The position numbers and the translations under genes are program-made. From Candidatus Thorarchaeota archaeon (lineage in GTDB: Archaea > Asgardarchaeota > Thorarchaeia > Thorarchaeales > Thorarchaeaceae), in the NCBI GenBank assembly GCA_003345545.1, contig PRDH01000015.1, forward strand, positions 1 through 64,000: a stretch of DNA of 64,000 nt. Reading direction: 5' to 3'. The notes beneath the pieces were generated by a model. The model saw only the letters and a program-made list of their open reading frames with translations. It was not told the origin of the DNA and did not search any database. Below are positions 1-64,000 of this stretch, piece after piece. Position 1 is the first letter of the stretch, and each line of letters starts with the position of its first letter.

Positions 1-506
1 TCGTCAGCAACGAGTATCTTCGGTTTGAGTGCCAGTGTCGATGCTATTGCAACCCGTTGCTGCTCCCCTCCTGACATCTCATGAGGATGCTTGTTTCGAA
101 GATGCTCAAGCTCCAAGAGATCGATTAGCTCCTCCACCCTGCGGCGTATCTCTGCTGGGTCTACACCGAGATTCTCAGGGCCAAATGCAATCTCTTTCTC
201 CACATTGAGAGTGACAAGTTGGTTCTCTGGTTGTTGAAAGACAAGTCCTGCAATTGTCGCCATTTCCGCAACAGTGTGGTCGCGGGTGTTCATTCCATTG
301 ACAATGACATTCCCAGCAATGTATCCGCGATGGAACTGTGGCACAAGTCCATTGATGGTTCTGCACAGTGTAGTCTTGCCACATCCACTGGGTCCAGTGA
401 TAACGATGTATTCACCCTCGTCAATAGTCAGATTGATCTTCTTGAGTGCAAGGAAGTCAGTCCCATAGTATTTGAAACTGAAGTCCTGAAACTCAATCAA
501 TGGCAT
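1..506 (-). CDS. ECF-type ABC transporter ATPase (EcfA/CbiO-like), runs off the window edge
   Basis: Not in the ORF track. Manual translation from ATG at 506 gives MPLIEFQDFSFKYYG...; near the window start it reads EMSGGEQQRVAIASTLALKPKILVAD (ABC signature plus Walker B). GGAG upstream. Confidence 0.85.
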   Translation of the reverse strand, partial: MPLIEFQDFSFKYYGTDFLALKKINLTIDEGEYIVITGPSGCGKTTLCRTINGLVPQFHRGYIAGNVIVNGMNTRDHTVAEMATIAGLVFQQPENQLVTLNVEKEIAFGPENLGVDPAEIRRRVEELIDLLELEHLRNKHPHEMSGGEQQRVAIASTLALKPKILVAD

Positions 507-519
507 TGACTATAATCTC

Positions 520-1521
520 CTAGGGTTCACTTGTGGGCTCATGCTCTCTCTCTATGATTGTTCTTATCAAATCTACAGACTTAACAATTGCCTCTTCAAG
601 ACCTTTCGTGCCGTTAGCCCCCGCTGCATTTTCATGACCGCCACCTTTTCCTCCGATGATATCCCCAAGAGGCTCCATCACATCCTTGCCAAGATTGACT
701 GACGTTGCTGTGGAGAATTCACGAGTACTTCGGGAGCTGACTCTCACCACACCCTTTGAGGGGCTGCCACCAACGATTGCCACATCGGCTCCCATCTCAA
801 TGAGAGATCTACACACGCTTGCCTCGAAGGCGCTAATTGTGGAAGTGGCAAGCACCCAGTCCCCAATCATGTGAATCTTGATTCTTCCTGCTGCCTTCAG
901 GCGAGCTATTCTCTCCGAACGGTCTGGACGCATCAGGAGAGCCTTGATGCATCGTTCATAGTCTGCACCGTATTCTATTAGTCTGATGGCGGTCTGAAGT
1001 GTTTTGGTGTCCGCGAAATAGAACCGCCTCGTATCGAAAAGGATTCCTGTGAGCAAGAGGTTGGCAGTTGCAGGGTCAATACGAATCATCTCTTCTTCAA
1101 AGATATCGACCATGATCTCGCAGGTCGACGAGCGATCGCTCTTCACCAGTCGATGTTCAGAGAGAGTTTCAACCTCGGGATTATACTCATGATGATCCAG
1201 TATTATGGTTCTGCTGGGGTCTTGTGGTACTTTCTGAAGCTTCGGGCCAAGCTGAAATGTGCTATTCGTATCGACCAGAATAACAAGATCGCCCACAACA
1301 TCCGATGTTTCGAGAATCGGTACATCAGAAGTGAAAGTGTCTATGACTTGATGAGACAAACGGCTCAAATCATCAGCTAGGAGAACGGGCGACCCTGCGG
1401 GATTGATTGCCCTGTACAGTGTGGAGAAAGCAATCATTGCGCAGACTGCATCCGGATCGGCATTCTGGTGCCCTAGAATTAGCGGTCTCACTGATTCTGA
1501 AAGGAGAGACCTCAGATTCAT
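520..1521 (-). CDS. DHH/DHHA1 family phosphoesterase (NrnA-like)
   Basis: Motifs GHQNADPDA, VDT, LDHH, GILFDT, GGGH. Start set at ATG 1521, an ATGA overlap with the upstream stop. Confidence 0.9.
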   Translation of the reverse strand: MNLRSLLSESVRPLILGHQNADPDAVCAMIAFSTLYRAINPAGSPVLLADDLSRLSHQVIDTFTSDVPILETSDVVGDLVILVDTNSTFQLGPKLQKVPQDPSRTIILDHHEYNPEVETLSEHRLVKSDRSSTCEIMVDIFEEEMIRIDPATANLLLTGILFDTRRFYFADTKTLQTAIRLIEYGADYERCIKALLMRPDRSERIARLKAAGRIKIHMIGDWVLATSTISAFEASVCRSLIEMGADVAIVGGSPSKGVVRVSSRSTREFSTATSVNLGKDVMEPLGDIIGGKGGGHENAAGANGTKGLEEAIVKSVDLIRTIIEREHEPTSEP

Positions 1522-1829
1522 TTTGCTTTCAGCCCCATCAGCTGTTTTTCTAGCCACTCTGCGCCCCAATCGATTGCTTCCTGAATTACATCCTGGAGCG
1601 AAATGCCAGTGTCGAAACCCTGACCGATCTCGATGTCGATATCAACATCTAGTTGACCGTCAAGCAGGCTTAGAGCGCAGCTGACGAATAGATCTTCGAT
1701 GCTCTTCCCAGGTACCCTCTTCAGAAGGAACCCAGTGACTTGGCGTTCACATTCCTCAGCCATCTGCTCAATTATTCCTTCAGAGATATCGGGAAGGCCG
1801 ATATCGATAATGTTAGTCATCTCTCTCAC
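1518..1829 (-). CDS. DUF3194-like small acidic archaeal protein
   Basis: ~100 aa acidic protein in the conserved slot between pfdB and DHH. Start may be ATG 1820. Confidence 0.65.
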   Translation of the reverse strand: MREMTNIIDIGLPDISEGIIEQMAEECERQVTGFLLKRVPGKSIEDLFVSCALSLLDGQLDVDIDIEIGQGFDTGISLQDVIQEAIDWGAEWLEKQLMGLKAK

Positions 1830-2188
1830 TGGAGTCGAAGATTCTGTTTGGAGAGTTCAAGTTGTATCTTGTTCTGGAGCTCTTGAAGCTTCCCGGTCAG
1901 ACTCTCGAGCTGCTTCTTCGTGGATGCAAGCCGCAGTTCCAGGGTCTTCTGTCTATCATCAAGTTCCGCAGCGAGTGAAGGTTTGTCTACTTTGAACATC
2001 ACTTGCCCTACCGCTTTGTAAGTCACAACGTCATCCGCCTGCTTATTCAACTCCTCAAGAGTACCCGTCACTTCAGTGAGTTCGGACTGAAGCGCTTGTG
2101 ACAATGTAGCAAGATTCTCATGGTTTCTGCGCATCGTATCGAACTTCTGAAGTTCCTGCTCTAGTGCTGGAGGTATATTCTGAGCCAT
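1826..2188 (-). CDS. pfdB: Prefoldin beta subunit
   Basis: Coiled coil - YKAVGQVMFK hairpin - coiled coil, 120 aa, superoperon context. Confidence 0.92.
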   Translation of the reverse strand: MAQNIPPALEQELQKFDTMRRNHENLATLSQALQSELTEVTGTLEELNKQADDVVTYKAVGQVMFKVDKPSLAAELDDRQKTLELRLASTKKQLESLTGKLQELQNKIQLELSKQNLRLQ

Positions 2189-2250
2189 TATCCTGTATCT
2201 CCCAAATCCGATAGTAGTGCCGTTCTAGATTGCGCGTTCGAACTGGTGAC

Positions 2251-2544
2251 TTAAGGCTTTGCATCAGTACTCCCGGAATCAATGTTCTCTAGTGTTCTCA
2301 TGCATGCAGAGATCCATGCGACATAGGAGTTCAAGGACGCACGCATCGCAGTCAGGTCATTAGCCTCAATTCTCACAACCAGAGAAGAGCCATTGACTGT
2401 GACTGTAGACGTAGCTCTGTCTGATGGAATCGACTCTGTTTCAGGTGCCAGGGCAGCACATAGAATCCTTGCTTTCTGCTCTGATTCAAGAGGTATTTCC
2501 AGTACGGACCTACTCTTGACATCACTACCAGTCACTTGATACAC
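2251..2544 (-). CDS. pcc1: KEOPS complex subunit Pcc1
   Basis: ALAPE...R...IEANDLTAMRASLNSY motif; context. Confidence 0.88.
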   Translation of the reverse strand: MYQVTGSDVKSRSVLEIPLESEQKARILCAALAPETESIPSDRATSTVTVNGSSLVVRIEANDLTAMRASLNSYVAWISACMRTLENIDSGSTDAKP

Positions 2545-3094
2545 TTCCTCTGAACGTAGAAACTAGAATTCTCGGCCCCGCCTCAAGCCCATTATGAGCA
2601 TCATAGTGAGTCCAAAGAATCTTTCCTGAGGCATCGTCTTCGAACCAGATGAAACTTTGGTTATCCTCTGTTAATGCTCCGATGGGATTGAGCCGCTCTG
2701 AGAGATTGAGGCTCAATAGCGATGCAATATCATTGGCCAGCTCTTTGGCTCTCTCGCTGCTCTCCGATTTGATGACAACGCTGTCGACCGTCGTAGTTCG
2801 GATTGAAGCCGCAGAAGAAACCTCGCGTCGAAGGCGAATGCGGTCAAATCTGATGCTGATGACCTCTTGACCAGCAGATGAGAGAACCGTCATCTCGCCA
2901 GGATTGCCCTTCCAAATAGAGATAATAATGGCTGCCTTAGCACCGTTTTGGTTTATCCGGGCAGTGAGTTCAGCGAGGCCCATTCCTCCACGATTGAACC
3001 GCTCGACCCTGGGTAGAACTGAACACAGATCACGAACAAAAGTCCGAACTCTATTTGATGTCTTCCGTGAAGTTGTAAGTAATAGACTCGGCAA
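2525..3094 (-). CDS. Brix/Imp4-domain ribosome biogenesis protein
   Basis: LLTTSRKTSNRVRTFVRDL...NRG...WKGNPG; context. Confidence 0.88.
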   Translation of the reverse strand: MPSLLLTTSRKTSNRVRTFVRDLCSVLPRVERFNRGGMGLAELTARINQNGAKAAIIISIWKGNPGEMTVLSSAGQEVISIRFDRIRLRREVSSAASIRTTTVDSVVIKSESSERAKELANDIASLLSLNLSERLNPIGALTEDNQSFIWFEDDASGKILWTHYDAHNGLEAGPRILVSTFRGSVSSDW

Positions 3095-3111
3095 CTGGAA
3101 TCGGCTCGAGA

Positions 3112-3516
3112 TTAGTCATCATTAGTGTCTTCGGACTCTGATGTTGAAACTGTTTCAGCATCAAGAATGACTTCGTCCTCTTCCTTTCCAACATTGGGTA
3201 GGAAATCAAGTACATCCTCAATGTTTTCGTTTTCGCGAAGTGCTAGAAAGTCACCTGCAACCCTCTGGGCGATTACTCTCCTTGAAGCCTTTCCTGGCTC
3301 AGTAAAGGGGACATAGGCACCACCTGCGAAAAGAAGATTGCACTTATTGCACTTCCAAAGCCCAACAGCCTCTCTCCTGAGTGCCTTTGTTGCACATGCC
3401 GGACACCGGACTGGTTCGCTCGCCTTATTCTCTATATCTAGGACTCGCTTTCGTAGCTTGGCGCCATATCGTGGTCCGAATCTTCCGGTGCTCCCGACCT
3501 TCTTGGTTCGTGCCAA
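3112..3516 (-). CDS. rpl37ae: 50S ribosomal protein L37Ae (eL43) with acidic C-terminal extension
   Basis: TKKVGSTGRFGPRYG, CPAC...WKCNKC zinc ribbon, FAGGAY. TTG start with AAGGAG upstream. Confidence 0.95.
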   Translation of the reverse strand: MARTKKVGSTGRFGPRYGAKLRKRVLDIENKASEPVRCPACATKALRREAVGLWKCNKCNLLFAGGAYVPFTEPGKASRRVIAQRVAGDFLALRENENIEDVLDFLPNVGKEEDEVILDAETVSTSESEDTNDD

Positions 3517-3660
3517 TTGTATGATCTCCTTATAGTATCGTATGTGGGCTACTTGAGGTGGCTACTGGAGCCAACCAATCGCCCGCATGAATCGCTTATT
3601 AGCATATCTGTCTGTAGGCAGAGAGAGGGCTCAAAGAGTGACCTAGAGTCCTCCACGAGC

Positions 3661-4488
3661 CTATTTGACTGCTTTCACAGACTCGTCGATCTTCCTGCGA
3701 ATGTCCTTCCCTGCAACCAGAGCCATGTCCATTGCCTGCTCGATGAGACTCAACGACATTGCACCTGTTCCTCCGCCTTTCTGGAGAGCAGTGAAGTTGT
3801 TCTTCTCATCGATGGCCATGGTAAGCCTGCAATCCTGAACGAATTCCTCCTTAAGAGTGGGGTCCAGAATCAGATGTTTGCCAATCTTGACGATTGTATG
3901 CTCTACTGCAATATTGGCAACAGGGAGTGAAAGTATCTTACCTGTAGCGACAAGCTCCTTCTCTTCAACCTTCATTTCAGGAAACTTCGTTGTCAGCAAG
4001 GCAACATTCACTGCAATCGATGATGCGTCGATGAGGTTACCATCATATTCAAGCGGATAAACATCTGCGAATACCATGTACACCTTCTTGCCCTCTAGAA
4101 TGCAGAGCTTCTTCGCATCCACCATCTCCGACTCACGTACACCTCTGTCAACAATTCTGGCAAGTTCAATTGCATCCTCTTTGGGGGGACCCAGCTCGAA
4201 TAAGGGTGATGCAATTGGAGACATTTCAGCAGTCACCATTATGACACCCTCATCGGGAGCATCAGAATAGGGCTCACCTACGAGGACCTTGACACCTGCA
4301 ACAACACTTGTGTCACCGAGTCGTACAAGAGCCGAACCTTCTGCCTTAGCAGGTACGACATTCGCTTCGACCTGAATATCACGATATTGATCGAAGGCAC
4401 GGCCGTCGAGTCTCTCTCCCTTTCCGAGAAGTTCAGCTATAAACTCGCGGTCAATGTGACTGATTGTTTGTGATGAAAAATCACTCAT
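3661..4488 (-). CDS. rrp42: Exosome core subunit Rrp42
   Basis: RLDGR, AEGSALVRLGDT, ELARIVDRGVRES, DGNLIDA. Start at ATG 4488 (or 4497), directly after the rrp41 stop. Confidence 0.95.
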   Translation of the reverse strand: MSDFSSQTISHIDREFIAELLGKGERLDGRAFDQYRDIQVEANVVPAKAEGSALVRLGDTSVVAGVKVLVGEPYSDAPDEGVIMVTAEMSPIASPLFELGPPKEDAIELARIVDRGVRESEMVDAKKLCILEGKKVYMVFADVYPLEYDGNLIDASSIAVNVALLTTKFPEMKVEEKELVATGKILSLPVANIAVEHTIVKIGKHLILDPTLKEEFVQDCRLTMAIDEKNNFTALQKGGGTGAMSLSLIEQAMDMALVAGKDIRRKIDESVKAVK

Positions 4489-4489
4489 T

Positions 4490-5305
4490 TCACTCATCCT
4501 CCTCTGGCATGTCAGCCTCACCCAAGTCCGTTTCGAGGTCGTCCTCGAACTCATCTTCTTCAACAGGCTCGCCGTCGGGAGTCTTCCGGACATATGCTCT
4601 CTTCAGAGCATCCTTCTGAAGTTCGTGCAGGTACTTGCAGGAGCCGATACCCATCTGAATCGCTTCCAGAAGTTCGTCACGCGTGAAGAAACCGTCCTGT
4701 TGGAGGAGGGTGATTTCGTCAGTCGGGGGTAGAATCGCAATCGGAACATCGCCCTGACCGTATTTGTCTTCCTCATCGCCAAGATCTACAATGATTACAC
4801 CGTCAGCCTTGCCAACAGCTACAGCCGGAACTAGACTCCTCATTGGGATTCCTGCGTCTGCAAGCGCCAATGATGCGGCGTTAATTGATGCACAGCGTGT
4901 ACCTCCATCAGCCTGAATGACTTGTATGAACACATCAATCACTGCACGCGGAAATTCCTCTAAGAAGAGTGCAGGACTCAACGCATTGGCAATTACCATT
5001 GAGATTTCCTTTTCCCTTCGGGAGGGAGCAGGCTTCTTTCTGTCAGGAACTGAGAAAGTGGCCATCCTGTAGACTACTCTAAGGTATGCCTTATCGTTCA
5101 GTGCAAGGTGCCTCGGATGTAATTCCCTAGGTCCGTAGACTCCTGCAATGATGTATGTTTTACCCTGTCGGATTGATGCAGAACCATCGGCTTGCTTCAA
5201 AACACCAACTTTCAGCTCAACTGGTCGCAATTCATCAGGTCGTCGACCATCGACCCTTAAACCCTCAGGACTAATCAGGTAGTCGGGTTTTGTTTCTGGA
5301 CTCAT
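4490..5305 (-). CDS. rrp41: Exosome phosphorolytic subunit Rrp41 with acidic tail
   Basis: RVDGRRPDELRP, ADGSA, VYGPRE, ADGGTR phosphate site, DLGDEED. Confidence 0.96.
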   Translation of the reverse strand: MSPETKPDYLISPEGLRVDGRRPDELRPVELKVGVLKQADGSASIRQGKTYIIAGVYGPRELHPRHLALNDKAYLRVVYRMATFSVPDRKKPAPSRREKEISMVIANALSPALFLEEFPRAVIDVFIQVIQADGGTRCASINAASLALADAGIPMRSLVPAVAVGKADGVIIVDLGDEEDKYGQGDVPIAILPPTDEITLLQQDGFFTRDELLEAIQMGIGSCKYLHELQKDALKRAYVRKTPDGEPVEEDEFEDDLETDLGEADMPEEDE

Positions 5306-6225
5306 TACTTTTTCACATCCTCATTTTCAACTGTATCGTCTGATTCATCTTCAGCATCATCTGAAGCTGTAGTTTCTGATTCCTCGTCAAGGTAGTCCTC
5401 CATATCGGATTCCAGATCTCGGTCATTCTCTACAGCTTCAATAGTTTCATCACCTACATCAGCAGACTGTTCGACTTCGGCGACCTCATCCTCAGCTTGT
5501 TTCTCGGTCTTCTTTCCAGCCTTCTTGGAAGGAGCAGCAGGACGTAGCTGTGCCACCTCTTCGGCAAGCATCGTATTGATCCTTTCAGTCAGGTTGGATG
5601 TATGTGCCTGAGTTTCAATGGTCTTGATGGCTTTGATTGTCAAGCGCAGTGACGCAATATCTGGCGCTTTTATCCAGATGCGTCCATTTTGACCAACGAC
5701 TGTTTGTATCCTCAGGTGATCTGTAATCATGTTGATCATTGACCCTCTTCTGCCAATGATTCGGGGTATCTTTGCTGGACTAACATCAAGGAGCATTCCT
5801 TTCTCTAAGACTCGCAGGCCTCTTCCCTTCATTGAGAGAAATGGACCAATCTGTCTGTCAAAAGCAAGCACTTCAGCGGATATGACATCACCAATATCCA
5901 TGTACTCAGAAATATCATCAGAGTAGGGACGTCTCAGCGCGTTATTTGCATGCAAAGATGCTCCATAAGGACCACCGATATCCACTTTCCAGTTATTTCC
6001 CGCAACTGTTGTGATGATGCCAACAACCAGATCGCCTTCCTTTGGGATGTAGGCACCCTCCAGCGCAACAACCTTTACAGTGTTGCCTCTAAGCTCAGCT
6101 AATCCAACAAGTGTGGAGTAGATCTTGCCATTCTCATCATACGTGCCATAGGACGGTCTGTATCTGCCTTCTGCAAGCAGCTGCCCAGGCACGACAACTT
6201 CACGTTTTTGAAAGTATATTGCCAA
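5305..6225 (-). CDS. rrp4: Exosome RNA-binding cap protein Rrp4 (S1+KH) with long acidic tail
   Basis: VVPGQLL, YIPKEGDLVVG (S1), PRIIGRRGSM (KH GxxG), VGQNGRIW. Confidence 0.95.
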   Translation of the reverse strand: MAIYFQKREVVVPGQLLAEGRYRPSYGTYDENGKIYSTLVGLAELRGNTVKVVALEGAYIPKEGDLVVGIITTVAGNNWKVDIGGPYGASLHANNALRRPYSDDISEYMDIGDVISAEVLAFDRQIGPFLSMKGRGLRVLEKGMLLDVSPAKIPRIIGRRGSMINMITDHLRIQTVVGQNGRIWIKAPDIASLRLTIKAIKTIETQAHTSNLTERINTMLAEEVAQLRPAAPSKKAGKKTEKQAEDEVAEVEQSADVGDETIEAVENDRDLESDMEDYLDEESETTASDDAEDESDDTVENEDVKK

Positions 6226-6283
6226 TTATTCGTTCCCTCTGTAATCTAGTTTCAATCTTAATTATTCCTCTAACGGGATTCTG

Positions 6284-7009
6284 TTATCTAACGACTTCAA
6301 TACGAATCTGACCCTTTGTCAGCCTGTTCAGCTCGTCATAGAGCTCTTGTCTCTTCTGGGCAGGAAGCTCAACCAGGCCGGTCCATGAGCCATCGAGATT
6401 CCACGACTCTGACTTGATAACGGCTGCATTCGAGACCAAGTTGTATCCCTTTCCAGAGTGTGCTGCAGGTATAGTGATTTGCAGTTTGACACTCTCAAAG
6501 GATATTGGAATGATGACTCTCAGAGCCTTGACCACGTTGGGAATCTGTTCATCAACGCTGATGAAAGGGTCGACCTGCACTTTTGCCTCCTCAAGAGCCT
6601 GACGAATTCTGTCAGGTGGATGAGGATGGCCCGTCTGAGGGTTCATCGCACGTTTTGCGATGTGATCAATGATGGTGTCTGTCTTCTCATGCACAAGCTG
6701 AACTCGCTGTTCGTGAGTGAGCTTGAACTCACCCTGCTTGATAATCTGGGGAGCAATATCAAAGATCTCAGAGGTCCCAAATGCATCCTCGAAAAGGTTC
6801 TCTGAGGCATGGTCACCTCTCCTCGCATCTTCGTATACAATATAGGATTTGAGTATGTCCTCAAGTGGGATCTCTTCTCCTCGTCTGTACTTGAAGGCAA
6901 GATCAGGGTCAACAAACAGTTCAAACCGATTGGGCCCCTTCTTAAGACTGACAACAACAGCATCGAGATCAAGCCAAGTTTCGCCAATTCTCCTATCTCC
7001 GCCGCTCAT
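6284..7009 (-). CDS. Ribosome maturation factor SBDS/Sdo1
   Basis: RFELFVDP, FGT, NPQTGHPHPPDRIRQALEEA; context between psmA and rrp4. Confidence 0.95.
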   Translation of the reverse strand: MSGGDRRIGETWLDLDAVVVSLKKGPNRFELFVDPDLAFKYRRGEEIPLEDILKSYIVYEDARRGDHASENLFEDAFGTSEIFDIAPQIIKQGEFKLTHEQRVQLVHEKTDTIIDHIAKRAMNPQTGHPHPPDRIRQALEEAKVQVDPFISVDEQIPNVVKALRVIIPISFESVKLQITIPAAHSGKGYNLVSNAAVIKSESWNLDGSWTGLVELPAQKRQELYDELNRLTKGQIRIEVVR

Positions 7010-7026
7010 CAATTTGCAGTCAACTC

Positions 7027-7761
7027 CTATTGCTTCTTCCCAGGCTTGGGAGGATTCAGAAACGTTTCAATCTCAGCACGAGAGAGCTTCTCAAACTTGC
7101 GTGTTGCCAGTGGTATCTTGGCAATCTCAACATTATCAGCGGAGAGATCGCGCTCAGTTGCTTCGCGAAGAGCACCAAGAGCCAGTTTGATTGCATCAGA
7201 CAGCGATTTCTCTCTTGAGTAATTCTTCTCAAGGAATTCACCCGCTCTTGTCGTACCTTTGCCAATCACTGCAGCCAAAAAGCCCCAGTATGTGCCAACA
7301 GGGTCAGTCACAAAGAGTCTTGGTGCATTGTCAAAGTCAATAGATCCTATTATCATCGCTACACCATAGGGTCGGGCGCCGCCGCCTTGAGTGAACTCTG
7401 CCTTCTTGTTGCATATGTGTTCAGCAATGACCTCTGCAGGAACAGGTTCTTCGTAGGTGAGCCAGTACGATTGTGCCTTGATTCTGGCCTCATATAAAAG
7501 CCTGCGCGCATCGGCCATCAGACCCGATGTGGCCGTGCCAATATGGTCATCTATTTTTGCTATCTTCTCAACACTGTCGGGCTCCTGAAGAGGTTCGATT
7601 CTCTTCTCTGTGACAAGAATGACTCCCTCGTTTACAAGGACCCCAATTGATGTTGCCCCCTGTTCTACTGCCTTCTTCGCGTATTCGGCAGCGAATATTC
7701 TCCCATCAGGACTAAAGATGCTGGTACTCATATCATAACCAGCACCAGAGATTCCAAACAC
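7027..7761 (-). CDS. psmA: Proteasome alpha subunit
   Basis: GYDMSTSIFSPDGR, SGLMADAR, RPYGV, TDPVG. Start re-set to GTG 7761 behind a GGAGG RBS. Confidence 0.95.
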   Translation of the reverse strand: MFGISGAGYDMSTSIFSPDGRIFAAEYAKKAVEQGATSIGVLVNEGVILVTEKRIEPLQEPDSVEKIAKIDDHIGTATSGLMADARRLLYEARIKAQSYWLTYEEPVPAEVIAEHICNKKAEFTQGGGARPYGVAMIIGSIDFDNAPRLFVTDPVGTYWGFLAAVIGKGTTRAGEFLEKNYSREKSLSDAIKLALGALREATERDLSADNVEIAKIPLATRKFEKLSRAEIETFLNPPKPGKKQ

Positions 7762-7981
7762 AATGTATTCCTCCAAGTAGTCATTAGAACTCGCCGGAAG
7801 CCAGAACCCACAAGTGGGCATCGCCTGACAGTTCCAGGGATAGTAAAGACTCCTATGCAGTCAGCCCTGAGGTATTCTACCGCTTGGGCTCAAAGGCAAT
7901 TCTCCGACCTAGCCACATAAAGCTTCTGGTCTATCAGCTTAGCTACATTTGTTCTCTTCTTGCTGACTGATATTGATGATA

Positions 7982-8380
7982 TCACTGTTGGAGCCAATAG
8001 AGATACACGACGAATCCGAGAGAGAATATTGCTGTTGTACCACCCACCGCGGATCCAAACATGAGCCAAGCCATTGCTGCGACTGTGATGAAGACTAGTA
8101 TCACTTCGAACCAGCCGGCCCTCACTCCAGATATGAAATGCTTTAGGGTAATCACAGTGACCGAGAGGAAAATGAATATTCCAACCATCGTGAGTGACTC
8201 AAGCAGGACAGTGACATATAGATTCATTTCACTGAGTATACCAATCGGGCTGGTTTCAATGATGTCAGGCGAGGACCATGCCCAAAATGTAAGTCCTAGT
8301 ATCAAGAATACAACTGTGAATACCAAAGTAATCACTGTAGAGCGTATCACTTCGCCTCTTTCTGGAGTATCATCGCTCAC
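7982..8380 (-). CDS. Hypothetical membrane protein (about 4 TM)
   Basis: Four hydrophobic segments; GGAGTG upstream. Confidence 0.7.
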   Translation of the reverse strand: MSDDTPERGEVIRSTVITLVFTVVFLILGLTFWAWSSPDIIETSPIGILSEMNLYVTVLLESLTMVGIFIFLSVTVITLKHFISGVRAGWFEVILVFITVAAMAWLMFGSAVGGTTAIFSLGFVVYLYWLQQ

Positions 8381-8528
8381 TGTTGTTCACTCCGACCTTG
8401 AAAAGCGAGGGTTAATGTTTCACTCTTAAAGATAGCGACAGACTCAATGTCGTCCGGTCTGATTCTCATCCAGAAATCGGCCTTTGTCTTCATTTTGGCT
8501 TGAAGATAATGGGATAGATGATGCAATT

Positions 8529-9485
8529 CTATATAACATGGGAGGACCCATCATTGTGCGTATGCACATCGGAAACCGACTGATTGAGCGGCTCAGTGAC
8601 ATCCTTTGGTCGAGAATCAACCTCTGGAAGTTCTGTTCTCACCCGGTCTCTCACTCGTTTTATTTGGAGAGCAAGAACATAGGAGAGACCTGCCAATATA
8701 CCAGCTATGGCGCTGGGGGAAACATAGACAGCGAATGAAGCCGTTATCCCAACGAGCTCAGCAATAAGGGCAATCATGAACACTGAGAAAATCACCCCTC
8801 TGACTGATTTTACAAGCTCATTGGATGCCGCTGCAGGAGCAACCAGTATAGCATAGACAAGAATCGCACCTACTGCCTTGGTAGCAAGTGCGATGGCTAG
8901 AGCTGAAACGATAAGCATGAGATAGTGATAACCGCGAGCATTCATACCATGAGCGACGGACCCTTCCATATCCACGCTGACATAGACGAATTCCTTGTTG
9001 AACATTAGAGTGATTATTCCAAGGAGAAAAGCTGTGCTTGTCAGCATGATGATATCAAAGTTGTTTAGAAGGAGGATATCACCTACCAGGTATCCCCATA
9101 TTTGAGGTACTCTGTATGGAGGTATGTAGTACATCAAGAAGACGGCAAGACTCATCGAGAGGGCAAAGGATACACCGACTGCAACCTCCATCTTCTGTGT
9201 GATGCCAGATTCTCCGGCATATCCTGTGAAAATGGATACAAGGACACTGAACAGGAGCGCCCCAAGAACAGGGTCAAACCAAGGAACAAGTCCGGATTCC
9301 TGAAGGAATATTCCGAGTGCAGTTCCTCCAAGTGCAGCATGAGCTACTCCAGAAGCCATGAAAGAGAGACCTCTGAAAACCAAGAAAGTACCACTTGCCG
9401 CAGCTATGACAGCAACGAGGATAGCTGCAAGCAATGCTCGCTGAAGAAAGGGACTAGTCATGATGACCTGAATTATATCAATCAT
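8529..9485 (-). CDS. ZnuB/TroCD-family metal ABC permease
   Basis: GTFLVFRGLSFMASGVAHAALGG, YLVGDIL, VGAILV...AP. C-terminus contains VHTHNDGSSH. Confidence 0.92.
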   Translation of the reverse strand: MIDIIQVIMTSPFLQRALLAAILVAVIAAASGTFLVFRGLSFMASGVAHAALGGTALGIFLQESGLVPWFDPVLGALLFSVLVSIFTGYAGESGITQKMEVAVGVSFALSMSLAVFLMYYIPPYRVPQIWGYLVGDILLLNNFDIIMLTSTAFLLGIITLMFNKEFVYVSVDMEGSVAHGMNARGYHYLMLIVSALAIALATKAVGAILVYAILVAPAAASNELVKSVRGVIFSVFMIALIAELVGITASFAVYVSPSAIAGILAGLSYVLALQIKRVRDRVRTELPEVDSRPKDVTEPLNQSVSDVHTHNDGSSHVI

Positions 9486-10284
9486 GTCGATCAAATCCTG
9501 AGTCGCGCGTTAGACAGTACCTGTGCCCAGAGTACTCCACTATCTTAGCTGTGGGCCCATAGACACTCTTGATCAGTTCGGGTTCCATTATTGAGCAGGG
9601 CTCACCTACTCCGATGACAGTGTTCTTCAGAAGAAGGACGTCGTGTACCATCATGTGTATGGGATTGAGGTCATGAGTAATCATGATGATACTGACATCG
9701 TTGTCACGATGGTATCGCCCAAGTGCATCAACAATGAGATCTTGGCTCTCTGCATCTGTTCCGGCGAGAGGCTCATCAAGCACAAGGACAGATCCTTCTC
9801 CAGCCAACGCTCGAGCCACAAGCACTCTCTGTCGCTGACCGCCAGAGAGCTCTGGGAATGGACGATTCCAGAGAGCGTCCATATTCACTTGGCGAAGTGC
9901 GTTCAGTGCCACCTCTTTATCTTTTGTAGATGCGATTCGTGGTGGGAGCTTCTTGAGTAATCTGCCCATGAGCACGATGTCCTTGACCTTCATGGGCACT
10001 GCCAGCTCAATCCTATCCCTTTGAGGAACATATCTGACTTGCTTTCGTATCTTGCTTGCATGCTTGACTGAGTCATGCCCCAGAACGCTGATTGTGCCCT
10101 GAGCAGGCTTGATAAGACCAAGCGCAGCCTTGATGAGCGTCGATTTGCCCGATCCATTGGGCCCGATAATCGCTAGGAAGCTAGGTGATTTTATCGAGAA
10201 GGACACATCATGAAGAGCAAGCTCTCCATTGGGATACCTGACAGCCAGACTATGCGCTTCAATAAGTGGAGATGCTTCCGTTAT
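9478..10284 (-). CDS. ZnuC-family metal ABC ATPase (probable ATA start at 10284)
   Basis: GPNGSGKST, YVPQ, LSGGQRQRV, LDEP, THDL. The frame stays open upstream of the track GTG and reads ITEASPLIEAHSLAVRYPNGELALHDVSF, the normal ABC N-terminus. Confidence 0.9.
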   Translation of the reverse strand: MTEASPLIEAHSLAVRYPNGELALHDVSFSIKSPSFLAIIGPNGSGKSTLIKAALGLIKPAQGTISVLGHDSVKHASKIRKQVRYVPQRDRIELAVPMKVKDIVLMGRLLKKLPPRIASTKDKEVALNALRQVNMDALWNRPFPELSGGQRQRVLVARALAGEGSVLVLDEPLAGTDAESQDLIVDALGRYHRDNDVSIIMITHDLNPIHMMVHDVLLLKNTVIGVGEPCSIMEPELIKSVYGPTAKIVEYSGHRYCLTRDSGFDRHD

Positions 10285-10682
10285 TTGCCACCTCCAATCA
10301 AGTTGACATCGACTTTGAGTACTTTCTTTTGCGATCTCAGTCTCTTGAAGAAGGCACGAACTATGTCAGCATCCGCATCCACAATCATCACCTCTGTGCA
10401 ATTGCCATCTCTCGTATGAGCATGAACCGTAGCGGTGAGGTGTTCTCTAAACTCATGTTGAACAGCGCTTACCTCATTGCCTTGGCCTCTATTATGGTAG
10501 AGGGCCGTGAAGACAGCTGTTACAGCTCCTTCTGCCTGTTCAAGAGTCCGATGTTCAGACATCAGCTTTTGTACTGCATGCCGAACGACCTCGGACCTAT
10601 TTGAAAACCGCCCTTCGTTCTGAAGGAGTTCTAACTGATCAAGATCAGAATCAGACATAGAGATAGCAACAATCGGCATCAT
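10281..10682 (-). CDS. NikR-family ribbon-helix-helix metal-responsive regulator
   Basis: N-terminal RHH (PIVAISM...FSNRSEVVRHAV); metal ligands QH...HAH...C-TEV conserved. Confidence 0.88.
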   Translation of the reverse strand: MMPIVAISMSDSDLDQLELLQNEGRFSNRSEVVRHAVQKLMSEHRTLEQAEGAVTAVFTALYHNRGQGNEVSAVQHEFREHLTATVHAHTRDGNCTEVMIVDADADIVRAFFKRLRSQKKVLKVDVNLIGGGK

Positions 10683-10708
10683 TAGCACCCTGTGACCTAT
10701 GCATCTGA

Positions 10709-10738
10709 GTTAGTAACTATTTCATAATCCTTAATAAC
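10709..10738. promoter_or_regulatory. Candidate NikR-type operator GTTAGTA-N16-TAATAAC
   Basis: Imperfect (6/7) inverted repeat with a 16-bp spacer, between the divergent regulator and SBP genes. Confidence 0.45.
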
Positions 10739-10798
10739 ATTTCAGAAAGAGCGTCATGCTTGACTGAATTCTCAAGCAATAGAAGTTCTGGTGGGATT

Positions 10799-11854
10799 AT
10801 GCTCAGGCACAGAGAGACCATACTTCTTTCACTCCTGTTGTTAGTAGTACCTCTCGTTACTAGCGGGATGACCCTGGATGCCCAAGCACAGGTTCAACCC
10901 GTGTATGAAGTAGCCGTATCGGTTGCTTCGCTTGCAGGTATTGTAGAAGGGATTGGAGGACAACTGATCACAGTATCTATTCTCATGGAGCAGGAAGCAG
11001 ATCCTCACTCATTCACAGTTACTCCTGCAGTATTGGCTATTGCAGAAGCCGCTGATCTATTGGTTTTCACCGGACACTTTCAGTGGGAAGAGGATATTGC
11101 CAATGAAACAGCAACCCCATTCATAACACTGCATGATGAGATTGCTTTGGAAACCTATGAGGATTATGGCGCTGCTCTTTCAGCTTTGCCTGGTGGGATA
11201 GAACTCGAGGGCCAGAGAGGCAATCCGCATGCATACTGGCTCTTGCCTAGGAATGCTATTGCAATTGCTAATGCCACGCGTGCAGCACTCTCAACACTAA
11301 ACGTGACTCTCAGCGAGTCCTGGAATTCCCATTTTGCGTCCTTTGTTCAGAAGATGAGTGATCTCCAGTCGCTCATAGCTTCACTGGATGAAACGCAAGG
11401 CTTCTCGAATATGCGAGCTGTAGCGGTTTTCCCTTCAGAAATATATGTTGCTGAGGCATTCGGAATCAAGTGTGACACTGTTCTTGTAGTAGAAAGCATC
11501 ACCATTTCTGGAGCCAAACTCTTGGAAGTCCAGGATGCCCTGCGGAATGGTACAGTTCAACTAATCATTGGCTCTGATGTTTCACAATTCCAGGCCGGAG
11601 GCGAATTCGCTTACCAACTTCAAGCGGATTATGGAGGAACTCTGATCTGGTGGAAGACACTGTTCTTTGCCGAAATGGACTACTTCGCACTGATGACCTT
11701 CAATCTTGGAGCCCTCGCATCCGGCTTAGAGGGTAGATCGGGCAGTACTGGCAGTGAAACGGTGAATGTTGCACTAGTAGTCCTTGTAGCTTCTCTCGGA
11801 ATAGTGGTGACAATCGAAACAATCATCTTGATTGTGAGAGCTCGAGCAGAGTAG
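10799..11854 (+). CDS. Cluster A-I (ZnuA/TroA-like) metal substrate-binding protein with C-terminal membrane anchor
   Basis: Signal peptide, ADPHSF and NPHAYW His motifs, C-terminal TM followed by RARAE. Confidence 0.85.
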   Translation: MLRHRETILLSLLLLVVPLVTSGMTLDAQAQVQPVYEVAVSVASLAGIVEGIGGQLITVSILMEQEADPHSFTVTPAVLAIAEAADLLVFTGHFQWEEDIANETATPFITLHDEIALETYEDYGAALSALPGGIELEGQRGNPHAYWLLPRNAIAIANATRAALSTLNVTLSESWNSHFASFVQKMSDLQSLIASLDETQGFSNMRAVAVFPSEIYVAEAFGIKCDTVLVVESITISGAKLLEVQDALRNGTVQLIIGSDVSQFQAGGEFAYQLQADYGGTLIWWKTLFFAEMDYFALMTFNLGALASGLEGRSGSTGSETVNVALVVLVASLGIVVTIETIILIVRARAE

Positions 11855-11865
11855 CTCAATCAAGA

Positions 11866-12189
11866 CTACTTGACATCAGTACCAAGGCGCAGGTTATAGA
11901 CAGCAGTTTCTAGTTCAGCAAGCTCGTCCTGTAGCTTTCGATATTTCTCCTCGAACTCATCGACCCCCACCAGTCCAGCCTTTTTATTGACGACGAGCTG
12001 TTTCAATGCCTTCTGGCGTTCGTGAATTTGGCTCTTGATATGCTCCCAGTCCTCTCGGTTGGACTCGACTGAATCACTCCAACTCGAACTGGATGCATCG
12101 TCCTGTTCCAGCTTGTGGACCAGGTCATCGAGGGATTCTTTGATCTTTGCCGACGCCTTTTTCGATTTATGTTCACTCAAAACCAACAC
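11866..12189 (-). CDS. Hypothetical coiled-coil protein
   Basis: Charged heptad-like sequence that fills the gap between convergent genes. Start may be TTG 12180. Confidence 0.65.
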   Translation of the reverse strand: MLVLSEHKSKKASAKIKESLDDLVHKLEQDDASSSSWSDSVESNREDWEHIKSQIHERQKALKQLVVNKKAGLVGVDEFEEKYRKLQDELAELETAVYNLRLGTDVK

Positions 12190-12244
12190 AACTCATCATG
12201 TTGTCCAAGTGAAGTCGATATATGCCTTCAGATTGCGCCTAGGA

Positions 12245-13180
12245 CTATCCTAGGAGAAAAGGTATGGCTGGGACAATCGGCAGGAGGAATAGGGTGCCAA
12301 CCGTCACAATAGTCGCAGCCTTTTGCGTATCAAGCTCGAAGCTCGCAGCGTAGACAACAGTCAGGACTGCAGGTGGCATTAGAGCCTCAAGGATGATGAT
12401 GGCTGTAGGCACATGTGATAGCCCGGAGAGAAGAATAACTGGTATCGTGATGAGAGGAACCAGTATCTGTCTTATTCCGACGACTTCCAAGGCAGCTCTT
12501 ATGTCAACGAGTGAGAATCGCACTCCTACGCCGATACCAACTGAGACCAGTGCAAGATACGTTGTCATGGGACCAGCAAATGAGAGCACGATTGCAAGGT
12601 CTCCTGTTAATTGAGCTCGTGTCGCAAACAAGATCAGTGCGATGATTGCTGCAAGAAAGGGCGGGAACATGAGCGCATCCTTCACGATTCTCAGCCGCTC
12701 CGATGTCTTGTTTCCGTACACAGCTCCTATCAATGATCCAAGTGTGGCGAGCAGTATCATTTGTGTCAGAGAGAATACAATGACAATTGGTAGCCCTGTG
12801 CTTCCTATGAACATCAAAACGAGAGGGAGTGGTATGAAGAGAGCGTTATTGAAGGTAACACACATGTAATAGACACCCCTTGTTGAGTCGTCGATATTGC
12901 TCCTCAATAACCTGATGTACATCAAAACGGGACCTAGAAGATCGACAAGGAGAGATAAGGCCACAATGAGAGGTACGTCAAGGGTGGAGTCAGGAGAAGC
13001 CGTGAGTAATGTGTGGATGAAGAGAATCGGAATCAGTAGATTGACGAGCAGAGCGGTGAGATACTTGTTGAACACTTTTCCTTTGCCTGATAGTCTGGCA
13101 ACTAGGAACCCAAGTAGAATGAGGCCATAGAAGAAGCCGAACTGCGCAACGATATCAAGTACTGTCTGAAAGCTAAGCAC
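12245..13180 (-). CDS. AEC (auxin efflux carrier, COG0679) family transporter
   Basis: About 10 TM; FNNALFIPLPL, PPFLA, ALMPPA motifs. Confidence 0.85.
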   Translation of the reverse strand: MLSFQTVLDIVAQFGFFYGLILLGFLVARLSGKGKVFNKYLTALLVNLLIPILFIHTLLTASPDSTLDVPLIVALSLLVDLLGPVLMYIRLLRSNIDDSTRGVYYMCVTFNNALFIPLPLVLMFIGSTGLPIVIVFSLTQMILLATLGSLIGAVYGNKTSERLRIVKDALMFPPFLAAIIALILFATRAQLTGDLAIVLSFAGPMTTYLALVSVGIGVGVRFSLVDIRAALEVVGIRQILVPLITIPVILLSGLSHVPTAIIILEALMPPAVLTVVYAASFELDTQKAATIVTVGTLFLLPIVPAIPFLLG

Positions 13181-13293
13181 CCAGCTAGGTCGAGGTCAAA
13201 CAACGGAATAAGCTGCCGGAAGAGGATGCCGTTCAACAGCCTTTTCTAGCTGCGCGCCCTCGTCATGAAATACACAAAAGAGAGGATCCATCG

Positions 13294-13632
13294 ATGGTGA
13301 CACAGGAAGAGCTTCTGACAGCGATTCGGAATATGATTGCCAAGGCTGAAGAACCGAAGATGCAGAAACGCTTCGCAAACTTCAACAGGAGCTTACTCAT
13401 GACATTCGGAGACCTGGGAATGGATATCGCGGTCGTCTTTGTTGAAGGAAAAGGCACTGTAGAGAGAGGCGTGATTGAGAGCCCAGATATGGCCATCAAG
13501 ACGGACAGTACGACCATCATTGACATTCTGGACGGTAGTCTTTCTGCAATGCGTGCCTTCATGAGCGGCAGAATCAAGGCAGACGGACCAGCAAGAGACC
13601 TGATGAAACTGCAGCATCTGCTGAAAGCCTGA
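13294..13632 (+). CDS. SCP2 sterol/lipid-binding domain protein
   Basis: DILDGSLSAMRAFMSGRIKADG...LMKL, typical SCP2 C-terminal half. Confidence 0.88.
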   Translation: MVTQEELLTAIRNMIAKAEEPKMQKRFANFNRSLLMTFGDLGMDIAVVFVEGKGTVERGVIESPDMAIKTDSTTIIDILDGSLSAMRAFMSGRIKADGPARDLMKLQHLLKA

Positions 13633-13645
13633 TCCTGCCCGTAGG

Positions 13646-15427
13646 CTACTTCACATCGATTCCTAACTCACGCAGAGCCACGTTTCGAGGCCTACCAGTG
13701 TTTCGGTCCCAATTTCTATAGTCATAGTAATCCCGTAACTGAAGCTCCAAATCTGGAACAAAGCCATCGGTCACGTTTTCAGCTTGAGGCGTTAAGAGAG
13801 GTTGTGGTAGACAATCATCCTGCGGAATAAACCCGCATCGTAGATTAAAGAGGCGCTTCATCGTGACTGCGCGGCTCCCGATCTTGAGTATATCTTCTAG
13901 TCGATATGAGGAACCTATCGCCAGATTCAGAAGGTCGAGAATCGTCTTCAAAGGAACAATTGCAAAGTGACACATAATGACGGAATCACAGAAGGCGCGG
14001 AAGTCCTGAGCTCGGGCAGCAGTATTCCCTTTGTCCTGATTCACCGATCGATCTCCAGCAGATATCCCAAGTTCTCGTACATCAGCACCCATATCAACAC
14101 TGTACATGTCTCCTTCAAGGTGGGTGGCTCCTCGTGAAGCAGTCGCATAGACTGTTGCCATGCCAGAAAAGGCTCGCGGGTCATGATTTGGAATCTCGAG
14201 CCCTTTCACATGAAGAACAAACTCCTCAGCTCCGTGAATCTTGCCAAGAGCAAGCGATCCTTCAGCAAGGATGTTACCGATCCCTTCCCGTCTGGATATC
14301 GCGTGGATGAGCTCAATCACGCCATCAGGATCAGCCCACCTTAGGCCGTAGTCAGCCTTTCCTGTATCACAGAGATGAGTGGCACAAGCAATGGTACTGC
14401 CACAGCTGATTGTGTCCATTCCATATTCGTTGCATAGACGATTCATCAGCACGATTTTCTTCAAATCCGATACCATGAGGTTGGTCCCAAAAGCAGCAAG
14501 TGTCTGATACTCGGGTCCTGCAACGTCCTCAAGATTGAACTCGGGTATGGATACTCGCCGTCCGCAACCAATTGGGCAGGAGTGACAAGCGCTTCTTCCT
14601 ACGAGCATCTCACTGAGCGACTTGGCATTGATGAGATCAGCATCATCAAACGCAATATCCTGAAAGTATCTGATTGGTACATCATTGAACATCATTCCGA
14701 TGTCGATGTACAATGCAGTACCCTGTTCGCGCAACATCCCCATTGCTTCGCCCAGAATCTTGGATGATGATAGTGCCAGCTCCTTAAACTCATCAGGGAA
14801 GGCAAGAGGAGTGTCGCGGGACCCAGAAACAGTAATCGCTTTCAGTTTCTTAGAGCCCATCACTGCTCCAAGGCCACACCGCGCAGCCACTCGCTCATCA
14901 TTTACGATACTCGCAAACTTGACGAGATTCTCGCCTGCAGGGCCAATACAGGCAACTTGCATCCTTCTCTGACTTTTCTTCAGAGCCTTCTGAGTTTCCC
15001 CGGTAGTCAATCCCCACAGGTGGTCCGCAGTCCTAAAGCTAGCGCGTCCATTATTCACATCAAGAACTAGAGGAGTTTCTGAGGCTCCGGTGACTAGAAT
15101 GCCATCAAATCCTGAGGCTTTCAGTTGAAATCCGAAGTGGCCACCTGCGTTTGATTCGCCCCAGAACCCCGTGATGGGGGACCTCCCACATACCACATGA
15201 CGCCCAGTGCAGGGAGCAAGGGTGCCAGTCAACGGGCCGGTCATGAACAGCAGCATATTGTTCGGGCCCAGAGGGGCACAGGTAGAGTCCAATAGATCAT
15301 ACAATAGACGGCCGGCATAACCACTCCCTCCCAAGAACAACGTGGCAACCTGCTCTTCAACCGTAATCACACTTGTTTCTTTCTTCGAGAGGTCTGCCAC
15401 CAGGATTTTACCGTGATAGCCGGGCAT
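13646..15427 (-). CDS. aor: Aldehyde:ferredoxin oxidoreductase family (W/Mo-pterin)
   Basis: SPITGFWGESNAGG, CIGPAGENLV, RCGLGAVMGSKKLKAI, CHSCPIGC, YGMDTIS, HVKGLE...DPR, RGATH. Confidence 0.93.
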   Translation of the reverse strand: MPGYHGKILVADLSKKETSVITVEEQVATLFLGGSGYAGRLLYDLLDSTCAPLGPNNMLLFMTGPLTGTLAPCTGRHVVCGRSPITGFWGESNAGGHFGFQLKASGFDGILVTGASETPLVLDVNNGRASFRTADHLWGLTTGETQKALKKSQRRMQVACIGPAGENLVKFASIVNDERVAARCGLGAVMGSKKLKAITVSGSRDTPLAFPDEFKELALSSSKILGEAMGMLREQGTALYIDIGMMFNDVPIRYFQDIAFDDADLINAKSLSEMLVGRSACHSCPIGCGRRVSIPEFNLEDVAGPEYQTLAAFGTNLMVSDLKKIVLMNRLCNEYGMDTISCGSTIACATHLCDTGKADYGLRWADPDGVIELIHAISRREGIGNILAEGSLALGKIHGAEEFVLHVKGLEIPNHDPRAFSGMATVYATASRGATHLEGDMYSVDMGADVRELGISAGDRSVNQDKGNTAARAQDFRAFCDSVIMCHFAIVPLKTILDLLNLAIGSSYRLEDILKIGSRAVTMKRLFNLRCGFIPQDDCLPQPLLTPQAENVTDGFVPDLELQLRDYYDYRNWDRNTGRPRNVALRELGIDVK

Positions 15428-16063
15428 TCAGAAGCCTCTCATCATCTCCCACACATCTTGCTCATCTTGAACTGCATCCTCAGGAAGAAGATGTGGAGTT
15501 CCGCTCTGTTTCGCAATCAGATATATTTCACTGGTCCGTTCAAGAACGAGAGCAAGGTGCAGAGCCTCTTTCAATGTCTTTCCAATACAGACAGCACCAT
15601 GATTGCCGATGAACGCAGCACTTCGATCCTCCATTGCAGCTGCAACGTTTTTCGCAAGTTCCTTGGTTCCGGGTACGGCATACTTGCTTACCCGTATCTC
15701 AGAACCAAGTTTCGGTACGACTTCATCTATTATTGGTGGGAGCGGTTCGTTCAAGACTGCCATCGCAGTAGCATAGAGACTATGTGTGTGGACTACCGCC
15801 TTAGCGTCCTTTCGAGTGTTGTAGAGCTCAAGGTGCATCTTGGTTTCAGTACTGGGATTCTTGGTACCTTCGATAACATTACCATTCATATCTAGAACGA
15901 CCATATCGTCACTGTTCATCTCAGTATAATGAATGGAACTGGCTGTTATGACCACATGGTTGCCCAGTCGGATACTGACATTGCCGGAGGATCCAATTAC
16001 TAGGTTCTCCTTCACCATCTGTAGACAGATGTCCAAGACTTCTTTCTTTGCATCTTCGTACAT
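15428..16063 (-). CDS. Class II aldolase/adducin family (FucA-like)
   Basis: GSSGNVS, PSTETKMH, VVHTHS, NHG metal ligands. Start set to ATG 16063. Confidence 0.92.
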   Translation of the reverse strand: MYEDAKKEVLDICLQMVKENLVIGSSGNVSIRLGNHVVITASSIHYTEMNSDDMVVLDMNGNVIEGTKNPSTETKMHLELYNTRKDAKAVVHTHSLYATAMAVLNEPLPPIIDEVVPKLGSEIRVSKYAVPGTKELAKNVAAAMEDRSAAFIGNHGAVCIGKTLKEALHLALVLERTSEIYLIAKQSGTPHLLPEDAVQDEQDVWEMMRGF

Positions 16064-16065
16064 GC

Positions 16066-17565
16066 TCACGCACCGTCGCAAAACATACTGGACCATTTGG
16101 AGAAGTAGGACTTGTATAAATCTGCCCGTTCGTCAGGATTAGTAGCGGACTTCCACTTGACCATTGCCTTAGCCGCATCCATTAGTCTGGAGTATTGACC
16201 AGCCCCTGTCGACGCGCATATTGCTGCGCCCAGAAGACTGCCCTCTGGCTGAATCGGAGTATGCACAGAACGTCCAAGGACATTAGCAAGCATTTCAGGC
16301 CAGATCCGTGACTGTGTCATGCCTCCAATTGTCTTGATGCAACTAGCCTGCTGATGGGCTTCTAGCTGTTGACAATTCCCTCTCACTGCATAGGCGATGT
16401 TTTCTAGGACTGCATGTATCATTGCAGCGGAATTCAGGGGAGTCACTTGAGGCAGAGCTGGCTGTGGAAAGACCATCTTGGCTTGTTTGACATCAGTGAT
16501 CTGTTGACAGTTCATTATACTGGGTCCCAATGCTACGAAGGTCTCATGGCTTCCTGGAGGAATGCCCGTGAGTATCCTGTCAAGATGCTTCAACGTGTCC
16601 CTGATGCAGCTCTCTGTGTCCTTGGCACGTTCACAGAGGAGTCGAACAACCCAGTTAAGGTAGGCACCAGTCAAGGTTGCATTACTCTCAAGTACCCAGT
16701 TGTCAGGTATCATGTGGCAGCCTGTCCAGATCTTTTGAGATGGGTCACAATAGAACTTGTCCAGAATCATCATCACAGGTGCAGTGCTCCCAGCTATGAC
16801 AACAATCTCCCCGGGTTGAGCGTCACTTGCTAAGAGTGCACAATGAGCATCTGCACCGCCCTGAGCAATTGAAAGTCCTTTTGGCAGTCCACATGCCTTA
16901 TGCGCCTCTGGAGTCACCTCACCTGTGATGGTTCCGGTCTCATGAATCTCTGGCAGAATCTCGCTACTGACGCCGACAGCCTCGGTGACTTCATCGCTCC
17001 ACTTGCCGGTCCGAATGTTCATGAAACCTGTAGCGCTGCCGGCTGACGGATCCGTGGAGAAGATACCGCCGAGCCTATAGGCTATCCAGTCGTTGATAGG
17101 CAGTACATGAGCTATTGACTCAAAGACCTCTGGCACTTCCTCTTCGAACCAAGACAGTCTTGCAGGTGAAAACATGAGCGGCGGCCAGCAGCCAGTGATC
17201 TCATGGTACTTCTCCCCGATAGACTCTTCGATTATGTACTGGGTCATGGCCCCGCGCGCATCAACATTGGGTCCTGCATAGACCTCTACTCCTTCCCTAT
17301 CGACAAAGACCACACCATGTCGTTGGCTTGTGGTGGACACAGCTAAGATATCGGAGGCCTTCACTCCAGAGGTCTTGATTGCCTCTTTGACAACTGTGCA
17401 TATCAAGTGCCAGAAATGCTCTGGGTCAAACTCCTTTGCTATCTCCAAATGGGTCGGAGTAGTGTAGTTCCAAGGCCGCCTACTGATTCCTAGTGGCTCG
17501 CCTTTCGTACCAGAAATCATACAGCGCACACCGGTAGTACCTGCATCTATTGCTGCGACTACCAT
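16066..17565 (-). CDS. FGGY carbohydrate kinase, YoaC/LsrK-like subgroup
   Basis: IDAGTTG, TSQRHG...PNVDARG (NxDxR instead of the usual WxDxR), GGAD, IGGMTQS. Confidence 0.88.
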   Translation of the reverse strand: MVVAAIDAGTTGVRCMISGTKGEPLGISRRPWNYTTPTHLEIAKEFDPEHFWHLICTVVKEAIKTSGVKASDILAVSTTSQRHGVVFVDREGVEVYAGPNVDARGAMTQYIIEESIGEKYHEITGCWPPLMFSPARLSWFEEEVPEVFESIAHVLPINDWIAYRLGGIFSTDPSAGSATGFMNIRTGKWSDEVTEAVGVSSEILPEIHETGTITGEVTPEAHKACGLPKGLSIAQGGADAHCALLASDAQPGEIVVIAGSTAPVMMILDKFYCDPSQKIWTGCHMIPDNWVLESNATLTGAYLNWVVRLLCERAKDTESCIRDTLKHLDRILTGIPPGSHETFVALGPSIMNCQQITDVKQAKMVFPQPALPQVTPLNSAAMIHAVLENIAYAVRGNCQQLEAHQQASCIKTIGGMTQSRIWPEMLANVLGRSVHTPIQPEGSLLGAAICASTGAGQYSRLMDAAKAMVKWKSATNPDERADLYKSYFSKWSSMFCDGA

Positions 17566-18564
17566 CTAATCGTATACCTCCGGATTCAGAATGTTCTTTG
17601 GTCGTTTCCCTCGGACAAATGCTACGATGTTCTCAACGATGATTTTTGACTGTCGTTCTATTGTTTCCACAGTGTTGCTTCCCATGTGAGGCATGACGGT
17701 GACGTTATCCAGTTCGAGAAACGCATTATCACAGTCGACCGGCTCCATGGAGAACACATCCAGTCCGGCACCTGCAATGGCTCCTGCCTTCAATGCGTTG
17801 AGAAGTGCATCTTCATCTGTGACTGATGCTCGTGCCGTGTTAATGAAGATGGCAGTCTTCTTCATCAGATTAAATTCCCTTGCGCCCAGCATTCCCTGGG
17901 TTTCGTCGGTAGGTGCACAATGAACTGTCACAATATCCGACTCGCCGAGAAGGGTGTCAAGACTCACAGACTTTGCGCCCACTGCACGTATGCGCTCCTT
18001 AGCCACGTAGGGATCAAACACCAAGAGCTTCACACCAAAGGAAACAAGCCGCTTCGCAACTTCAAAGCCGATATTTCCTAGACCTATGATTCCGACAGTT
18101 CTGCCGTTCAACTCAAAACCAGTGAGCTTGGTGTACATTCCTGCAAAGTCTTTGAAGTCGTTGACAAAGAAGTCATCCTTGAGCAGACGCTCTGCTGCGT
18201 TGACTTTCCGAGCCTGACTGAGCATCAATGCAATGGCCAGCTCGGCAACTGCTACAGTATTCCTACCTGGTACAGCAATGACCGGAATTCCCTTCGCTGT
18301 TGCTGCGTTGAGTGAGATGTTGTTAGGTGAGCCTCGGACAGACCCAACAAGCTTGATCCTGGTCTGTTCGAGTACCGGTTCCTTGATTTCATCACCCTCG
18401 ACGATTACAATGTCATACTCTCCATCTCTGAGTGTCTTCAGGAGTGAGTCACCCATGTGCAGCTTGCCCGTTTCAAGCCAACTGCGATAGTCAATCTCCA
18501 ATCCTTCGTCACGCAGTCGTTTAAGGCCGGACTCAGAAAAAGGAGCAGTAATTAGGACTCTCAT
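17566..18564 (-). CDS. D-2-hydroxyacid dehydrogenase family, YoaD-like
   Basis: VLITAPF, RGSPNN, PGRNTVAVAE, GLGNIG, INTAR, LDVFSMEP, PHMG. Confidence 0.9.
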   Translation of the reverse strand: MRVLITAPFSESGLKRLRDEGLEIDYRSWLETGKLHMGDSLLKTLRDGEYDIVIVEGDEIKEPVLEQTRIKLVGSVRGSPNNISLNAATAKGIPVIAVPGRNTVAVAELAIALMLSQARKVNAAERLLKDDFFVNDFKDFAGMYTKLTGFELNGRTVGIIGLGNIGFEVAKRLVSFGVKLLVFDPYVAKERIRAVGAKSVSLDTLLGESDIVTVHCAPTDETQGMLGAREFNLMKKTAIFINTARASVTDEDALLNALKAGAIAGAGLDVFSMEPVDCDNAFLELDNVTVMPHMGSNTVETIERQSKIIVENIVAFVRGKRPKNILNPEVYD

Positions 18565-18722
18565 GTTATGCCTCCGAGGATGCGAATCAAGAGATATACG
18601 ATACTGCCCTTTAAACGTTGATTGGGAGTCGTGGGGCAGTTTGCCGCGCAGACTCCGATGCAGTTCAAAGATTGTCCACGCCTTATATTCATTCTATGCA
18701 TCCATATGACTCGTGAAAAACA

Positions 18723-19469
18723 ATGTCAGAATCTGCTATCACAATAACAAATCTAACAAAACGGTTCGATGATATAACAGCTATTGAGAATCTCAGTCTT
18801 GAAATTGGCTGGGGCGAGCTGTTCGGCATTCTCGGGCCCAATGGTGCAGGTAAGAGCACGACAGTCAATATTCTCAACACTCTTCTGAAACCGACAGATG
18901 GCTCAGCCACGGTCGATGGCCACGACGTCGTGTACGATCCGGAAGGCGTTCGAGAAGTAATCGGTGTTTGTCCCCAAGAACCAGCTTTCTATAGGTTTCT
19001 TACGGGTGAAGAGAATATCATCCTGATGGGCGAGATGCATCTCGTCCCTAGCGATGTCCTCAAGGAACGTGTCAAGACCATGGCTGAAAAGATAGGCATG
19101 GAGGACCACATCAAAAGGCGTTCTAAGGATTACAGCGGGGGAATGATTCGTCGGGTCAGTATGCTTATGGCGTTGATAAACAACCCGAAGATTGCATTGC
19201 TCGATGAACCAACGGTCGCAATGGACCCAAACTCCCGTCGAGCAGTATGGGACTTCATTCGCGAACTGAAAGCTCAGGGCAAAACGGTCATCCTGACTAC
19301 GCATTACATGGAGGAGGCTCAGGAGCTCTGCGACAGAGTAGCCATTATTGATAATGGATTGCTGATTGAGATTGGATCACCTTCAGAGCTAGTGGAGAAG
19401 CACAAGGTGAAGAACCTGGAAGAAGTCTTCCTGAAACTGACCGGAAAGAAGCTGAGGGAGGCTGTTTAA
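18723..19469 (+). CDS. ABC-2 exporter ATP-binding protein
   Basis: GPNGAGKST, YSGGM, LLDEPT, TTHYMEEA. Confidence 0.93.
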   Translation: MSESAITITNLTKRFDDITAIENLSLEIGWGELFGILGPNGAGKSTTVNILNTLLKPTDGSATVDGHDVVYDPEGVREVIGVCPQEPAFYRFLTGEENIILMGEMHLVPSDVLKERVKTMAEKIGMEDHIKRRSKDYSGGMIRRVSMLMALINNPKIALLDEPTVAMDPNSRRAVWDFIRELKAQGKTVILTTHYMEEAQELCDRVAIIDNGLLIEIGSPSELVEKHKVKNLEEVFLKLTGKKLREAV

Positions 19470-19471
19470 AG

Positions 19472-20632
19472 ATGAATCTACGGAGAATACTGGCTCTGAC
19501 AAAGAAGGAGCTGAAGAAGACCACAAGAGAACCTGCAGTTCTCTTCCTTCTGATTATATTTCCAATCATGATTACATTCGTGTTTGGTCTTGCATTCGGT
19601 GGAATCGGAGGAGGAACCGCAACAAGCTTCGATGTGGGTGTCCTGAATCTGGATGCTACAAGCCCTCAAGCCGATTGGAGTCTTGCATTTGTAGACAATC
19701 TGACTGCATCTGAGGTCTTCGTCACGCGTGCGTATAGTGACAATGATTCTGGGCATTCAGCACTCATTCAGGGCGACCTTGATGCATTCATCATCATTCC
19801 TGAGGGATTTGGTGACAGTGTTGCATCGTATTATGGATCGCCGCTCGACCCAAGTGCGTGGACAAACTCGACCATTGAACTCTATGTCGACAGCGGGTCT
19901 CAGATGGCAGTGTCAGCCATTCCTCCTCTTGTCAAAGAGGTCTTGATGAGGACCCTCTTCGGAAACGATGCAATGACGATCATTCTACCTGTTGAGATTG
20001 GAAACCTTGGCTTAGTTGAGTCAAGCGCTCTCACCCAGTGGGATTTCATGGCTCCAGGAATCTTTGCCTTCGCTGCCATATTCATGACAATGATTGTGGC
20101 TCAGACGATGACTGTTGAGAGGGATGAGGGACTCCTGAAGAGACTAAGAACAACGCCTGCTTCATCAGCAGACTATATGATTAGTCAGACCGTGTCCTAT
20201 ATGATCATTGCATTAGTGCAGGTCGCGTTGGTCCTAACATCATCATTCGTGATAGGTTATCGACCGGCAACGGGAATTGCAGGAGTTGCATTTGCCTTTG
20301 TAATTACTTTTGCGTTTTCACTGGTCGCAGTTGGATTCGGTCTAATATCTGCCACAGTTTCCAAGTCCGCTGAATCGGCCACAGGTGTGAGTTTCGTTTT
20401 CATCATGCCACAGATGTTCTTGGGAACATTCATGCCTCTCGGTGGAGCGACAGAGATGATCTCCAAGTTCATTCCAAGCAAGTATGTCACTGAGGCAATA
20501 ACGACTCTATTCCTGAGAGGTGCACCGATGACTACTCCTGTTATCTGGATTGACCTAGCCATTGTATCAGTCATCGGATTCTTGCTCCTAGCTATAGGAG
20601 TCATTCTGTTTGAGAGATACGGTTCTCGTTAG
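19472..20632 (+). CDS. ABC-2 exporter permease
   Basis: N-terminal TM, extracellular domain, ERDEGLLKRLRTTP, then about 5 further TM. Confidence 0.9.
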   Translation: MNLRRILALTKKELKKTTREPAVLFLLIIFPIMITFVFGLAFGGIGGGTATSFDVGVLNLDATSPQADWSLAFVDNLTASEVFVTRAYSDNDSGHSALIQGDLDAFIIIPEGFGDSVASYYGSPLDPSAWTNSTIELYVDSGSQMAVSAIPPLVKEVLMRTLFGNDAMTIILPVEIGNLGLVESSALTQWDFMAPGIFAFAAIFMTMIVAQTMTVERDEGLLKRLRTTPASSADYMISQTVSYMIIALVQVALVLTSSFVIGYRPATGIAGVAFAFVITFAFSLVAVGFGLISATVSKSAESATGVSFVFIMPQMFLGTFMPLGGATEMISKFIPSKYVTEAITTLFLRGAPMTTPVIWIDLAIVSVIGFLLLAIGVILFERYGSR

Positions 20633-20659
20633 GAGTCCCCCGGGGGACTCCCTGTTTTT
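20632..20659 (+). terminator. Palindromic hairpin with T-tract
   Basis: GGAGTCCCCCGGGGGACTCC (perfect 20-bp palindrome) followed by CTGTTTTT, right after the permease stop. Confidence 0.7.
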
Positions 20660-20717
20660 CTATTAGAGTTATTAGGAGGTAACAATACGTGGATGTGAAC
20701 GAATTTGAGGTGAGTGA

Positions 20718-21395
20718 ATGAGCTCTGATGAAAGCGGGACAGATAATGATATGATTGAGAAAGCGAAACAACTTCTCCTGCTCGCAGATCTGGTTGACAA
20801 GTACCCGAAGGTAGTCTCGCGTAGAGTGGGAGGTCTAGTCTATCTCCTAATTGGTGGCGGGATCTCGTTCGCCACATTGATTCTTATGTCGCTTCAAGAT
20901 TTGCTTGGACCCGGAGATCCTTTTCTGGTCAACGTGGGTTTCGTGGTATTCAGCCTCGTTCTTTCATGGGTCATTGGCTTTAGACTGATTGCTCCCCTTA
21001 CACGTTCATACCCAGTAGAACCTAGCTCATCTGAAGGTGGAAGACTGGTCTATGCACTATGGGGAGTCCTTGGAGTAGCCATTGTGTTATCATCACTGGT
21101 GATATTTCAAATGGGATTAGCAGCACTATTCCCACCAACACTCCAATTCATAATGGGCTGTGGTTTCACAGCCAATTATGTCATGGGAAGAAGAGCAAGT
21201 GATTTAGATTTCTATTCTAGGGAGCACATCTACTTTGCAATTGCGATCTTTCTCAGCATAGTTCCAATGTTGATAGTTCCGGCTGCTGCATACGCAATCC
21301 TAATCGTAGTGAACATGGGTGGAATATACAGTATCGGCATATACATGCTAATTGCTGCTGAAAGAATTCTCTTGGAGAGCAAAAGGCAGGGATAG
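20718..21395 (+). CDS. Hypothetical membrane protein (about 6 TM)
   Basis: Hydrophobic segments, GAGGTG RBS, paired with the downstream wHTH gene. Confidence 0.75.
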   Translation: MSSDESGTDNDMIEKAKQLLLLADLVDKYPKVVSRRVGGLVYLLIGGGISFATLILMSLQDLLGPGDPFLVNVGFVVFSLVLSWVIGFRLIAPLTRSYPVEPSSSEGGRLVYALWGVLGVAIVLSSLVIFQMGLAALFPPTLQFIMGCGFTANYVMGRRASDLDFYSREHIYFAIAIFLSIVPMLIVPAAAYAILIVVNMGGIYSIGIYMLIAAERILLESKRQG

Positions 21396-21397
21396 GA

Positions 21398-21775
21398 TTG
21401 AGTTTTGGTGGGGGCCTCCTGTCTGCGTTGGCAGGACTTATGAATGAAGACCGTGAGACCTTCGTCCCAGCGAGACTTTCAATCCTCTCATACCTGTACT
21501 TCACTCGGACAGCCAAGTTCACTGACCTGCAGAAGACACTGAATCTCACATCTGGGAACTTGTCAAGTCACCTGCGGAAGCTTGAATCACTTGGGCTGAT
21601 CAGAATCTCAAAACGATTTGTTGAACTCAAACCTACCACACTAGTTGTGATTACCCAAGAGGGTGCTGCGCGCGTGAGAGCGCAGTTGCTAAAGATGCGA
21701 GAGCTCGTCGCTGCAGCGATGGAAGAAGAGTCCATGGCACATCCTCAGAGTGCCAAGAGCGTTGCAGAGCTATAG
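21398..21775 (+). CDS. Winged-helix transcriptional regulator (HTH_34/ArsR-MarR-like)
   Basis: ARLSILSYL...FTDLQKTLNLTSGNLSSHLRKLE...KPTT...ITQEG. Confidence 0.88.
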   Translation: MSFGGGLLSALAGLMNEDRETFVPARLSILSYLYFTRTAKFTDLQKTLNLTSGNLSSHLRKLESLGLIRISKRFVELKPTTLVVITQEGAARVRAQLLKMRELVAAAMEEESMAHPQSAKSVAEL

Positions 21776-21784
21776 CGCAATATG

Positions 21785-22117
21785 CTATACGAGCAACTTC
21801 TGGAGTTTAAGGAGGTCTGGAACCTCACCTACAGTCTTCAGCTTGCCAGATGAATAGGCAGACATTGGGCTCTCGGTCTTGTTCATTATTCCAAAGAAGA
21901 CACTTGTGTCCATTGTCACCTTTAGCTGTGAGTCTATCTCTCCCTCCGCAATCTGCTCGAGCTTGGCATCCCCGATTTTCATGTATACCTTCAGGTCTAT
22001 ATCAGGAAAGATGAATTGGACAGTCTTGTTATAGCCCTCGAACCTGCGTTGTATCTTGGGATCCTTGAATCGGTCTCCAAGAGATTTCAGCTGCGCCAGT
22101 ATCTTTTCTTTTGTCAT
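21785..22117 (-). CDS. SCP2 sterol/lipid-binding domain protein
   Basis: SPMSAYSSGKLKTVGEVPDLLKLQ; resembles 13294..13632. Start set to ATG 22117. Confidence 0.85.
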   Translation of the reverse strand: MTKEKILAQLKSLGDRFKDPKIQRRFEGYNKTVQFIFPDIDLKVYMKIGDAKLEQIAEGEIDSQLKVTMDTSVFFGIMNKTESPMSAYSSGKLKTVGEVPDLLKLQKLLV

Positions 22118-22229
22118 TCCGACACCGTGGTGCCAATTCACAAAGGACAAGTTATAGTTTATGAATAGCTTGACCGACGATGCCAGGGTTTCGTCATACG
22201 GAGATGGCATCGTAGGTTCCAGCAAAAGA

Positions 22230-22805
22230 CTATTTCATTCTGCTTTCACCGTAGAAGACCTGACCTAGCTTCTTCATGGCATCTCGAATGCAGTCTTTCT
22301 TCCCACTGACCTGTAGATACCGTTCTCCATCTAGAGAGATATTCACTCCGCAGTCCTCTGCAATCTCAGAGACAACCTCTACTGGAACATCTTCAGGAAG
22401 CCTAATACGGAAGAAATCTACTTGCTTGTCTCTCGGTATATCTGAGATTGGCACTTGTGGCTCGGGCTTGTACTTCTTACTCTTGCCCTCCATTGCTGCG
22501 TCAAATCTTGCTTCCCAAGTGTTTCGATATTTGACACCCCCATTTTCCTCTGCCCAGACCATGAGTGTACTTCGAAGTCGTTGTATCTTGTTTTCCATCT
22601 CAATCTGAAGCTGGGTGTCAGCGTCACATTGACCTTCTGATCTCATCTCACTCCCAAAGGAACGAAGATACTCGATGCTCATCTTTGAGTTTCGAAGGTC
22701 AGCAAAAGTCAAGTCAGGGATGAAGACCTCTCTCTCCTTCAAAGCTCCCAATAGATCATTCAAGACCATCCACCCCGCAAGAAGACCATCCAATGAGACC
22801 ATCAT
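22230..22805 (-). CDS. DUF2096-like protein
   Basis: W-MVL-NDLL-L...IP...LR N-terminus and C-terminal RIRLP...IAEDCGV...V-G; adjacent to hdr genes as in methanogens. Confidence 0.7.
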   Translation of the reverse strand: MMVSLDGLLAGWMVLNDLLGALKEREVFIPDLTFADLRNSKMSIEYLRSFGSEMRSEGQCDADTQLQIEMENKIQRLRSTLMVWAEENGGVKYRNTWEARFDAAMEGKSKKYKPEPQVPISDIPRDKQVDFFRIRLPEDVPVEVVSEIAEDCGVNISLDGERYLQVSGKKDCIRDAMKKLGQVFYGESRMK

Positions 22806-22806
22806 G

Positions 22807-25800
22807 TCACTCTCTCAACATTTCTTCTGTTTCGTTGAGGATGCTCTTTTCCCGCCACCAACGAAGATCGCGTGCTCCAGTGGGACAGATCGCACAACAC
22901 GCTCCACATCCCTCACACCGCATCTCATCGGTGACACTCTTCTTGACACCAGGTTCAATCTCCATCATCGAGATTGCATCATACGGACAGATTTCCGAAT
23001 AATGGCAGAGATCACAGCCGACACATAGGTCTTGATCGACCTCTGCTGTTAGGAGCTCAATCTCTACAGTACCTAAGTTAAGTGGTATGCATGCCTCGCT
23101 TGCAGCTCCGCGAGCTTGGTTTATGGAATCTCCAACATTCTTGGCATAGGTGACCCCAAGAAAGACACCCGGTACTGTGGTTTCCACCGGTTTGTACTTC
23201 ATATGCATCTCCGCCAAGAAACCATCCTGACCCCGGTTGATGCCCATCGCCTTCACAAACTGATCAACATCATGTGGTGCTTCAAGCCCGAGAGCCAATA
23301 CTACCATCTCTGACTTGATTCTGAGGATTTCCTGCGAAAATGTGTCGTAGACTGTGACAATTGCAGCATCACTGTCAGGATCCTTCTCAACCGTAATAGG
23401 TTTCTCACGTTCCCAACGGAGATAGATCACTCCCTTCTGCCTGTTCTCACGCCACATCTCTTCCATACCCTTCGCATATGGACGTATGTGCTCCTTGAAG
23501 GCCGAGAATATCCTGATATCAGGAAACATCTCCTTCAACTCGTGCTGCATAGCAATTGTCGCTGAGCAACACACCCTTGAGCAGTATCGGTTGCCTTCAC
23601 CTGGATTCTGTCTCGATCCCACGCAATGAATGAACACAGGATTCTTTGGTGGTTTCTTCAGCTCACCATTCCTTAATCGCCGCTCCAGTTCAAGCGTCGA
23701 AATCACACCAGGAACAACGCCCCATCCATACTCGCCTTGCTTTGGTTCATAGACATCCGTCCCTATAGCTATTACCATGGAGCCAATGCGATGGATGGTC
23801 TTTTCACCTGTCTTGGTGTTTTCTACCGTAATGTCATAGTTTCCATACGAGCCAGCTCGCGCGACAACTTTCGAGTCCAAGAGAACTAGTATGCGCTTGT
23901 TCTTCTTGGTCCTGCTAGTAAGGTCTTTCACAATGTCTTCTGCAGAATCCAGGGCAGGAAACAGCTGACATAACTCGTTTAGCCTACCACCGAGTCTGTC
24001 CAGCTTTTCGACAAGAATTACATCGAAACCCTTTCGTGCAATATCAAGAGCTGCTGTCATACCAGAGACCCCTCCCCCAACGACCATCGACACTGGAGTC
24101 ACTTTGACACTCTTTGACGGAACGATTTCGTTATTGACAGCCTTGGCTACAGCGCTCCGTATCATATCTTGAGCTTTCTCTTGCCTTACTTCAGGGGCCT
24201 CATTCACATGGACCAGTGCAAGATGCTCGCGCAGACCAACGGGACCCACCAGGTAGTATCCTGAGAGACCTGCAGCCTCCAGGGCTCTTCTGAAGGTTGA
24301 CTCGTGCTGCAATGGCGAACAGGATCCGACTACCACACGGTTGAGCTTATGCTCCTTAATCGCTTTGGTCACAAGTTGCTGACCGGGGTCACTGCACATG
24401 AAGATATAATCGGTAGCATATGCCACGTTCGGCAAGCCCTTTGCCCACTCTGCAAGACCTGGCGAACTTATCTCATTCCCGATGATTCCACCGCAGTGAC
24501 AGATGAAGACACCCACACGTGGCTCATCACTGATGAATGCGGGAGGAATCTCCGGTTTTGGTTCTGCAATTGGAATTGGCAGGATTGACTGAGCAGCCAT
24601 TGCGGCTCCTTTCCCCTCATTGACACTGTCTGTGCCATCCCTTGGACCATGGGCACAACCAGCCACAAAGATGCCTGGTCGATTAGTTTCAAGTGCAGAT
24701 GCATTTGCGTGCTTCTCCTTGATCCATCCAGCTTCATCGAGGTCAATCCGAAGTGTCTTGGCCAGTTCTTCGACACCTGCACTGGGTCTGAAGCTGGCAT
24801 TGAGAACGACCATGGAGATCTTGTCGAGTTCGAGGATTTTGCCTAAGTCTGTGTCCTCCATCTTGACATACAGGTCACGTGTGTCAGGATCTTCCTGAAT
24901 CTGGGAAACCCTACCTCGAATGAATTTGATGCCCCGATTCTTTTCAGAGTCCCATAGGAACTCCTCGAGTGCCTTTCCAGCTGTTCGCATGTCCATGTAT
25001 GTGTAGATTATCTCGCAGTGATCCTTTGGATAGTGCATTCGAGTCACCTGCGCCAGTTTTAGTCCGAATGAGCAGCAGACTCTATTGCAGTGCGCGCTGT
25101 ATCCACTGATATTCTCTCTTACATCTCTACTTCCTACGCAGTTCACGAACAGGATTCGCTCTGGTTCTTTCCCATCTGATGGACGCACTATGTGTGAGTC
25201 AGTAGGTCCAGTGGGATGTGTCTGTCTATCATACTCCATTGAGGTCACTACATTTGGAAAGACACCGTAGCCATATTCTCCATAGTCCAACGGTCTATAC
25301 TCTTCGAACCCAGTGGCCACAATGATGGAACCAACATGGAGGTCGTATACCTTATCTTCATCATCGTACTTGATGCAGTCCTGCGGACAGACTGATGCAC
25401 ATGTTCCACAGCCAATACATGCGTTTCTGTCAATCGTTGCAATCAGCGGAATCTGTTGTGGAAAGTTCATGTAGATCGCCTTCCGGAGAGAGAGTCCCTT
25501 GTCGTACTCATTTGGCACTTCGACCGGACAGGAACGAATACACAGCTGACAACCAGTGCATTTGTCCGCATTGACATAGCGAGCCTTCTTACGAATCGTG
25601 ACTGTGAAGTCGCCCTCTTCTCCGGTCACCTTTTGAACGGTCGATAGTGGATGAATAGTGATGTTGGGATGTTTGCCAACAAAGGATGTGAGAGGTGTCA
25701 TAACACACGCTGAGCATTCCAAGGCGGGGAATATCTTGTAGATCGCCACATAGTTCCCACCAATGTTCACTTTCTTCTCAATTATGTGGGCATGATGACC

Positions 25801-25911
25801 GCCGTTGGCAAGACTCAGAGAGGCATTGATTCCCGCCATGCCTCCTCCAATGACTAAGACATCTGTTGGCTTGGCCTTCGGTTCTGATTTCTTGGTTGAC
25901 TTGCGGACCAT
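22807..25911 (-). CDS. hdrA: HdrA-like flavoprotein with internal tandem duplication
   Basis: Two GGGxxG FAD motifs, two CVGSR...CxRVCC clusters, inserted and C-terminal 2x[4Fe-4S] ferredoxin domains, internal RVGVFICHCG. Start set to ATG 25911. Confidence 0.92.
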   Translation of the reverse strand: MVRKSTKKSEPKAKPTDVLVIGGGMAGINASLSLANGGHHAHIIEKKVNIGGNYVAIYKIFPALECSACVMTPLTSFVGKHPNITIHPLSTVQKVTGEEGDFTVTIRKKARYVNADKCTGCQLCIRSCPVEVPNEYDKGLSLRKAIYMNFPQQIPLIATIDRNACIGCGTCASVCPQDCIKYDDEDKVYDLHVGSIIVATGFEEYRPLDYGEYGYGVFPNVVTSMEYDRQTHPTGPTDSHIVRPSDGKEPERILFVNCVGSRDVRENISGYSAHCNRVCCSFGLKLAQVTRMHYPKDHCEIIYTYMDMRTAGKALEEFLWDSEKNRGIKFIRGRVSQIQEDPDTRDLYVKMEDTDLGKILELDKISMVVLNASFRPSAGVEELAKTLRIDLDEAGWIKEKHANASALETNRPGIFVAGCAHGPRDGTDSVNEGKGAAMAAQSILPIPIAEPKPEIPPAFISDEPRVGVFICHCGGIIGNEISSPGLAEWAKGLPNVAYATDYIFMCSDPGQQLVTKAIKEHKLNRVVVGSCSPLQHESTFRRALEAAGLSGYYLVGPVGLREHLALVHVNEAPEVRQEKAQDMIRSAVAKAVNNEIVPSKSVKVTPVSMVVGGGVSGMTAALDIARKGFDVILVEKLDRLGGRLNELCQLFPALDSAEDIVKDLTSRTKKNKRILVLLDSKVVARAGSYGNYDITVENTKTGEKTIHRIGSMVIAIGTDVYEPKQGEYGWGVVPGVISTLELERRLRNGELKKPPKNPVFIHCVGSRQNPGEGNRYCSRVCCSATIAMQHELKEMFPDIRIFSAFKEHIRPYAKGMEEMWRENRQKGVIYLRWEREKPITVEKDPDSDAAIVTVYDTFSQEILRIKSEMVVLALGLEAPHDVDQFVKAMGINRGQDGFLAEMHMKYKPVETTVPGVFLGVTYAKNVGDSINQARGAASEACIPLNLGTVEIELLTAEVDQDLCVGCDLCHYSEICPYDAISMMEIEPGVKKSVTDEMRCEGCGACCAICPTGARDLRWWREKSILNETEEMLRE

Positions 25912-26068
25912 GCGAACATTCTCCAAGGTGCTAATGCAACAAGAGCTCGAGCAGAGCAGGAGATATAATCTTTCTGTCACGACCTCGGTGTATCATGAAT
26001 TTGGAACACATGTTCCAACACTATTTCTCTATTCAGTAGCTGTTCACAGCATGTGAACCTGTCAAACC

Positions 26069-26953
26069 CTAGATACCGAGAATGTCACGAATTGGATTCA
26101 GGCTAACTCTATTCAATTCAAACCCTAATGGCTCGGCATCAATTCCCAGTGCTGTGCCCAGGACTTGCGTGACAAAGAGAGCTGGTAATTCCAGAGAGTT
26201 TCCTGCTTCATCTTTGAGACCTATCTGCTGAATGTCGAACTGGGTCTGACATGCGGGGCAATTCGTGACCACACAGTTCGCCCCTGCGCCATTTGCAGAG
26301 ATCATCTTCTCTTTCAGTATCTTAAGGGCGACCGATTCGCTTGCAATGAGAAGAGGTGAACCACAACAACGCAGCTTCATGTCCCAATGGACACACTTTG
26401 CACCTGTGATCTCAATCAATTCATCGACCTTTCGAGGTAACTCAGGGTCGTCGAATCCCGCAACACTGGACGGCCGAATAAGATGGCACCCCGGATGGAA
26501 TGCAACCCGAAGGCCATCTAGACGCCGAACAATCTTTTCTTCGATCTCGCCCCTCATATCATAGAGGACTTCTACAAAGTGACGTATCGTGGCCTTTCCA
26601 GTGTACTCTAGACCCAATGGTTTCAGAACTGCGTTGACCTTCTTTCTGCAAGCTGCATTGTTGTGAAGCACATGGCTGGTATCCTTCAGAGAACCAAAGC
26701 AGCCATTACAGGGAGTGACAATGTCATGACCTCTCTGCTCTGCCAGTGCTATATTACGACCGGACATGGAGAGCCAGCTGTTCTCATCAATTGATTTGAG
26801 AACTACGGTTCCACAACAGGAGGCGCCTTCAAAATCAATCAACTCAATGTCAAGATTCTTTGCAACTGCACGCATAGACGACTCGTAATTGTTGAACCTA
26901 CTTGGAATAGCGCACCCAAGGAAGACCTCATAGCTCTGTGTCAATTCACACAT
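26069..26953 (-). CDS. hdrB: Heterodisulfide reductase subunit B
   Basis: Two CCG domains (GCAIP...SCCG...PCNGC; GCH...CCG...CPAC). Confidence 0.92.
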   Translation of the reverse strand: MCELTQSYEVFLGCAIPSRFNNYESSMRAVAKNLDIELIDFEGASCCGTVVLKSIDENSWLSMSGRNIALAEQRGHDIVTPCNGCFGSLKDTSHVLHNNAACRKKVNAVLKPLGLEYTGKATIRHFVEVLYDMRGEIEEKIVRRLDGLRVAFHPGCHLIRPSSVAGFDDPELPRKVDELIEITGAKCVHWDMKLRCCGSPLLIASESVALKILKEKMISANGAGANCVVTNCPACQTQFDIQQIGLKDEAGNSLELPALFVTQVLGTALGIDAEPLGFELNRVSLNPIRDILGI

Positions 26954-27464
26954 CCTCCTCAAGCTTCATGAGCCCTGTCTTCTTGAGCATCCTCTTTGTG
27001 TCTTCAATATTCAGTACGGGAACTGGGTCAAGTCCGAGATCATCGCGTTCCCAGTCAGTAGGCTCGTAGAGCCTTCCCTTATCATACAGTGATTGTCGTG
27101 CTCCTGAATATCCGGGAGGTGCGATTCTCTTCTTGAAAGCCATATTCTTCAGACCGAACAAGATGTCTGTGATCTCTATTCCCTGAGGGCAGCGTTCTTG
27201 ACAAGTATAACATGTCGTACACAACCAGACCATATCGGTTTCGAGAACCTCCTTCAGGCCAAAGAGAAGCATCCGCATCACTTCATGAATCTGTATGTTC
27301 ACCTTATCAGAAACTGGACAACCAGCACTGCATTTTGCACATTGGAAACAGGCAGTGAGATCCTTCCCTCCAATCAGGTTCGAAGCTCCTCTTGTGAACT
27401 CAGCATCCATTGCCTTGAACTTCTTTCCATCAAAAGACTTGAATTGTCCCCACGCGTCTGTCAT
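26946..27464 (-). CDS. hdrC: Heterodisulfide reductase subunit C
   Basis: CFQCAKCSAGCP and WLCTTCYTCQERCPQG. Start ATG 27464 behind GGAGG. Confidence 0.92.
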   Translation of the reverse strand: MTDAWGQFKSFDGKKFKAMDAEFTRGASNLIGGKDLTACFQCAKCSAGCPVSDKVNIQIHEVMRMLLFGLKEVLETDMVWLCTTCYTCQERCPQGIEITDILFGLKNMAFKKRIAPPGYSGARQSLYDKGRLYEPTDWERDDLGLDPVPVLNIEDTKRMLKKTGLMKLEEDV

Positions 27465-27466
27465 TT

Positions 27467-30400
27467 CTATTGCCTCCTCTGTCTCAATGGACTTGGCCCA
27501 AGCCGGTCTGCCAGTTCTGCAAACTCTTTCACAGTTTCGGCCCATATCGACCCTTCACTTGCACTGATATGTGTGAACTGCAGTCGATCGGTTTCGAGCC
27601 CGGCTTTCTCAATGATCTTCTTGGCAATAGCAAATCGACGCTCAAAGGATATGTTACCATCAACGTAATGGCAGTCTCCCACATGACATCCAGAGATCCA
27701 CACCATATCGGCGCCTAGTCTGAAAGCTTCCAAGATATGCTGTACGCTCACTCTTCCAGTACACATGACTCGTATGTCCCGGACATTAGAGGGCTGTTGA
27801 AAACGGGACACACCAGCACTGTCTGCGCCTGCGTACGAGCACCAATTGCAGAGAATCGTCAGGATCCTCAAGTCGTTAGCAGGCATGTTCTCCAATGCAC
27901 TGCGAATCTGCGTGAGTATCTGATCCTCGGTGAAGTGCTTCATAGTGATAGCACCCGAAGGACATCCAGCGCCACATTTCCCACATCCTTGGCATAGAAC
28001 CGGATTCGTCACTGCATAATCATGGCTCCCATCGCCAGGAACAACCTCGATTGCATTGTAGGCACAGTTGATCTCGCAGGTCCCACAACCAATACAGATC
28101 TCGGGATCAACTACTGAAACTATGGCCTCAGCCTTTCGAATTCCTCTGATGAGGGGAATCAGTGCCCTTGACGCTGCTGCTTGCCCTTGAGCGATGGACT
28201 CGCCGATGCTCTTTGGAGCGGTAGCAGCACCAGCAACAAACACACCATCAGTCTGGAAGTCTACCGGCCGTAGTTTCGGGTGAGCTTCCATGAAAAAGCC
28301 AGAGAGGTTGAGTGGTACCTTGAATAGCTCCGAGATCTCTTTATTCGGCCTTGGAACCATCGCAGTGGCAAGTATTGTATGATCGACGTCAATGATGAGT
28401 TCAGCACCCAGCACTTGATCCATCACAGTAATGCTCAGAGCTTTGTCACGCCCTTTCTTCACAGCAGGTAGTGAGTCCTTATCATACCTGACAAAGACGA
28501 CGCCCTTCTTGCGAGCTTCTCGGTACTTATCTTCTGCAGAGTAGAAAACTCGAAGATCACGGTAGAAATGGAACACACGGGAATTCGGGTATTTCTCAAC
28601 TAGTTCAAGTGTATGCTGCAAGGCAACGGTGCAACAGATTCCTGAGCACCATGTGCGGGCTCCTTCAAGTGACGCGTCCTCTCGCGAACCTGCACAATGA
28701 ATGACTGCGAAGGTCTCTCCATCATTGATGCCCTCTCCGCTTGCCACTCGCTTGTTGAATTCCACTTCAGTCATTACTTCGGGCAGTTTCTTGAGACCAA
28801 AGAGCCCTTTCTCTTCCAGAGCGATTGCTCCAGTCGCAACAATGACAATGCCAACAGTCAGCGATTCTCTCTTCTTTCCAGTCTTGATGACTACCTCGAA
28901 TTCGCCAATAGAACCCTTTGCCTCAACGACCTCGGAGTTCAACATGATTGTAACGTTCTCGTTTCCAGTGATTCTAGACTCATAGTCAGCTATGATTTCT
29001 GAAGCAGGAGTATGGGTGAAATTGACCGTGGCAAGCTCGTTGAGGAATCCACCAACCCGGTCCTGTTTCTCTACTAGATAGACCTTGAAGCCCTTCTGAG
29101 CAATGATATCAGATGCAGCCATTCCAGCGACTCCAGCACCAATAACAAGGACAGATGGCCCAATCTGGGTCACCGCCTCTTCCTGTGCCTCCAGTAGTCT
29201 GGCTCGACCAACTGACATTCGCACCAGATCCATGGCCTTCGAGGTCGCTTCATCCTTGTCAGCCTGGTGAATCCATGCACAGTGCTCGCGGATGTTTGCC
29301 AATTCGAATAGATACTTGTTCAGTCCTGCTTCTTCAATCGTCGCTCTGAACAATGGCTCATGAGTTCGGGGAGTACATGATGCTACAACTAACCGGTTGA
29401 GCTTGTGCTCCTTAATCGCATCCTTGATTACGACTTGAGCGTCTGAAGAACAGGAGTAGAGGAGATTCTTGGCAAACACAACATTGGGAAGTTCGCTTGC
29501 ATACCGAGTGACCTCTGCAACATCTACGGTTCCTGCTATATTGATTCCACATGAGCATACAATCACGCCAATACGTGGCTCTGCTGTCAATAGCTCAAGG
29601 TCTTCTTTTGTAAGAGCGTCTGTTTCATCGCCCTTAGGGATTGTTAAATCCATTGCAGCTAGAGCTGCAGCAGCGCTACCATGCGCAACAGAATCGGGAA
29701 TGTCCTTGGGCATATGAACAGCCCCACACATGTGAACTCCAGGTACTCCAGTTTCAGAAATCATCAGTGATTTCAGGTCTGGTTGTATGAATCCAGACTC
29801 ATCTTTCTCGATGCCCAATTGCTCGAATATCCCCGAGTCCGAAGAAGGCACCATTGCGGGACAAAGAACAACGAGATCATACGTATCTAAGAGAACTTCA
29901 TGACCCTTGGTATTACTGTGCCGGACTAGAAGGTTCTTAGTGCCGTATTCCTCCTGTATCTCACTCGGCAGCCCCCTCACAAAGTGAATATCATATTCAG
30001 TTTCGCCCCTCACAAGGAACTCCTCAAAGCCCTTGCCGAATGCGCGCATATCATTATAGAGGATGTCAATATGTACGTCAGGAGTGTGTTCCTTAGTAAT
30101 GATTGCCTCCTTGGTCGCATACGTACAACAGATCCTTGAGCAATAGGAACAGTGATTGACGTCTCTCGAGCCCACACATTGAATGAATGCAATCCTATGA
30201 GGTTCGCGGCCATCAGAGGGACGCATGACGATACCTCGGGTCGGACCGCTGGCCGATACCATTCGTTCATACTCCAATGCACTTACAACATTGCCATAGC
30301 GTCCATAACCATACTCAGGCACTGTGGTTGGATTGAGAAGCTCGTACCCAGTCGCTATAATGATTGACCCAGCATCAATCACCTTGGTTTCGTCAGCAAT

Positions 30401-30922
30401 ATCAAAGTTAATCGCCTCTGCTTTGCAGGTCTTCACACAGGTCATGCACTCAATGCAATTTGCAGCATCTATCGTAGCAATGTTTGGAACAGCCTGTGGA
30501 AAGGGAATGTATGCAGCCTTTCTCATCTTGAGACCGAGGTCATATTCGTTAGGAACCTCAATTGGGCATACCCTCTGACATTCACCACAGCCTGTGCATT
30601 TCTTGGCATCAACGCGGCGTGTATGTTTCAGCACATCGACTTTGAAATCACCTGTTGTACCCGTAATTCCAGTGACTTCAGAATAGGCAAGAATCTCAAT
30701 ATTCGGATGACGCGAGCAGTCAACCATCCAGGGTCCTTGAATACACATGCTGCAGTCCAATGTCGGGAAGGTCTTATCCAGCTGGGACATGTGACCTCCA
30801 ATCGAGGGTTTCTTCTCGACAAGAAAGACCTTGACTCCCATTCCTGCGAGGTCAAGTGCGGCACGCATTCCTGAGATACCAGCTCCAATTATGACGACTG
30901 GTTTTGATATGGGCTCTGCCAT
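27467..30922 (-). CDS. hdrA: Tandem HdrA-HdrA fused to C-terminal MvhD
   Basis: GAGISG, KTFPTLDCSMC, ferredoxin insert, second HdrA unit (RIGVIVCSCG, GAGVAG), C-terminal ferredoxin, MvhD motifs CNWCSYAGAD/RVMCTGRV/GCHVGDCHY. Confidence 0.94.
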   Translation of the reverse strand: MAEPISKPVVIIGAGISGMRAALDLAGMGVKVFLVEKKPSIGGHMSQLDKTFPTLDCSMCIQGPWMVDCSRHPNIEILAYSEVTGITGTTGDFKVDVLKHTRRVDAKKCTGCGECQRVCPIEVPNEYDLGLKMRKAAYIPFPQAVPNIATIDAANCIECMTCVKTCKAEAINFDIADETKVIDAGSIIIATGYELLNPTTVPEYGYGRYGNVVSALEYERMVSASGPTRGIVMRPSDGREPHRIAFIQCVGSRDVNHCSYCSRICCTYATKEAIITKEHTPDVHIDILYNDMRAFGKGFEEFLVRGETEYDIHFVRGLPSEIQEEYGTKNLLVRHSNTKGHEVLLDTYDLVVLCPAMVPSSDSGIFEQLGIEKDESGFIQPDLKSLMISETGVPGVHMCGAVHMPKDIPDSVAHGSAAAALAAMDLTIPKGDETDALTKEDLELLTAEPRIGVIVCSCGINIAGTVDVAEVTRYASELPNVVFAKNLLYSCSSDAQVVIKDAIKEHKLNRLVVASCTPRTHEPLFRATIEEAGLNKYLFELANIREHCAWIHQADKDEATSKAMDLVRMSVGRARLLEAQEEAVTQIGPSVLVIGAGVAGMAASDIIAQKGFKVYLVEKQDRVGGFLNELATVNFTHTPASEIIADYESRITGNENVTIMLNSEVVEAKGSIGEFEVVIKTGKKRESLTVGIVIVATGAIALEEKGLFGLKKLPEVMTEVEFNKRVASGEGINDGETFAVIHCAGSREDASLEGARTWCSGICCTVALQHTLELVEKYPNSRVFHFYRDLRVFYSAEDKYREARKKGVVFVRYDKDSLPAVKKGRDKALSITVMDQVLGAELIIDVDHTILATAMVPRPNKEISELFKVPLNLSGFFMEAHPKLRPVDFQTDGVFVAGAATAPKSIGESIAQGQAAASRALIPLIRGIRKAEAIVSVVDPEICIGCGTCEINCAYNAIEVVPGDGSHDYAVTNPVLCQGCGKCGAGCPSGAITMKHFTEDQILTQIRSALENMPANDLRILTILCNWCSYAGADSAGVSRFQQPSNVRDIRVMCTGRVSVQHILEAFRLGADMVWISGCHVGDCHYVDGNISFERRFAIAKKIIEKAGLETDRLQFTHISASEGSIWAETVKEFAELADRLGPSPLRQRRQ

Positions 30923-31301
30923 TGTACCGTCTCTCCGAAGAGGTGTCGCGTTGATTCAAGATTGCCCGATAAAATGTTTCGCATTGAGCAGTAGTCAAAA
31001 CCGCAAGGTTGCGCTCCTTGATTGGCGCCAATCCTTTGGAATTAACAATTCTTAATGCATGCTCTTAATACAACGTCAGTAACGTCTTGAGATTATGAAG
31101 GCCGCTAGACTCTACACGCGAGTCTATCTGGCGCGTACAAAGGACCGCCGGGAGATTGGAGCACTGGATGATCTCAGCAAGATTGAGATTGTGATCTTCA
31201 CACCTCCACAGTTCAGACTCGAATGAAGCAAGCATGCAGGAATACAACATTCGGTAATCGCGCAGGCAGCAGCAAGGATTTATGCCCATAAGTTGCGGAT
31301 G

Positions 31302-31370
31302 GCCCCACCGAAAGGGGCAGACTGAAAGCCCTCGACCCGCTCTTACGACAGAGAGAGGTTTCGGAGTACC
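31302..31370 (+). promoter_or_regulatory. Structured 5' leader of the aconitase-ACL-IDH operon (putative cis-regulatory RNA)
   Basis: Lies after a TTTATG box (31279-31284). Helices GCCCC/GGGGC, or alternatively CCGAAA/TTTCGG + GGGGC/GCCCT + CTCT/AGAG. Confidence 0.4.
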
Positions 31371-31393
31371 TAGCAATAGAAGGCGCTCGTGCA

Positions 31394-33340
31394 ATGACCT
31401 CAGTTGCAAGAAAGATACTATCTGAACACATTATGTCAGGGTCCGCTTCACTTCGCCCTGGCGATGAAATTGGGCTGAAGATTGACCGCACACTGACTCA
31501 AGATGCTACTGGAACTCTAGCATATCTCCAATTCGAGGCAATTGGCCTGGAGAAAGTTCGAACTGAGCTGTCAGTTTCATTTGTTGACCATAACACATTG
31601 CAGACAGACTTCAGGAATCCTGACGACCATCGATACTTGCAGACTGTGGCTGCAAAGTATGGCATTCTTTTCTCAAGACCAGGAAACGGAATATGCCACC
31701 AGGTGTTCTTGGAGCGATTTTCGAAACCGGGAGAAACGCTAATTGGATCGGACTCGCACACACCAACAGCAGGCGGGGCAGGGATGATCGCGATAGGAGC
31801 TGGTGGCCTGGATGTTGCGGTGGCGATGGGAGGCGGAGCGTACTATCTGAAGACACCGGAGATCGTCGGTGTGAAACTCTATGGAAGAATGCCGGACTAT
31901 GTTTCAGCAAAGGATGTCATTCTTGAGGTCTTACGAAGGTTGAAGGTGGACGGAGGAGTAGACAAGATACTTGAGTACTTTGGCCCAGGGATTAAGCAGC
32001 TGTCTGTTCCGGAAAGAGCTACTATTACGAATATGGGAGCTGAAACTGGCGCAACGACATCCGTGTTTCCCTCAGACGAGATAACAAGAGAATTCCTGAA
32101 GATGCAACAGAGAGCCCATGATTGGGTGGAGATTCCGGAGGCCAACGAGAAGGATTTTGACGAAGTCATCACAATAGACCTGAGTAAGCTTGAGCCATTT
32201 ATAGCGAAGCCTCACTCGCCTGACAATGTTGTTCCTCTCTCGGAGCTAATTGGATTGAAGGTTGATCAGGTGGCCATAGGCTCATGCACTAACTCCTCAC
32301 TCAAAGACATGCTCACTGTGGCGGCGCTGCTCAAGGGAAGAAAGATACATCCAAATACCGTTCTAGGTGTGTCGCCTGGTTCTCGTCAAGTATTGGAGTA
32401 CATCGCTGAGAACGGTCAGCTTGCAGACATGATTTCAGCTGGAGCCAGGATTCTCGAGAGCGCCTGCGGCCCGTGCATTGGAATGGGTTTTGCACCACCC
32501 TCAACAGGAGTTTCATTGAGAACCTTCAATCGCAATTTCAAAGGAAGAAGCGGGACTGCAGATGCTCAGGTCTATCTGGTGAGTCCTGAGGTCGCAGTAG
32601 CAGCCGCCATCTATGGAGAGATAACGGATCCACGGAAGCTCGGACCACCCCCAAGAGTTGAGATGCCTTTGAAAATAAACGTCGATGACTCAATGATAAT
32701 CAGGCCATCAAACACACCTAGCAGCGTTGAGATTATTCGGGGGCCAAACATCGTACAACTTCCGAAGATGGTACCACTCCCGGACAGTCTACCAGCCATG
32801 CAGGTGCTGATCAAACTTGGAGATGATATCACGACTGACCAGATTATGCCAGCGGGAGCAAAGATACTGCCATTGCGATCGAATCTGCCTGAAATCAGCA
32901 TGCATGTCTTTGAGCAAGTGGATCCATCATTTGTATCAACAGCCTTGCGAGCAAAGGAACAGGGCGGAGGTATCATACTTGCCGGTAACAACTATGGTCA
33001 GGGCTCTAGTAGAGAACATGCTGCGCTTGCACCAATGTATCTTGGAGTAAAGCTTGTCCTTGCAAAGTCTTTTGCCAGAATTCACAAGGCCAACCTAGTC
33101 AATTTTGGAATCTTGCCCTGTACAATAGACGACCCTACACTATTCGAGAAGATAGATCCAGGCGATACTCTTGAAATGAAGAGAATTCGTCAGGCTCTCA
33201 AGGAGGGAAGAACACATCTCTCTCTCACTAATAAGGCGAAGGGTATCAAGATACCCATGACATGTGAACTCACTGAACGTGAGAAGAACATTATCCTGGC
33301 AGGAGGCCTTCTCAACTATACCAGAGAGGGAGGAATCTGA
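31394..33340 (+). CDS. acn: Aconitate hydratase (single-chain, ~650 aa)
   Basis: TQDATGT, DHN, GICHQ, GSDSHT, GSCTNSS, CGPCIG, FNRNF, GQGSSREHA. Confidence 0.93.
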   Translation: MTSVARKILSEHIMSGSASLRPGDEIGLKIDRTLTQDATGTLAYLQFEAIGLEKVRTELSVSFVDHNTLQTDFRNPDDHRYLQTVAAKYGILFSRPGNGICHQVFLERFSKPGETLIGSDSHTPTAGGAGMIAIGAGGLDVAVAMGGGAYYLKTPEIVGVKLYGRMPDYVSAKDVILEVLRRLKVDGGVDKILEYFGPGIKQLSVPERATITNMGAETGATTSVFPSDEITREFLKMQQRAHDWVEIPEANEKDFDEVITIDLSKLEPFIAKPHSPDNVVPLSELIGLKVDQVAIGSCTNSSLKDMLTVAALLKGRKIHPNTVLGVSPGSRQVLEYIAENGQLADMISAGARILESACGPCIGMGFAPPSTGVSLRTFNRNFKGRSGTADAQVYLVSPEVAVAAAIYGEITDPRKLGPPPRVEMPLKINVDDSMIIRPSNTPSSVEIIRGPNIVQLPKMVPLPDSLPAMQVLIKLGDDITTDQIMPAGAKILPLRSNLPEISMHVFEQVDPSFVSTALRAKEQGGGIILAGNNYGQGSSREHAALAPMYLGVKLVLAKSFARIHKANLVNFGILPCTIDDPTLFEKIDPGDTLEMKRIRQALKEGRTHLSLTNKAKGIKIPMTCELTEREKNIILAGGLLNYTREGGI

Positions 33341-33359
33341 ATCCGCAGGAGGAACATCA

Positions 33360-34643
33360 ATGGCACAGAAATCAATCTATGAGTATTCAGCAAAGATACT
33401 GATTGCCAATGAATTGGAGAAGCACTTTCCGGAATTCAGATACCACCGAAAGCTTGCTGTAATAACTCCAGACACCAAATGGGCGAAACTAGAGAAAGAC
33501 CATCCATGGTTGAAGACTGACAGACTAGTAGCCAAACCTGACCAGCTCTTTGGCAAACGAGGAAAAGCAAACCTCCTTCTTCTCAATGCCAACCTGAGTG
33601 AATTGAAGCAGTTCATGAAAGAAAAGCTGGGCAAGGAAATTGAGGTTGGAGGAGTAAGAGGAGAGCTTACGAGATTCCTAGTTGAGCCATTTATTCACCA
33701 TGAGAAAGAGCTGTACGTGTCCATAACCTCGGACAGGAAGAACGACATTGTCCACTTCTCCTTTGAGGGCGGGGTATTCGTAGAAGAGAATTGGGACAAG
33801 GTAATCCATATTCCAATTCCTATTGGAACAGACATCAATGCCATTGATTTGGAGAGCAAGATCAAGGGCTTAGGTACTCTGGCACATTCTGTCATCCCAT
33901 TCATCAGGGGATTATTCCAAGTATATTGTGAGCAAGACTTCGCATTTCTGGAGATCAATCCATTTGCCATTACAAAAGACGGTCTTGTTGTGCCATTGGA
34001 CATGAAAGCACGCCTTGATGACACAGCTGCGTTCAGACATACTGACACGTGGGGAAATCCTGAGAATCCAATTGCGTTCCCAGTATCTTTCGGGCAAAAG
34101 CACTCCAAAGAGGAGGAGTTCATTCAGAGCCTCCAAGTGCAGACGGGTTCATCTTTGAAACTTACGATTCTTAACAGGGAAGGTCACATCTGGACAATGG
34201 TCGCAGGTGGAGGTGCGAGCGTCATCTATGCCGACACGATTGTTGACCTTGGTTTCGGCAATGAACTGGCTAACTATGGGGAATACAGCGGGAATCCCAC
34301 TCGTGAACACACCGAGTTGTATGCACAGACTCTCATAGACCTCATGACAGAGAAACCAGACCCAGAGAAGAGACCCAAATTCCTCTTGATTGGCGGTGGT
34401 ATTGCTAACTTCACTGATGTAAAAGCAACGTTTCAGGGAATTGTGAGCGCATTACGAAGGTCGGCAGAGAAGCTGAAAGAAACAAATGTCAGAATCTATG
34501 TGAGACGTGGAGGGCCTAATGAAGCTGAGGGCCTTCAACTTATGCGCGATGTCGGTAAGGAGATTGGTATCCCCATTGAGGTCTATGATAGATATACGCA
34601 CATGACGAGAATTGTTCCTCTTGCGCTGAAGGGGGTCAAGTAG
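33360..34643 (+). CDS. aclB: ATP citrate lyase, ATP-grasp/citrate-binding subunit
   Basis: LVAKPDQLFGKRGK, LEINP, SLKLTILN, WTMVAGGGASVIYADT, NYGEYSG, GGGIANFT, RRGGPN. Start ATG 33360 behind GGAGG. Confidence 0.94.
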   Translation: MAQKSIYEYSAKILIANELEKHFPEFRYHRKLAVITPDTKWAKLEKDHPWLKTDRLVAKPDQLFGKRGKANLLLLNANLSELKQFMKEKLGKEIEVGGVRGELTRFLVEPFIHHEKELYVSITSDRKNDIVHFSFEGGVFVEENWDKVIHIPIPIGTDINAIDLESKIKGLGTLAHSVIPFIRGLFQVYCEQDFAFLEINPFAITKDGLVVPLDMKARLDDTAAFRHTDTWGNPENPIAFPVSFGQKHSKEEEFIQSLQVQTGSSLKLTILNREGHIWTMVAGGGASVIYADTIVDLGFGNELANYGEYSGNPTREHTELYAQTLIDLMTEKPDPEKRPKFLLIGGGIANFTDVKATFQGIVSALRRSAEKLKETNVRIYVRRGGPNEAEGLQLMRDVGKEIGIPIEVYDRYTHMTRIVPLALKGVK

Positions 34644-34644
34644 A

Positions 34645-36483
34645 ATGGACAAGTATGAGCTGTTCAACAAGAATACTCAAGCGATTATTCATGGCTTTCA
34701 GGCCGATGCCATCCAAAGAATGCTCGACTTTGATTTCGTCTGCAAAAGAAGTACGCCCAGTGTAGCGGCTGTAGTTCGTGCTTCCCAGGAGGGCGCCATG
34801 GAATATCACAAGGTCTTTTGGGGCAGCAAGGAGATTGTGATTCCAATCTATAAGACTCTGGATTTGGCGGTGAAGAAACATCCAAACGCAGACGTGTTAA
34901 TCAATTTCTCGTCGTTCAGATCTGCATTTCCGACATCCAAGGAAGCCCTTGAAACAGATACAATCAGAACAATTGTGATTATCGCAGAAGGAGTCCCAGA
35001 ACGTCAGAGTAGAGAACTCATTGAAATAGCCGAGAAGAGGAAGAAGATCATCATAGGACCAGCAACAGTAGGAGGACTTCTTGCAGGGGCCTTCAAGATA
35101 GCTAATACCGCAGGTACAATTGATAACATCATCAAATCAAAGCTCTATAGACCGGGAAGCGTGGGATTCGTGTCAAAGTCGGGCGGTATGAGCAATGAGA
35201 TGTATTTCATGATTGCCCAGAACTCCGATGGCATCTATGAAGGAATAGCAGTCGGTGGAGATCGGTATCCTGGCTCAACACTAGTTGATCATATTCTGCG
35301 ATTTGAAGCCAACCCCAGAGTCAAGATGATTGTGTGCCTGGGGGAAGTCGGAGGGAGAGATGAGTACGCAATCGTTGATGCCATCAAGGTTGGGAAGGTG
35401 AAAAAGCCACTTGTCATGTGGGTCACAGGAACTTGCTCTAAGATTTTCCCAGCTGGAGTTCAGTTTGGGCATGCAGGAGCCATGGCAGGAACAGATATGG
35501 AAACTGCCGATGCAAAGAACAAAGCGCTGGCACACGTTGGCGTGATAGTACCACAGTCGTTTGATGACTTCGGTGATAGGATTCGGGAGACCTTCGAGAG
35601 GCTGAAGTCGGAGGGACGAATCGAGCCTATAGAGGAGTTCACTCCACCTGAGCTGCCCATGGATTTCAATAAAGCTCTTGCGAAAGGACTTGTAAGAAGA
35701 CCAACTGACGTTGTAACCACAATATCGAATGAAACAGGTGATGTGCTGACCTATAACGGTGTACCGATTGACAAAATCATCAGAGAAGACCTCTCGATAG
35801 GCTATGTGATAGGTCATCTCTGGTTCAAGAAGGAACTCCCACTGTTTGCTCAGAAATACATCGAAATCGTGCTAAAGTTGACTGCAGATCATGGTCCAGC
35901 TGTGTCAGGTGCACATAATGCGATTGTGGCTGTGCGTGCAGGGAAAGATCTCATGTCTTCGCTGGCCTCTGGCATCCTGACCATTGGCCCCAGATTTGGG
36001 GGAGCCATCTCAGATGCTGCAAAGTACTTCAAAGACGCACATGATTCAGGCAAGACTCCGCAGGAGTTCATTGACTACATGAAGGACGTAATAGGCATCA
36101 ATATACCTGGAATTGGACACCGTGTGAAATCAGTGCAAAACCCAGATGTCCGCGTTGAGCTGCTGAAGGAATTTGTTCGTAACAACTTTCCGAACCATCC
36201 CTACCTTGACTATGCACTTGAAGTTGAAAAATTAACCACTGTCAAGCGGAATAATCTGATTCTCAATGTGGACGGGTGCATAGGAATTTGCTTCTTGGAC
36301 CTCATGGAGAATCTTGACCTAACTCTGGAAGAAAAACAAGACATTCTGGATACTGAGATGCTGAATGGGTTGTTCGTTCTGGGGCGTTCAATTGGGATGA
36401 TGGGGCACATCTTCGATCAGAAGAGGCAACGTGCAGACCTGTACAGACAGCCCTGGGATGAGATTCTGTACACCACAAAATAG
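34645..36483 (+). CDS. aclA: ATP citrate lyase, CoA-binding/citryl-CoA lyase subunit
   Basis: QRMLDFD, IIAEGVPE, IIGPATVGG, SKSGGMSNE, QFGHAGA (phospho-His), ADHGPAVSGAHN, PGIGHRVKS, ILNVDG. Confidence 0.95.
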   Translation: MDKYELFNKNTQAIIHGFQADAIQRMLDFDFVCKRSTPSVAAVVRASQEGAMEYHKVFWGSKEIVIPIYKTLDLAVKKHPNADVLINFSSFRSAFPTSKEALETDTIRTIVIIAEGVPERQSRELIEIAEKRKKIIIGPATVGGLLAGAFKIANTAGTIDNIIKSKLYRPGSVGFVSKSGGMSNEMYFMIAQNSDGIYEGIAVGGDRYPGSTLVDHILRFEANPRVKMIVCLGEVGGRDEYAIVDAIKVGKVKKPLVMWVTGTCSKIFPAGVQFGHAGAMAGTDMETADAKNKALAHVGVIVPQSFDDFGDRIRETFERLKSEGRIEPIEEFTPPELPMDFNKALAKGLVRRPTDVVTTISNETGDVLTYNGVPIDKIIREDLSIGYVIGHLWFKKELPLFAQKYIEIVLKLTADHGPAVSGAHNAIVAVRAGKDLMSSLASGILTIGPRFGGAISDAAKYFKDAHDSGKTPQEFIDYMKDVIGINIPGIGHRVKSVQNPDVRVELLKEFVRNNFPNHPYLDYALEVEKLTTVKRNNLILNVDGCIGICFLDLMENLDLTLEEKQDILDTEMLNGLFVLGRSIGMMGHIFDQKRQRADLYRQPWDEILYTTK

Positions 36484-36517
36484 AATTCGAATTCAAAGAG
36501 AAGAGAGAGTCTATGAA

Positions 36518-37846
36518 ATGACGGAATACGAAAAACTAGTACCCCCAAAAAGGGGAAAGAAAATAACAGTCAAGAACGGTAAATGGACGGTTCCCGACAA
36601 TCCGATTGTTTGTTGGATTGAAGGAGATGGCATTGGCCCGGAAATCAGCAGTGTAATGCGAAAGGTTGTAGATGCAGCAGTCGAGAAAGCCTACAAAGGA
36701 AAACGAAAGATTGAGTGGTTCGAGATCTACGCAGGGAATAAGGCTCGTGCTCTCTATAACCCAAAAGTCACTGATGAGCAGCTCAAAGCGCTATCACCAC
36801 AAGACCAACGAAAGGCCTACCTGCCTGATGACACTCTGAAGGCAGTACGCGAATATCATGTCGCCATAAAAGGACCGTGCGAAACACCTGTTGGTAAGGG
36901 ATTTTCATCCATCAATGTTGGGCTTCGACAGTTCTTGAGCCTGGGTGTCTGCTTGAGGCCTGTTTGGCATATCAAGGGGGTTCCTGCTCCTGTCAATGAC
37001 CCCGATGCAATAGACATGGTCGTATTTCGCGAGAACCTAGAAGACATCTATGCTGGGATTGAGGCCTACCCGGGCTCTGAACAGGCCAAACAGATCATCA
37101 ATTTCCTTAGAACGGAATGGAAGGTTCCAGTTGACTCCGAGAGTCTACGAGATTCGTCTGGCATATCAATCAAGCCCATGTCCCCTGAGAACTCAAAGAA
37201 TCTTGTAAGGAGTGCCATCGAGTATGCAATAAAGATGAAACGACATGTCGTGACGATATGTCATAAAGGGAACATCATGAAGGCTACTGAAGGGCAATTC
37301 ATGAACTGGGGCTATGAGGTCGCCAAGGAGGAGTTCAGAAACGTCATTGTCACTGAGGAGGAACTCAACCAAAAGTATGGCGGCGATGTCAAGAAAGCAA
37401 TTGCCGATGGAAAAATCCTCGTAAATGATCGGATTCAAGATGCAATGTTCCAACAGGTCTTGCTTAGGCCAATGGAGTATGAGGTGCTGGCTATGCCTAA
37501 CCTCAACGGTGACTATCTCTCAGACCAGCTTGCAGCCCAAGTGGGCGGACTTGGCTTTGCACCGGGAGCGAATCTCAACGATAACATCTTCTTCGCTGAA
37601 GCAACTCATGGTACTGCTCCAAAACACGCGGGGAAGAATGAAATCAACCCAGGTTCAATCATTCTTTCAGCCTGCCTGATGTTGGAGCACATGGGATGGG
37701 GTGAGGCATCGAGCATCATTAGGTCTGCGGTTTCGAAGACAGTAGAGTCAAAGAAAGTGACCTATGACATTGCTCGCCAATTGACACCCCCGGTTGAACC
37801 CATATCGACAACAAAATTCAGTGATGAGATCATAAAGAACCTCTAG
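36518..37846 (+). CDS. icd: Isocitrate dehydrogenase (E. coli Icd-type, probably NADP)
   Basis: IEGDGIGPE, AIKGPCETPVG, FRENLEDIYAGIE, HKGNIMK, NLNGDYLSD, EATHGTAPK. Start ATG 36518. Confidence 0.95.
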   Translation: MTEYEKLVPPKRGKKITVKNGKWTVPDNPIVCWIEGDGIGPEISSVMRKVVDAAVEKAYKGKRKIEWFEIYAGNKARALYNPKVTDEQLKALSPQDQRKAYLPDDTLKAVREYHVAIKGPCETPVGKGFSSINVGLRQFLSLGVCLRPVWHIKGVPAPVNDPDAIDMVVFRENLEDIYAGIEAYPGSEQAKQIINFLRTEWKVPVDSESLRDSSGISIKPMSPENSKNLVRSAIEYAIKMKRHVVTICHKGNIMKATEGQFMNWGYEVAKEEFRNVIVTEEELNQKYGGDVKKAIADGKILVNDRIQDAMFQQVLLRPMEYEVLAMPNLNGDYLSDQLAAQVGGLGFAPGANLNDNIFFAEATHGTAPKHAGKNEINPGSIILSACLMLEHMGWGEASSIIRSAVSKTVESKKVTYDIARQLTPPVEPISTTKFSDEIIKNL

Positions 37847-38022
37847 TCATTGAAGTAGACCTGGTCCTATCAAGGACCGGATCAGTTCATCCAATCCCTC
37901 ATCAGATGGATATACAAAGAGTGGCAACCACTTCAGGGTTGCCACAGTGCTGGATAGCTCATAGGTCATAATCTTAGCCGAGAGCCTTCCTCAATAGGCT
38001 GGGACTACGAGTAATAGCCTGC

Positions 38023-38469
38023 TTAGAAAGTGATGACGAGTTCCATGTCGTGGCTGGTCACATCAGGTCGACCTTTGACGCCAATCACGCCTTTCATCAT
38101 CCAAGTATTACGGGCGTTCATGCTACGGTAGGTCGGAGGCACGCTTGAGGGTAAGGGGAGACTGAAGGGGATGCTTTCCCTGAAACCACTAGTGAAATGT
38201 CTTCCTCCTGCCACAGTGAGCTTACCTTGATGAAGTGTGCTGGTCTGCTCGGCGGTCACAGGTACCTGCTTGTTCTGAACCATCTTGTTTTGGGTGGCTC
38301 GGGTCCATTCGTTGACCCAGATCTCAATACGGAGTTCATCGGCGTCGAATTCTTCCGATGCCGAAATATCGAGTTTACCTTGCAGCGGCTCTCTTAGGCT
38401 GAACGTTCCCTTGTCAAGCAGCACTGCAATAGACGCGTTTGGTGCTTTTAGCTTACCAAGAAATCCCAT
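38023..38469 (-). CDS. Single-domain arrestin-N/Spo0M/Vps26-fold protein
   Basis: Beta-sandwich pattern ...LQGKLDI...ELRIEI...PFSLPLPSSVPPTY...WMMKG.I.V..RPD. Confidence 0.65.
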   Translation of the reverse strand: MGFLGKLKAPNASIAVLLDKGTFSLREPLQGKLDISASEEFDADELRIEIWVNEWTRATQNKMVQNKQVPVTAEQTSTLHQGKLTVAGGRHFTSGFRESIPFSLPLPSSVPPTYRSMNARNTWMMKGVIGVKGRPDVTSHDMELVITF

Positions 38470-38911
38470 AGACTTCACATCATTTTATGTATTGAACCCA
38501 GATTATGCTGGGTTGCGTGCCATACTGAGGAGGCTGTTCATTTAGCATTTGCGCCTATTGCTTGAAACATGACTGAAGATTGACCTCGAAGCTGGGTGTG
38601 CCTGCAATCTGACCCGCCAGACGTTCCCCTAGCTCGACCTCGTAGGTGCACTGACTGAGAGACAAAATCACTATTCTACTGAGCCATCATACTGAACCAA
38701 CCTTCAAGCTTGTCCACTCCTTCGAGCCGAATAGTTGTGTCTTGCTCTGTAGGAATAGGTGTTATGATGTCTGATTTCCATCTTTTGAAGCATCTTGAAA
38801 CGTAAAGAGGCGAAATATGTTCTATGAATTGTGCTAGCCGACCACCGTTCATAGGATACAGAATGGTGGTTATTAAAGGAGAAGTCGAGGATGGTTCTGG
38901 TGAACTATATA

Positions 38912-40198
38912 ATGAAACACAATGTTTCGAAAGTATTGCTGCTTGCACTGATGTTTCTATTGTTAGCATCATTTTCTCCTGCTATTGCATTTTCAAACAG
39001 TCAGAGTGATGATGCTACTACTGGAACCAAGCACGCGCAGTCTGACGATAACAGTACCATTACTGATGATGACGACGAGCATGAGCTCGATGAGCATCGG
39101 GATGATGATGGGACTGCTTGGATAGAAACTGACATCATGACGGTGACTCTGAGTCCGGAGATGCCGACCTACCAGTATTGGTATGCAACTGACAACAATG
39201 GGAGTCTTGCTCGTTTCATGATCAGCTACAGAATGATTGTTGAGTTTGAGGACTCCAATGGCGACGGTGTCTTCCAAGCCAACGAAACAATCGCCTTTGC
39301 GCCGCTTGATGCCTTCGAGTGGAGCCTTCAAACCGGGACTATCACTGATAGTCTTGACCAAGTTGTAGAGGTCTTTGCCTCGTACACAAAGGGCGGCTTG
39401 AGTGGTGAGTGGGAGGACGATTGGTTCGAAGACTGGATGCCCGAGCTTGGAGATGATGGTGAGGGCGATGACAACTCAACGCTCTTGGCCAGTGATGGTG
39501 AGAGCAACTACAACTTCACAAGATTCTCCGAAATGACCCTCCGTTTCTATGGTCACATCTACACGACTGACACCGAGGGAAATGTCACTGATGACTTTGG
39601 CTTCCAATCCAATTACACCGTTGCTGGCGGATCGGAACTCAAGGTAGACATTGAGATCGGAAACTTTCCATTCCTCTCGAACACTTCGAAGGTTGCAGTA
39701 CTGAATTATATGCGAGAAGACGTTGCGTCAACAGATGATTCAGATCACTTCTTCAGGCTTCATGAGGATGATAGCGATGATGAGGTTGAGTCCGAGGATA
39801 TATCTGATGACCATGGAACAATGTTCGAAGACAAGGATGATGACCATGATGGTGAAGATGATAGCATTCAACAGCTCTCAATTGTTGATGATGCCACCAA
39901 CACTACTCGCGGGCTCTATACTTGGCTTGACAGGGCATTGATAACCTATCTGAACAGCACTCAAGTTGCAGTGGATGTAGGTGCTTCCTACTGGACAGAT
40001 GGGAACGGACTTCTGCTGTTCCTAGTATATCCTAACTTCGATGGAGGCTCCATCTTGCATGACCCATCAATGAAACTCCTCGAGGATGGAGCGCCAACAG
40101 GTGGTGCATCAGGAATTCTAGGTCTGGAAACAATCGCTTTGATTGGTGTCGCAGCAGCAATCATTGTAGTTGCCGGGCTGGCAATCAAACGCCGTTAG
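38912..40198 (+). CDS. Secreted, C-terminally anchored acidic surface protein
   Basis: Signal peptide, Asp/His-rich tracts, DSNGDG Ca-binding-like loop, many NxS/T sequons, C-terminal TM followed by KRR. Confidence 0.8.
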   Translation: MKHNVSKVLLLALMFLLLASFSPAIAFSNSQSDDATTGTKHAQSDDNSTITDDDDEHELDEHRDDDGTAWIETDIMTVTLSPEMPTYQYWYATDNNGSLARFMISYRMIVEFEDSNGDGVFQANETIAFAPLDAFEWSLQTGTITDSLDQVVEVFASYTKGGLSGEWEDDWFEDWMPELGDDGEGDDNSTLLASDGESNYNFTRFSEMTLRFYGHIYTTDTEGNVTDDFGFQSNYTVAGGSELKVDIEIGNFPFLSNTSKVAVLNYMREDVASTDDSDHFFRLHEDDSDDEVESEDISDDHGTMFEDKDDDHDGEDDSIQQLSIVDDATNTTRGLYTWLDRALITYLNSTQVAVDVGASYWTDGNGLLLFLVYPNFDGGSILHDPSMKLLEDGAPTGGASGILGLETIALIGVAAAIIVVAGLAIKRR

Positions 40199-40202
40199 TC
40201 TT

Positions 40203-40243
40203 GTAGGGGGAGTTCGCTCCCTCTACTCGACTTCTTTTTCTTT
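40203..40243 (+). terminator. Hairpin with T-rich tail
   Basis: GTAGGGGGAG-TTCG-CTCCCTCTAC then CTTCTTTTTCTTT, just after the stop. Confidence 0.75.
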
Positions 40244-40283
40244 CAAACAGATGGATTATTAGACTCTATGACAAGACAATGAG

Positions 40284-41297
40284 TTGGTCCTTATGCAGAG
40301 AACGACAGCACGCATCCTCGTGCTTGTATCAATCCTAGTTCTAGGTGTATTTGCCTTGAACAATCAAGCCAGCGCAGCATCCGGGACTCAGAACATCATG
40401 ATGACAGACATGCATGTTCATGCAGAACTGGGGGCTGACTGTTCATCTGAGGTCTTGATGGAAACAAATGTGATAAACATGGGACCGACCGACTTGAACT
40501 CGTTTGATATTAGAGTCGATGTACGAGGCCTGCTGGTGAATTCAGCCAATCTTAACGGATCTCTTGTTGATACCACCGTTTCTCCTCTGAGCAACTATGT
40601 GATTGTGACAGTTGAGCCCTATGCTCCTATTCCTTCAGGAGCTTCGATGATGCTGAATCTCAATTTCACAACGCAGTGTCTTCAGGAACGCATTGGCCTC
40701 AGCAGCGACGGCACAATGTACGTCAACCATTTAATCTACTATATTCGTCCTCTTGATGAGGTTCACAATCTCACTTTCGCAGCTGCACTCCCACCTCATG
40801 CTGTACTTGACTTAGAGGCTGCAGCACCGCTCTTTCCCAGCGCAACATCGAACCATACAGATGGCATAAGGACTGTATATGTCTGGAGGATGGATACTCT
40901 TCTCCCAGGACAGGAGGTTGCGTATATCATCAAGTACCTGATACCTGCAGCCCTTCTTGACACCCCAGCGACTATCACGGACAATTCCTTAGTCATTGGC
41001 ATACTCGCCGCAGTAGGTGCAGCGGGAGCTGTACTCATCCTTGAGCGGACACCAGCTTGGATAAAACAATTGAGGGCAAGAGAAGTCGTTGTCAGTGGGA
41101 GGATATCAAGTCAAGAACAAGAGATTCTTGATTTTCTTTCCTCTCGTGGAGGATCATGTTCACAGAGAGAGATCTATGCAGGTCTGGATATGTCCCAGGC
41201 AATGGCTAGTATGATGCTTACATCACTTGAGGAACGTGGTCTCATCAAGAGACTACGAAGTGGAAGAGAGAATATTGTACACATTATGGAAGACTAG
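40284..41297 (+). CDS. Membrane-anchored regulator: extracellular domain, TM, C-terminal winged helix (COG2512-like)
   Basis: Signal/TM, beta-rich domain, TM, EQEILDFL...GG...QREI...S..LTSLEERGLIKR.R.GREN. Confidence 0.82.
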   Translation: MVLMQRTTARILVLVSILVLGVFALNNQASAASGTQNIMMTDMHVHAELGADCSSEVLMETNVINMGPTDLNSFDIRVDVRGLLVNSANLNGSLVDTTVSPLSNYVIVTVEPYAPIPSGASMMLNLNFTTQCLQERIGLSSDGTMYVNHLIYYIRPLDEVHNLTFAAALPPHAVLDLEAAAPLFPSATSNHTDGIRTVYVWRMDTLLPGQEVAYIIKYLIPAALLDTPATITDNSLVIGILAAVGAAGAVLILERTPAWIKQLRAREVVVSGRISSQEQEILDFLSSRGGSCSQREIYAGLDMSQAMASMMLTSLEERGLIKRLRSGRENIVHIMED

Positions 41298-42217
41298 GAT
41301 TCTTCCACTTTGATACCAATCCGCTGCCATGCAGGTTCGCTCTTTCGCTGTATGTATTGAAGATGCGTGGCCAAACCGAATTCTTCTGGCTCATGGCCAA
41401 ATGCCAAGGCAAGTAGTTCAACAACATGAAGAATATCAAAGGTATACTCCTTTTCGAAGTACTTCTGAATCTCCACCTGGCCCATATCCAGTTGCAGCTC
41501 ACAGAATGGACATGGTGTCACAATCATGTCAGCGCCTCCGGCCTCAATCAGACTATCAAACTTCTGCTTTGTGAATTCGAGGGCGAGCTTCACATCTGCT
41601 GTTCTGACTGCGCCACCAGCACCACAACATATCAGCTCATCCTTGTAGGGAACATATTCGGCACCCGAGGTCTCACAGAGTTCTCGAAATATGTGGGGTC
41701 GCTCCGAATCATCTTTCTGTTTGACGCTCTTTGGTCGCATCCAATGACAACCAGGATGTAGAGCCATCCGGACCCCCTTTAGTGGCCGCGTGACCTGCTC
41801 ACGGATTTTCTCCAGACCTGCTATCTTGTACAGGGCATCAACATAGTGCCAGACCTCAATGGTTCCCTTGAATTCACGATTTACCTCTGCGAGGTTCTCG
41901 TTGACTTTTTCCCTGAGTTCGGCGTCATGTTTCAGTTCATGATTGGCATCCCATAAACTAGCAAAACAGCCATTACAACCGGTCGTGATTGGATGGCCAC
42001 CAGCTTCTGCAATCGTAAGGTTCCGAGCCGCGATTGTCGCCCAAGTCACTCGATCGAATGATCCAAAGACACCTGGAGCAGGACAGCAAGTGGCACCTTC
42101 CATATCAAGGAGTTCAATGCCAAGATCCTTGAAGACAAGCTTCGCTGCTTTTTCGACACTTGGATATCTATGAGGAATGATGCATCCAAGGAAATGGTAG
42201 AAGGATTTCTTAGCCAT
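41294..42217 (-). CDS. hdrB: Heterodisulfide reductase subunit B (second copy)
   Basis: FLGCIIPHRYP, CCPAPG, CNGC, HPGCH, CCGAGG, CPFC. Confidence 0.94.
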   Translation of the reverse strand: MAKKSFYHFLGCIIPHRYPSVEKAAKLVFKDLGIELLDMEGATCCPAPGVFGSFDRVTWATIAARNLTIAEAGGHPITTGCNGCFASLWDANHELKHDAELREKVNENLAEVNREFKGTIEVWHYVDALYKIAGLEKIREQVTRPLKGVRMALHPGCHWMRPKSVKQKDDSERPHIFRELCETSGAEYVPYKDELICCGAGGAVRTADVKLALEFTKQKFDSLIEAGGADMIVTPCPFCELQLDMGQVEIQKYFEKEYTFDILHVVELLALAFGHEPEEFGLATHLQYIQRKSEPAWQRIGIKVEES

Positions 42218-42219
42218 AG

Positions 42220-42765
42220 CTATTTCTCCTCTTTCTCAGCAACGAGCCTGTCAAAACCTGTCTTCTTTGCAATCTTGCGTAGCTCCTCGATTGCTTCGGG
42301 GTATCTGCTGGCATTGGGTGGAACTCGCTCAAGGCCAACCTTCTCACGTAGGTTTTGCCATGACTCGCTGTCTAGAGGGACTGCATGACCAGCTTGGAGC
42401 ACTTTTTGGGCTGTCTTCTGATGCGGGACTAGCATGTAACCCTCGGCAACAGCAATATTCCGAATTGCCTTGATGACATCAGTCGGTTTCACATCTTGTG
42501 GGCAACGATCAGTGCAGGTATAACAAGTAGTGCAGTACCAGAGTTCTTTTGCAGAGATGCACTGCTCCTTGAGGCCAAGGAGAGCCTTTCGAATAATCCC
42601 CCTCACAAGATAGTTAGTTCGTGCTCCGGCAGGACAGCTTCCACTACATGTGCCACACTGGTAGCAGCTCTGGATGTTGGGACCACCGATCTTCTTGATC
42701 ATCTGAACGAAGGAGTCATCAGGGAGGTCGATTTCGATTGTGGCTTTTTCCTCAGTACTGGTCAA
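42220..42765 (-). CDS. hdrC: Heterodisulfide reductase subunit C (second copy)
   Basis: CYQCGTCSGSCP, WYCTTCYTCTDRCP, GHAVP. Confidence 0.94.
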   Translation of the reverse strand: MTSTEEKATIEIDLPDDSFVQMIKKIGGPNIQSCYQCGTCSGSCPAGARTNYLVRGIIRKALLGLKEQCISAKELWYCTTCYTCTDRCPQDVKPTDVIKAIRNIAVAEGYMLVPHQKTAQKVLQAGHAVPLDSESWQNLREKVGLERVPPNASRYPEAIEELRKIAKKTGFDRLVAEKEEK

Positions 42766-43021
42766 GATAATGCACCGACAGGATGGAGGAGGTGATTTTC
42801 AGCCTTAAATTCATTACCAAAAGGTCACATTATCTGAGGCCTGTTCATCAGGTCTCTCGAATCAAAGGATTCCACCGCTACGATGGTGAGGTTGCGGCAT
42901 GAAAGATAGTATCTCTCGTGGGAGCATAGACAACAATACATTTGATTCAGAATTTCTGGACAACGCTACGGATGCATAAGCTAGCGGGCTCAGGGATTCC
43001 AAGCTGCGAAACGCTTGGCAT

Positions 43022-43939
43022 TCAGAACCATTTCTTCGCCACATAATAGACAACTAGCGCCATCACGATGCTTGAAGATAGCAATACCACAATGAAAGTA
43101 GCAATGCGATAGTCTATCGGCGCTGTAGTATTGCTTATAGTCGTTGAAGTGTTTGTGGCCACCTCTCCTGCTATGAACGGAGAGTCGGATCGGTCATACG
43201 AGAAATAGATACCATCCGTAGCACGAATCTCCACAATATAGGTGTCAAGCTTGTAGAATTGTGAGCAGTTCCAGTTGTACCACTTCTCTGTCAATGACGA
43301 TGCAACTGTTTCAAACGTGAGCCCGAGGTCAGACGAAACCCGAACATCATAGCGAAGAGAGTCATCGACGTTGATGTCATATGCATACCATCTGATTGTG
43401 TTCACGCCAGTCCACTCTTCGCCACCGTTAGGAGAGAGCACAGTGACCGCGGGTACGAAGTAATTGCCGATGTACACGTTTTGAAAGACTATGGATAGCA
43501 CAGTCCCATTTGTCAGCCATACAGTGGAATTAATGAAACATGTAGCATTGTTGCCCAGAGTCTTGGTGTCTATGACGAGTGTAGGCGTATCTTGTTCAAC
43601 TGCAATAGTTGCCGGAATCGCTGGCGCAACTACCTCAAGACGTGATCTGTTCACGACTGATGCACTCCATGCAGACCGGAGAATCACATGGTCACCAGCA
43701 ATGACTGAGTCAGATAGGACTGCAATCTCAGTCAGATTAGCAGGTGTATGGTATGTAAGATTCAGTTGAGGTGAATCAGCAGAGAGCGTGCTTGGATAGA
43801 GATCAATTGTAGTTATCAACGAATTCCCGGTATTGGGAGAGAATACCAGCATTGAAGATAGCATCAAGAAAACCGAGGCAATTACAAAGCAAAGACGAAA
43901 CCCATGCGGACTGTTGCTACTTTGAACCTGCTGTTTCAA
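43022..43939 (-). CDS. Membrane-anchored surface protein with Ig/Fn3-like domain
   Basis: N-terminal TM, VTVLSPNGGEEW...I.W motif, Thr-rich linker, C-terminal TM followed by KKWF. Confidence 0.75.
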   Translation of the reverse strand: MKQQVQSSNSPHGFRLCFVIASVFLMLSSMLVFSPNTGNSLITTIDLYPSTLSADSPQLNLTYHTPANLTEIAVLSDSVIAGDHVILRSAWSASVVNRSRLEVVAPAIPATIAVEQDTPTLVIDTKTLGNNATCFINSTVWLTNGTVLSIVFQNVYIGNYFVPAVTVLSPNGGEEWTGVNTIRWYAYDINVDDSLRYDVRVSSDLGLTFETVASSLTEKWYNWNCSQFYKLDTYIVEIRATDGIYFSYDRSDSPFIAGEVATNTSTTISNTTAPIDYRIATFIVVLLSSSIVMALVVYYVAKKWF

Positions 43940-44418
43940 TCTCCATCACCTTCTGAAAACGGTTGCTCTCTCCATACCTTCAGGGCTTCATACCATAGCA
44001 CCACACATACTGATACTAGGATACAAATCAGGGTAGCGGAGTACCAGTCAGCATACCAGATCAACAGAGAAGCAAAAGCTGCTGTAAGCGACGAGTACAG
44101 TGTTGCGTAGAACAGGTATCTTGGTACCAGGAGTCTACCCTTTCCAATGAATTGATTCAATATGCCTACTCGTACATCTCGTGTTACGCTGTACTGTCCA
44201 TGAACATCTTTCTCAACAAGGCCGTACTGACGCAGCCGCTCTAGATGGTGCATGGACAGCGATGGGCTTGAGAGATCAGCCCCACGCTGGATTTCTCTCG
44301 CAGTCAGTGGCTCTGGATGCCGAAGCATATACCAGTAGACTGACAGGGTCTTGCCTTTGATCAACTCGGCCAATTCTTCATCAGTAGGCTCCAATTTGGT
44401 CAAGACCCGCGACTCCAA
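43936..44418 (-). CDS. Winged-helix regulator with two C-terminal TM helices
   Basis: KTLSVYWYML...REIQR...SSPSL..HHLERL...GLVEK...G.Y; PRYLFYA followed by TMs. Confidence 0.85.
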   Translation of the reverse strand: MESRVLTKLEPTDEELAELIKGKTLSVYWYMLRHPEPLTAREIQRGADLSSPSLSMHHLERLRQYGLVEKDVHGQYSVTRDVRVGILNQFIGKGRLLVPRYLFYATLYSSLTAAFASLLIWYADWYSATLICILVSVCVVLWYEALKVWREQPFSEGDGD

Positions 44419-44608
44419 ATAGTTGATGAAGCTGTGACGGGAAATGACTCTTAAAGCCTGCTAATCAGCTCTTGACTACGGAGACCTCAAGGCAAGGCTA
44501 AAAAGGGGTATTCGTTTTTCATGACCCAAACATAGCACTCCATCGATGTCCAACTAGCGGGCTCTATGGTAGAATGAGCCTTACTGAACAAACAGGAGAA
44601 AGCCATAG

Positions 44609-44962
44609 ATGTCTTCGGTCCCAACACCAGTCACACCAAAACCCCCAAGGACGAGAGAGAGGGTACTAGTCATTCTCCAAGAGCAGTGCAAAGAGTGTGG
44701 GCTTTGCATAGAGTTCTGCCCCAAGAAAGTCCTGTGTTTTACAGACATCTATAATCGAAAAGGGTACCATCCTGTCACTGCGTGCGATATTGATGCATGT
44801 GTGAACTGCGAGTTCTGTGAGCGAATTTGCCCGGATATGGCTATTTTTCTTGCCGGCCGTGAAGAGGCAAAGAAGGCGTACAAAGCAGGGGCGCTTGAAG
44901 AGGGAACTGTAATCCCGGAGTTCGAGGCAAAGCCAGCAGAGAGGAAGGAGAAGTCAAAGTAG
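44609..44962 (+). CDS. korD: 2-oxoacid:ferredoxin oxidoreductase delta subunit (ferredoxin)
   Basis: CKECGLCIEFCP, NRKGYHP, CVNCEFCERICPDMAI. Confidence 0.88.
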   Translation: MSSVPTPVTPKPPRTRERVLVILQEQCKECGLCIEFCPKKVLCFTDIYNRKGYHPVTACDIDACVNCEFCERICPDMAIFLAGREEAKKAYKAGALEEGTVIPEFEAKPAERKEKSK

Positions 44963-46099
44963 ATGCCCGAGCGTATCATGTTCACAATGGGGGATATTGC
45001 ATGCGCTGAGGGTGCACTCTGTGCTGGTTGCAGATACTTTGGTGGATATCCAATCACACCTGCCACCGAGATTGCAGAATGGATGTCACAGAGAATGCCG
45101 CAAGTTGGTGGTGCCTATGTTCAGTATGAAGATGAGATAGCATCCATTACGAGCGTGATAGGTGCGTCATGGACTGGAGTGAAATCAATGACAGCTACCT
45201 CAGGTCCTGGTGTAAGCCTCATGCAAGAAGCAATTGGCCTGGCAGTGATGACTGAAACACCGCTTGTACTCGTGAACATCATGCGTGGAGGCCCAAGCAC
45301 AGGACAGCCCACAAGGGGTCAACAGGGCGATGTCATGCAGGCAAAATGGGGAAGCCACGGCGACTATCAAATAATCGCTCTCACTCCAGCATCAGTTCAG
45401 GAGATGTTCGACCAGACTATTCAGGCATTCAATCTGTCAGAGCGGTATCGAACGCCTGTCTATGTGCTGGCTGATGAAACCGTGGGCCATATGAGAGAGA
45501 AACTAATCATCCCTGATCAAAAAGACATATGGATTGAGAACCGCAAAACACCCACTGTGGAACCATCAGAGTATCTACCATTCAAAGCAGATGATGACCT
45601 CGTGCCGCCAATGGCTCTGTTGGGATCCAAATATCAGTTCTATGCCACCGGCTTGACTCATGATGAAAGAGGGTATCCAAGTGACAGCGAAGAAGTTCAG
45701 ATTGAACTCATAACTCGTCTCAGCAACAAGATACTCCGTAATGCGGATAAGATCATTGACGTCGACCGTGTAGAGCTGGATGATGCCAGAATCGCTGTGA
45801 TATCATATGGCACGCCAGCACGAAGTGCAAAGAGGGCCATCAAGATCGCTCGCGAGCAGGGTATCAAGGTCGGGATGCTAAGGCTCAAGACTGTGTGGCC
45901 ATTCCCTGAAAACGAGGTTGCACAGATTGCCACAGAGGTCGACCATATCATTGTCGCAGAACAGAACCTTGGACAGGTCTACTATATGGTGAAGGCTGCA
46001 GCTGCTTCGACACCAGTTCATCTAATGGCAAAGCCCGCAGGAATGCCGCAGCTTCCTAGCGAGATTCTTGACAAAATCAAAGAGATTGATGCGCAATAG
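44963..46099 (+). CDS. korA: 2-oxoglutarate-type oxidoreductase alpha subunit
   Basis: GYPITP, EDEIAS, TATSGPG, RGGPSTG, WGSHGD. Confidence 0.9.
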   Translation: MPERIMFTMGDIACAEGALCAGCRYFGGYPITPATEIAEWMSQRMPQVGGAYVQYEDEIASITSVIGASWTGVKSMTATSGPGVSLMQEAIGLAVMTETPLVLVNIMRGGPSTGQPTRGQQGDVMQAKWGSHGDYQIIALTPASVQEMFDQTIQAFNLSERYRTPVYVLADETVGHMREKLIIPDQKDIWIENRKTPTVEPSEYLPFKADDDLVPPMALLGSKYQFYATGLTHDERGYPSDSEEVQIELITRLSNKILRNADKIIDVDRVELDDARIAVISYGTPARSAKRAIKIAREQGIKVGMLRLKTVWPFPENEVAQIATEVDHIIVAEQNLGQVYYMVKAAAASTPVHLMAKPAGMPQLPSEILDKIKEIDAQ

Positions 46100-46167
46100 A
46101 GCCAACGGCTATTCTTGGTTCATGATGCTCTACACAGGGAAGAGTTAAGTCAAGAAGACGATGGAGT

Positions 46168-47148
46168 TTGATCATGAGGGTCCTAGTGACTGGGTCATTT
46201 GGCAACCTCGGAGAGAGCACATTATTGGCACTCTTCGAGAAGGACTATGAAATAAGATGCTTCGATCTATGTACTAATGCAAGCCAAAAGACACAAGAAA
46301 GGTTGGAGAAGAGAGGCGTCTTTGACACAATATGGGGGGATATTCTTGACATAGAAACTGTGAAATCTAGTGTCGAAGATGTTGACTGCATCATCCACCT
46401 AGTGGGAATCATGCCCCCCTTGTCTGAGAGAAGACCAGATCTTGCAAGAGCCATAAACGTTGAGGGAACTCGAAACATCATCAATGCAGCAGAAACACAG
46501 GGCAGATTACCCAAGTTCATCTTTGCAGGATCGGTATCAACATTCGGACCCACGATGCACCTCCAGCCACCACGAGCTGCAAAGGATCCATTGGTAGCCA
46601 CTGATACATACACTGAAACAAAAATCGCCTGCGAAGGGATAGTACGAGCGTGCAGTCTTCCTTGGACAATCCTGCGAATCACAGCGGCACCACCAACTGT
46701 GGTTAGTGCAGACATGAGTGCACTGATGTTCGAGATGCCACTCGACCAACGGATCGAGTTCGTACACTCTCGGGATGTTGGCCTGGCCTGTGCAAATGCA
46801 GTGGAGGCAGAAACATCTGGAAAGACACTTCTAATAGGCGGTGGAAGGTCAAACCAGATGATTCAACGGGAATTTATCTCGAGAGTAATGAAGTTGATGG
46901 GTCTGGGATTGCCCCCTGAGTCCGCATTCAAAGTGCCAAAGAGGCCCGAGGAATACTATTACACTGATTGGCTCGATACCGAAGAGTCACAGCGACTTCT
47001 GAAATATCAGACTCGAGCATTTGACCAGTATCTCGAAGAGATGAAGTCCATGCTAGGTGTCAAGAGATATGTTACCAGACTATTCAAGGGACAAGCGATG
47101 AAGCAAATACTTGCGGCCTCACCATATTACACGAAGAGCGATGACTGA
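46168..47148 (+). CDS. NAD(P)-dependent epimerase/dehydratase (extended SDR)
   Basis: VLVTGSFGNLG, GDI, INVEGT, YTETK (YxxxK). Confidence 0.88.
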   Translation: MIMRVLVTGSFGNLGESTLLALFEKDYEIRCFDLCTNASQKTQERLEKRGVFDTIWGDILDIETVKSSVEDVDCIIHLVGIMPPLSERRPDLARAINVEGTRNIINAAETQGRLPKFIFAGSVSTFGPTMHLQPPRAAKDPLVATDTYTETKIACEGIVRACSLPWTILRITAAPPTVVSADMSALMFEMPLDQRIEFVHSRDVGLACANAVEAETSGKTLLIGGGRSNQMIQREFISRVMKLMGLGLPPESAFKVPKRPEEYYYTDWLDTEESQRLLKYQTRAFDQYLEEMKSMLGVKRYVTRLFKGQAMKQILAASPYYTKSDD

Positions 47149-47216
47149 TTCTCTTTGGAGAGAGAACGAGAGATATCACACGAAATCAAAGGCACGTTCA
47201 TTCTCATGGCAAAGGA

Positions 47217-47732
47217 CTAGAAAAGCGATTGGCAAATGCTCCGTGCAATCATCTCGAAGGCCTTGTTCACATTCTTATCATCTCTGACCGAGGTTTCGAT
47301 ATAGTCCATTCCTAGTTCGCGTGCCATTCTTTGGCCTTCCTCAATAGGGATGACTCTCTCCTCCACAAGGTCTGTCTTGTTCGCCACAAGTAATGACTTG
47401 TATTCCTCCACATTTCGGTCGACTTCTTTTTTCCATTCAATCACATCATGTAGAGTTTCCCATGCAGTGACATCATAGAGGAAAATGACTCCCTGCGTGC
47501 CAATGTAGTAGTTTGCCCGTACCCTCTCAAGAAAAGCCTGAGAGCCCAGATCCCAAATCTGGAGATTCACAAGATTGTTGTCAACCTGCATCTTCTTGTA
47601 GGCAAAACCAGTTCCTAGGGTTGGAGAATAGTGTTCCCTGAAGACCCCTGTGGAGTATCGGATGATGATACTCGTCTTGCCTACTGATGCGGATCCAACG
47701 GTGACTACCTTGAGAAGATAAGTTGGACTCAT
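47217..47732 (-). CDS. Ras-superfamily (Rab-like) small GTPase
   Basis: G1 GSASVGKT, G2 YSPTLG, G3 WDLGSQ, G4 NKTD, G5 ETSV. Confidence 0.95.
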   Translation of the reverse strand: MSPTYLLKVVTVGSASVGKTSIIIRYSTGVFREHYSPTLGTGFAYKKMQVDNNLVNLQIWDLGSQAFLERVRANYYIGTQGVIFLYDVTAWETLHDVIEWKKEVDRNVEEYKSLLVANKTDLVEERVIPIEEGQRMARELGMDYIETSVRDDKNVNKAFEMIARSICQSLF

Positions 47733-47836
47733 ACTTAATCATCCCACGAATCTCAGGGACCTATTGTCGTGTAAATCAGATAACGGTTACCATGACATAT
47801 GAACTCGTCGAATGAACATACAGAGCAGCTGTAATC

Positions 47837-49438
47837 CTAGTACGTGATGGTTGTAGGGATAGATGTGATGGTCTTAGGAATAGTGATACCGAGTTGTAAT
47901 GACAGTATCAGCAGAGTCAACTTCGCGGCCGCTCCCAGTTTGGAGTACTCCAACATCAAACGCTTCAGGCTCTCATTCTTTTGCCACTTCACCCAATAAT
48001 CAGGAGGTATATCCATCAGCGGCACTCCGGATGCCGCACAGATTCTACTGATACGCTCTGTCCCATAGATGGCCTGACCCCTTGTGACAAGGGTGAAGAT
48101 CATCTCTTCTGTAGCATCATCACCTGCCGGTGTTAACGACCCGGTCTTGATTGTTCTAATCTGAGACCGACCATGGCTGCTCAGTTGCTCTAACCAGAGG
48201 GAGTACTCCTCAAATCCTCGCATATCAAATGGAGCAAACCGACTGACTATGCGTTCTCTGAAGGCATTAGTAAGGGCAATAGCAAAGGATTCAAGGTTCC
48301 TAGGGTCAAGAGCCGCCGCAAACTGTGCCAGGATTTTCATCCATTCACCAAAGAGGAGCATGAGCCTTCGGTTGTTGAGGCCTTCGAGGATTTTGATGTC
48401 GAAATCAACAGACCAATGGTTGTCTGCAAAACGAAGTTGCCCCAGGGTTTCGGGGGTCTCACTCGCATTCATAACAGAGGTCAGAGCTTTAGTGGCATCT
48501 CCTACCGGGTAGCATTCCTCAGCCACACGTAGCGATATCTCAAGAACCTCCTTTGCCAGGAGAATACGTCTCTTCTCGGGAGAGAGAGCCTCAATCACCC
48601 CAGTTTCAAGAAGATAGTCCAGCGCCCTAAGTATCTCTCGCTCATCGTATGAGGCGCCGAGCTCACCAAGTATCTCTCTGACAGTTCGTCGGCCGTCCAT
48701 CAGACCTGCAATACGGGGGATTACAACAAGCATCTCTGGATGTAGGTTGCGCAATGCTTCGGTTTCTCGAGATGTCGCCTGCACATACCGAAAGAACTCA
48801 GTCCGAGCCGAAACGAAATCATTGAAGCTCAGTGTGTTACGAAAGCGAATGACGCGATATGCCCATAACTTGGATATCTCAAGGAATAGGTCTCTCTTTG
48901 ATAGTCCACTCACTTCCAGTATCTCCTTCATGTTTCGGGATCCGTTGATTAGCGGCACGAGAGTACCACTGGACGTGACAATTGTGTTCGGGTCAACTGT
49001 GAAGTATGGTACCCATGAATCGGGAAGGTCATCAAAGGAGAGCTTCATCATCACGCTTTCGCCAAAGGGCTCCAAGTAGGCCTCTGCAAAGGACACATCA
49101 TTATCATAGAGTTGCGTTTTTGGAAGCCATTTCTGTTCAAATTCAGTCAGCAGCGAATTGAGTACACGAATGACCTCTGTGTTAAGACTCTGCACGCCAA
49201 CAGCTACCATGTGCACATTCTCGCCATTCAATACTGTAAAAACGTGAGCCCCATAATCTACGTGGAAGACAGGTGCACTCTGCTGAAACACTTCTTTTGA
49301 GAACATGTCGATGGCAGTGAAGAAGCTTGATGCGAGAATAGGATTCATACCAAAGGCACGAGGATCAAGTTGCATGTAGAAACGAGGATTGCTGTTCTTG
49401 TCTGTTATTAGGATGGCTTCAATCACGTGTCCAGGCAT
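47837..49438 (-). CDS. Longin-domain + tandem winged-helix protein (NPRL2-like architecture)
   Basis: N-terminal IEAILITDKNSNPRFY...LASSFFTAIDMFSKE (longin-like), two wHTH-like repeats (LINGSRNMKEI...; LMDGRRTVREI...), unknown helical C-terminus. Confidence 0.7.
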   Translation of the reverse strand: MPGHVIEAILITDKNSNPRFYMQLDPRAFGMNPILASSFFTAIDMFSKEVFQQSAPVFHVDYGAHVFTVLNGENVHMVAVGVQSLNTEVIRVLNSLLTEFEQKWLPKTQLYDNDVSFAEAYLEPFGESVMMKLSFDDLPDSWVPYFTVDPNTIVTSSGTLVPLINGSRNMKEILEVSGLSKRDLFLEISKLWAYRVIRFRNTLSFNDFVSARTEFFRYVQATSRETEALRNLHPEMLVVIPRIAGLMDGRRTVREILGELGASYDEREILRALDYLLETGVIEALSPEKRRILLAKEVLEISLRVAEECYPVGDATKALTSVMNASETPETLGQLRFADNHWSVDFDIKILEGLNNRRLMLLFGEWMKILAQFAAALDPRNLESFAIALTNAFRERIVSRFAPFDMRGFEEYSLWLEQLSSHGRSQIRTIKTGSLTPAGDDATEEMIFTLVTRGQAIYGTERISRICAASGVPLMDIPPDYWVKWQKNESLKRLMLEYSKLGAAAKLTLLILSLQLGITIPKTITSIPTTITY

Positions 49439-49641
49439 CTTGACGCACTATCTTTGATGATGGTAGGTTTTGATGAATATTAGCCTTCTTTGGAGAGACA
49501 ATAGGTAGGTATCTCACGACTTCATTGAGAGCGGTCAGTGCATTTTATCATGACTGACTATTCGAATATGACTCGACTCGTCGACCACATCAACAAGCCT
49601 TTTATCATATTGACAGTCGAAACTTGATGAGAGTACCCTCC

Positions 49642-50487
49642 ATGACTGAAGCAGTGCGTGTCTTGAAGCATCCGATGGCCAAGTACATTCGAACTGATAG
49701 AACTCCATTCATCTATTGCCCGGGCTGCTCTGTCGGGATTGTATCAGGCATGCTCGCAAGAGCAATTGATAATCTTGGCATCGATTTTACCAAGGTCGTA
49801 GTGGTTTCAGGCGTTGGATGTACAGGAAGAACCTCAGGGTACTTCAAGACGGGGACATACCATACAACTCATGGAAGGGCAATAGCTTTCGCAGAAGGCG
49901 TGAAAATAGCTAATCCTGAACTCAGCGTCATTGTTGTCAGTGGGGATGGGGATGTTGCAGCTATTGGCGGTAATCATCTCATTCATGCGTGTCGTAGGAA
50001 TATTGACATAACTGTCATCTGCATCAACAACTTCAATTACGGCATGACAGGAGGGCAGTTTGGCCCAACAACTGAGCACGAACGATTCTCTCAGACGAGC
50101 CCAGCTCCGATTGGCAACATAGAGCATCCATTCAACTTAGTGAAGCTAGCAGCATCATCTGGTGCGACCTTTGTGGCGAGATGGACAGCAATCCAAGTTC
50201 GAAGAGCAACAAAGTCAATGGAGAAGGCAATCAAGAGGAAGGGTTTTTCATTCGTCGAAATAATCGGAGCCTGCCCCACAGCCTATGGTAGAATGAACCG
50301 ATTGGGTGACGGTCTGGCCATGCATAAGCATCTACTGGAGGTCGCCGAGATTCAGAATGGTCTGCCACCTCATGAGGCAGAGCTTGACTATGCTCGTAGA
50401 ATTGTATGTGGTGAGTTTGTGGACATTGAAAAGCCGGAGTACACCGCTGTTCTAGAAGAAGCGCATCGTCGAGCCAAGGGTGAATGA
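49642..50487 (+). CDS. korB: 2-oxoglutarate-type oxidoreductase beta subunit
   Basis: YCPGC, SGVGC, HTTHGRA, SGDGD...IGGNH, NNFNYGMTGGQ (TPP motif). Confidence 0.9.
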   Translation: MTEAVRVLKHPMAKYIRTDRTPFIYCPGCSVGIVSGMLARAIDNLGIDFTKVVVVSGVGCTGRTSGYFKTGTYHTTHGRAIAFAEGVKIANPELSVIVVSGDGDVAAIGGNHLIHACRRNIDITVICINNFNYGMTGGQFGPTTEHERFSQTSPAPIGNIEHPFNLVKLAASSGATFVARWTAIQVRRATKSMEKAIKRKGFSFVEIIGACPTAYGRMNRLGDGLAMHKHLLEVAEIQNGLPPHEAELDYARRIVCGEFVDIEKPEYTAVLEEAHRRAKGE

Positions 50488-51049
50488 TTTGAGCAGATAC
50501 GAGATACGAATCGCAGGCTTTGGTGGTCAAGGTGTGGTCACAATGGCTGTGGTGGTCGGAGAAACCGCTGCACTGAATGACAATAAGTACGTCGTGCAGA
50601 CCCAGTCATATGGACCGGAAGCCCGTGGCGGTGCGAGCAAGAGCGAGATAGTCATCTCTGATGAAGAAATTGACTACCCAAAGGTCATGGCACCTGATGT
50701 GTTTGTGGCGTTGAGTAGAGCTGCCTACCTAGAATACATCCACGGTCTAAAAGAGGATGGAGTTCTTATCATAGATGAAGACATGGTGGGCGTGGAGGGC
50801 AAGCTTCCCAAAGGAGTGAAGGTCTACAAGATACCTGCAACAAAGATTGCAGACAAGGAAGTAGGTAACAAACAAGCGACAAATATGGTGATGCTAGGAG
50901 CCTTTACCGTCATCACGAGAGCATTGTCAATTGGGGGGCTGAGGGCCAGAATCGAAGAGAAGTGGCCGAAATTCCTCAAGACGAACATGCTCGCATTGGA
51001 ACTGGGCATAAGAGCGGGCGAAGAGGCCTTGGCCAAGAACGATGACTGA
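50480..51049 (+). CDS. korC: 2-oxoglutarate-type oxidoreductase gamma subunit
   Basis: IAGFGGQG, QSYGPEARGGASKS, NMVMLGA. Confidence 0.9.
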   Translation: MNDLSRYEIRIAGFGGQGVVTMAVVVGETAALNDNKYVVQTQSYGPEARGGASKSEIVISDEEIDYPKVMAPDVFVALSRAAYLEYIHGLKEDGVLIIDEDMVGVEGKLPKGVKVYKIPATKIADKEVGNKQATNMVMLGAFTVITRALSIGGLRARIEEKWPKFLKTNMLALELGIRAGEEALAKNDD

Positions 51050-51097
51050 GTGACACATGGGTCGCTGCTACTAAGGTATGCTTAGAAATAGGATACG

Positions 51098-51877
51098 CTA
51101 TTTATTCAGTCCCCTTATAGCAATAACAGCTGCTCCCAGAGCTCCTGTGAACTGGGGATTCTCAGGAACCCATAGTTCGGCTCCAAGTTGCTTTGATAGA
51201 TGGTGCTTGAATGCAGGATTCAGAGCCACGCCTCCCGTCAGGCAGATGGGTCGAACAATGCCAACACGCCTAGCGAGAGATGCAATCTTGGTGGCCATCG
51301 ATGCATGAAGTCCAGCCGCAATGTCCGAAGGATCCTTTCCAGCACCAATATGACAAATGACCTCACTCTCTGCAAAGACAGTACACGTACTGCTGATTGT
51401 CGCCGGTGTCTTTGACGTCAGGGCAAGAGGCCCGAGCTCACTGATGGAGATGCCAAGCACACCAGCCATCACCTCAAGGAATCTTCCAGTCCCCGCGGAG
51501 CACTTGTCGTTCAACTCGAAGTTCACAGGTCGACCTTCCGGACCGATGCGAATCACTTTTGAGTCTTGACCTCCAACATCGATTAGAAGACGCATTTCCG
51601 GATGCAGGGAGTGAACGCCCACACTGTGACATGTTATTTCGGTGACTGATTGCTCAGCATCTTCTACTTGAGTACGTCCGTAACCTGTACTTATTATTGG
51701 AATACCCTTTAGTTTCATTTTGGAGGAAACCCGTAACTCCTCCATTATTCTCTCAACAGCCTGTGAACCAGAGGATCCTGTGGGCATGATATACGAAGCG
51801 AGAGTCTTCAGAGTGGAATCCACGAGAACGCCCTTTGCAGTGGTTGAACCGATGTCAATACCGATCCCATGTTTCAT
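51098..51877 (-). CDS. 2-hydroxyacyl-CoA dehydratase activator (HgdC/HadI-like ATPase)
   Basis: GIDIGSTTAK, TGYGR, EITCH, DVGGQDSK, NDKCSAGTGRFL, CTVFAESE, GGVALN. Start ATG 51877. Confidence 0.92.
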   Translation of the reverse strand: MKHGIGIDIGSTTAKGVLVDSTLKTLASYIMPTGSSGSQAVERIMEELRVSSKMKLKGIPIISTGYGRTQVEDAEQSVTEITCHSVGVHSLHPEMRLLIDVGGQDSKVIRIGPEGRPVNFELNDKCSAGTGRFLEVMAGVLGISISELGPLALTSKTPATISSTCTVFAESEVICHIGAGKDPSDIAAGLHASMATKIASLARRVGIVRPICLTGGVALNPAFKHHLSKQLGAELWVPENPQFTGALGAAVIAIRGLNK

Positions 51878-51890
51878 CACAGTCAGTACC

Positions 51891-53108
51891 TCAGAGGAAC
51901 ATCTCAAGAAGCGCATCTACTCGCGTCTGTATCTGAGCCTCGTTATATAATCTCGAATCCACCATGTCACCCTCTATTACAACTCCCGGAACCCCGGTCC
52001 GTTCGCTGACGATCTCTTTCGAAACTAGCTGACCAAGGGAGTAGCGTTTGCATGATCGCACAGAGAACATGATGAAGCCATCAAGGTCATAGTCCTCAAT
52101 CAGCTGACACATCTTGTCTATCTTTGCCTCAAGTCCCTTGTTAAGGTACGAATTGGAATATATGCTCACGACGCTCCCATACAGATCATCTGTTTCAATG
52201 GCTCCAGACCATGCATGCGTGTAGGTATCAGCCGGAAAGACCACACCTCTCTTTGCCAGACCATTAAAGAACCTGAAAATGGAATGCCATGGCGGAATAT
52301 TGTCCCAGAGTAGACGTATCTTCTCATCGCGGATTGCACCTATGCCTTCTTTCACTCTCGAGTTCACTTCATCTAAGAGAGTCTGATAGAAGTCGATGAT
52401 GATATCAGTACCTCTCATGGAAACCACAGGCGCCATCGTCAAGAAGCGATCAGCGCAGTTCAGCGGCGATGGTCGATTCTTGCATGCAGCCAAGGATTGA
52501 TTATAGAGTTTGATAGCTCTACTGGAAAGGTCAGCAACCTCGCGCATTCTCTTCTCTGTAAGGGTGGTGTGAAAGGTCGTCCCAAGAAAATCCACAAGCC
52601 GGTCAATCCCCTTTCTCACATACTCTTTGTGATGCTCAGGTTGTTCGCCTTCAATCGGTGGTGTGTCCAAGAGAAACACGGGTGCGCCGGTCTGCTCTGA
52701 TACTGCATCGTACCATCTGAGGACAGTGCCACAGATGTTGTTACAAGCAAGAAGTGCCTGGGGAACTGGTAGTCCATCCATTGGGCTAGCATTCGGCTTC
52801 TCTACTGAACCTATACTTGCTCGTGCATAAGAGCACAACTCCTGCGAGTATCCTATCTCTTCAGCATAGCCACACACTTCTGGACCTACCTTCTGAGACC
52901 CTACGACAGCTCCATACTGCTCAGGATAACTCACACCAACGCCCATTGCTACAGGAATCTCTACAGGGAATCCCGAGGTCACCCATGCAAGACGCTTTTC
53001 TTCACTGGCCTGTTGACCCTCTAGCATGTACTGGAACATAATCTGTTGGAGTAGTGAATTTGATTCAAGCTGGCGATAGGCTTTATCTTCTTTCTTTGTC
53101 TCTGTCAA
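51891..53108 (-). CDS. 2-hydroxyacyl-CoA dehydratase subunit (HadB/FldB/HgdA-like)
   Basis: AWVTSGFPVE, YPE, GYSQELCSYAR, CNNICG, SCK, EGDMVD. Start probably TTG 53108 behind GAGGTG. Confidence 0.88.
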   Translation of the reverse strand: MTETKKEDKAYRQLESNSLLQQIMFQYMLEGQQASEEKRLAWVTSGFPVEIPVAMGVGVSYPEQYGAVVGSQKVGPEVCGYAEEIGYSQELCSYARASIGSVEKPNASPMDGLPVPQALLACNNICGTVLRWYDAVSEQTGAPVFLLDTPPIEGEQPEHHKEYVRKGIDRLVDFLGTTFHTTLTEKRMREVADLSSRAIKLYNQSLAACKNRPSPLNCADRFLTMAPVVSMRGTDIIIDFYQTLLDEVNSRVKEGIGAIRDEKIRLLWDNIPPWHSIFRFFNGLAKRGVVFPADTYTHAWSGAIETDDLYGSVVSIYSNSYLNKGLEAKIDKMCQLIEDYDLDGFIMFSVRSCKRYSLGQLVSKEIVSERTGVPGVVIEGDMVDSRLYNEAQIQTRVDALLEMFL

Positions 53109-53118
53109 TATGCTCACC

Positions 53119-54366
53119 TCACGTTTTACCAAAGGACTCCAAGAAACTCTGAATTCTCACTTCTATGCGAGATCTATCAGACAGTTCTGGATCAATAGGG
53201 ATTCTCACCGTTCGCACTCCTTGCCGGGAAGCTGCTCTCTCGATCGAGGGAGCCTCGAATTCGTCAGGATCACAGAAGGACTGCTCAAATACCATCAAAC
53301 CATCAACTTCCAGTGGTCCGAGAAGCCCTTCAAGATAGCTCATCCGATGACCAAGGCCTTCCTGGGTTGGTTCTCCCGGAGCTGATAAGATAGACTTCGC
53401 CATTTCTTCAAAGGGGTCACCTTCCACATCCAAGGGCGGAGTAAACGCCGTCTTGAAACCAAAGGAGAGAAGATCGAGAATAAGTATTGAATCAATGAAT
53501 CCGCGGACACCAGTGATGATATTAGCAATTGCTTGGGGCTCCACCATACCACCAGCAACGGCAATCCTTGGTCTGTGTGATGATTTGAGTTTCTTGATCT
53601 GGGAGAAGTGTCCAGTCTTGAATGCCTTGAGAATGGATGTGACAACGCTAGAGAGTGCCATTTTCTTAATTCTATTATGAACCAGTGATGTAGTGTTATG
53701 TAGCTCCAATCCGACTGCAGGGAGTGGCGTCGTAAGAAAGGCTCGCATCAGACGACAGAGTTCGGTATAGGACAGCACTGCTGGTTCTGCAACTCTTGCA
53801 CTGTATAGATACTGCGCATCTTCGCGAAATTGACCGACAAGTGAAACAGCACGTTGATAGTTCTCTGATAGAAATGGACGATCTAGCGATTCCTCAATTC
53901 CATCACTCAACAGCTGAAGCTCCTTTGCTAGGTATCTCACAATAGAACCATCTTTGACATGCCTCGTAGCAGGATATGTCAGTCGGAAGACCACATCATC
54001 AGGGAAACGAAAGCGCCACACGTCTGAAAGATTGTGAAGAGAATCACAGGTGTTGCTTGGAAAGATAAGACCAGCGATAGATGGCATCTGATCGTTAGTC
54101 CTCTGGCTGTACAGATTCCTGACATAAGAACAGGCGAATGTCTGCAGACTCTCTTCAAATCCGCCGGATACTCCCGGCAGACCTCGCAGGAGGGACGGTG
54201 TCAGACCATGAGCAAGTATCAATTCAAGTGGTGTATGGGGATAGATGTAACCTATGACCTCCTCTCCGGCCTTGAGAAGCTGCCGCAGGCCAGCACTAGA
54301 CTGTTCAAGTATTCCTTCGTAACTCAATATTGCTCCCTCGCACAACTGCAGGGTAGTAATAGTCAA
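53119..54366 (-). CDS. 2-hydroxyacyl-CoA dehydratase subunit (HadC/FldC/HgdB-like)
   Basis: PLELILAHG, LQTFACS, TCDSL, FCDPDEFE, RIQSFLE. Confidence 0.85.
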   Translation of the reverse strand: MTITTLQLCEGAILSYEGILEQSSAGLRQLLKAGEEVIGYIYPHTPLELILAHGLTPSLLRGLPGVSGGFEESLQTFACSYVRNLYSQRTNDQMPSIAGLIFPSNTCDSLHNLSDVWRFRFPDDVVFRLTYPATRHVKDGSIVRYLAKELQLLSDGIEESLDRPFLSENYQRAVSLVGQFREDAQYLYSARVAEPAVLSYTELCRLMRAFLTTPLPAVGLELHNTTSLVHNRIKKMALSSVVTSILKAFKTGHFSQIKKLKSSHRPRIAVAGGMVEPQAIANIITGVRGFIDSILILDLLSFGFKTAFTPPLDVEGDPFEEMAKSILSAPGEPTQEGLGHRMSYLEGLLGPLEVDGLMVFEQSFCDPDEFEAPSIERAASRQGVRTVRIPIDPELSDRSRIEVRIQSFLESFGKT

Positions 54367-54522
54367 TCTCTAGCACCATCCATCTTATTTGTTATGCTAC
54401 GGCAAAGAATCTCTGTCAGTAGAAGGAAATATGAGGAGCTAATGTTATGCTGAATGACCAGACTTCAACTGAACTTGACTACGATGACTCGTATCAAGTA
54501 TCAATATAGAGAGGAGAATAAC

Positions 54523-56274
54523 ATGGAAGAGATGCTTTGGCACAAATACAAGTGGCCAAAAGAAGCGCCCCATTCACTCGAATATCCGGACGAGCCACTC
54601 TATGCTTTGTTAGACAAAACAGCCAACGAGCATGGTGACCTGCCGTTTACCGTGTTCATGGGGATGAAGAGAACTTACGCAGAAGTAAGAGAAGATGCTA
54701 ATAAGATTGCGAACTATCTGGCAAGCATTGGGATCAAGAAGGGCGACAGGGTTGCGATTTTCATGCCCAACATGCCGCACTACCCGCCAGTATTCTTTGG
54801 TATTTTGAAAAGCGGAGCAACTGCAGTCACATGCAATCCACTCTACAAGCCCGGAGAACTCAATTTCCAGCTGAAGGACTCTGGCACAAGAGTAGTCTTT
54901 GTGCTGGACCACCCGGTCTTCACACCATCATGCTACGAGGCGATTAAGGACACAAAAGTGGAGAAAGTGATTGTCTGTAACGTGAAGTCATTCCTGCCCA
55001 AGGTAAAGGCAGTACTGGGTGGACTCCTTGGGAAGATACCCAAGAGCCCCTTCTACGAGGATGATAAGACTGTCTTCTATGATGACATCTTGGCGAATTC
55101 CGAAGCAAAGCCGCCCGATGTTAAGTTCAACCGTAAGGATGACGTGGCGCTGATACTCTACACCGGAGGCACAACAGGAGTACCAAAGGGAGCAGCATTG
55201 CTTCACAGTAACCTGTACTCAAACGTCCTCCAGATCTTCAACTACGCCTGGATAGACCCGAAAGACCATCCTCAGAGCGGCAGAATGCGCATTGGCGAAG
55301 AGGTGGTTGTTGGTGCCCTGCCATGGTACCATAGCTATGGCCTCACTCTGAGCCTTCTCATGTCAACCTATCTTGCGGGGCAGCTTGTGTGCGTTCCAGA
55401 CCCACGTGCTGGAAAGCCTCCAATGACAGAGTTGTTGAAGGAACTTGAGAAGAACAAGGGATCGATTCTCAATTGCGTGCCAGCACTCTACGCAGGTATT
55501 GTCAACAACCCCAAAGTGAAGGAGTTCAATCTGAGATCAGTGAAAGTCTGTAGTTCGGGAGCAGCTCCACTTCCTCCTGAGCTTGCTAAAAACTTTGAAG
55601 ATATCACAGGAGCAATCCTCTTTGAAGGATATGGGTTGACCGAAACTTCACCAGTGACACATATCAACCCTACGAACAAGACAAACCGCAAGTTTGGGTC
55701 AATTGGTTTGCCAATACCAGACACGTACTGCAAGATTGTGGACCTCGAAACAGGCGCCAAGGAGTTGCCGATTGGCGAAACTGGCGAGTTAGCTGTATCG
55801 GGGCCACAGGTGATGCAGGGATATTGGAACAAACCAGAAGAGAACAAGCAGGTCTTCCGTCAGATTGATGGAAAACGCTTCTTCCTCACCGGTGACATCG
55901 GACACATGGACAAAGAGGGTTTCACTGTAATCTCTGACAGAAAGAAGGACATGGTCAATGTAGGTGGTCTGAAGGCATATCCGCGAGAGATTGAGGATAT
56001 ACTCTATGAACATCCCAAGGTGCAGATGGCTGCGGTCATTGGTGTACCGAGGAAGGAGGATCGAAGCAACGAGTTTGTCAAGGCCTTTATAGTCCTCAAG
56101 CCCGGAGTCGAGGCAACACCCGATGAGTTCATCGAGTGGTCGAAGGACAAGATGGCTGGCTACAAACGACCCAAGGAAGTCGAGTTTGTCGCCTCGCTGC
56201 CGCTCACTAATGTTGGAAAGGTCCTGAGAAGAGAACTACGGACCAAGGAATTACAGAAGAGAGGCTTGGCGTAG
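54523..56274 (+). CDS. Long-chain acyl-CoA synthetase (FadD-like)
   Basis: YTGGTTGVPKG, EGYGLTETSP, TGDIG, DRKKDM, VGKVLRR. Start ATG 54523 behind GAGGAG. Confidence 0.93.
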   Translation: MEEMLWHKYKWPKEAPHSLEYPDEPLYALLDKTANEHGDLPFTVFMGMKRTYAEVREDANKIANYLASIGIKKGDRVAIFMPNMPHYPPVFFGILKSGATAVTCNPLYKPGELNFQLKDSGTRVVFVLDHPVFTPSCYEAIKDTKVEKVIVCNVKSFLPKVKAVLGGLLGKIPKSPFYEDDKTVFYDDILANSEAKPPDVKFNRKDDVALILYTGGTTGVPKGAALLHSNLYSNVLQIFNYAWIDPKDHPQSGRMRIGEEVVVGALPWYHSYGLTLSLLMSTYLAGQLVCVPDPRAGKPPMTELLKELEKNKGSILNCVPALYAGIVNNPKVKEFNLRSVKVCSSGAAPLPPELAKNFEDITGAILFEGYGLTETSPVTHINPTNKTNRKFGSIGLPIPDTYCKIVDLETGAKELPIGETGELAVSGPQVMQGYWNKPEENKQVFRQIDGKRFFLTGDIGHMDKEGFTVISDRKKDMVNVGGLKAYPREIEDILYEHPKVQMAAVIGVPRKEDRSNEFVKAFIVLKPGVEATPDEFIEWSKDKMAGYKRPKEVEFVASLPLTNVGKVLRRELRTKELQKRGLA

Positions 56275-56283
56275 ACTGGACTA

Positions 56284-56316
56284 GCGGGAGATCCTTCTCC
56301 CGCATTCTTCTTTTTT
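56284..56316 (+). terminator. Hairpin with T-tract
   Basis: GCGGGAGA-TCCT-TCTCCCGC followed by ATTCTTCTTTTTT. Confidence 0.75.
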
Positions 56317-56414
56317 GATTCCTCAAGACATATGAGGGACTGTAGCAATATCCTAGTGGTAGGTAGTGATTAGACATCACAGCGATTCGCTACCGAGAGA
56401 GGAGATGAAGTGAG

Positions 56415-58166
56415 TTGGATGATGTATACTGGCGGTCAGGCGTTGCATGGCCAAAACGTGCTAGAAAGACCCTGGACTATCCAAAGGAACCCCTATTCGC
56501 CATGTTGGATAGGGCGGCTGAGAAGAGCGGAAACTCACCCTACACTGTATTCATGGGAAAATCACAGACATATAGCGAAGTGAGAGAACACGCAGACAGG
56601 ATAGCCAATTTCCTCACCAGCAAGGGAATCAAGGGAGGAGACAAGGTCGCCATCTTTCTCCCTAATGTGCCCCACTTCCCTGCCGTGTTCTTTGGTGCAC
56701 TCAGGGCAGGGGCAAAGGTGGTGACATGTAATCCATTATACAAGGCCGGCGAGCTGAATTACCAGCTGAAGGACACTGGTGCACGCATAGTGTTTGCATT
56801 GGATCATCCAACCTTCACACCAATATGCTATGAGGCTATCAAGGGCACTGATGTCCATACCGTGGTTGTATGTAGCGTAAAGCCATTCCTGTCCAAAGTG
56901 AAGGCAGTGCTGGGAGGACTTCTCGGGAAGATACCAAAGAGCCCATACTACGAAAAAGACAAGACCGTCTTCTATGAACAGATTCTATCCACATATGAGC
57001 CCAAGGCGCCTCAAGTCACCATCGACCCAATGGACACAGCAGTTCTGATCTACACTGGGGGAACAACAGGAAACCCGAAGGGTGCTGAACTGACCCACCA
57101 TAATATGACATCAAATATACTGCAGATAGCAGAGTGGGTCTATTTGGAGGAGGAGGATGCAGAGAGATCGGGCGGCGTCAGGTATGGAGAAGAGGTCTTT
57201 GTCGGGGCAATACCCTGGTATCACAGCTATGGCCTCACGCTGACAATGCTTATGGCCACATGGCTCGGAGGAAGACTGGTATGCATTCCTGATCCTAGAT
57301 CTGGAAAGCCGCCTCTGTCCGATCTGCTGAGCGAGCTGTCAAAAACCAAGGGAACTGTCTTGAACTGTGTGCCCGCACTCTATGCCGGTATCGCAAATCA
57401 TCCCAATGTCGGAAAATACGATTTGTCGTCGGTCACGATCTGCAGTTCAGGAGCTGCACCACTGCCACCAGAAGTTGCCAAGGCTTTCGAAGCAGTGACA
57501 GGTACACTTCTCTTTGAGGGGTATGGACTCACTGAAACTTCACCAGTGACCCACATTAATCCAACGAACAGCAGATATCGCAAGTTCGGCTCGATAGGCC
57601 TCCCAATCTCAGACACAATCTGCAAGATAGTTGACATGGAAACAGGGACGCGAGAGATGCCAATTGGTGAGGTTGGCGAGATCGCAGTCCACGGCCCGCA
57701 AGTCTTCAAGGGATACTGGAAGAAGCCCGATGAAACTGCGAATGTGATACGGACATTTGGCGGGAAGCGTTTCTTCCTGACAGGCGATATTGGTAGAATG
57801 GACGAGAATGGATACACCTTCATCAGCGATAGAAAGAAACAGATGATCAATGTCGGTGGTATGAAGGCATACCCACGGGAAATCGAGGACATACTGTTCA
57901 CCCATCCGAAGGTACAGATGGTAGCAGTTATAGGAATCCCCCGTGAAGAGGATCGCAGCAATGAGTTCGTCAAAGCGTACATTGTATTGAAAGATGGTGA
58001 GAGAGCAACACCTGAGGAGTTCATTGAGTGGGCGAGAGATAAGATGGCAGGTTATAAGCGTCCTAGAGAGGTTGAGATTGTAGCCAGTCTGCCTATGAGT
58101 AATGTTGGGAAGGTGCTGAGAAGAGAACTGCGCGATGCCGAGCTCAAGAAGAGAGGTTACACATAA
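56415..58166 (+). CDS. Long-chain acyl-CoA synthetase (tandem paralog)
   Basis: YTGGTTGNPKG, EGYGLTETSP, TGDIG; long blocks identical to the upstream paralog. Confidence 0.93.
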   Translation: MDDVYWRSGVAWPKRARKTLDYPKEPLFAMLDRAAEKSGNSPYTVFMGKSQTYSEVREHADRIANFLTSKGIKGGDKVAIFLPNVPHFPAVFFGALRAGAKVVTCNPLYKAGELNYQLKDTGARIVFALDHPTFTPICYEAIKGTDVHTVVVCSVKPFLSKVKAVLGGLLGKIPKSPYYEKDKTVFYEQILSTYEPKAPQVTIDPMDTAVLIYTGGTTGNPKGAELTHHNMTSNILQIAEWVYLEEEDAERSGGVRYGEEVFVGAIPWYHSYGLTLTMLMATWLGGRLVCIPDPRSGKPPLSDLLSELSKTKGTVLNCVPALYAGIANHPNVGKYDLSSVTICSSGAAPLPPEVAKAFEAVTGTLLFEGYGLTETSPVTHINPTNSRYRKFGSIGLPISDTICKIVDMETGTREMPIGEVGEIAVHGPQVFKGYWKKPDETANVIRTFGGKRFFLTGDIGRMDENGYTFISDRKKQMINVGGMKAYPREIEDILFTHPKVQMVAVIGIPREEDRSNEFVKAYIVLKDGERATPEEFIEWARDKMAGYKRPREVEIVASLPMSNVGKVLRRELRDAELKKRGYT

Positions 58167-58307
58167 GTCAACTTCAATCACAATAAGAAACATAGGTACA
58201 GCCTGTGCTGGGTCAGATTGGCTGGCGTTCGTACATTTCGTTTATTAGTGAGTTGTGACTAAGAATGTGAACTATCACTCTAATCGATTAGAGGAGAGGT
58301 GAACGAT

Positions 58308-58952
58308 ATGGCTGGGTCGTGGAAGAGAATTGGTGCCTATTTGGGAATACTTGGTGGAATCATTTTCATCATTACAACGTTCATAGCAATGCTGACATAT
58401 CCGGGAGGATACTCATTCTTAGAGAACTACTTCAGTGAGCTTGGGTTGACAGTAATAAATAGTCAACCATCAATGCTGAACTATGTTCTGTTCAATATCG
58501 CATGTACAAGTGCTGCAGTCTGCCTAGTGCCGTTTGTATTCGCGATGCGCACAGTATTCACAGAAACTGGGGTGCTGAAGGGCTTGAGCTGGGTAGGCAC
58601 CATTCTGGTGATTGCTGCTGCTCCAAACCTATCAGCCCTTGCGTTGTTTGCTGCAAATCTCTTTGGGTATGAGCATTTTCTGACGACGATGCTCTTCTTC
58701 CTACTCATAACCTTGGGAATTCTCATCTACTCAATTGCCATACTTCTCAACAAGAACTACGGGAACCTCTATGCTCTGATTGGGTTCGTAGTCGTAGTGA
58801 TCTGTTTCCTTCACGTCGGAGCTTTCTTCAGCTCAGCATTTGACATGTTTGGAACAGCTCTATGGCAGAAACTATCAGTCTACGCGCTGATTCTGTGGTC
58901 GGCATTTCAGGGATACAGACTCCTGAAGGTAATTGATGGAAAGGCTGAATAA
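58308..58952 (+). CDS. DUF998-like membrane protein
   Basis: YPGGYSF..NYFSELG, several TM, H in a TM, WQK. Confidence 0.75.
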   Translation: MAGSWKRIGAYLGILGGIIFIITTFIAMLTYPGGYSFLENYFSELGLTVINSQPSMLNYVLFNIACTSAAVCLVPFVFAMRTVFTETGVLKGLSWVGTILVIAAAPNLSALALFAANLFGYEHFLTTMLFFLLITLGILIYSIAILLNKNYGNLYALIGFVVVVICFLHVGAFFSSAFDMFGTALWQKLSVYALILWSAFQGYRLLKVIDGKAE

Positions 58953-59012
58953 CTCCATGGAGATACAAAGGGACCAGATCTTGGGTAGCCACCGCGAGGG
59001 TAAAACGGAGGC

Positions 59013-59540
59013 TCAGCCAGACTTTCCAGAACCCGACTTCTTGTGGCTCTTACCCAACTCAATGTAGAGCTGTGCACCGGTCATGAAACTCTCGCGAAGC
59101 GCTTCAGAGACCTCCTTCACAACTTTTCCGGGAATGCCCATGACAAGACTTCCATCCGGAATGACCGAATTATTGGTCACGACAGAACCAGCTCCGATGA
59201 CACAGTCATTGCCAACCTCGGCACCATCAAGAACAATAGAACCCATCCCTACGACTGCACGGTCTCCAATCTTGCATGCGTGTATCACACAGTTATGACC
59301 AGCTGTCACATAATCACCAATGATAGTGGGATGCATGAATGTGGTGTGTACTGTGGCATTGTCCTGAATCGACGTGCCTTTTCCAACCCGTATGTAGTTC
59401 ATGTCAGCTCGAAGCACAGCAAACTCCCAAATGCTTGAATCAGCACCGACCTCAATGTCACCAATCAGAGAGGCTCTGGGAGATATGTACGCTTCAGGGT
59501 CAACCCTTGGTTTCTTACCATTGAACTCGTAGAGACCCAT
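59013..59540 (-). CDS. Gamma-class carbonic anhydrase family protein
   Basis: Hexapeptide repeats, LRAD, IQDN..VH, GH..IHAC. Start ATG 59540. Confidence 0.92.
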   Translation of the reverse strand: MGLYEFNGKKPRVDPEAYISPRASLIGDIEVGADSSIWEFAVLRADMNYIRVGKGTSIQDNATVHTTFMHPTIIGDYVTAGHNCVIHACKIGDRAVVGMGSIVLDGAEVGNDCVIGAGSVVTNNSVIPDGSLVMGIPGKVVKEVSEALRESFMTGAQLYIELGKSHKKSGSGKSG

Positions 59541-59656
59541 AGTATTCCACCTAAGACGGCAACTGGCGCTCAGTGCCTTTAAGAGTGTTGTCATGGAAAT
59601 GGCGCCAGAACACATTTTACATCCTGTTGTGTCTACAATTGATGGGAGGCATAACA

Positions 59657-61375
59657 GTGATTCTATTGGATCCCAATAACCTCACTCGCAAATACTCGGA
59701 TGCTGAATCGAAGAATATAATGAAGAAGACCGTCCAGTTCTTTGAGAACAAGGGAAAAGTCGCCCTCAAGAATGATGACCATGAGAGAGTCTGGTACCAA
59801 GACTTTCTAGACTTCGTGAAGAAGAATGAGATTTTCTACAAATTACTCACGCCTAGTAAGTATGGTGAGAAGGGATGTAGATGGGACACATGGCGGAACA
59901 TGGAGTTCAATGAGATACTGGCATTCTATGGTCTTCACTATTGGTACACCTGGCAGGTCTCAATTCTCGGTCTTGGGCCGATTTGGATGAGCAAGAATGA
60001 AAAGGCGAAGAAGAAGGCAGCGAAATACCTCAAGCAGGGGGAAGTCTTTGCATTTGGCTTGAGCGAGAAGAATCATGGTGCAGACCTCTACTCATCTGAG
60101 ATGAGTCTCAAGGTACTAGGAGACGGCAAATACATTGCTAATGGCTCCAAGTACTATATCGGGAATGGAAACGTCGCGCGAATGGTCTCGGTCTTCGGAA
60201 AGACAGATGTTCCCTCAGACCCTGAGAATGCCAACTACGGTAACTATGTCTTCTTTGCCGCAGACTCTCAGCATCCAAACTACGAGTGTGTCAGAAATCT
60301 GGTGAATGTGCAGTCATACGTTGCTGAGTACAAACTCAACGACTATCCTATTTCAGAGGCAGATATTCTATCCAAGGCGAGAGAGGCTTGGGACTGCACA
60401 CTGAACACTGTCAATGTAGGCAAGTTCAATCTCGGATGGGGATCGATTGGTATCTGTACACATGCTCTCTACGAGGCCATCAATCATGCATCCAACAGAT
60501 ACCTCTACGGAAAATATGTTACCGAGTTCTCGCATATTCGACAGTTCTTCACTGATGCATATGCCCGATTAGTCGCCATGAAACTCTTTGCCCTCAGAGC
60601 TGGGGACTACATGAGGACTGCATCTCTAGAAGACAGACGCTATATCCTCTACAACTCTCTCGTGAAGATGAAGGTCACGAGTGAAGGCGAAAAGGTGATT
60701 GACCTCTTGTGGGACATCATTGCGGCACGTGGCTTTGAAGGGGAAACCTACTTCTCAATGGCAGCAAGAGATATTCGTGCGCTGCCAAAGCTCGAGGGAA
60801 CAGTTCATGTCAACATGGCACAGATCATCAAGTTCATGCCAGCGTACTTCTTCATGCCTCAGGAATACCCGGTTGTGGGTACAATATCTGAGCCAAAGGA
60901 TGATGAGTTTCTCTTCAATCAAGGTATCACAAAAGGCCTGAGCGGTATCAGATTCCATGACTATCGAGCTGTATACGACACGGTAGACCTGCCCAATGTG
61001 AACATCTTCAAGAAACAGGTTGAGGTGTTCAATGAGTTCATGACTGAAGCAACACCTGATGAGAAACAGGGCGAGGACCTTGATTTCATACTGAATGCAG
61101 GAGAGCTGTTTTCCTTAGTGGTCTATGGGCAACTCATAATTGAGAATGCCAAGATCTACAAGATATCGGACTACTTGCTCGATCAGATTTTTGATCTCAT
61201 GGTTCGTGACTTCTCAAGGTATGCCCTCCAGATGTATTCGAAACAGAGCACTACAGAGAAACAGCAGGAGATACTGCTGAGGATGATTATGAAGCCCCAT
61301 GTAGACAGGGAGAGGTATGAGGCAATTATCAAGGAAGTCTATTCGTTGAATGGAAGATATGAGATGCGCAAGTAG
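59657..61375 (+). CDS. Acyl-CoA dehydrogenase family protein
   Basis: FAFGLSEKNHGAD, NGSKYYIGN, GKFNLG, PKLEGT. GTG start behind GGGAGG. Confidence 0.9.
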   Translation: MILLDPNNLTRKYSDAESKNIMKKTVQFFENKGKVALKNDDHERVWYQDFLDFVKKNEIFYKLLTPSKYGEKGCRWDTWRNMEFNEILAFYGLHYWYTWQVSILGLGPIWMSKNEKAKKKAAKYLKQGEVFAFGLSEKNHGADLYSSEMSLKVLGDGKYIANGSKYYIGNGNVARMVSVFGKTDVPSDPENANYGNYVFFAADSQHPNYECVRNLVNVQSYVAEYKLNDYPISEADILSKAREAWDCTLNTVNVGKFNLGWGSIGICTHALYEAINHASNRYLYGKYVTEFSHIRQFFTDAYARLVAMKLFALRAGDYMRTASLEDRRYILYNSLVKMKVTSEGEKVIDLLWDIIAARGFEGETYFSMAARDIRALPKLEGTVHVNMAQIIKFMPAYFFMPQEYPVVGTISEPKDDEFLFNQGITKGLSGIRFHDYRAVYDTVDLPNVNIFKKQVEVFNEFMTEATPDEKQGEDLDFILNAGELFSLVVYGQLIIENAKIYKISDYLLDQIFDLMVRDFSRYALQMYSKQSTTEKQQEILLRMIMKPHVDRERYEAIIKEVYSLNGRYEMRK

Positions 61376-61451
61376 ATCATGACCGTCCGACTCTTGTTTC
61401 TTCGATAATAGCAAATAGCCAGGCTTATCACCAACTGGATGTTGAATCAAG

Positions 61452-61978
61452 ATGCCGGTTATGCCGTTCCATATCCACTTGCATTTCTATTCTCCAGGGC
61501 AGACGAGCATCTATCCCTGCCTGGATTAATCGTTGGCTCAGTCATACCTGACATTGAAGTCCCATTTATGGGGATGTTCTTTGCCAGTCTTCCAGACCAT
61601 CTCTTCTTGCACGGCCTTCTTGATGCTTTGACGATTGGAACTCTGCTTGCGGCTGCCATTACACGTTTTCTGTACACACCGATTGTGTCGCATGTCTTCG
61701 GGGTTGAGAGAGATGAACTGAACTAGGTATGTCGAGTAGGTCCTTGGATGGCAGTATCTTGTTTCCTTGGAGTGACAACACATTTGGTGCTTGACTTTCC
61801 GATGCACTGGTATAATTCTATTCTCTGGCATTGGGCAAATCCGTATCACACTATTGGTTCGCTATTTCTCTTGTTTATGCCGATCTTTGATATCTGGGCT
61901 GCTTATTTGAATGCCAGTACAATCATGCATGTTGGGCCATGCCCCAGATATAGAAGCGCAGTTGAAGACATGGTATGA
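61452..61978 (+). pseudogene. Disrupted DUF4184-like membrane hydrolase
   Basis: MPVMPFH then a frameshift to YPLAFLF...LIVGSVIPDIE...HGL; in-frame TAG at 61724-61726; continues in frame to THLVLD.PMH; degenerate end. Confidence 0.7.
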
Positions 61979-62228
61979 ATACCGTGGATGGAACAGAAAG
62001 ACAGCAAGACCACCCAAAAACAAGCTCGAGAATCTTGGTCTTGGCGACCTTACTTGAGTACCAACTTCCTTGGTTTTGGAAGACTCTCCACGATATCTTT
62101 CAGACAATTATGGAGAACCTCAACATCTATGATCTTCAGTTTATCATTAGTCGAAGGGGTGGAGATGTTGAGATGCAACGTGCATTTGAGGGAGCAAATA
62201 AGTCTGGTATATATTGGAAAACAGTGAG

Positions 62229-62936
62229 CTAGCTCTTTGAGAGAAAACGAGTCCCCAAGAAGAGTTCCTTTAGGATTACTCTGGTGAATTGTGACCCCAT
62301 TTTGAGAGTTGGTGATTGCTTTGCGGGGCCCACTCTTTCCAATTCTCTAGTGGGAATCTCAACCACTCTCTTCTTTAATTTGAGACATCTAATTGTCTGT
62401 TGAATTTCGATATTGTAACCCTGCGCATCTTGCTTTAGATGTTTCAAAAGGCTTCGCTTTATCAAACGATAGCCATTAATTGCATCAGTGACACTGCCAC
62501 CCCAAAACAGCTTGGTAAGTCTGGAAAAGAACATATTCCCAACTCTTCTGATTCTATAGGGGTCATCAGAATCGTCACTAACTGAGCCCTCGGTAAATCT
62601 TGAGGCAATTACCAGATCAGCATGATGAGCTATCATTGTGTCAATCAAGTGTGGCAGGTCACTTGGATCTTCATTTCCATCTGGACTGAAAAAGAGGAGC
62701 GCATCAGCGTCTGTTTGTTCGATTGCTTCAATCACTGCTTTCCCTCTACCTATCTCTTTCTGTTGTACTACACGAATACCTAGTGATTCGAGGAACTCGA
62801 CACTTCCATCTGTTGAATGTCCATCCATACACAGAAGATCATCAAAGATACTGGCATCAATTCTAGGAATAACTTCTTTCATAGGCTCCAACTCGTTTTT
62901 TACTAGCAAAACCAAAGCTACAGAAAGACGTTTCAT
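62229..62936 (-). CDS. GT2 glycosyltransferase (DPM1/polyprenol-P-sugar synthase-like)
   Basis: KNE, DGHSTDGS, GRG.A, FFSPDGNEDP, VIASRF, TDAINGYR. Confidence 0.9.
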   Translation of the reverse strand: MKRLSVALVLLVKNELEPMKEVIPRIDASIFDDLLCMDGHSTDGSVEFLESLGIRVVQQKEIGRGKAVIEAIEQTDADALLFFSPDGNEDPSDLPHLIDTMIAHHADLVIASRFTEGSVSDDSDDPYRIRRVGNMFFSRLTKLFWGGSVTDAINGYRLIKRSLLKHLKQDAQGYNIEIQQTIRCLKLKKRVVEIPTRELERVGPAKQSPTLKMGSQFTRVILKELFLGTRFLSKS

Positions 62937-63105
62937 TACTATCGCAGCTCCTTCATTCCTCTATCTACTACTTCTAAGTGAGATGAGCTGATGAAAAAAA
63001 TGTTCCCGTTGAGATTCTCTTTTTTTTTAACTGATGGATTATTATAGTATTCTCTGTTCTTACCAGGATGTCACCCCAAAAGAACTGTTGTTTGGAGATG
63101 CTTCG

Positions 63106-63822
63106 ATGGTGTTCACAAAAAGAGGTCATCCTCCCACAAAAGCGTTAATCATTTTGACTTTCAATGAAATTCATGGGTCTAGAGCTCTTGCTGACAAGAT
63201 ACCCTATACTTTGTTTGACAATTCTATTGTAATTGATGGAGGAAGTACTGATGGAACACGGGAGTTTTGGGAAAGCAGAGGAATACGAGTGGCTCAACGT
63301 CGCTCTCCCGGGCGTGGGAGTGCTTTCATAATCGCTATTGAAGAGTGTAAGGAAGACATACTCCTCTTTTTCAGTCCAGATGGAAATGAAGATCCAAACG
63401 ATATACCACGACTTTTGGATGCGGTCTTGACATCAGATCTTGTCATAGCTACTCGTTTTGGTAAGGGTGGGACAAGTGATGATGCAGAAGTTTTGAGAAC
63501 TTTCGGAAATCTTCTTTTTACAGCTATTTGCAGACTGCTTTTCAGAGCCAAGGTCACCGATGCTGTAAACGGATTCCGCACCATCTGGAGAAAGAGAATG
63601 ATGAATCTCAATCTACCCCCTTCGCGATTTGAGATTGAAATGCAAATCACCATACGCGCTTCAAAACTCAATATGAGAATAACCGAAATCTCAACTCATG
63701 AATTCAAGAGGATTGGAGGAGTATCAAAAGCGAAATCATTTGATGTAGGTTTGTCTTACTTGAAACTCTTCCTAGATGAACTTCTTCTGGGGAGGAGATT
63801 CATTAATAAAGCGCACACATAA
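63106..63822 (+). CDS. GT2 glycosyltransferase (DPM1-like), divergent paralog
   Basis: FNE, DGGSTDGT, GRG.A, FFSPDGNEDP, VIATRF, TDAVNGFR, RIGGVSK. Confidence 0.9.
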   Translation: MVFTKRGHPPTKALIILTFNEIHGSRALADKIPYTLFDNSIVIDGGSTDGTREFWESRGIRVAQRRSPGRGSAFIIAIEECKEDILLFFSPDGNEDPNDIPRLLDAVLTSDLVIATRFGKGGTSDDAEVLRTFGNLLFTAICRLLFRAKVTDAVNGFRTIWRKRMMNLNLPPSRFEIEMQITIRASKLNMRITEISTHEFKRIGGVSKAKSFDVGLSYLKLFLDELLLGRRFINKAHT

Positions 63823-63855
63823 GCGCTCTGCAATGCTGTACGGTGAGTATCGCTT

Positions 63856-64000
63856 ATGGAGTCTGCGGCTATAACTCTCATCTTGATATTAATGGGAATC
63901 GCCTTTGTTCACGTCATAGGAGAGATCCTATTCAAGAAGGGAGGGATGACTTCATTTGCGGAATCAGAGAGAGGTCTTGATACGAAATCCTGGAGACATT
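63856..64000 (+). CDS. Small membrane protein (EamA/ArnE-like), truncated by window end
   Basis: MESAAITLILILMGIAFVHVIGEILFKKG...; the G-x-I-L-F-K-x-G pattern is typical of DMT/EamA N-termini. Confidence 0.5.
   Translation, partial: MESAAITLILILMGIAFVHVIGEILFKKGGMTSFAESERGLDTKSWRH

Follow-up and report, generated by a model that had tools for sequence, protein, structure and literature searches.

Several described systems resemble the locus analyzed here. In Escherichia coli, L-fucose and L-rhamnose are degraded (FucK-FucA or RhaB-RhaD, with AldA or FucO) by an FGGY kinase and a Zn-dependent class II aldolase, yielding dihydroxyacetone phosphate (DHAP) and an aldehyde that is then oxidised or reduced. 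In the DHAP shunt and in 5-deoxyribose disposal (MtnP or MtnK, MtnA and Ald2; DrdK-DrdI-DrdA), a class II aldolase likewise splits a 5-substituted ribulose-1-phosphate into DHAP and an aldehyde; the kinases MtnK and DrdK are not known to belong to the FGGY family. The Lsr system (LsrK, LsrG, LsrF) processes AI-2 to DHAP and acetyl-CoA. Compared by gene make-up, the Bacillus subtilis yoaD-yoaC-yoaB operon pairs a D-isomer 2-hydroxyacid dehydrogenase (2HADH)-type enzyme with an FGGY kinase and an MFS permease, and this locus presumably has no adjacent aldolase, aldehyde:ferredoxin oxidoreductase (AOR) or SCP2 gene. The function of yoaDCB has so far only been guessed (PMC2885750).

The window (the whole 64,000-nucleotide stretch of DNA analyzed) derives from a wetland Asgard archaeon of the Thorarchaeota and carries four co-directional minus-strand genes encoding a dehydrogenase (DH), a kinase (KIN), an aldolase (ALD) and an AOR (Table 1). 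As originally noted, the genes are packed closely, with gaps of 0, 2 and 0 nt, the junctions read off the sequence being TAG directly followed by ATG (DH/KIN), TGA-GC-ATG (KIN/ALD) and TGA directly followed by ATG (ALD/AOR), and the motifs originally noted are present (TSQRHG at 79 and PNVDARG at 99 in KIN; VLITAPF at 3, YRSWLETG at 26 and VRGSPNN at 76 in DH). The long ORF of ALD spans 15428-16096; its orthologues begin MYE..., and translation probably starts at the matching Met12 at 16063. The divergent intergenic region contains a GGAGG 7 nt ahead of the DH ATG and a TTTAAA box, and no Rfam family was found in it at E <= 1. A gene for an SCP2-type protein (SCP2a) converges on AOR, with 13 nt between the two stop codons.

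Table 1. Features of the locus, with positions in the window
Feature	Position	Strand	Details
DH, atypical D-isomer 2-hydroxyacid dehydrogenase family, first gene of the operon	17566..18564	-	332 aa; Pfam 2-Hacid_dh_C 6e-57
KIN, LsrK-like FGGY kinase	16066..17565	-	499 aa; Pfam FGGY_N 6e-45, FGGY_C 6e-17
ALD, Zn-dependent class II (FucA-like) aldolase	15428..16063	-	Pfam Aldolase_II 1e-53
AOR, tungsten-type aldehyde:ferredoxin oxidoreductase	13646..15427	-	593 aa; AFOR_N 1e-73, AFOR_C 7e-104
SCP2a, small protein of the SCP2 lipid-carrier type	13294..13632	+	Pfam SCP2 1e-10
SCP2b, second SCP2 paralogue	21785..22225 (probable start near 22117)	-	Pfam SCP2 4e-08
AEC (Mem_trans) carrier, downstream of AOR	12245..13180	-	Pfam Mem_trans 4e-16
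107-aa coiled-coil-like protein, after AEC carrier	11866..12189	-	conserved; no Pfam match
Divergent four-gene ABC-2 operon	18723..21775	+	Pfam; TM scan
ABC ATPase	18723-19469	+	divergent operon
ABC-2 permease	19472-20632	+	divergent operon
Multi-TM protein	20718-21395	+	divergent operon; TM scan
Winged-helix regulator HTH_34	21398-21775	+	divergent operon
Divergent intergenic (promoter) region	18565..18722	.	158 nt; sequence

Conservation of the four-gene linkage elsewhere had been set beforehand as a test of the prediction, and all 12 same-genus loci inspected share the DH-KIN-ALD-AOR order, as does a second Asgard family (G035). More widely, DH, KIN and ALD lie side by side in Asgard archaea of the Thor, Hermod, Baldr and Jord types, in Thermoplasmata and in Bacillota, where nine of eleven further genomes having a KIN homologue carry the triad, and a KIN-ALD pair occurs at one Anaerolineae and one deltaproteobacterial locus. 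Moreover, Chloroflexota/Dehalococcoidia encode fusions of about 1300 aa with the order FGGY-2Hacid_dh-SCP2-Aldolase_II (P0176, P0202, P0208), in which the SCP2 domain sits between DH and ALD, as well as KIN-DH (P0234) and KIN-ALD (P0214) fusions. This linkage is far beyond chance. Within the Thor family, part of the synteny is due to inheritance and does not count as independent evidence. No paper on this gene module was found in the literature; the predicted catabolic route is conserved and apparently undescribed, and the module is widespread and apparently unstudied. The four genes alone are not the complete pathway that had been claimed, since the SCP2 genes, an AEC carrier, the neighbouring ABC-2 transporter genes and the megaprotein fusions had been overlooked.

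We consider it reasonably probable that the locus is a conserved catabolic module whose substrate, a polyol- or ketose-like compound, is converted at one end to DHAP and an aldehyde. The full module would comprise SCP2, DH, KIN, ALD, AOR and the AEC carrier, with the ABC-2 transporter alongside. Judging from family chemistry, KIN would phosphorylate a terminal primary hydroxyl. In the order that we infer, the atypical NAD(P)-dependent DH would then put a keto group on the adjacent carbon, so that the intermediate would be a 2-keto-1-phosphate of the ketose-1-phosphate type. The Zn-dependent ALD would cut between C3 and C4 to release DHAP and R-CHO, a step for which the retained metal and base residues speak, as do the aldehyde enzymes alongside, after which the tungsten AOR would, as usual in its family, take R-CHO to R-COOH while reducing ferredoxin, and the AEC carrier may send out R-COOH. 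Formally, the module may be regarded as a reduced counterpart of AI-2 processing, with an outcome that is likewise DHAP plus a two-carbon (or R) fragment and with the places of the isomerase LsrG and the thiolase LsrF taken by a dehydrogenase and a metal aldolase. Unlike the fucose and rhamnose routes of E. coli, the module has an obligatory 2HADH-type dehydrogenase and SCP2, a ferredoxin-linked AOR as its aldehyde enzyme, and no isomerase.

The kinase was predicted to be LsrK-like rather than an ordinary fuculo-, rhamnulo- or xylulokinase, and the searches agree. LsrK is the closest characterised relative of KIN in HMM, PDB and language-model features alike, with NCBIfam scores of 282 bits for LsrK, 204 for XylB, 139 for GlpK, 98 for FucK and 41 for RhaB (the identity of KIN as FucK, RhaB or XylB was rejected on these values) and PDB scores of 218 bits for LsrK (5ya0) against 116 for XylB. 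E. coli LsrK (5ya0) aligns with KIN from end to end and has CSMREG...ANVDARA at matching places. However, the LsrK score lies far under the cut-off of 528, and in a quick tree KIN, whose orthologues across Thorarchaeota share 55-88% identity, groups with other module kinases, while two Lsr-context kinases and three paralogues stand apart; kinases in a true lsr-like context are accompanied by neither DH nor ALD.

These results bear on the substrate originally proposed, either DPD (AI-2), which LuxS makes, or a 5-deoxy- or 5-methylthio-pentose derivative that stems from SAM; this would be a special case of the mechanism above with DHAP and acetaldehyde or methylthioacetaldehyde as products, followed by AOR oxidation. 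Besides the affinity of KIN to LsrK and of ALD to DrdA and FucA-type aldolases, the genome encodes MtnA (354 bits) and MTAP (276.5 bits), both above cut-off, and a genome search found no other class II aldolase-family gene than ALD, which is therefore the only candidate DHAP-shunt aldolase. An MtaD/DadD-like deaminase also lies near the module in three Bacillota loci, two of them with a lactaldehyde-reductase-like Fe-alcohol dehydrogenase (Fe-ADH), and L059 has in addition a Bmp nucleoside-type binding protein and a DeoR/LsrR-type regulator. On the other hand, the AI-2 part of the prediction was not borne out, as a search of the genome, which is 93% complete, revealed no LuxS, none of LsrG, LsrF, LsrACDB and LsrR occurs in the window, and KIN scores below the LsrK cut-off and groups apart from the Lsr-context kinases. 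The SAM link fared no better: in contrast to the S-box-linked yoaDCB, no SAM riboswitch was detected in the window or at 19 other module loci, although five Bacillota genomes tested carry two or three each away from the module, and the nine further triad loci of Bacillota lack the deaminase. All 41 relatives carry MtnA-like genes, even one whose genome is 99% complete and lacks both KIN and ALD; a phosphorylase/isomerase route requires neither KIN nor DH; the module locus differs from the DHAP shunt in its kinase family, in having no isomerase and in the additional DH and SCP2, the latter being left unexplained by this substrate. An AI-2-like or SAM-derived sugar is thus a possible substrate, but an improbable one.

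The aldolase is FucA-like in sequence, with PDB matches to FucA (4c24) and DrdA (6btd, 121 bits) and 181 bits against the cut-off of 264 of the FucA-type NCBIfam model. In the alignment, ALD retains the three Zn histidines and the catalytic Glu of PSTE but not Tyr113 of FucA, whose position is Asp or Glu in 18 of 21 aligned sequences and Thr, Ser or Ala followed by Glu in the other three. We take this acidic stretch to be reminiscent of Asp120' of AraD and of the APIP/MtnB glutamate, in epimerases and dehydratases of the same fold, so that isomerase, epimerase, dehydratase or decarboxylase activity is conceivable for ALD. Nevertheless, the gene next to ALD encodes, depending on the lineage, an AOR (Thor family, G035, L062, L084, L088 and L090, with several Bacillota among them), a lactaldehyde-reductase-like Fe-ADH (L059, L065, L087) or an NAD-dependent aldehyde dehydrogenase (L053), an exchange of partners which argues that ALD very probably releases an aldehyde. 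The three interchangeable aldehyde enzymes back the logic of the predicted cleavage to DHAP and an aldehyde with subsequent AOR oxidation. The AOR itself (P0004) is nearest to the broad-specificity AOR clade (377 bits to 1aor versus 273 to FOR) and has a CxxCxxxC motif at 281-288 plus Cys 480 and 486. Its adjacency to ALD could be partly opportunistic, because the genome has 13 AOR-family matches counting this copy.

Another reading is an acid-sugar route of the threonate/erythronate type, in which DH would oxidise C2 of an aldonic acid, the next steps would fall to an isomerase and KIN, the ALD homologue would be a decarboxylase or isomerase (OtnC- or LerI-like), and AOR would be a mere neighbour. 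Such a role is compatible with DH family chemistry, with the IclR and MFS partners of some loci, with the 118 bits of ALD (P0003) to the 3-oxo-tetronate-4-phosphate decarboxylase model, and with a xylose-isomerase-like TIM barrel, of the fold family to which OtnI belongs, encoded directly upstream of DH in L062 and L092. Yet the OtnC score is far under its cut-off of 250 and also under the FucA-type scores, neither the window nor most loci encode the TIM barrel, and three distinct aldehyde-handling enzymes track ALD, of which a decarboxylase would need none; we therefore regard this route as very improbable.

The weakest part of the proposed mechanism is the DH step and its position in the sequence, and the usual substrates of 2HADH enzymes are 2-hydroxy or 2-oxo carboxylates, not polyol phosphates. 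DH falls under every NCBIfam cut-off (top match PGDH, 256 versus 454) and retains the catalytic residues Arg245, Glu274 and His293 in the alignment. An invariant Glu (VEGD) stands in place of the phosphate arginine of the SERA/PDXB Arg-Ser, and a loop R-[GDAS]-x-[PA]-x-[NE]-[IV]-[DS] with invariant Arg77 replaces the canonical x-V-G-x-D (PMC6303947). DH is thus not a PGDH, because the SERA phosphate Arg is absent. If DH acted last, in an ordinary ketose route, it would keep its canonical family chemistry: KIN would give a ketose-1-phosphate, ALD would release DHAP and a 2-hydroxyaldehyde (glycolaldehyde, lactaldehyde or glyceraldehyde), AOR would form the 2-hydroxyacid, and a final oxidation by DH would give the 2-oxoacid (glyoxylate, pyruvate or hydroxypyruvate). 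The resemblance of DH to glyoxylate/hydroxypyruvate reductases (234 bits in NCBIfam; PDB 2dbq) agrees with this order, as do the AEC carrier and MFS transporters for acids close by and the regulators that adjoin the module in three Bacillota loci and are of the IclR type, whose members often respond to small acids such as glyoxylate. However, DH remains linked to KIN and ALD even without an acid-forming enzyme next to them (at the Fe-ADH loci L059, L065 and L087, in the Chloroflexota fusions and in KIN-DH fusions), most loci lack an isomerase for an aldose substrate, and the carboxylate-binding backbone loop of 2HADHs is remodelled in DH with loss of a conserved Gly (PMC6303947). Overall, late action of DH seems unlikely.

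Returning to the favoured cleavage to DHAP and an aldehyde, the partner genes suggest what the substrates may look like. SCP2a, whose PDB matches are the SCP2 domains of SCPx and MFE-2, is kept at the same place in ten loci (L021, L022, L034-L036, L038, L039, L044, L049, L051), and SCP2b is an orthologue of the SCP2 gene that immediately precedes DH in the same orientation in Thor/Hermod loci (L043, L045-L050, L052), in Thermoplasmata (L053) and in L029, L055 and L057. SCP2 is adjacent to or fused with the module in three phyla. The AEC carrier (about 10 TM-like segments) follows AOR in 24 related loci, directly and co-oriented with it in L043 and L045-L050, and may export the acid product or import the substrate; after it, also in 24 loci, comes the 107-aa protein, in which the TM scan found no TM segment. 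The ABC ATPase and permease lie beside the module in 23 Thor-family loci and the multi-TM protein and HTH_34 in 15, a synteny from which we infer that the ABC-2 operon may be functionally linked to the module. Bacillota loci lack SCP2, and their partner genes encode CUT2-type ABC transporters together with binding proteins of the ribose type, MFS carriers, and regulators of the SorC or IclR family; an MFS gene, recalling the yoaDCB permease, occurs at L084, L088 and L090 and in a DH-KIN-MFS arrangement in Asgard G036. SCP2 suggests a substrate or aldehyde with a hydrophobic part in archaea and Chloroflexota, and the sugar-type transporters suggest a soluble substrate in Bacillota; a single hydrophobic substrate for all lineages is disfavoured because the Bacillota loci have no SCP2.

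As a special case of the main mechanism, DHAP could be clipped from the polyol tail of an amphiphilic lipid held on SCP2; the C32-C35 tetrol side chain of bacteriohopanetetrol, for example, would give a C32 aldehyde and, through AOR, a C32 acid. The placement of SCP2 in Asgard archaea, Thermoplasmata and the Chloroflexota fusions is in line with this idea, as are the exporter-type ABC-2 transporter and multi-TM protein conserved in the Thor family, the broad-specificity affinity of AOR, the occurrence of the module in anaerobes of sediment and wetland, and the chemical fit of a terminal tetrol to the order kinase, dehydrogenase, aldolase. Nonetheless, the Bacillota gene contexts indicate soluble substrates, the AEC carrier fits small organic acids better than a C32 acid, and no FGGY kinase is known to use lipids, and a lipid polyol seems quite unlikely.

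Contigs from RNA libraries of two wetland studies are 99-100% identical to pieces of DH, KIN, AOR, both SCP2, AEC and ABC genes, a weak hint that the module is expressed. Should the proposed function of the module be true, the leftover aldehyde would be burned for energy via AOR.

The four genes of the module, encoding a 2HADH-type dehydrogenase (DH), an LsrK-like FGGY kinase (KIN), a class II aldolase (ALD, P0003) and an aldehyde:ferredoxin oxidoreductase (AOR, P0004), are arranged as described in the original prediction. The co-directional order with gaps of 0-2 nt was borne out by the junctions read from the sequence (DH/KIN TAG/ATG, KIN/ALD TGA-GC-ATG, ALD/AOR TGA/ATG), and the motifs quoted for the kinase and the dehydrogenase were found in the sequence. 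All four families were confirmed by Pfam with E-values from 1e-17 to 1e-104, none of the four proteins reached an NCBIfam equivalog cut-off, and an ESM Atlas look-up repeated the family names and nothing beyond. A GGAGG sequence lies 7 nt 5' of the DH start, the 158-nt spacer upstream of DH matched no Rfam family, and no riboswitch or leader RNA was found between 12 and 22 kb of the window apart from a sub-threshold match to sR12, an archaeal C/D-box sRNA. This weak match falls within the ABC-2 permease gene; its score of 22.9 bits (E = 0.22) falls short of the gathering score, 38, and it is probably due to chance. A ZnuABC-type metal transporter with a NikR-like regulator amid its genes is also encoded in the window.

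Coordinates of the module genes and of the neighboring features in the window
Feature	Positions	Strand	Remarks
ZnuABC-type metal transporter	8529-11854		ABC-3 permease, ABC ATPase, ZnuA-like binding protein
NikR-like regulator	10281-10688		amid the ZnuABC-type genes
107-aa coiled-coil protein	11866-12189		after AOR/AEC
AEC (Mem_trans) carrier	12245-13180		3' of AOR
SCP2a	13294-13632	+	112 aa, SCP2 lipid-carrier-type; convergent with AOR
AOR	13646-15427	-	ORF
ALD	15428-16063	-	ORF; longer frame up to 16096
KIN	16066-17565	-	ORF
DH	17566-18564	-	ORF
ABC-2 transporter operon	18723-21775		with multi-TM protein and winged-helix regulator
sR12 match	20184-20248	-	within ABC-2 permease gene
SCP2b	21785-22225	-	second SCP2
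DUF2096 (KH-like) gene	22230-22805	-	closes the Hdr cluster; SCP2b directly after

The linkage of these genes is conserved elsewhere, since the order DH-KIN-ALD-AOR was present in 12 of the 12 same-genus loci excised and also in a genome of a different Asgard family (G035), at 40-47% identity. Three more Asgard genomes carry DH-KIN-ALD; in a fourth, the arrangement is DH-KIN-MFS and ALD lies 2 kb off. The module occurs in most of the Thorarchaeota genomes sampled, the kinase being present at 60% identity or more in 22 of 24 same-genus genomes. A scan with a 12-sequence kinase alignment, taking one genome per species, returned 30 loci, with consecutive DH-KIN-ALD genes in Thorarchaeota, Hermodarchaeota, 'Promethearchaeota', Baldrarchaeum, Jordarchaeum, one Thermoplasmata MAG and several Bacillota including 'Ca. 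Darwinibacter acetoxidans', and with KIN-ALD pairs in Anaerolineae and one deltaproteobacterium. In addition, 301 genomes were drawn evenly from the phylum to which one Bacillota carrier belongs; 12 of them contained a kinase homologue (E ≤ 1e-70), and the DH-KIN-ALD triad was found in nine of the 11 new ones. Two side observations concern the surroundings of related loci: an Asgard locus (L049) has a second module aldolase, 55% identical to P0003, right after a convergent SCP2 gene (14315-15073), and, in a Bacillota locus, the module AOR has on its immediate 3' side a tRNA gene together with a group II intron (domains 1-4; L088, 11862-12362).

Near-identical copies of the Thorarchaeota locus, which belongs to a 2.69 Mb assembly estimated to be 93% complete, are present in wetland metagenomes. 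Moreover, two wetland studies have each yielded an RNA library with contigs that match DH, KIN, AOR, SCP2a, SCP2b, AEC and ABC pieces at 99-100% identity; these contigs are scattered pieces of the locus, of which the uncovered parts are uninformative, and they give a weak hint of expression, DNA carry-over being possible.

The original prediction regarded the four genes as a complete pathway, which did not hold, as it missed both SCP2 genes, the AEC carrier, the ABC-2 operon and a set of gene fusions. SCP2a is kept at the same site in ten related loci. In more distant Thor/Hermod genomes, as well as at the Thermoplasmata locus and three further archaeal ones, the gene immediately 5' of DH, in the same orientation, is an SCP2b orthologue. 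A search of 50%-identity representatives recovered FGGY-2Hacid_dh-SCP2-Aldolase_II fusions of 1281-1481 aa, together with one KIN-DH and one KIN-ALD fusion, and the named fusion members are proteins from Dehalococcoidia/Chloroflexota MAGs. Because they are fused in Chloroflexota proteins, all four domains, SCP2 included, are tied to one process. The AEC carrier, which belongs to the operon, and the coiled-coil protein follow AOR in 24 loci of the Thor family, and the ABC-2 transporter adjoins the module in 23 loci, accompanied in 15 by the multi-TM protein and the winged-helix regulator. In our window SCP2b is flanked by the Hdr cluster and by the ABC-2 operon, unlike the DH-adjacent SCP2 of other Thor/Hermod genomes, which looks like a local rearrangement. 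Downstream of ALD, two Bacillota loci encode a DUF1152 protein together with a YczE-like membrane protein (L059, 12240-13226; L065, 1839-2825); no literature on DUF1152 was found in the library searched, and it was ruled out as a universal module partner by its absence from this Thorarchaeota genome.

The aldolase, the sole class II aldolase-family gene found in the genome, keeps the three Zn-binding histidines of FucA and the catalytic Glu73 (HTH 103-105, NHG 165, PSTE 81-84), and its PDB matches include Streptococcus pneumoniae FucA and the 5-deoxyribulose-1-phosphate aldolase DrdA (6btd). It is FucA-like, with scores below the cut-offs of the corresponding families (NF005302, 181 against 264; TIGR01086, 130 against 400). 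Furthermore, Asp124-Glu125 (PPIIDEVV) replaces Tyr113 of E. coli FucA, S. pneumoniae FucA and DrdA, so that the residue that FucA receives from the neighboring subunit (Tyr113') is missing from ALD. Across the 21 aligned ALD sequences this position is Asp or Glu in 18, Thr, Ser or Ala followed by Glu in the remaining three, and Tyr in none.

The gene adjoining ALD varies with the lineage, being AOR in the Thor family, in G035 and in four Bacillota loci (L062, L084, L088, L090), a lactaldehyde-reductase-like Fe-alcohol dehydrogenase in three others (L059, L065, L087), and an NAD-dependent aldehyde dehydrogenase in the Thermoplasmata locus (L053). Since three unrelated aldehyde-handling enzymes occupy the same position, this pattern is best explained by an aldehyde as the product of ALD, and it upholds the coupling of aldolase and AOR in the original prediction. 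The variable partner favors an aldolase over an epimerase, dehydratase or decarboxylase for ALD, despite the missing Tyr113. As for P0004, its AFOR_N (1e-73) and AFOR_C (7e-104) domains in Pfam, its [4Fe-4S] ligands (CHSCPIGC, a CxxCxxxC motif at 281-288, plus Cys480 and Cys486) and its closest similarity, to the broad-specificity Pyrococcus furiosus AOR (1aor, 377 bits, with FOR at 273 and WOR5 at 191), place it, by sequence, among AOR sensu stricto. The assembly (G000) contains 13 AOR-family matches including the module AOR, and an open frame of 1218 aa of this family (G000 C17:1905-3746) may be a fusion. Genes of the ferredoxin:NADP oxidoreductase type, one NfnA/SudB-like and one NfnB/GltD-like, bracket the module in two other archaeal families (L029, 6104-6958 and 12559-14025; L055, 7148-8032 and 12655-13842), where they could recycle the ferredoxin reduced by AOR.

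The best NCBIfam match of the kinase, whose relatives labelled Candidatus Thorarchaeota are 55-88% identical, was LsrK (NF008187; 282.5 bits against a cut-off of 528), followed by XylB (204), GlpK (139), FucK (98) and RhaB (41 bits). The order was the same against the PDB, with E. coli LsrK (5ya0) at 218 bits in a full-length alignment and XylB at 116. The protein is thus LsrK-like, as predicted, but it falls outside the LsrK equivalog and is no ordinary fuculo-, rhamnulo- or xylulokinase. A quick maximum-likelihood tree, rooted at the midpoint, put all 31 kinases from module or fusion contexts on one side (SH-aLRT 92) and two Lsr-context kinases and three paralogues on the opposite side, the archaeal kinases forming a single clade (96). 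The reading in which DPD (AI-2), the product of LuxS, would be the substrate is unlikely: LuxS was not found in the 93%-complete genome, and no Lsr protein (LsrR, LsrACDB, LsrF, LsrG) was found among the neighboring genes of the window. Real lsr-type loci also differ from the module, as seen in the remaining two of the 11 new Bacillota genomes, both large, in which the kinase lies by a SorC/LsrR-like regulator and a divergent ABC transporter without DH and ALD, a context that is lsr-type.

The nearest relatives of the dehydrogenase are type III phosphoglycerate dehydrogenases and glyoxylate reductases. Its NAD-binding domain (Pfam) and its Arg-Glu-His triad, kept in all orthologues (NTARAS, Arg245; LDVFSMEP, Glu274; PHMGS, His293), are those of the 2HADH superfamily, and an alignment of 19 orthologues was judged by the classification of this superfamily (PMC6303947). 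In SERA and PDXB phosphate is bound by an Arg-Ser motif, located in SERA in the beta3-alpha3 loop, and a [VAST]-Gly backbone pair normally holds the substrate carboxylate in 2HADH enzymes (PMC6303947). DH has VEGD, with an invariant Glu, where SERA has V-R-S, and it scores 256 against the TIGR01327 cut-off of 454. The carboxylate loop reads R-G-S-P-N-N-I-S in place of the canonical pair, with the pattern R-[GDAS]-x-[PA]-x-[NE]-[IV]-[DS] among the orthologues, in which S, A, N, D, T or E takes the place of the conserved Gly, immediately after an invariant Arg. Phosphoglycerate dehydrogenase and glyoxylate reductase were ruled out by these cut-offs and motifs. Judged on sequence, DH is a distinct 2HADH subfamily, for which a simple 2-hydroxyacid or 3-phosphoglycerate is an unlikely substrate.

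These features allow a reaction sequence to be proposed in which KIN would phosphorylate a terminal primary hydroxyl, DH would set the neighboring carbon at the keto level, so that a 2-keto-1-phosphate intermediate forms, ALD would split the C3-C4 bond into DHAP and R-CHO, and AOR would oxidize R-CHO with reduction of ferredoxin, the resulting acid possibly being exported by the AEC carrier. DH is placed before ALD, and not after AOR, because it remains with KIN and ALD, fused or adjacent, also at sites that have no acid-forming enzyme, and because a new Arg, possibly a phosphate ligand, is the center of its remodelled carboxylate-binding loop. In Lsr processing of AI-2, a kinase, the isomerase LsrG and the thiolase LsrF yield DHAP and acetyl-CoA, whereas the module would work one oxidation level lower, with a kinase, a dehydrogenase and an aldolase yielding DHAP and an aldehyde. 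It would be a variant of the known routes in which a kinase and a class II aldolase form DHAP and an aldehyde, set apart by its ferredoxin-linked end step, its SCP2 partner and an atypical 2HADH that is obligatory.

Regarding the substrate, the original prediction considered sugar compounds derived from SAM, a reading that we regard as unlikely. The genome encodes MtnA (354 bits) and MTAP (276.5 bits) above their cut-offs, at sites not linked to the module, and ALD, as its only class II aldolase-family gene found, is the sole candidate for a DHAP-shunt aldolase. Co-occurrence with MtnA is nevertheless uninformative because MtnA-like genes are present in 41 of 41 relatives, including a 99%-complete genome without KIN and ALD, and a phosphorylase/isomerase route would require neither KIN nor DH. 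An MtaD/DadD-type deaminase is added to the module in three Bacillota loci, but nine others with the triad lack it, which ruled it out as a universal partner. Besides, searches for a SAM riboswitch found none in the window and none at 19 further module loci, whereas two or three occur at other sites in the five Bacillota genomes that were checked.

The accessory genes of the Bacillota versions point toward soluble sugars, polyols or sugar acids. They encode binding proteins of the ribose or Bmp type alongside two-domain ABC ATPases, as well as ECF modules, MFS carriers, a Zn-dependent polyol-type dehydrogenase and regulators of the SorC/DeoR/LsrR or IclR types; two of the loci also have a TIM barrel resembling xylose isomerase. 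The ABC-2 transporter and SCP2, the latter found in archaea and within the Chloroflexota fusions, point toward a hydrophobic part in the substrate or product. The same core chemistry may act on different compounds by lineage. One speculative and quite improbable version is that the SCP2-linked module clips the tails of lipids in sediment anaerobes, acting on the terminal tetrol of bacteriohopanepolyols or another polyol-tailed lipid; in this long shot, the tetrol would be phosphorylated, oxidized and aldol-cleaved, so that the cell would gain DHAP and a C32 aldehyde or acid would be left. If true, it would provide an enzymatic origin for C32 hopanoic acids, which are said to dominate recent sediments.

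Taken together, the enzymes of the set are conserved neighbors in four or more phyla, archaeal and bacterial, and are fused into single proteins of about 1300 aa in Chloroflexota. The recurrence of DH-KIN-ALD across lineages agrees with the earlier proposal of a real and undescribed route; no paper was found on the module, nor any functional study on the combination of FGGY, SCP2 and class II aldolase domains, on LsrK in Asgard archaea or on yoaC/yoaD. The ferredoxin-linked AOR step suggests a role in the energy metabolism of anoxic sediments. The identity of the substrate would show what a new 2HADH subfamily and a new clade of LsrK-like kinases do, would set right the automatic annotation of these archaeal genes as 'autoinducer-2 kinase', and could possibly explain the bacterial yoaDC-type gene pairs, for which a function has only been guessed (PMC2885750). 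It would also reveal what Asgard archaea draw from their surroundings.
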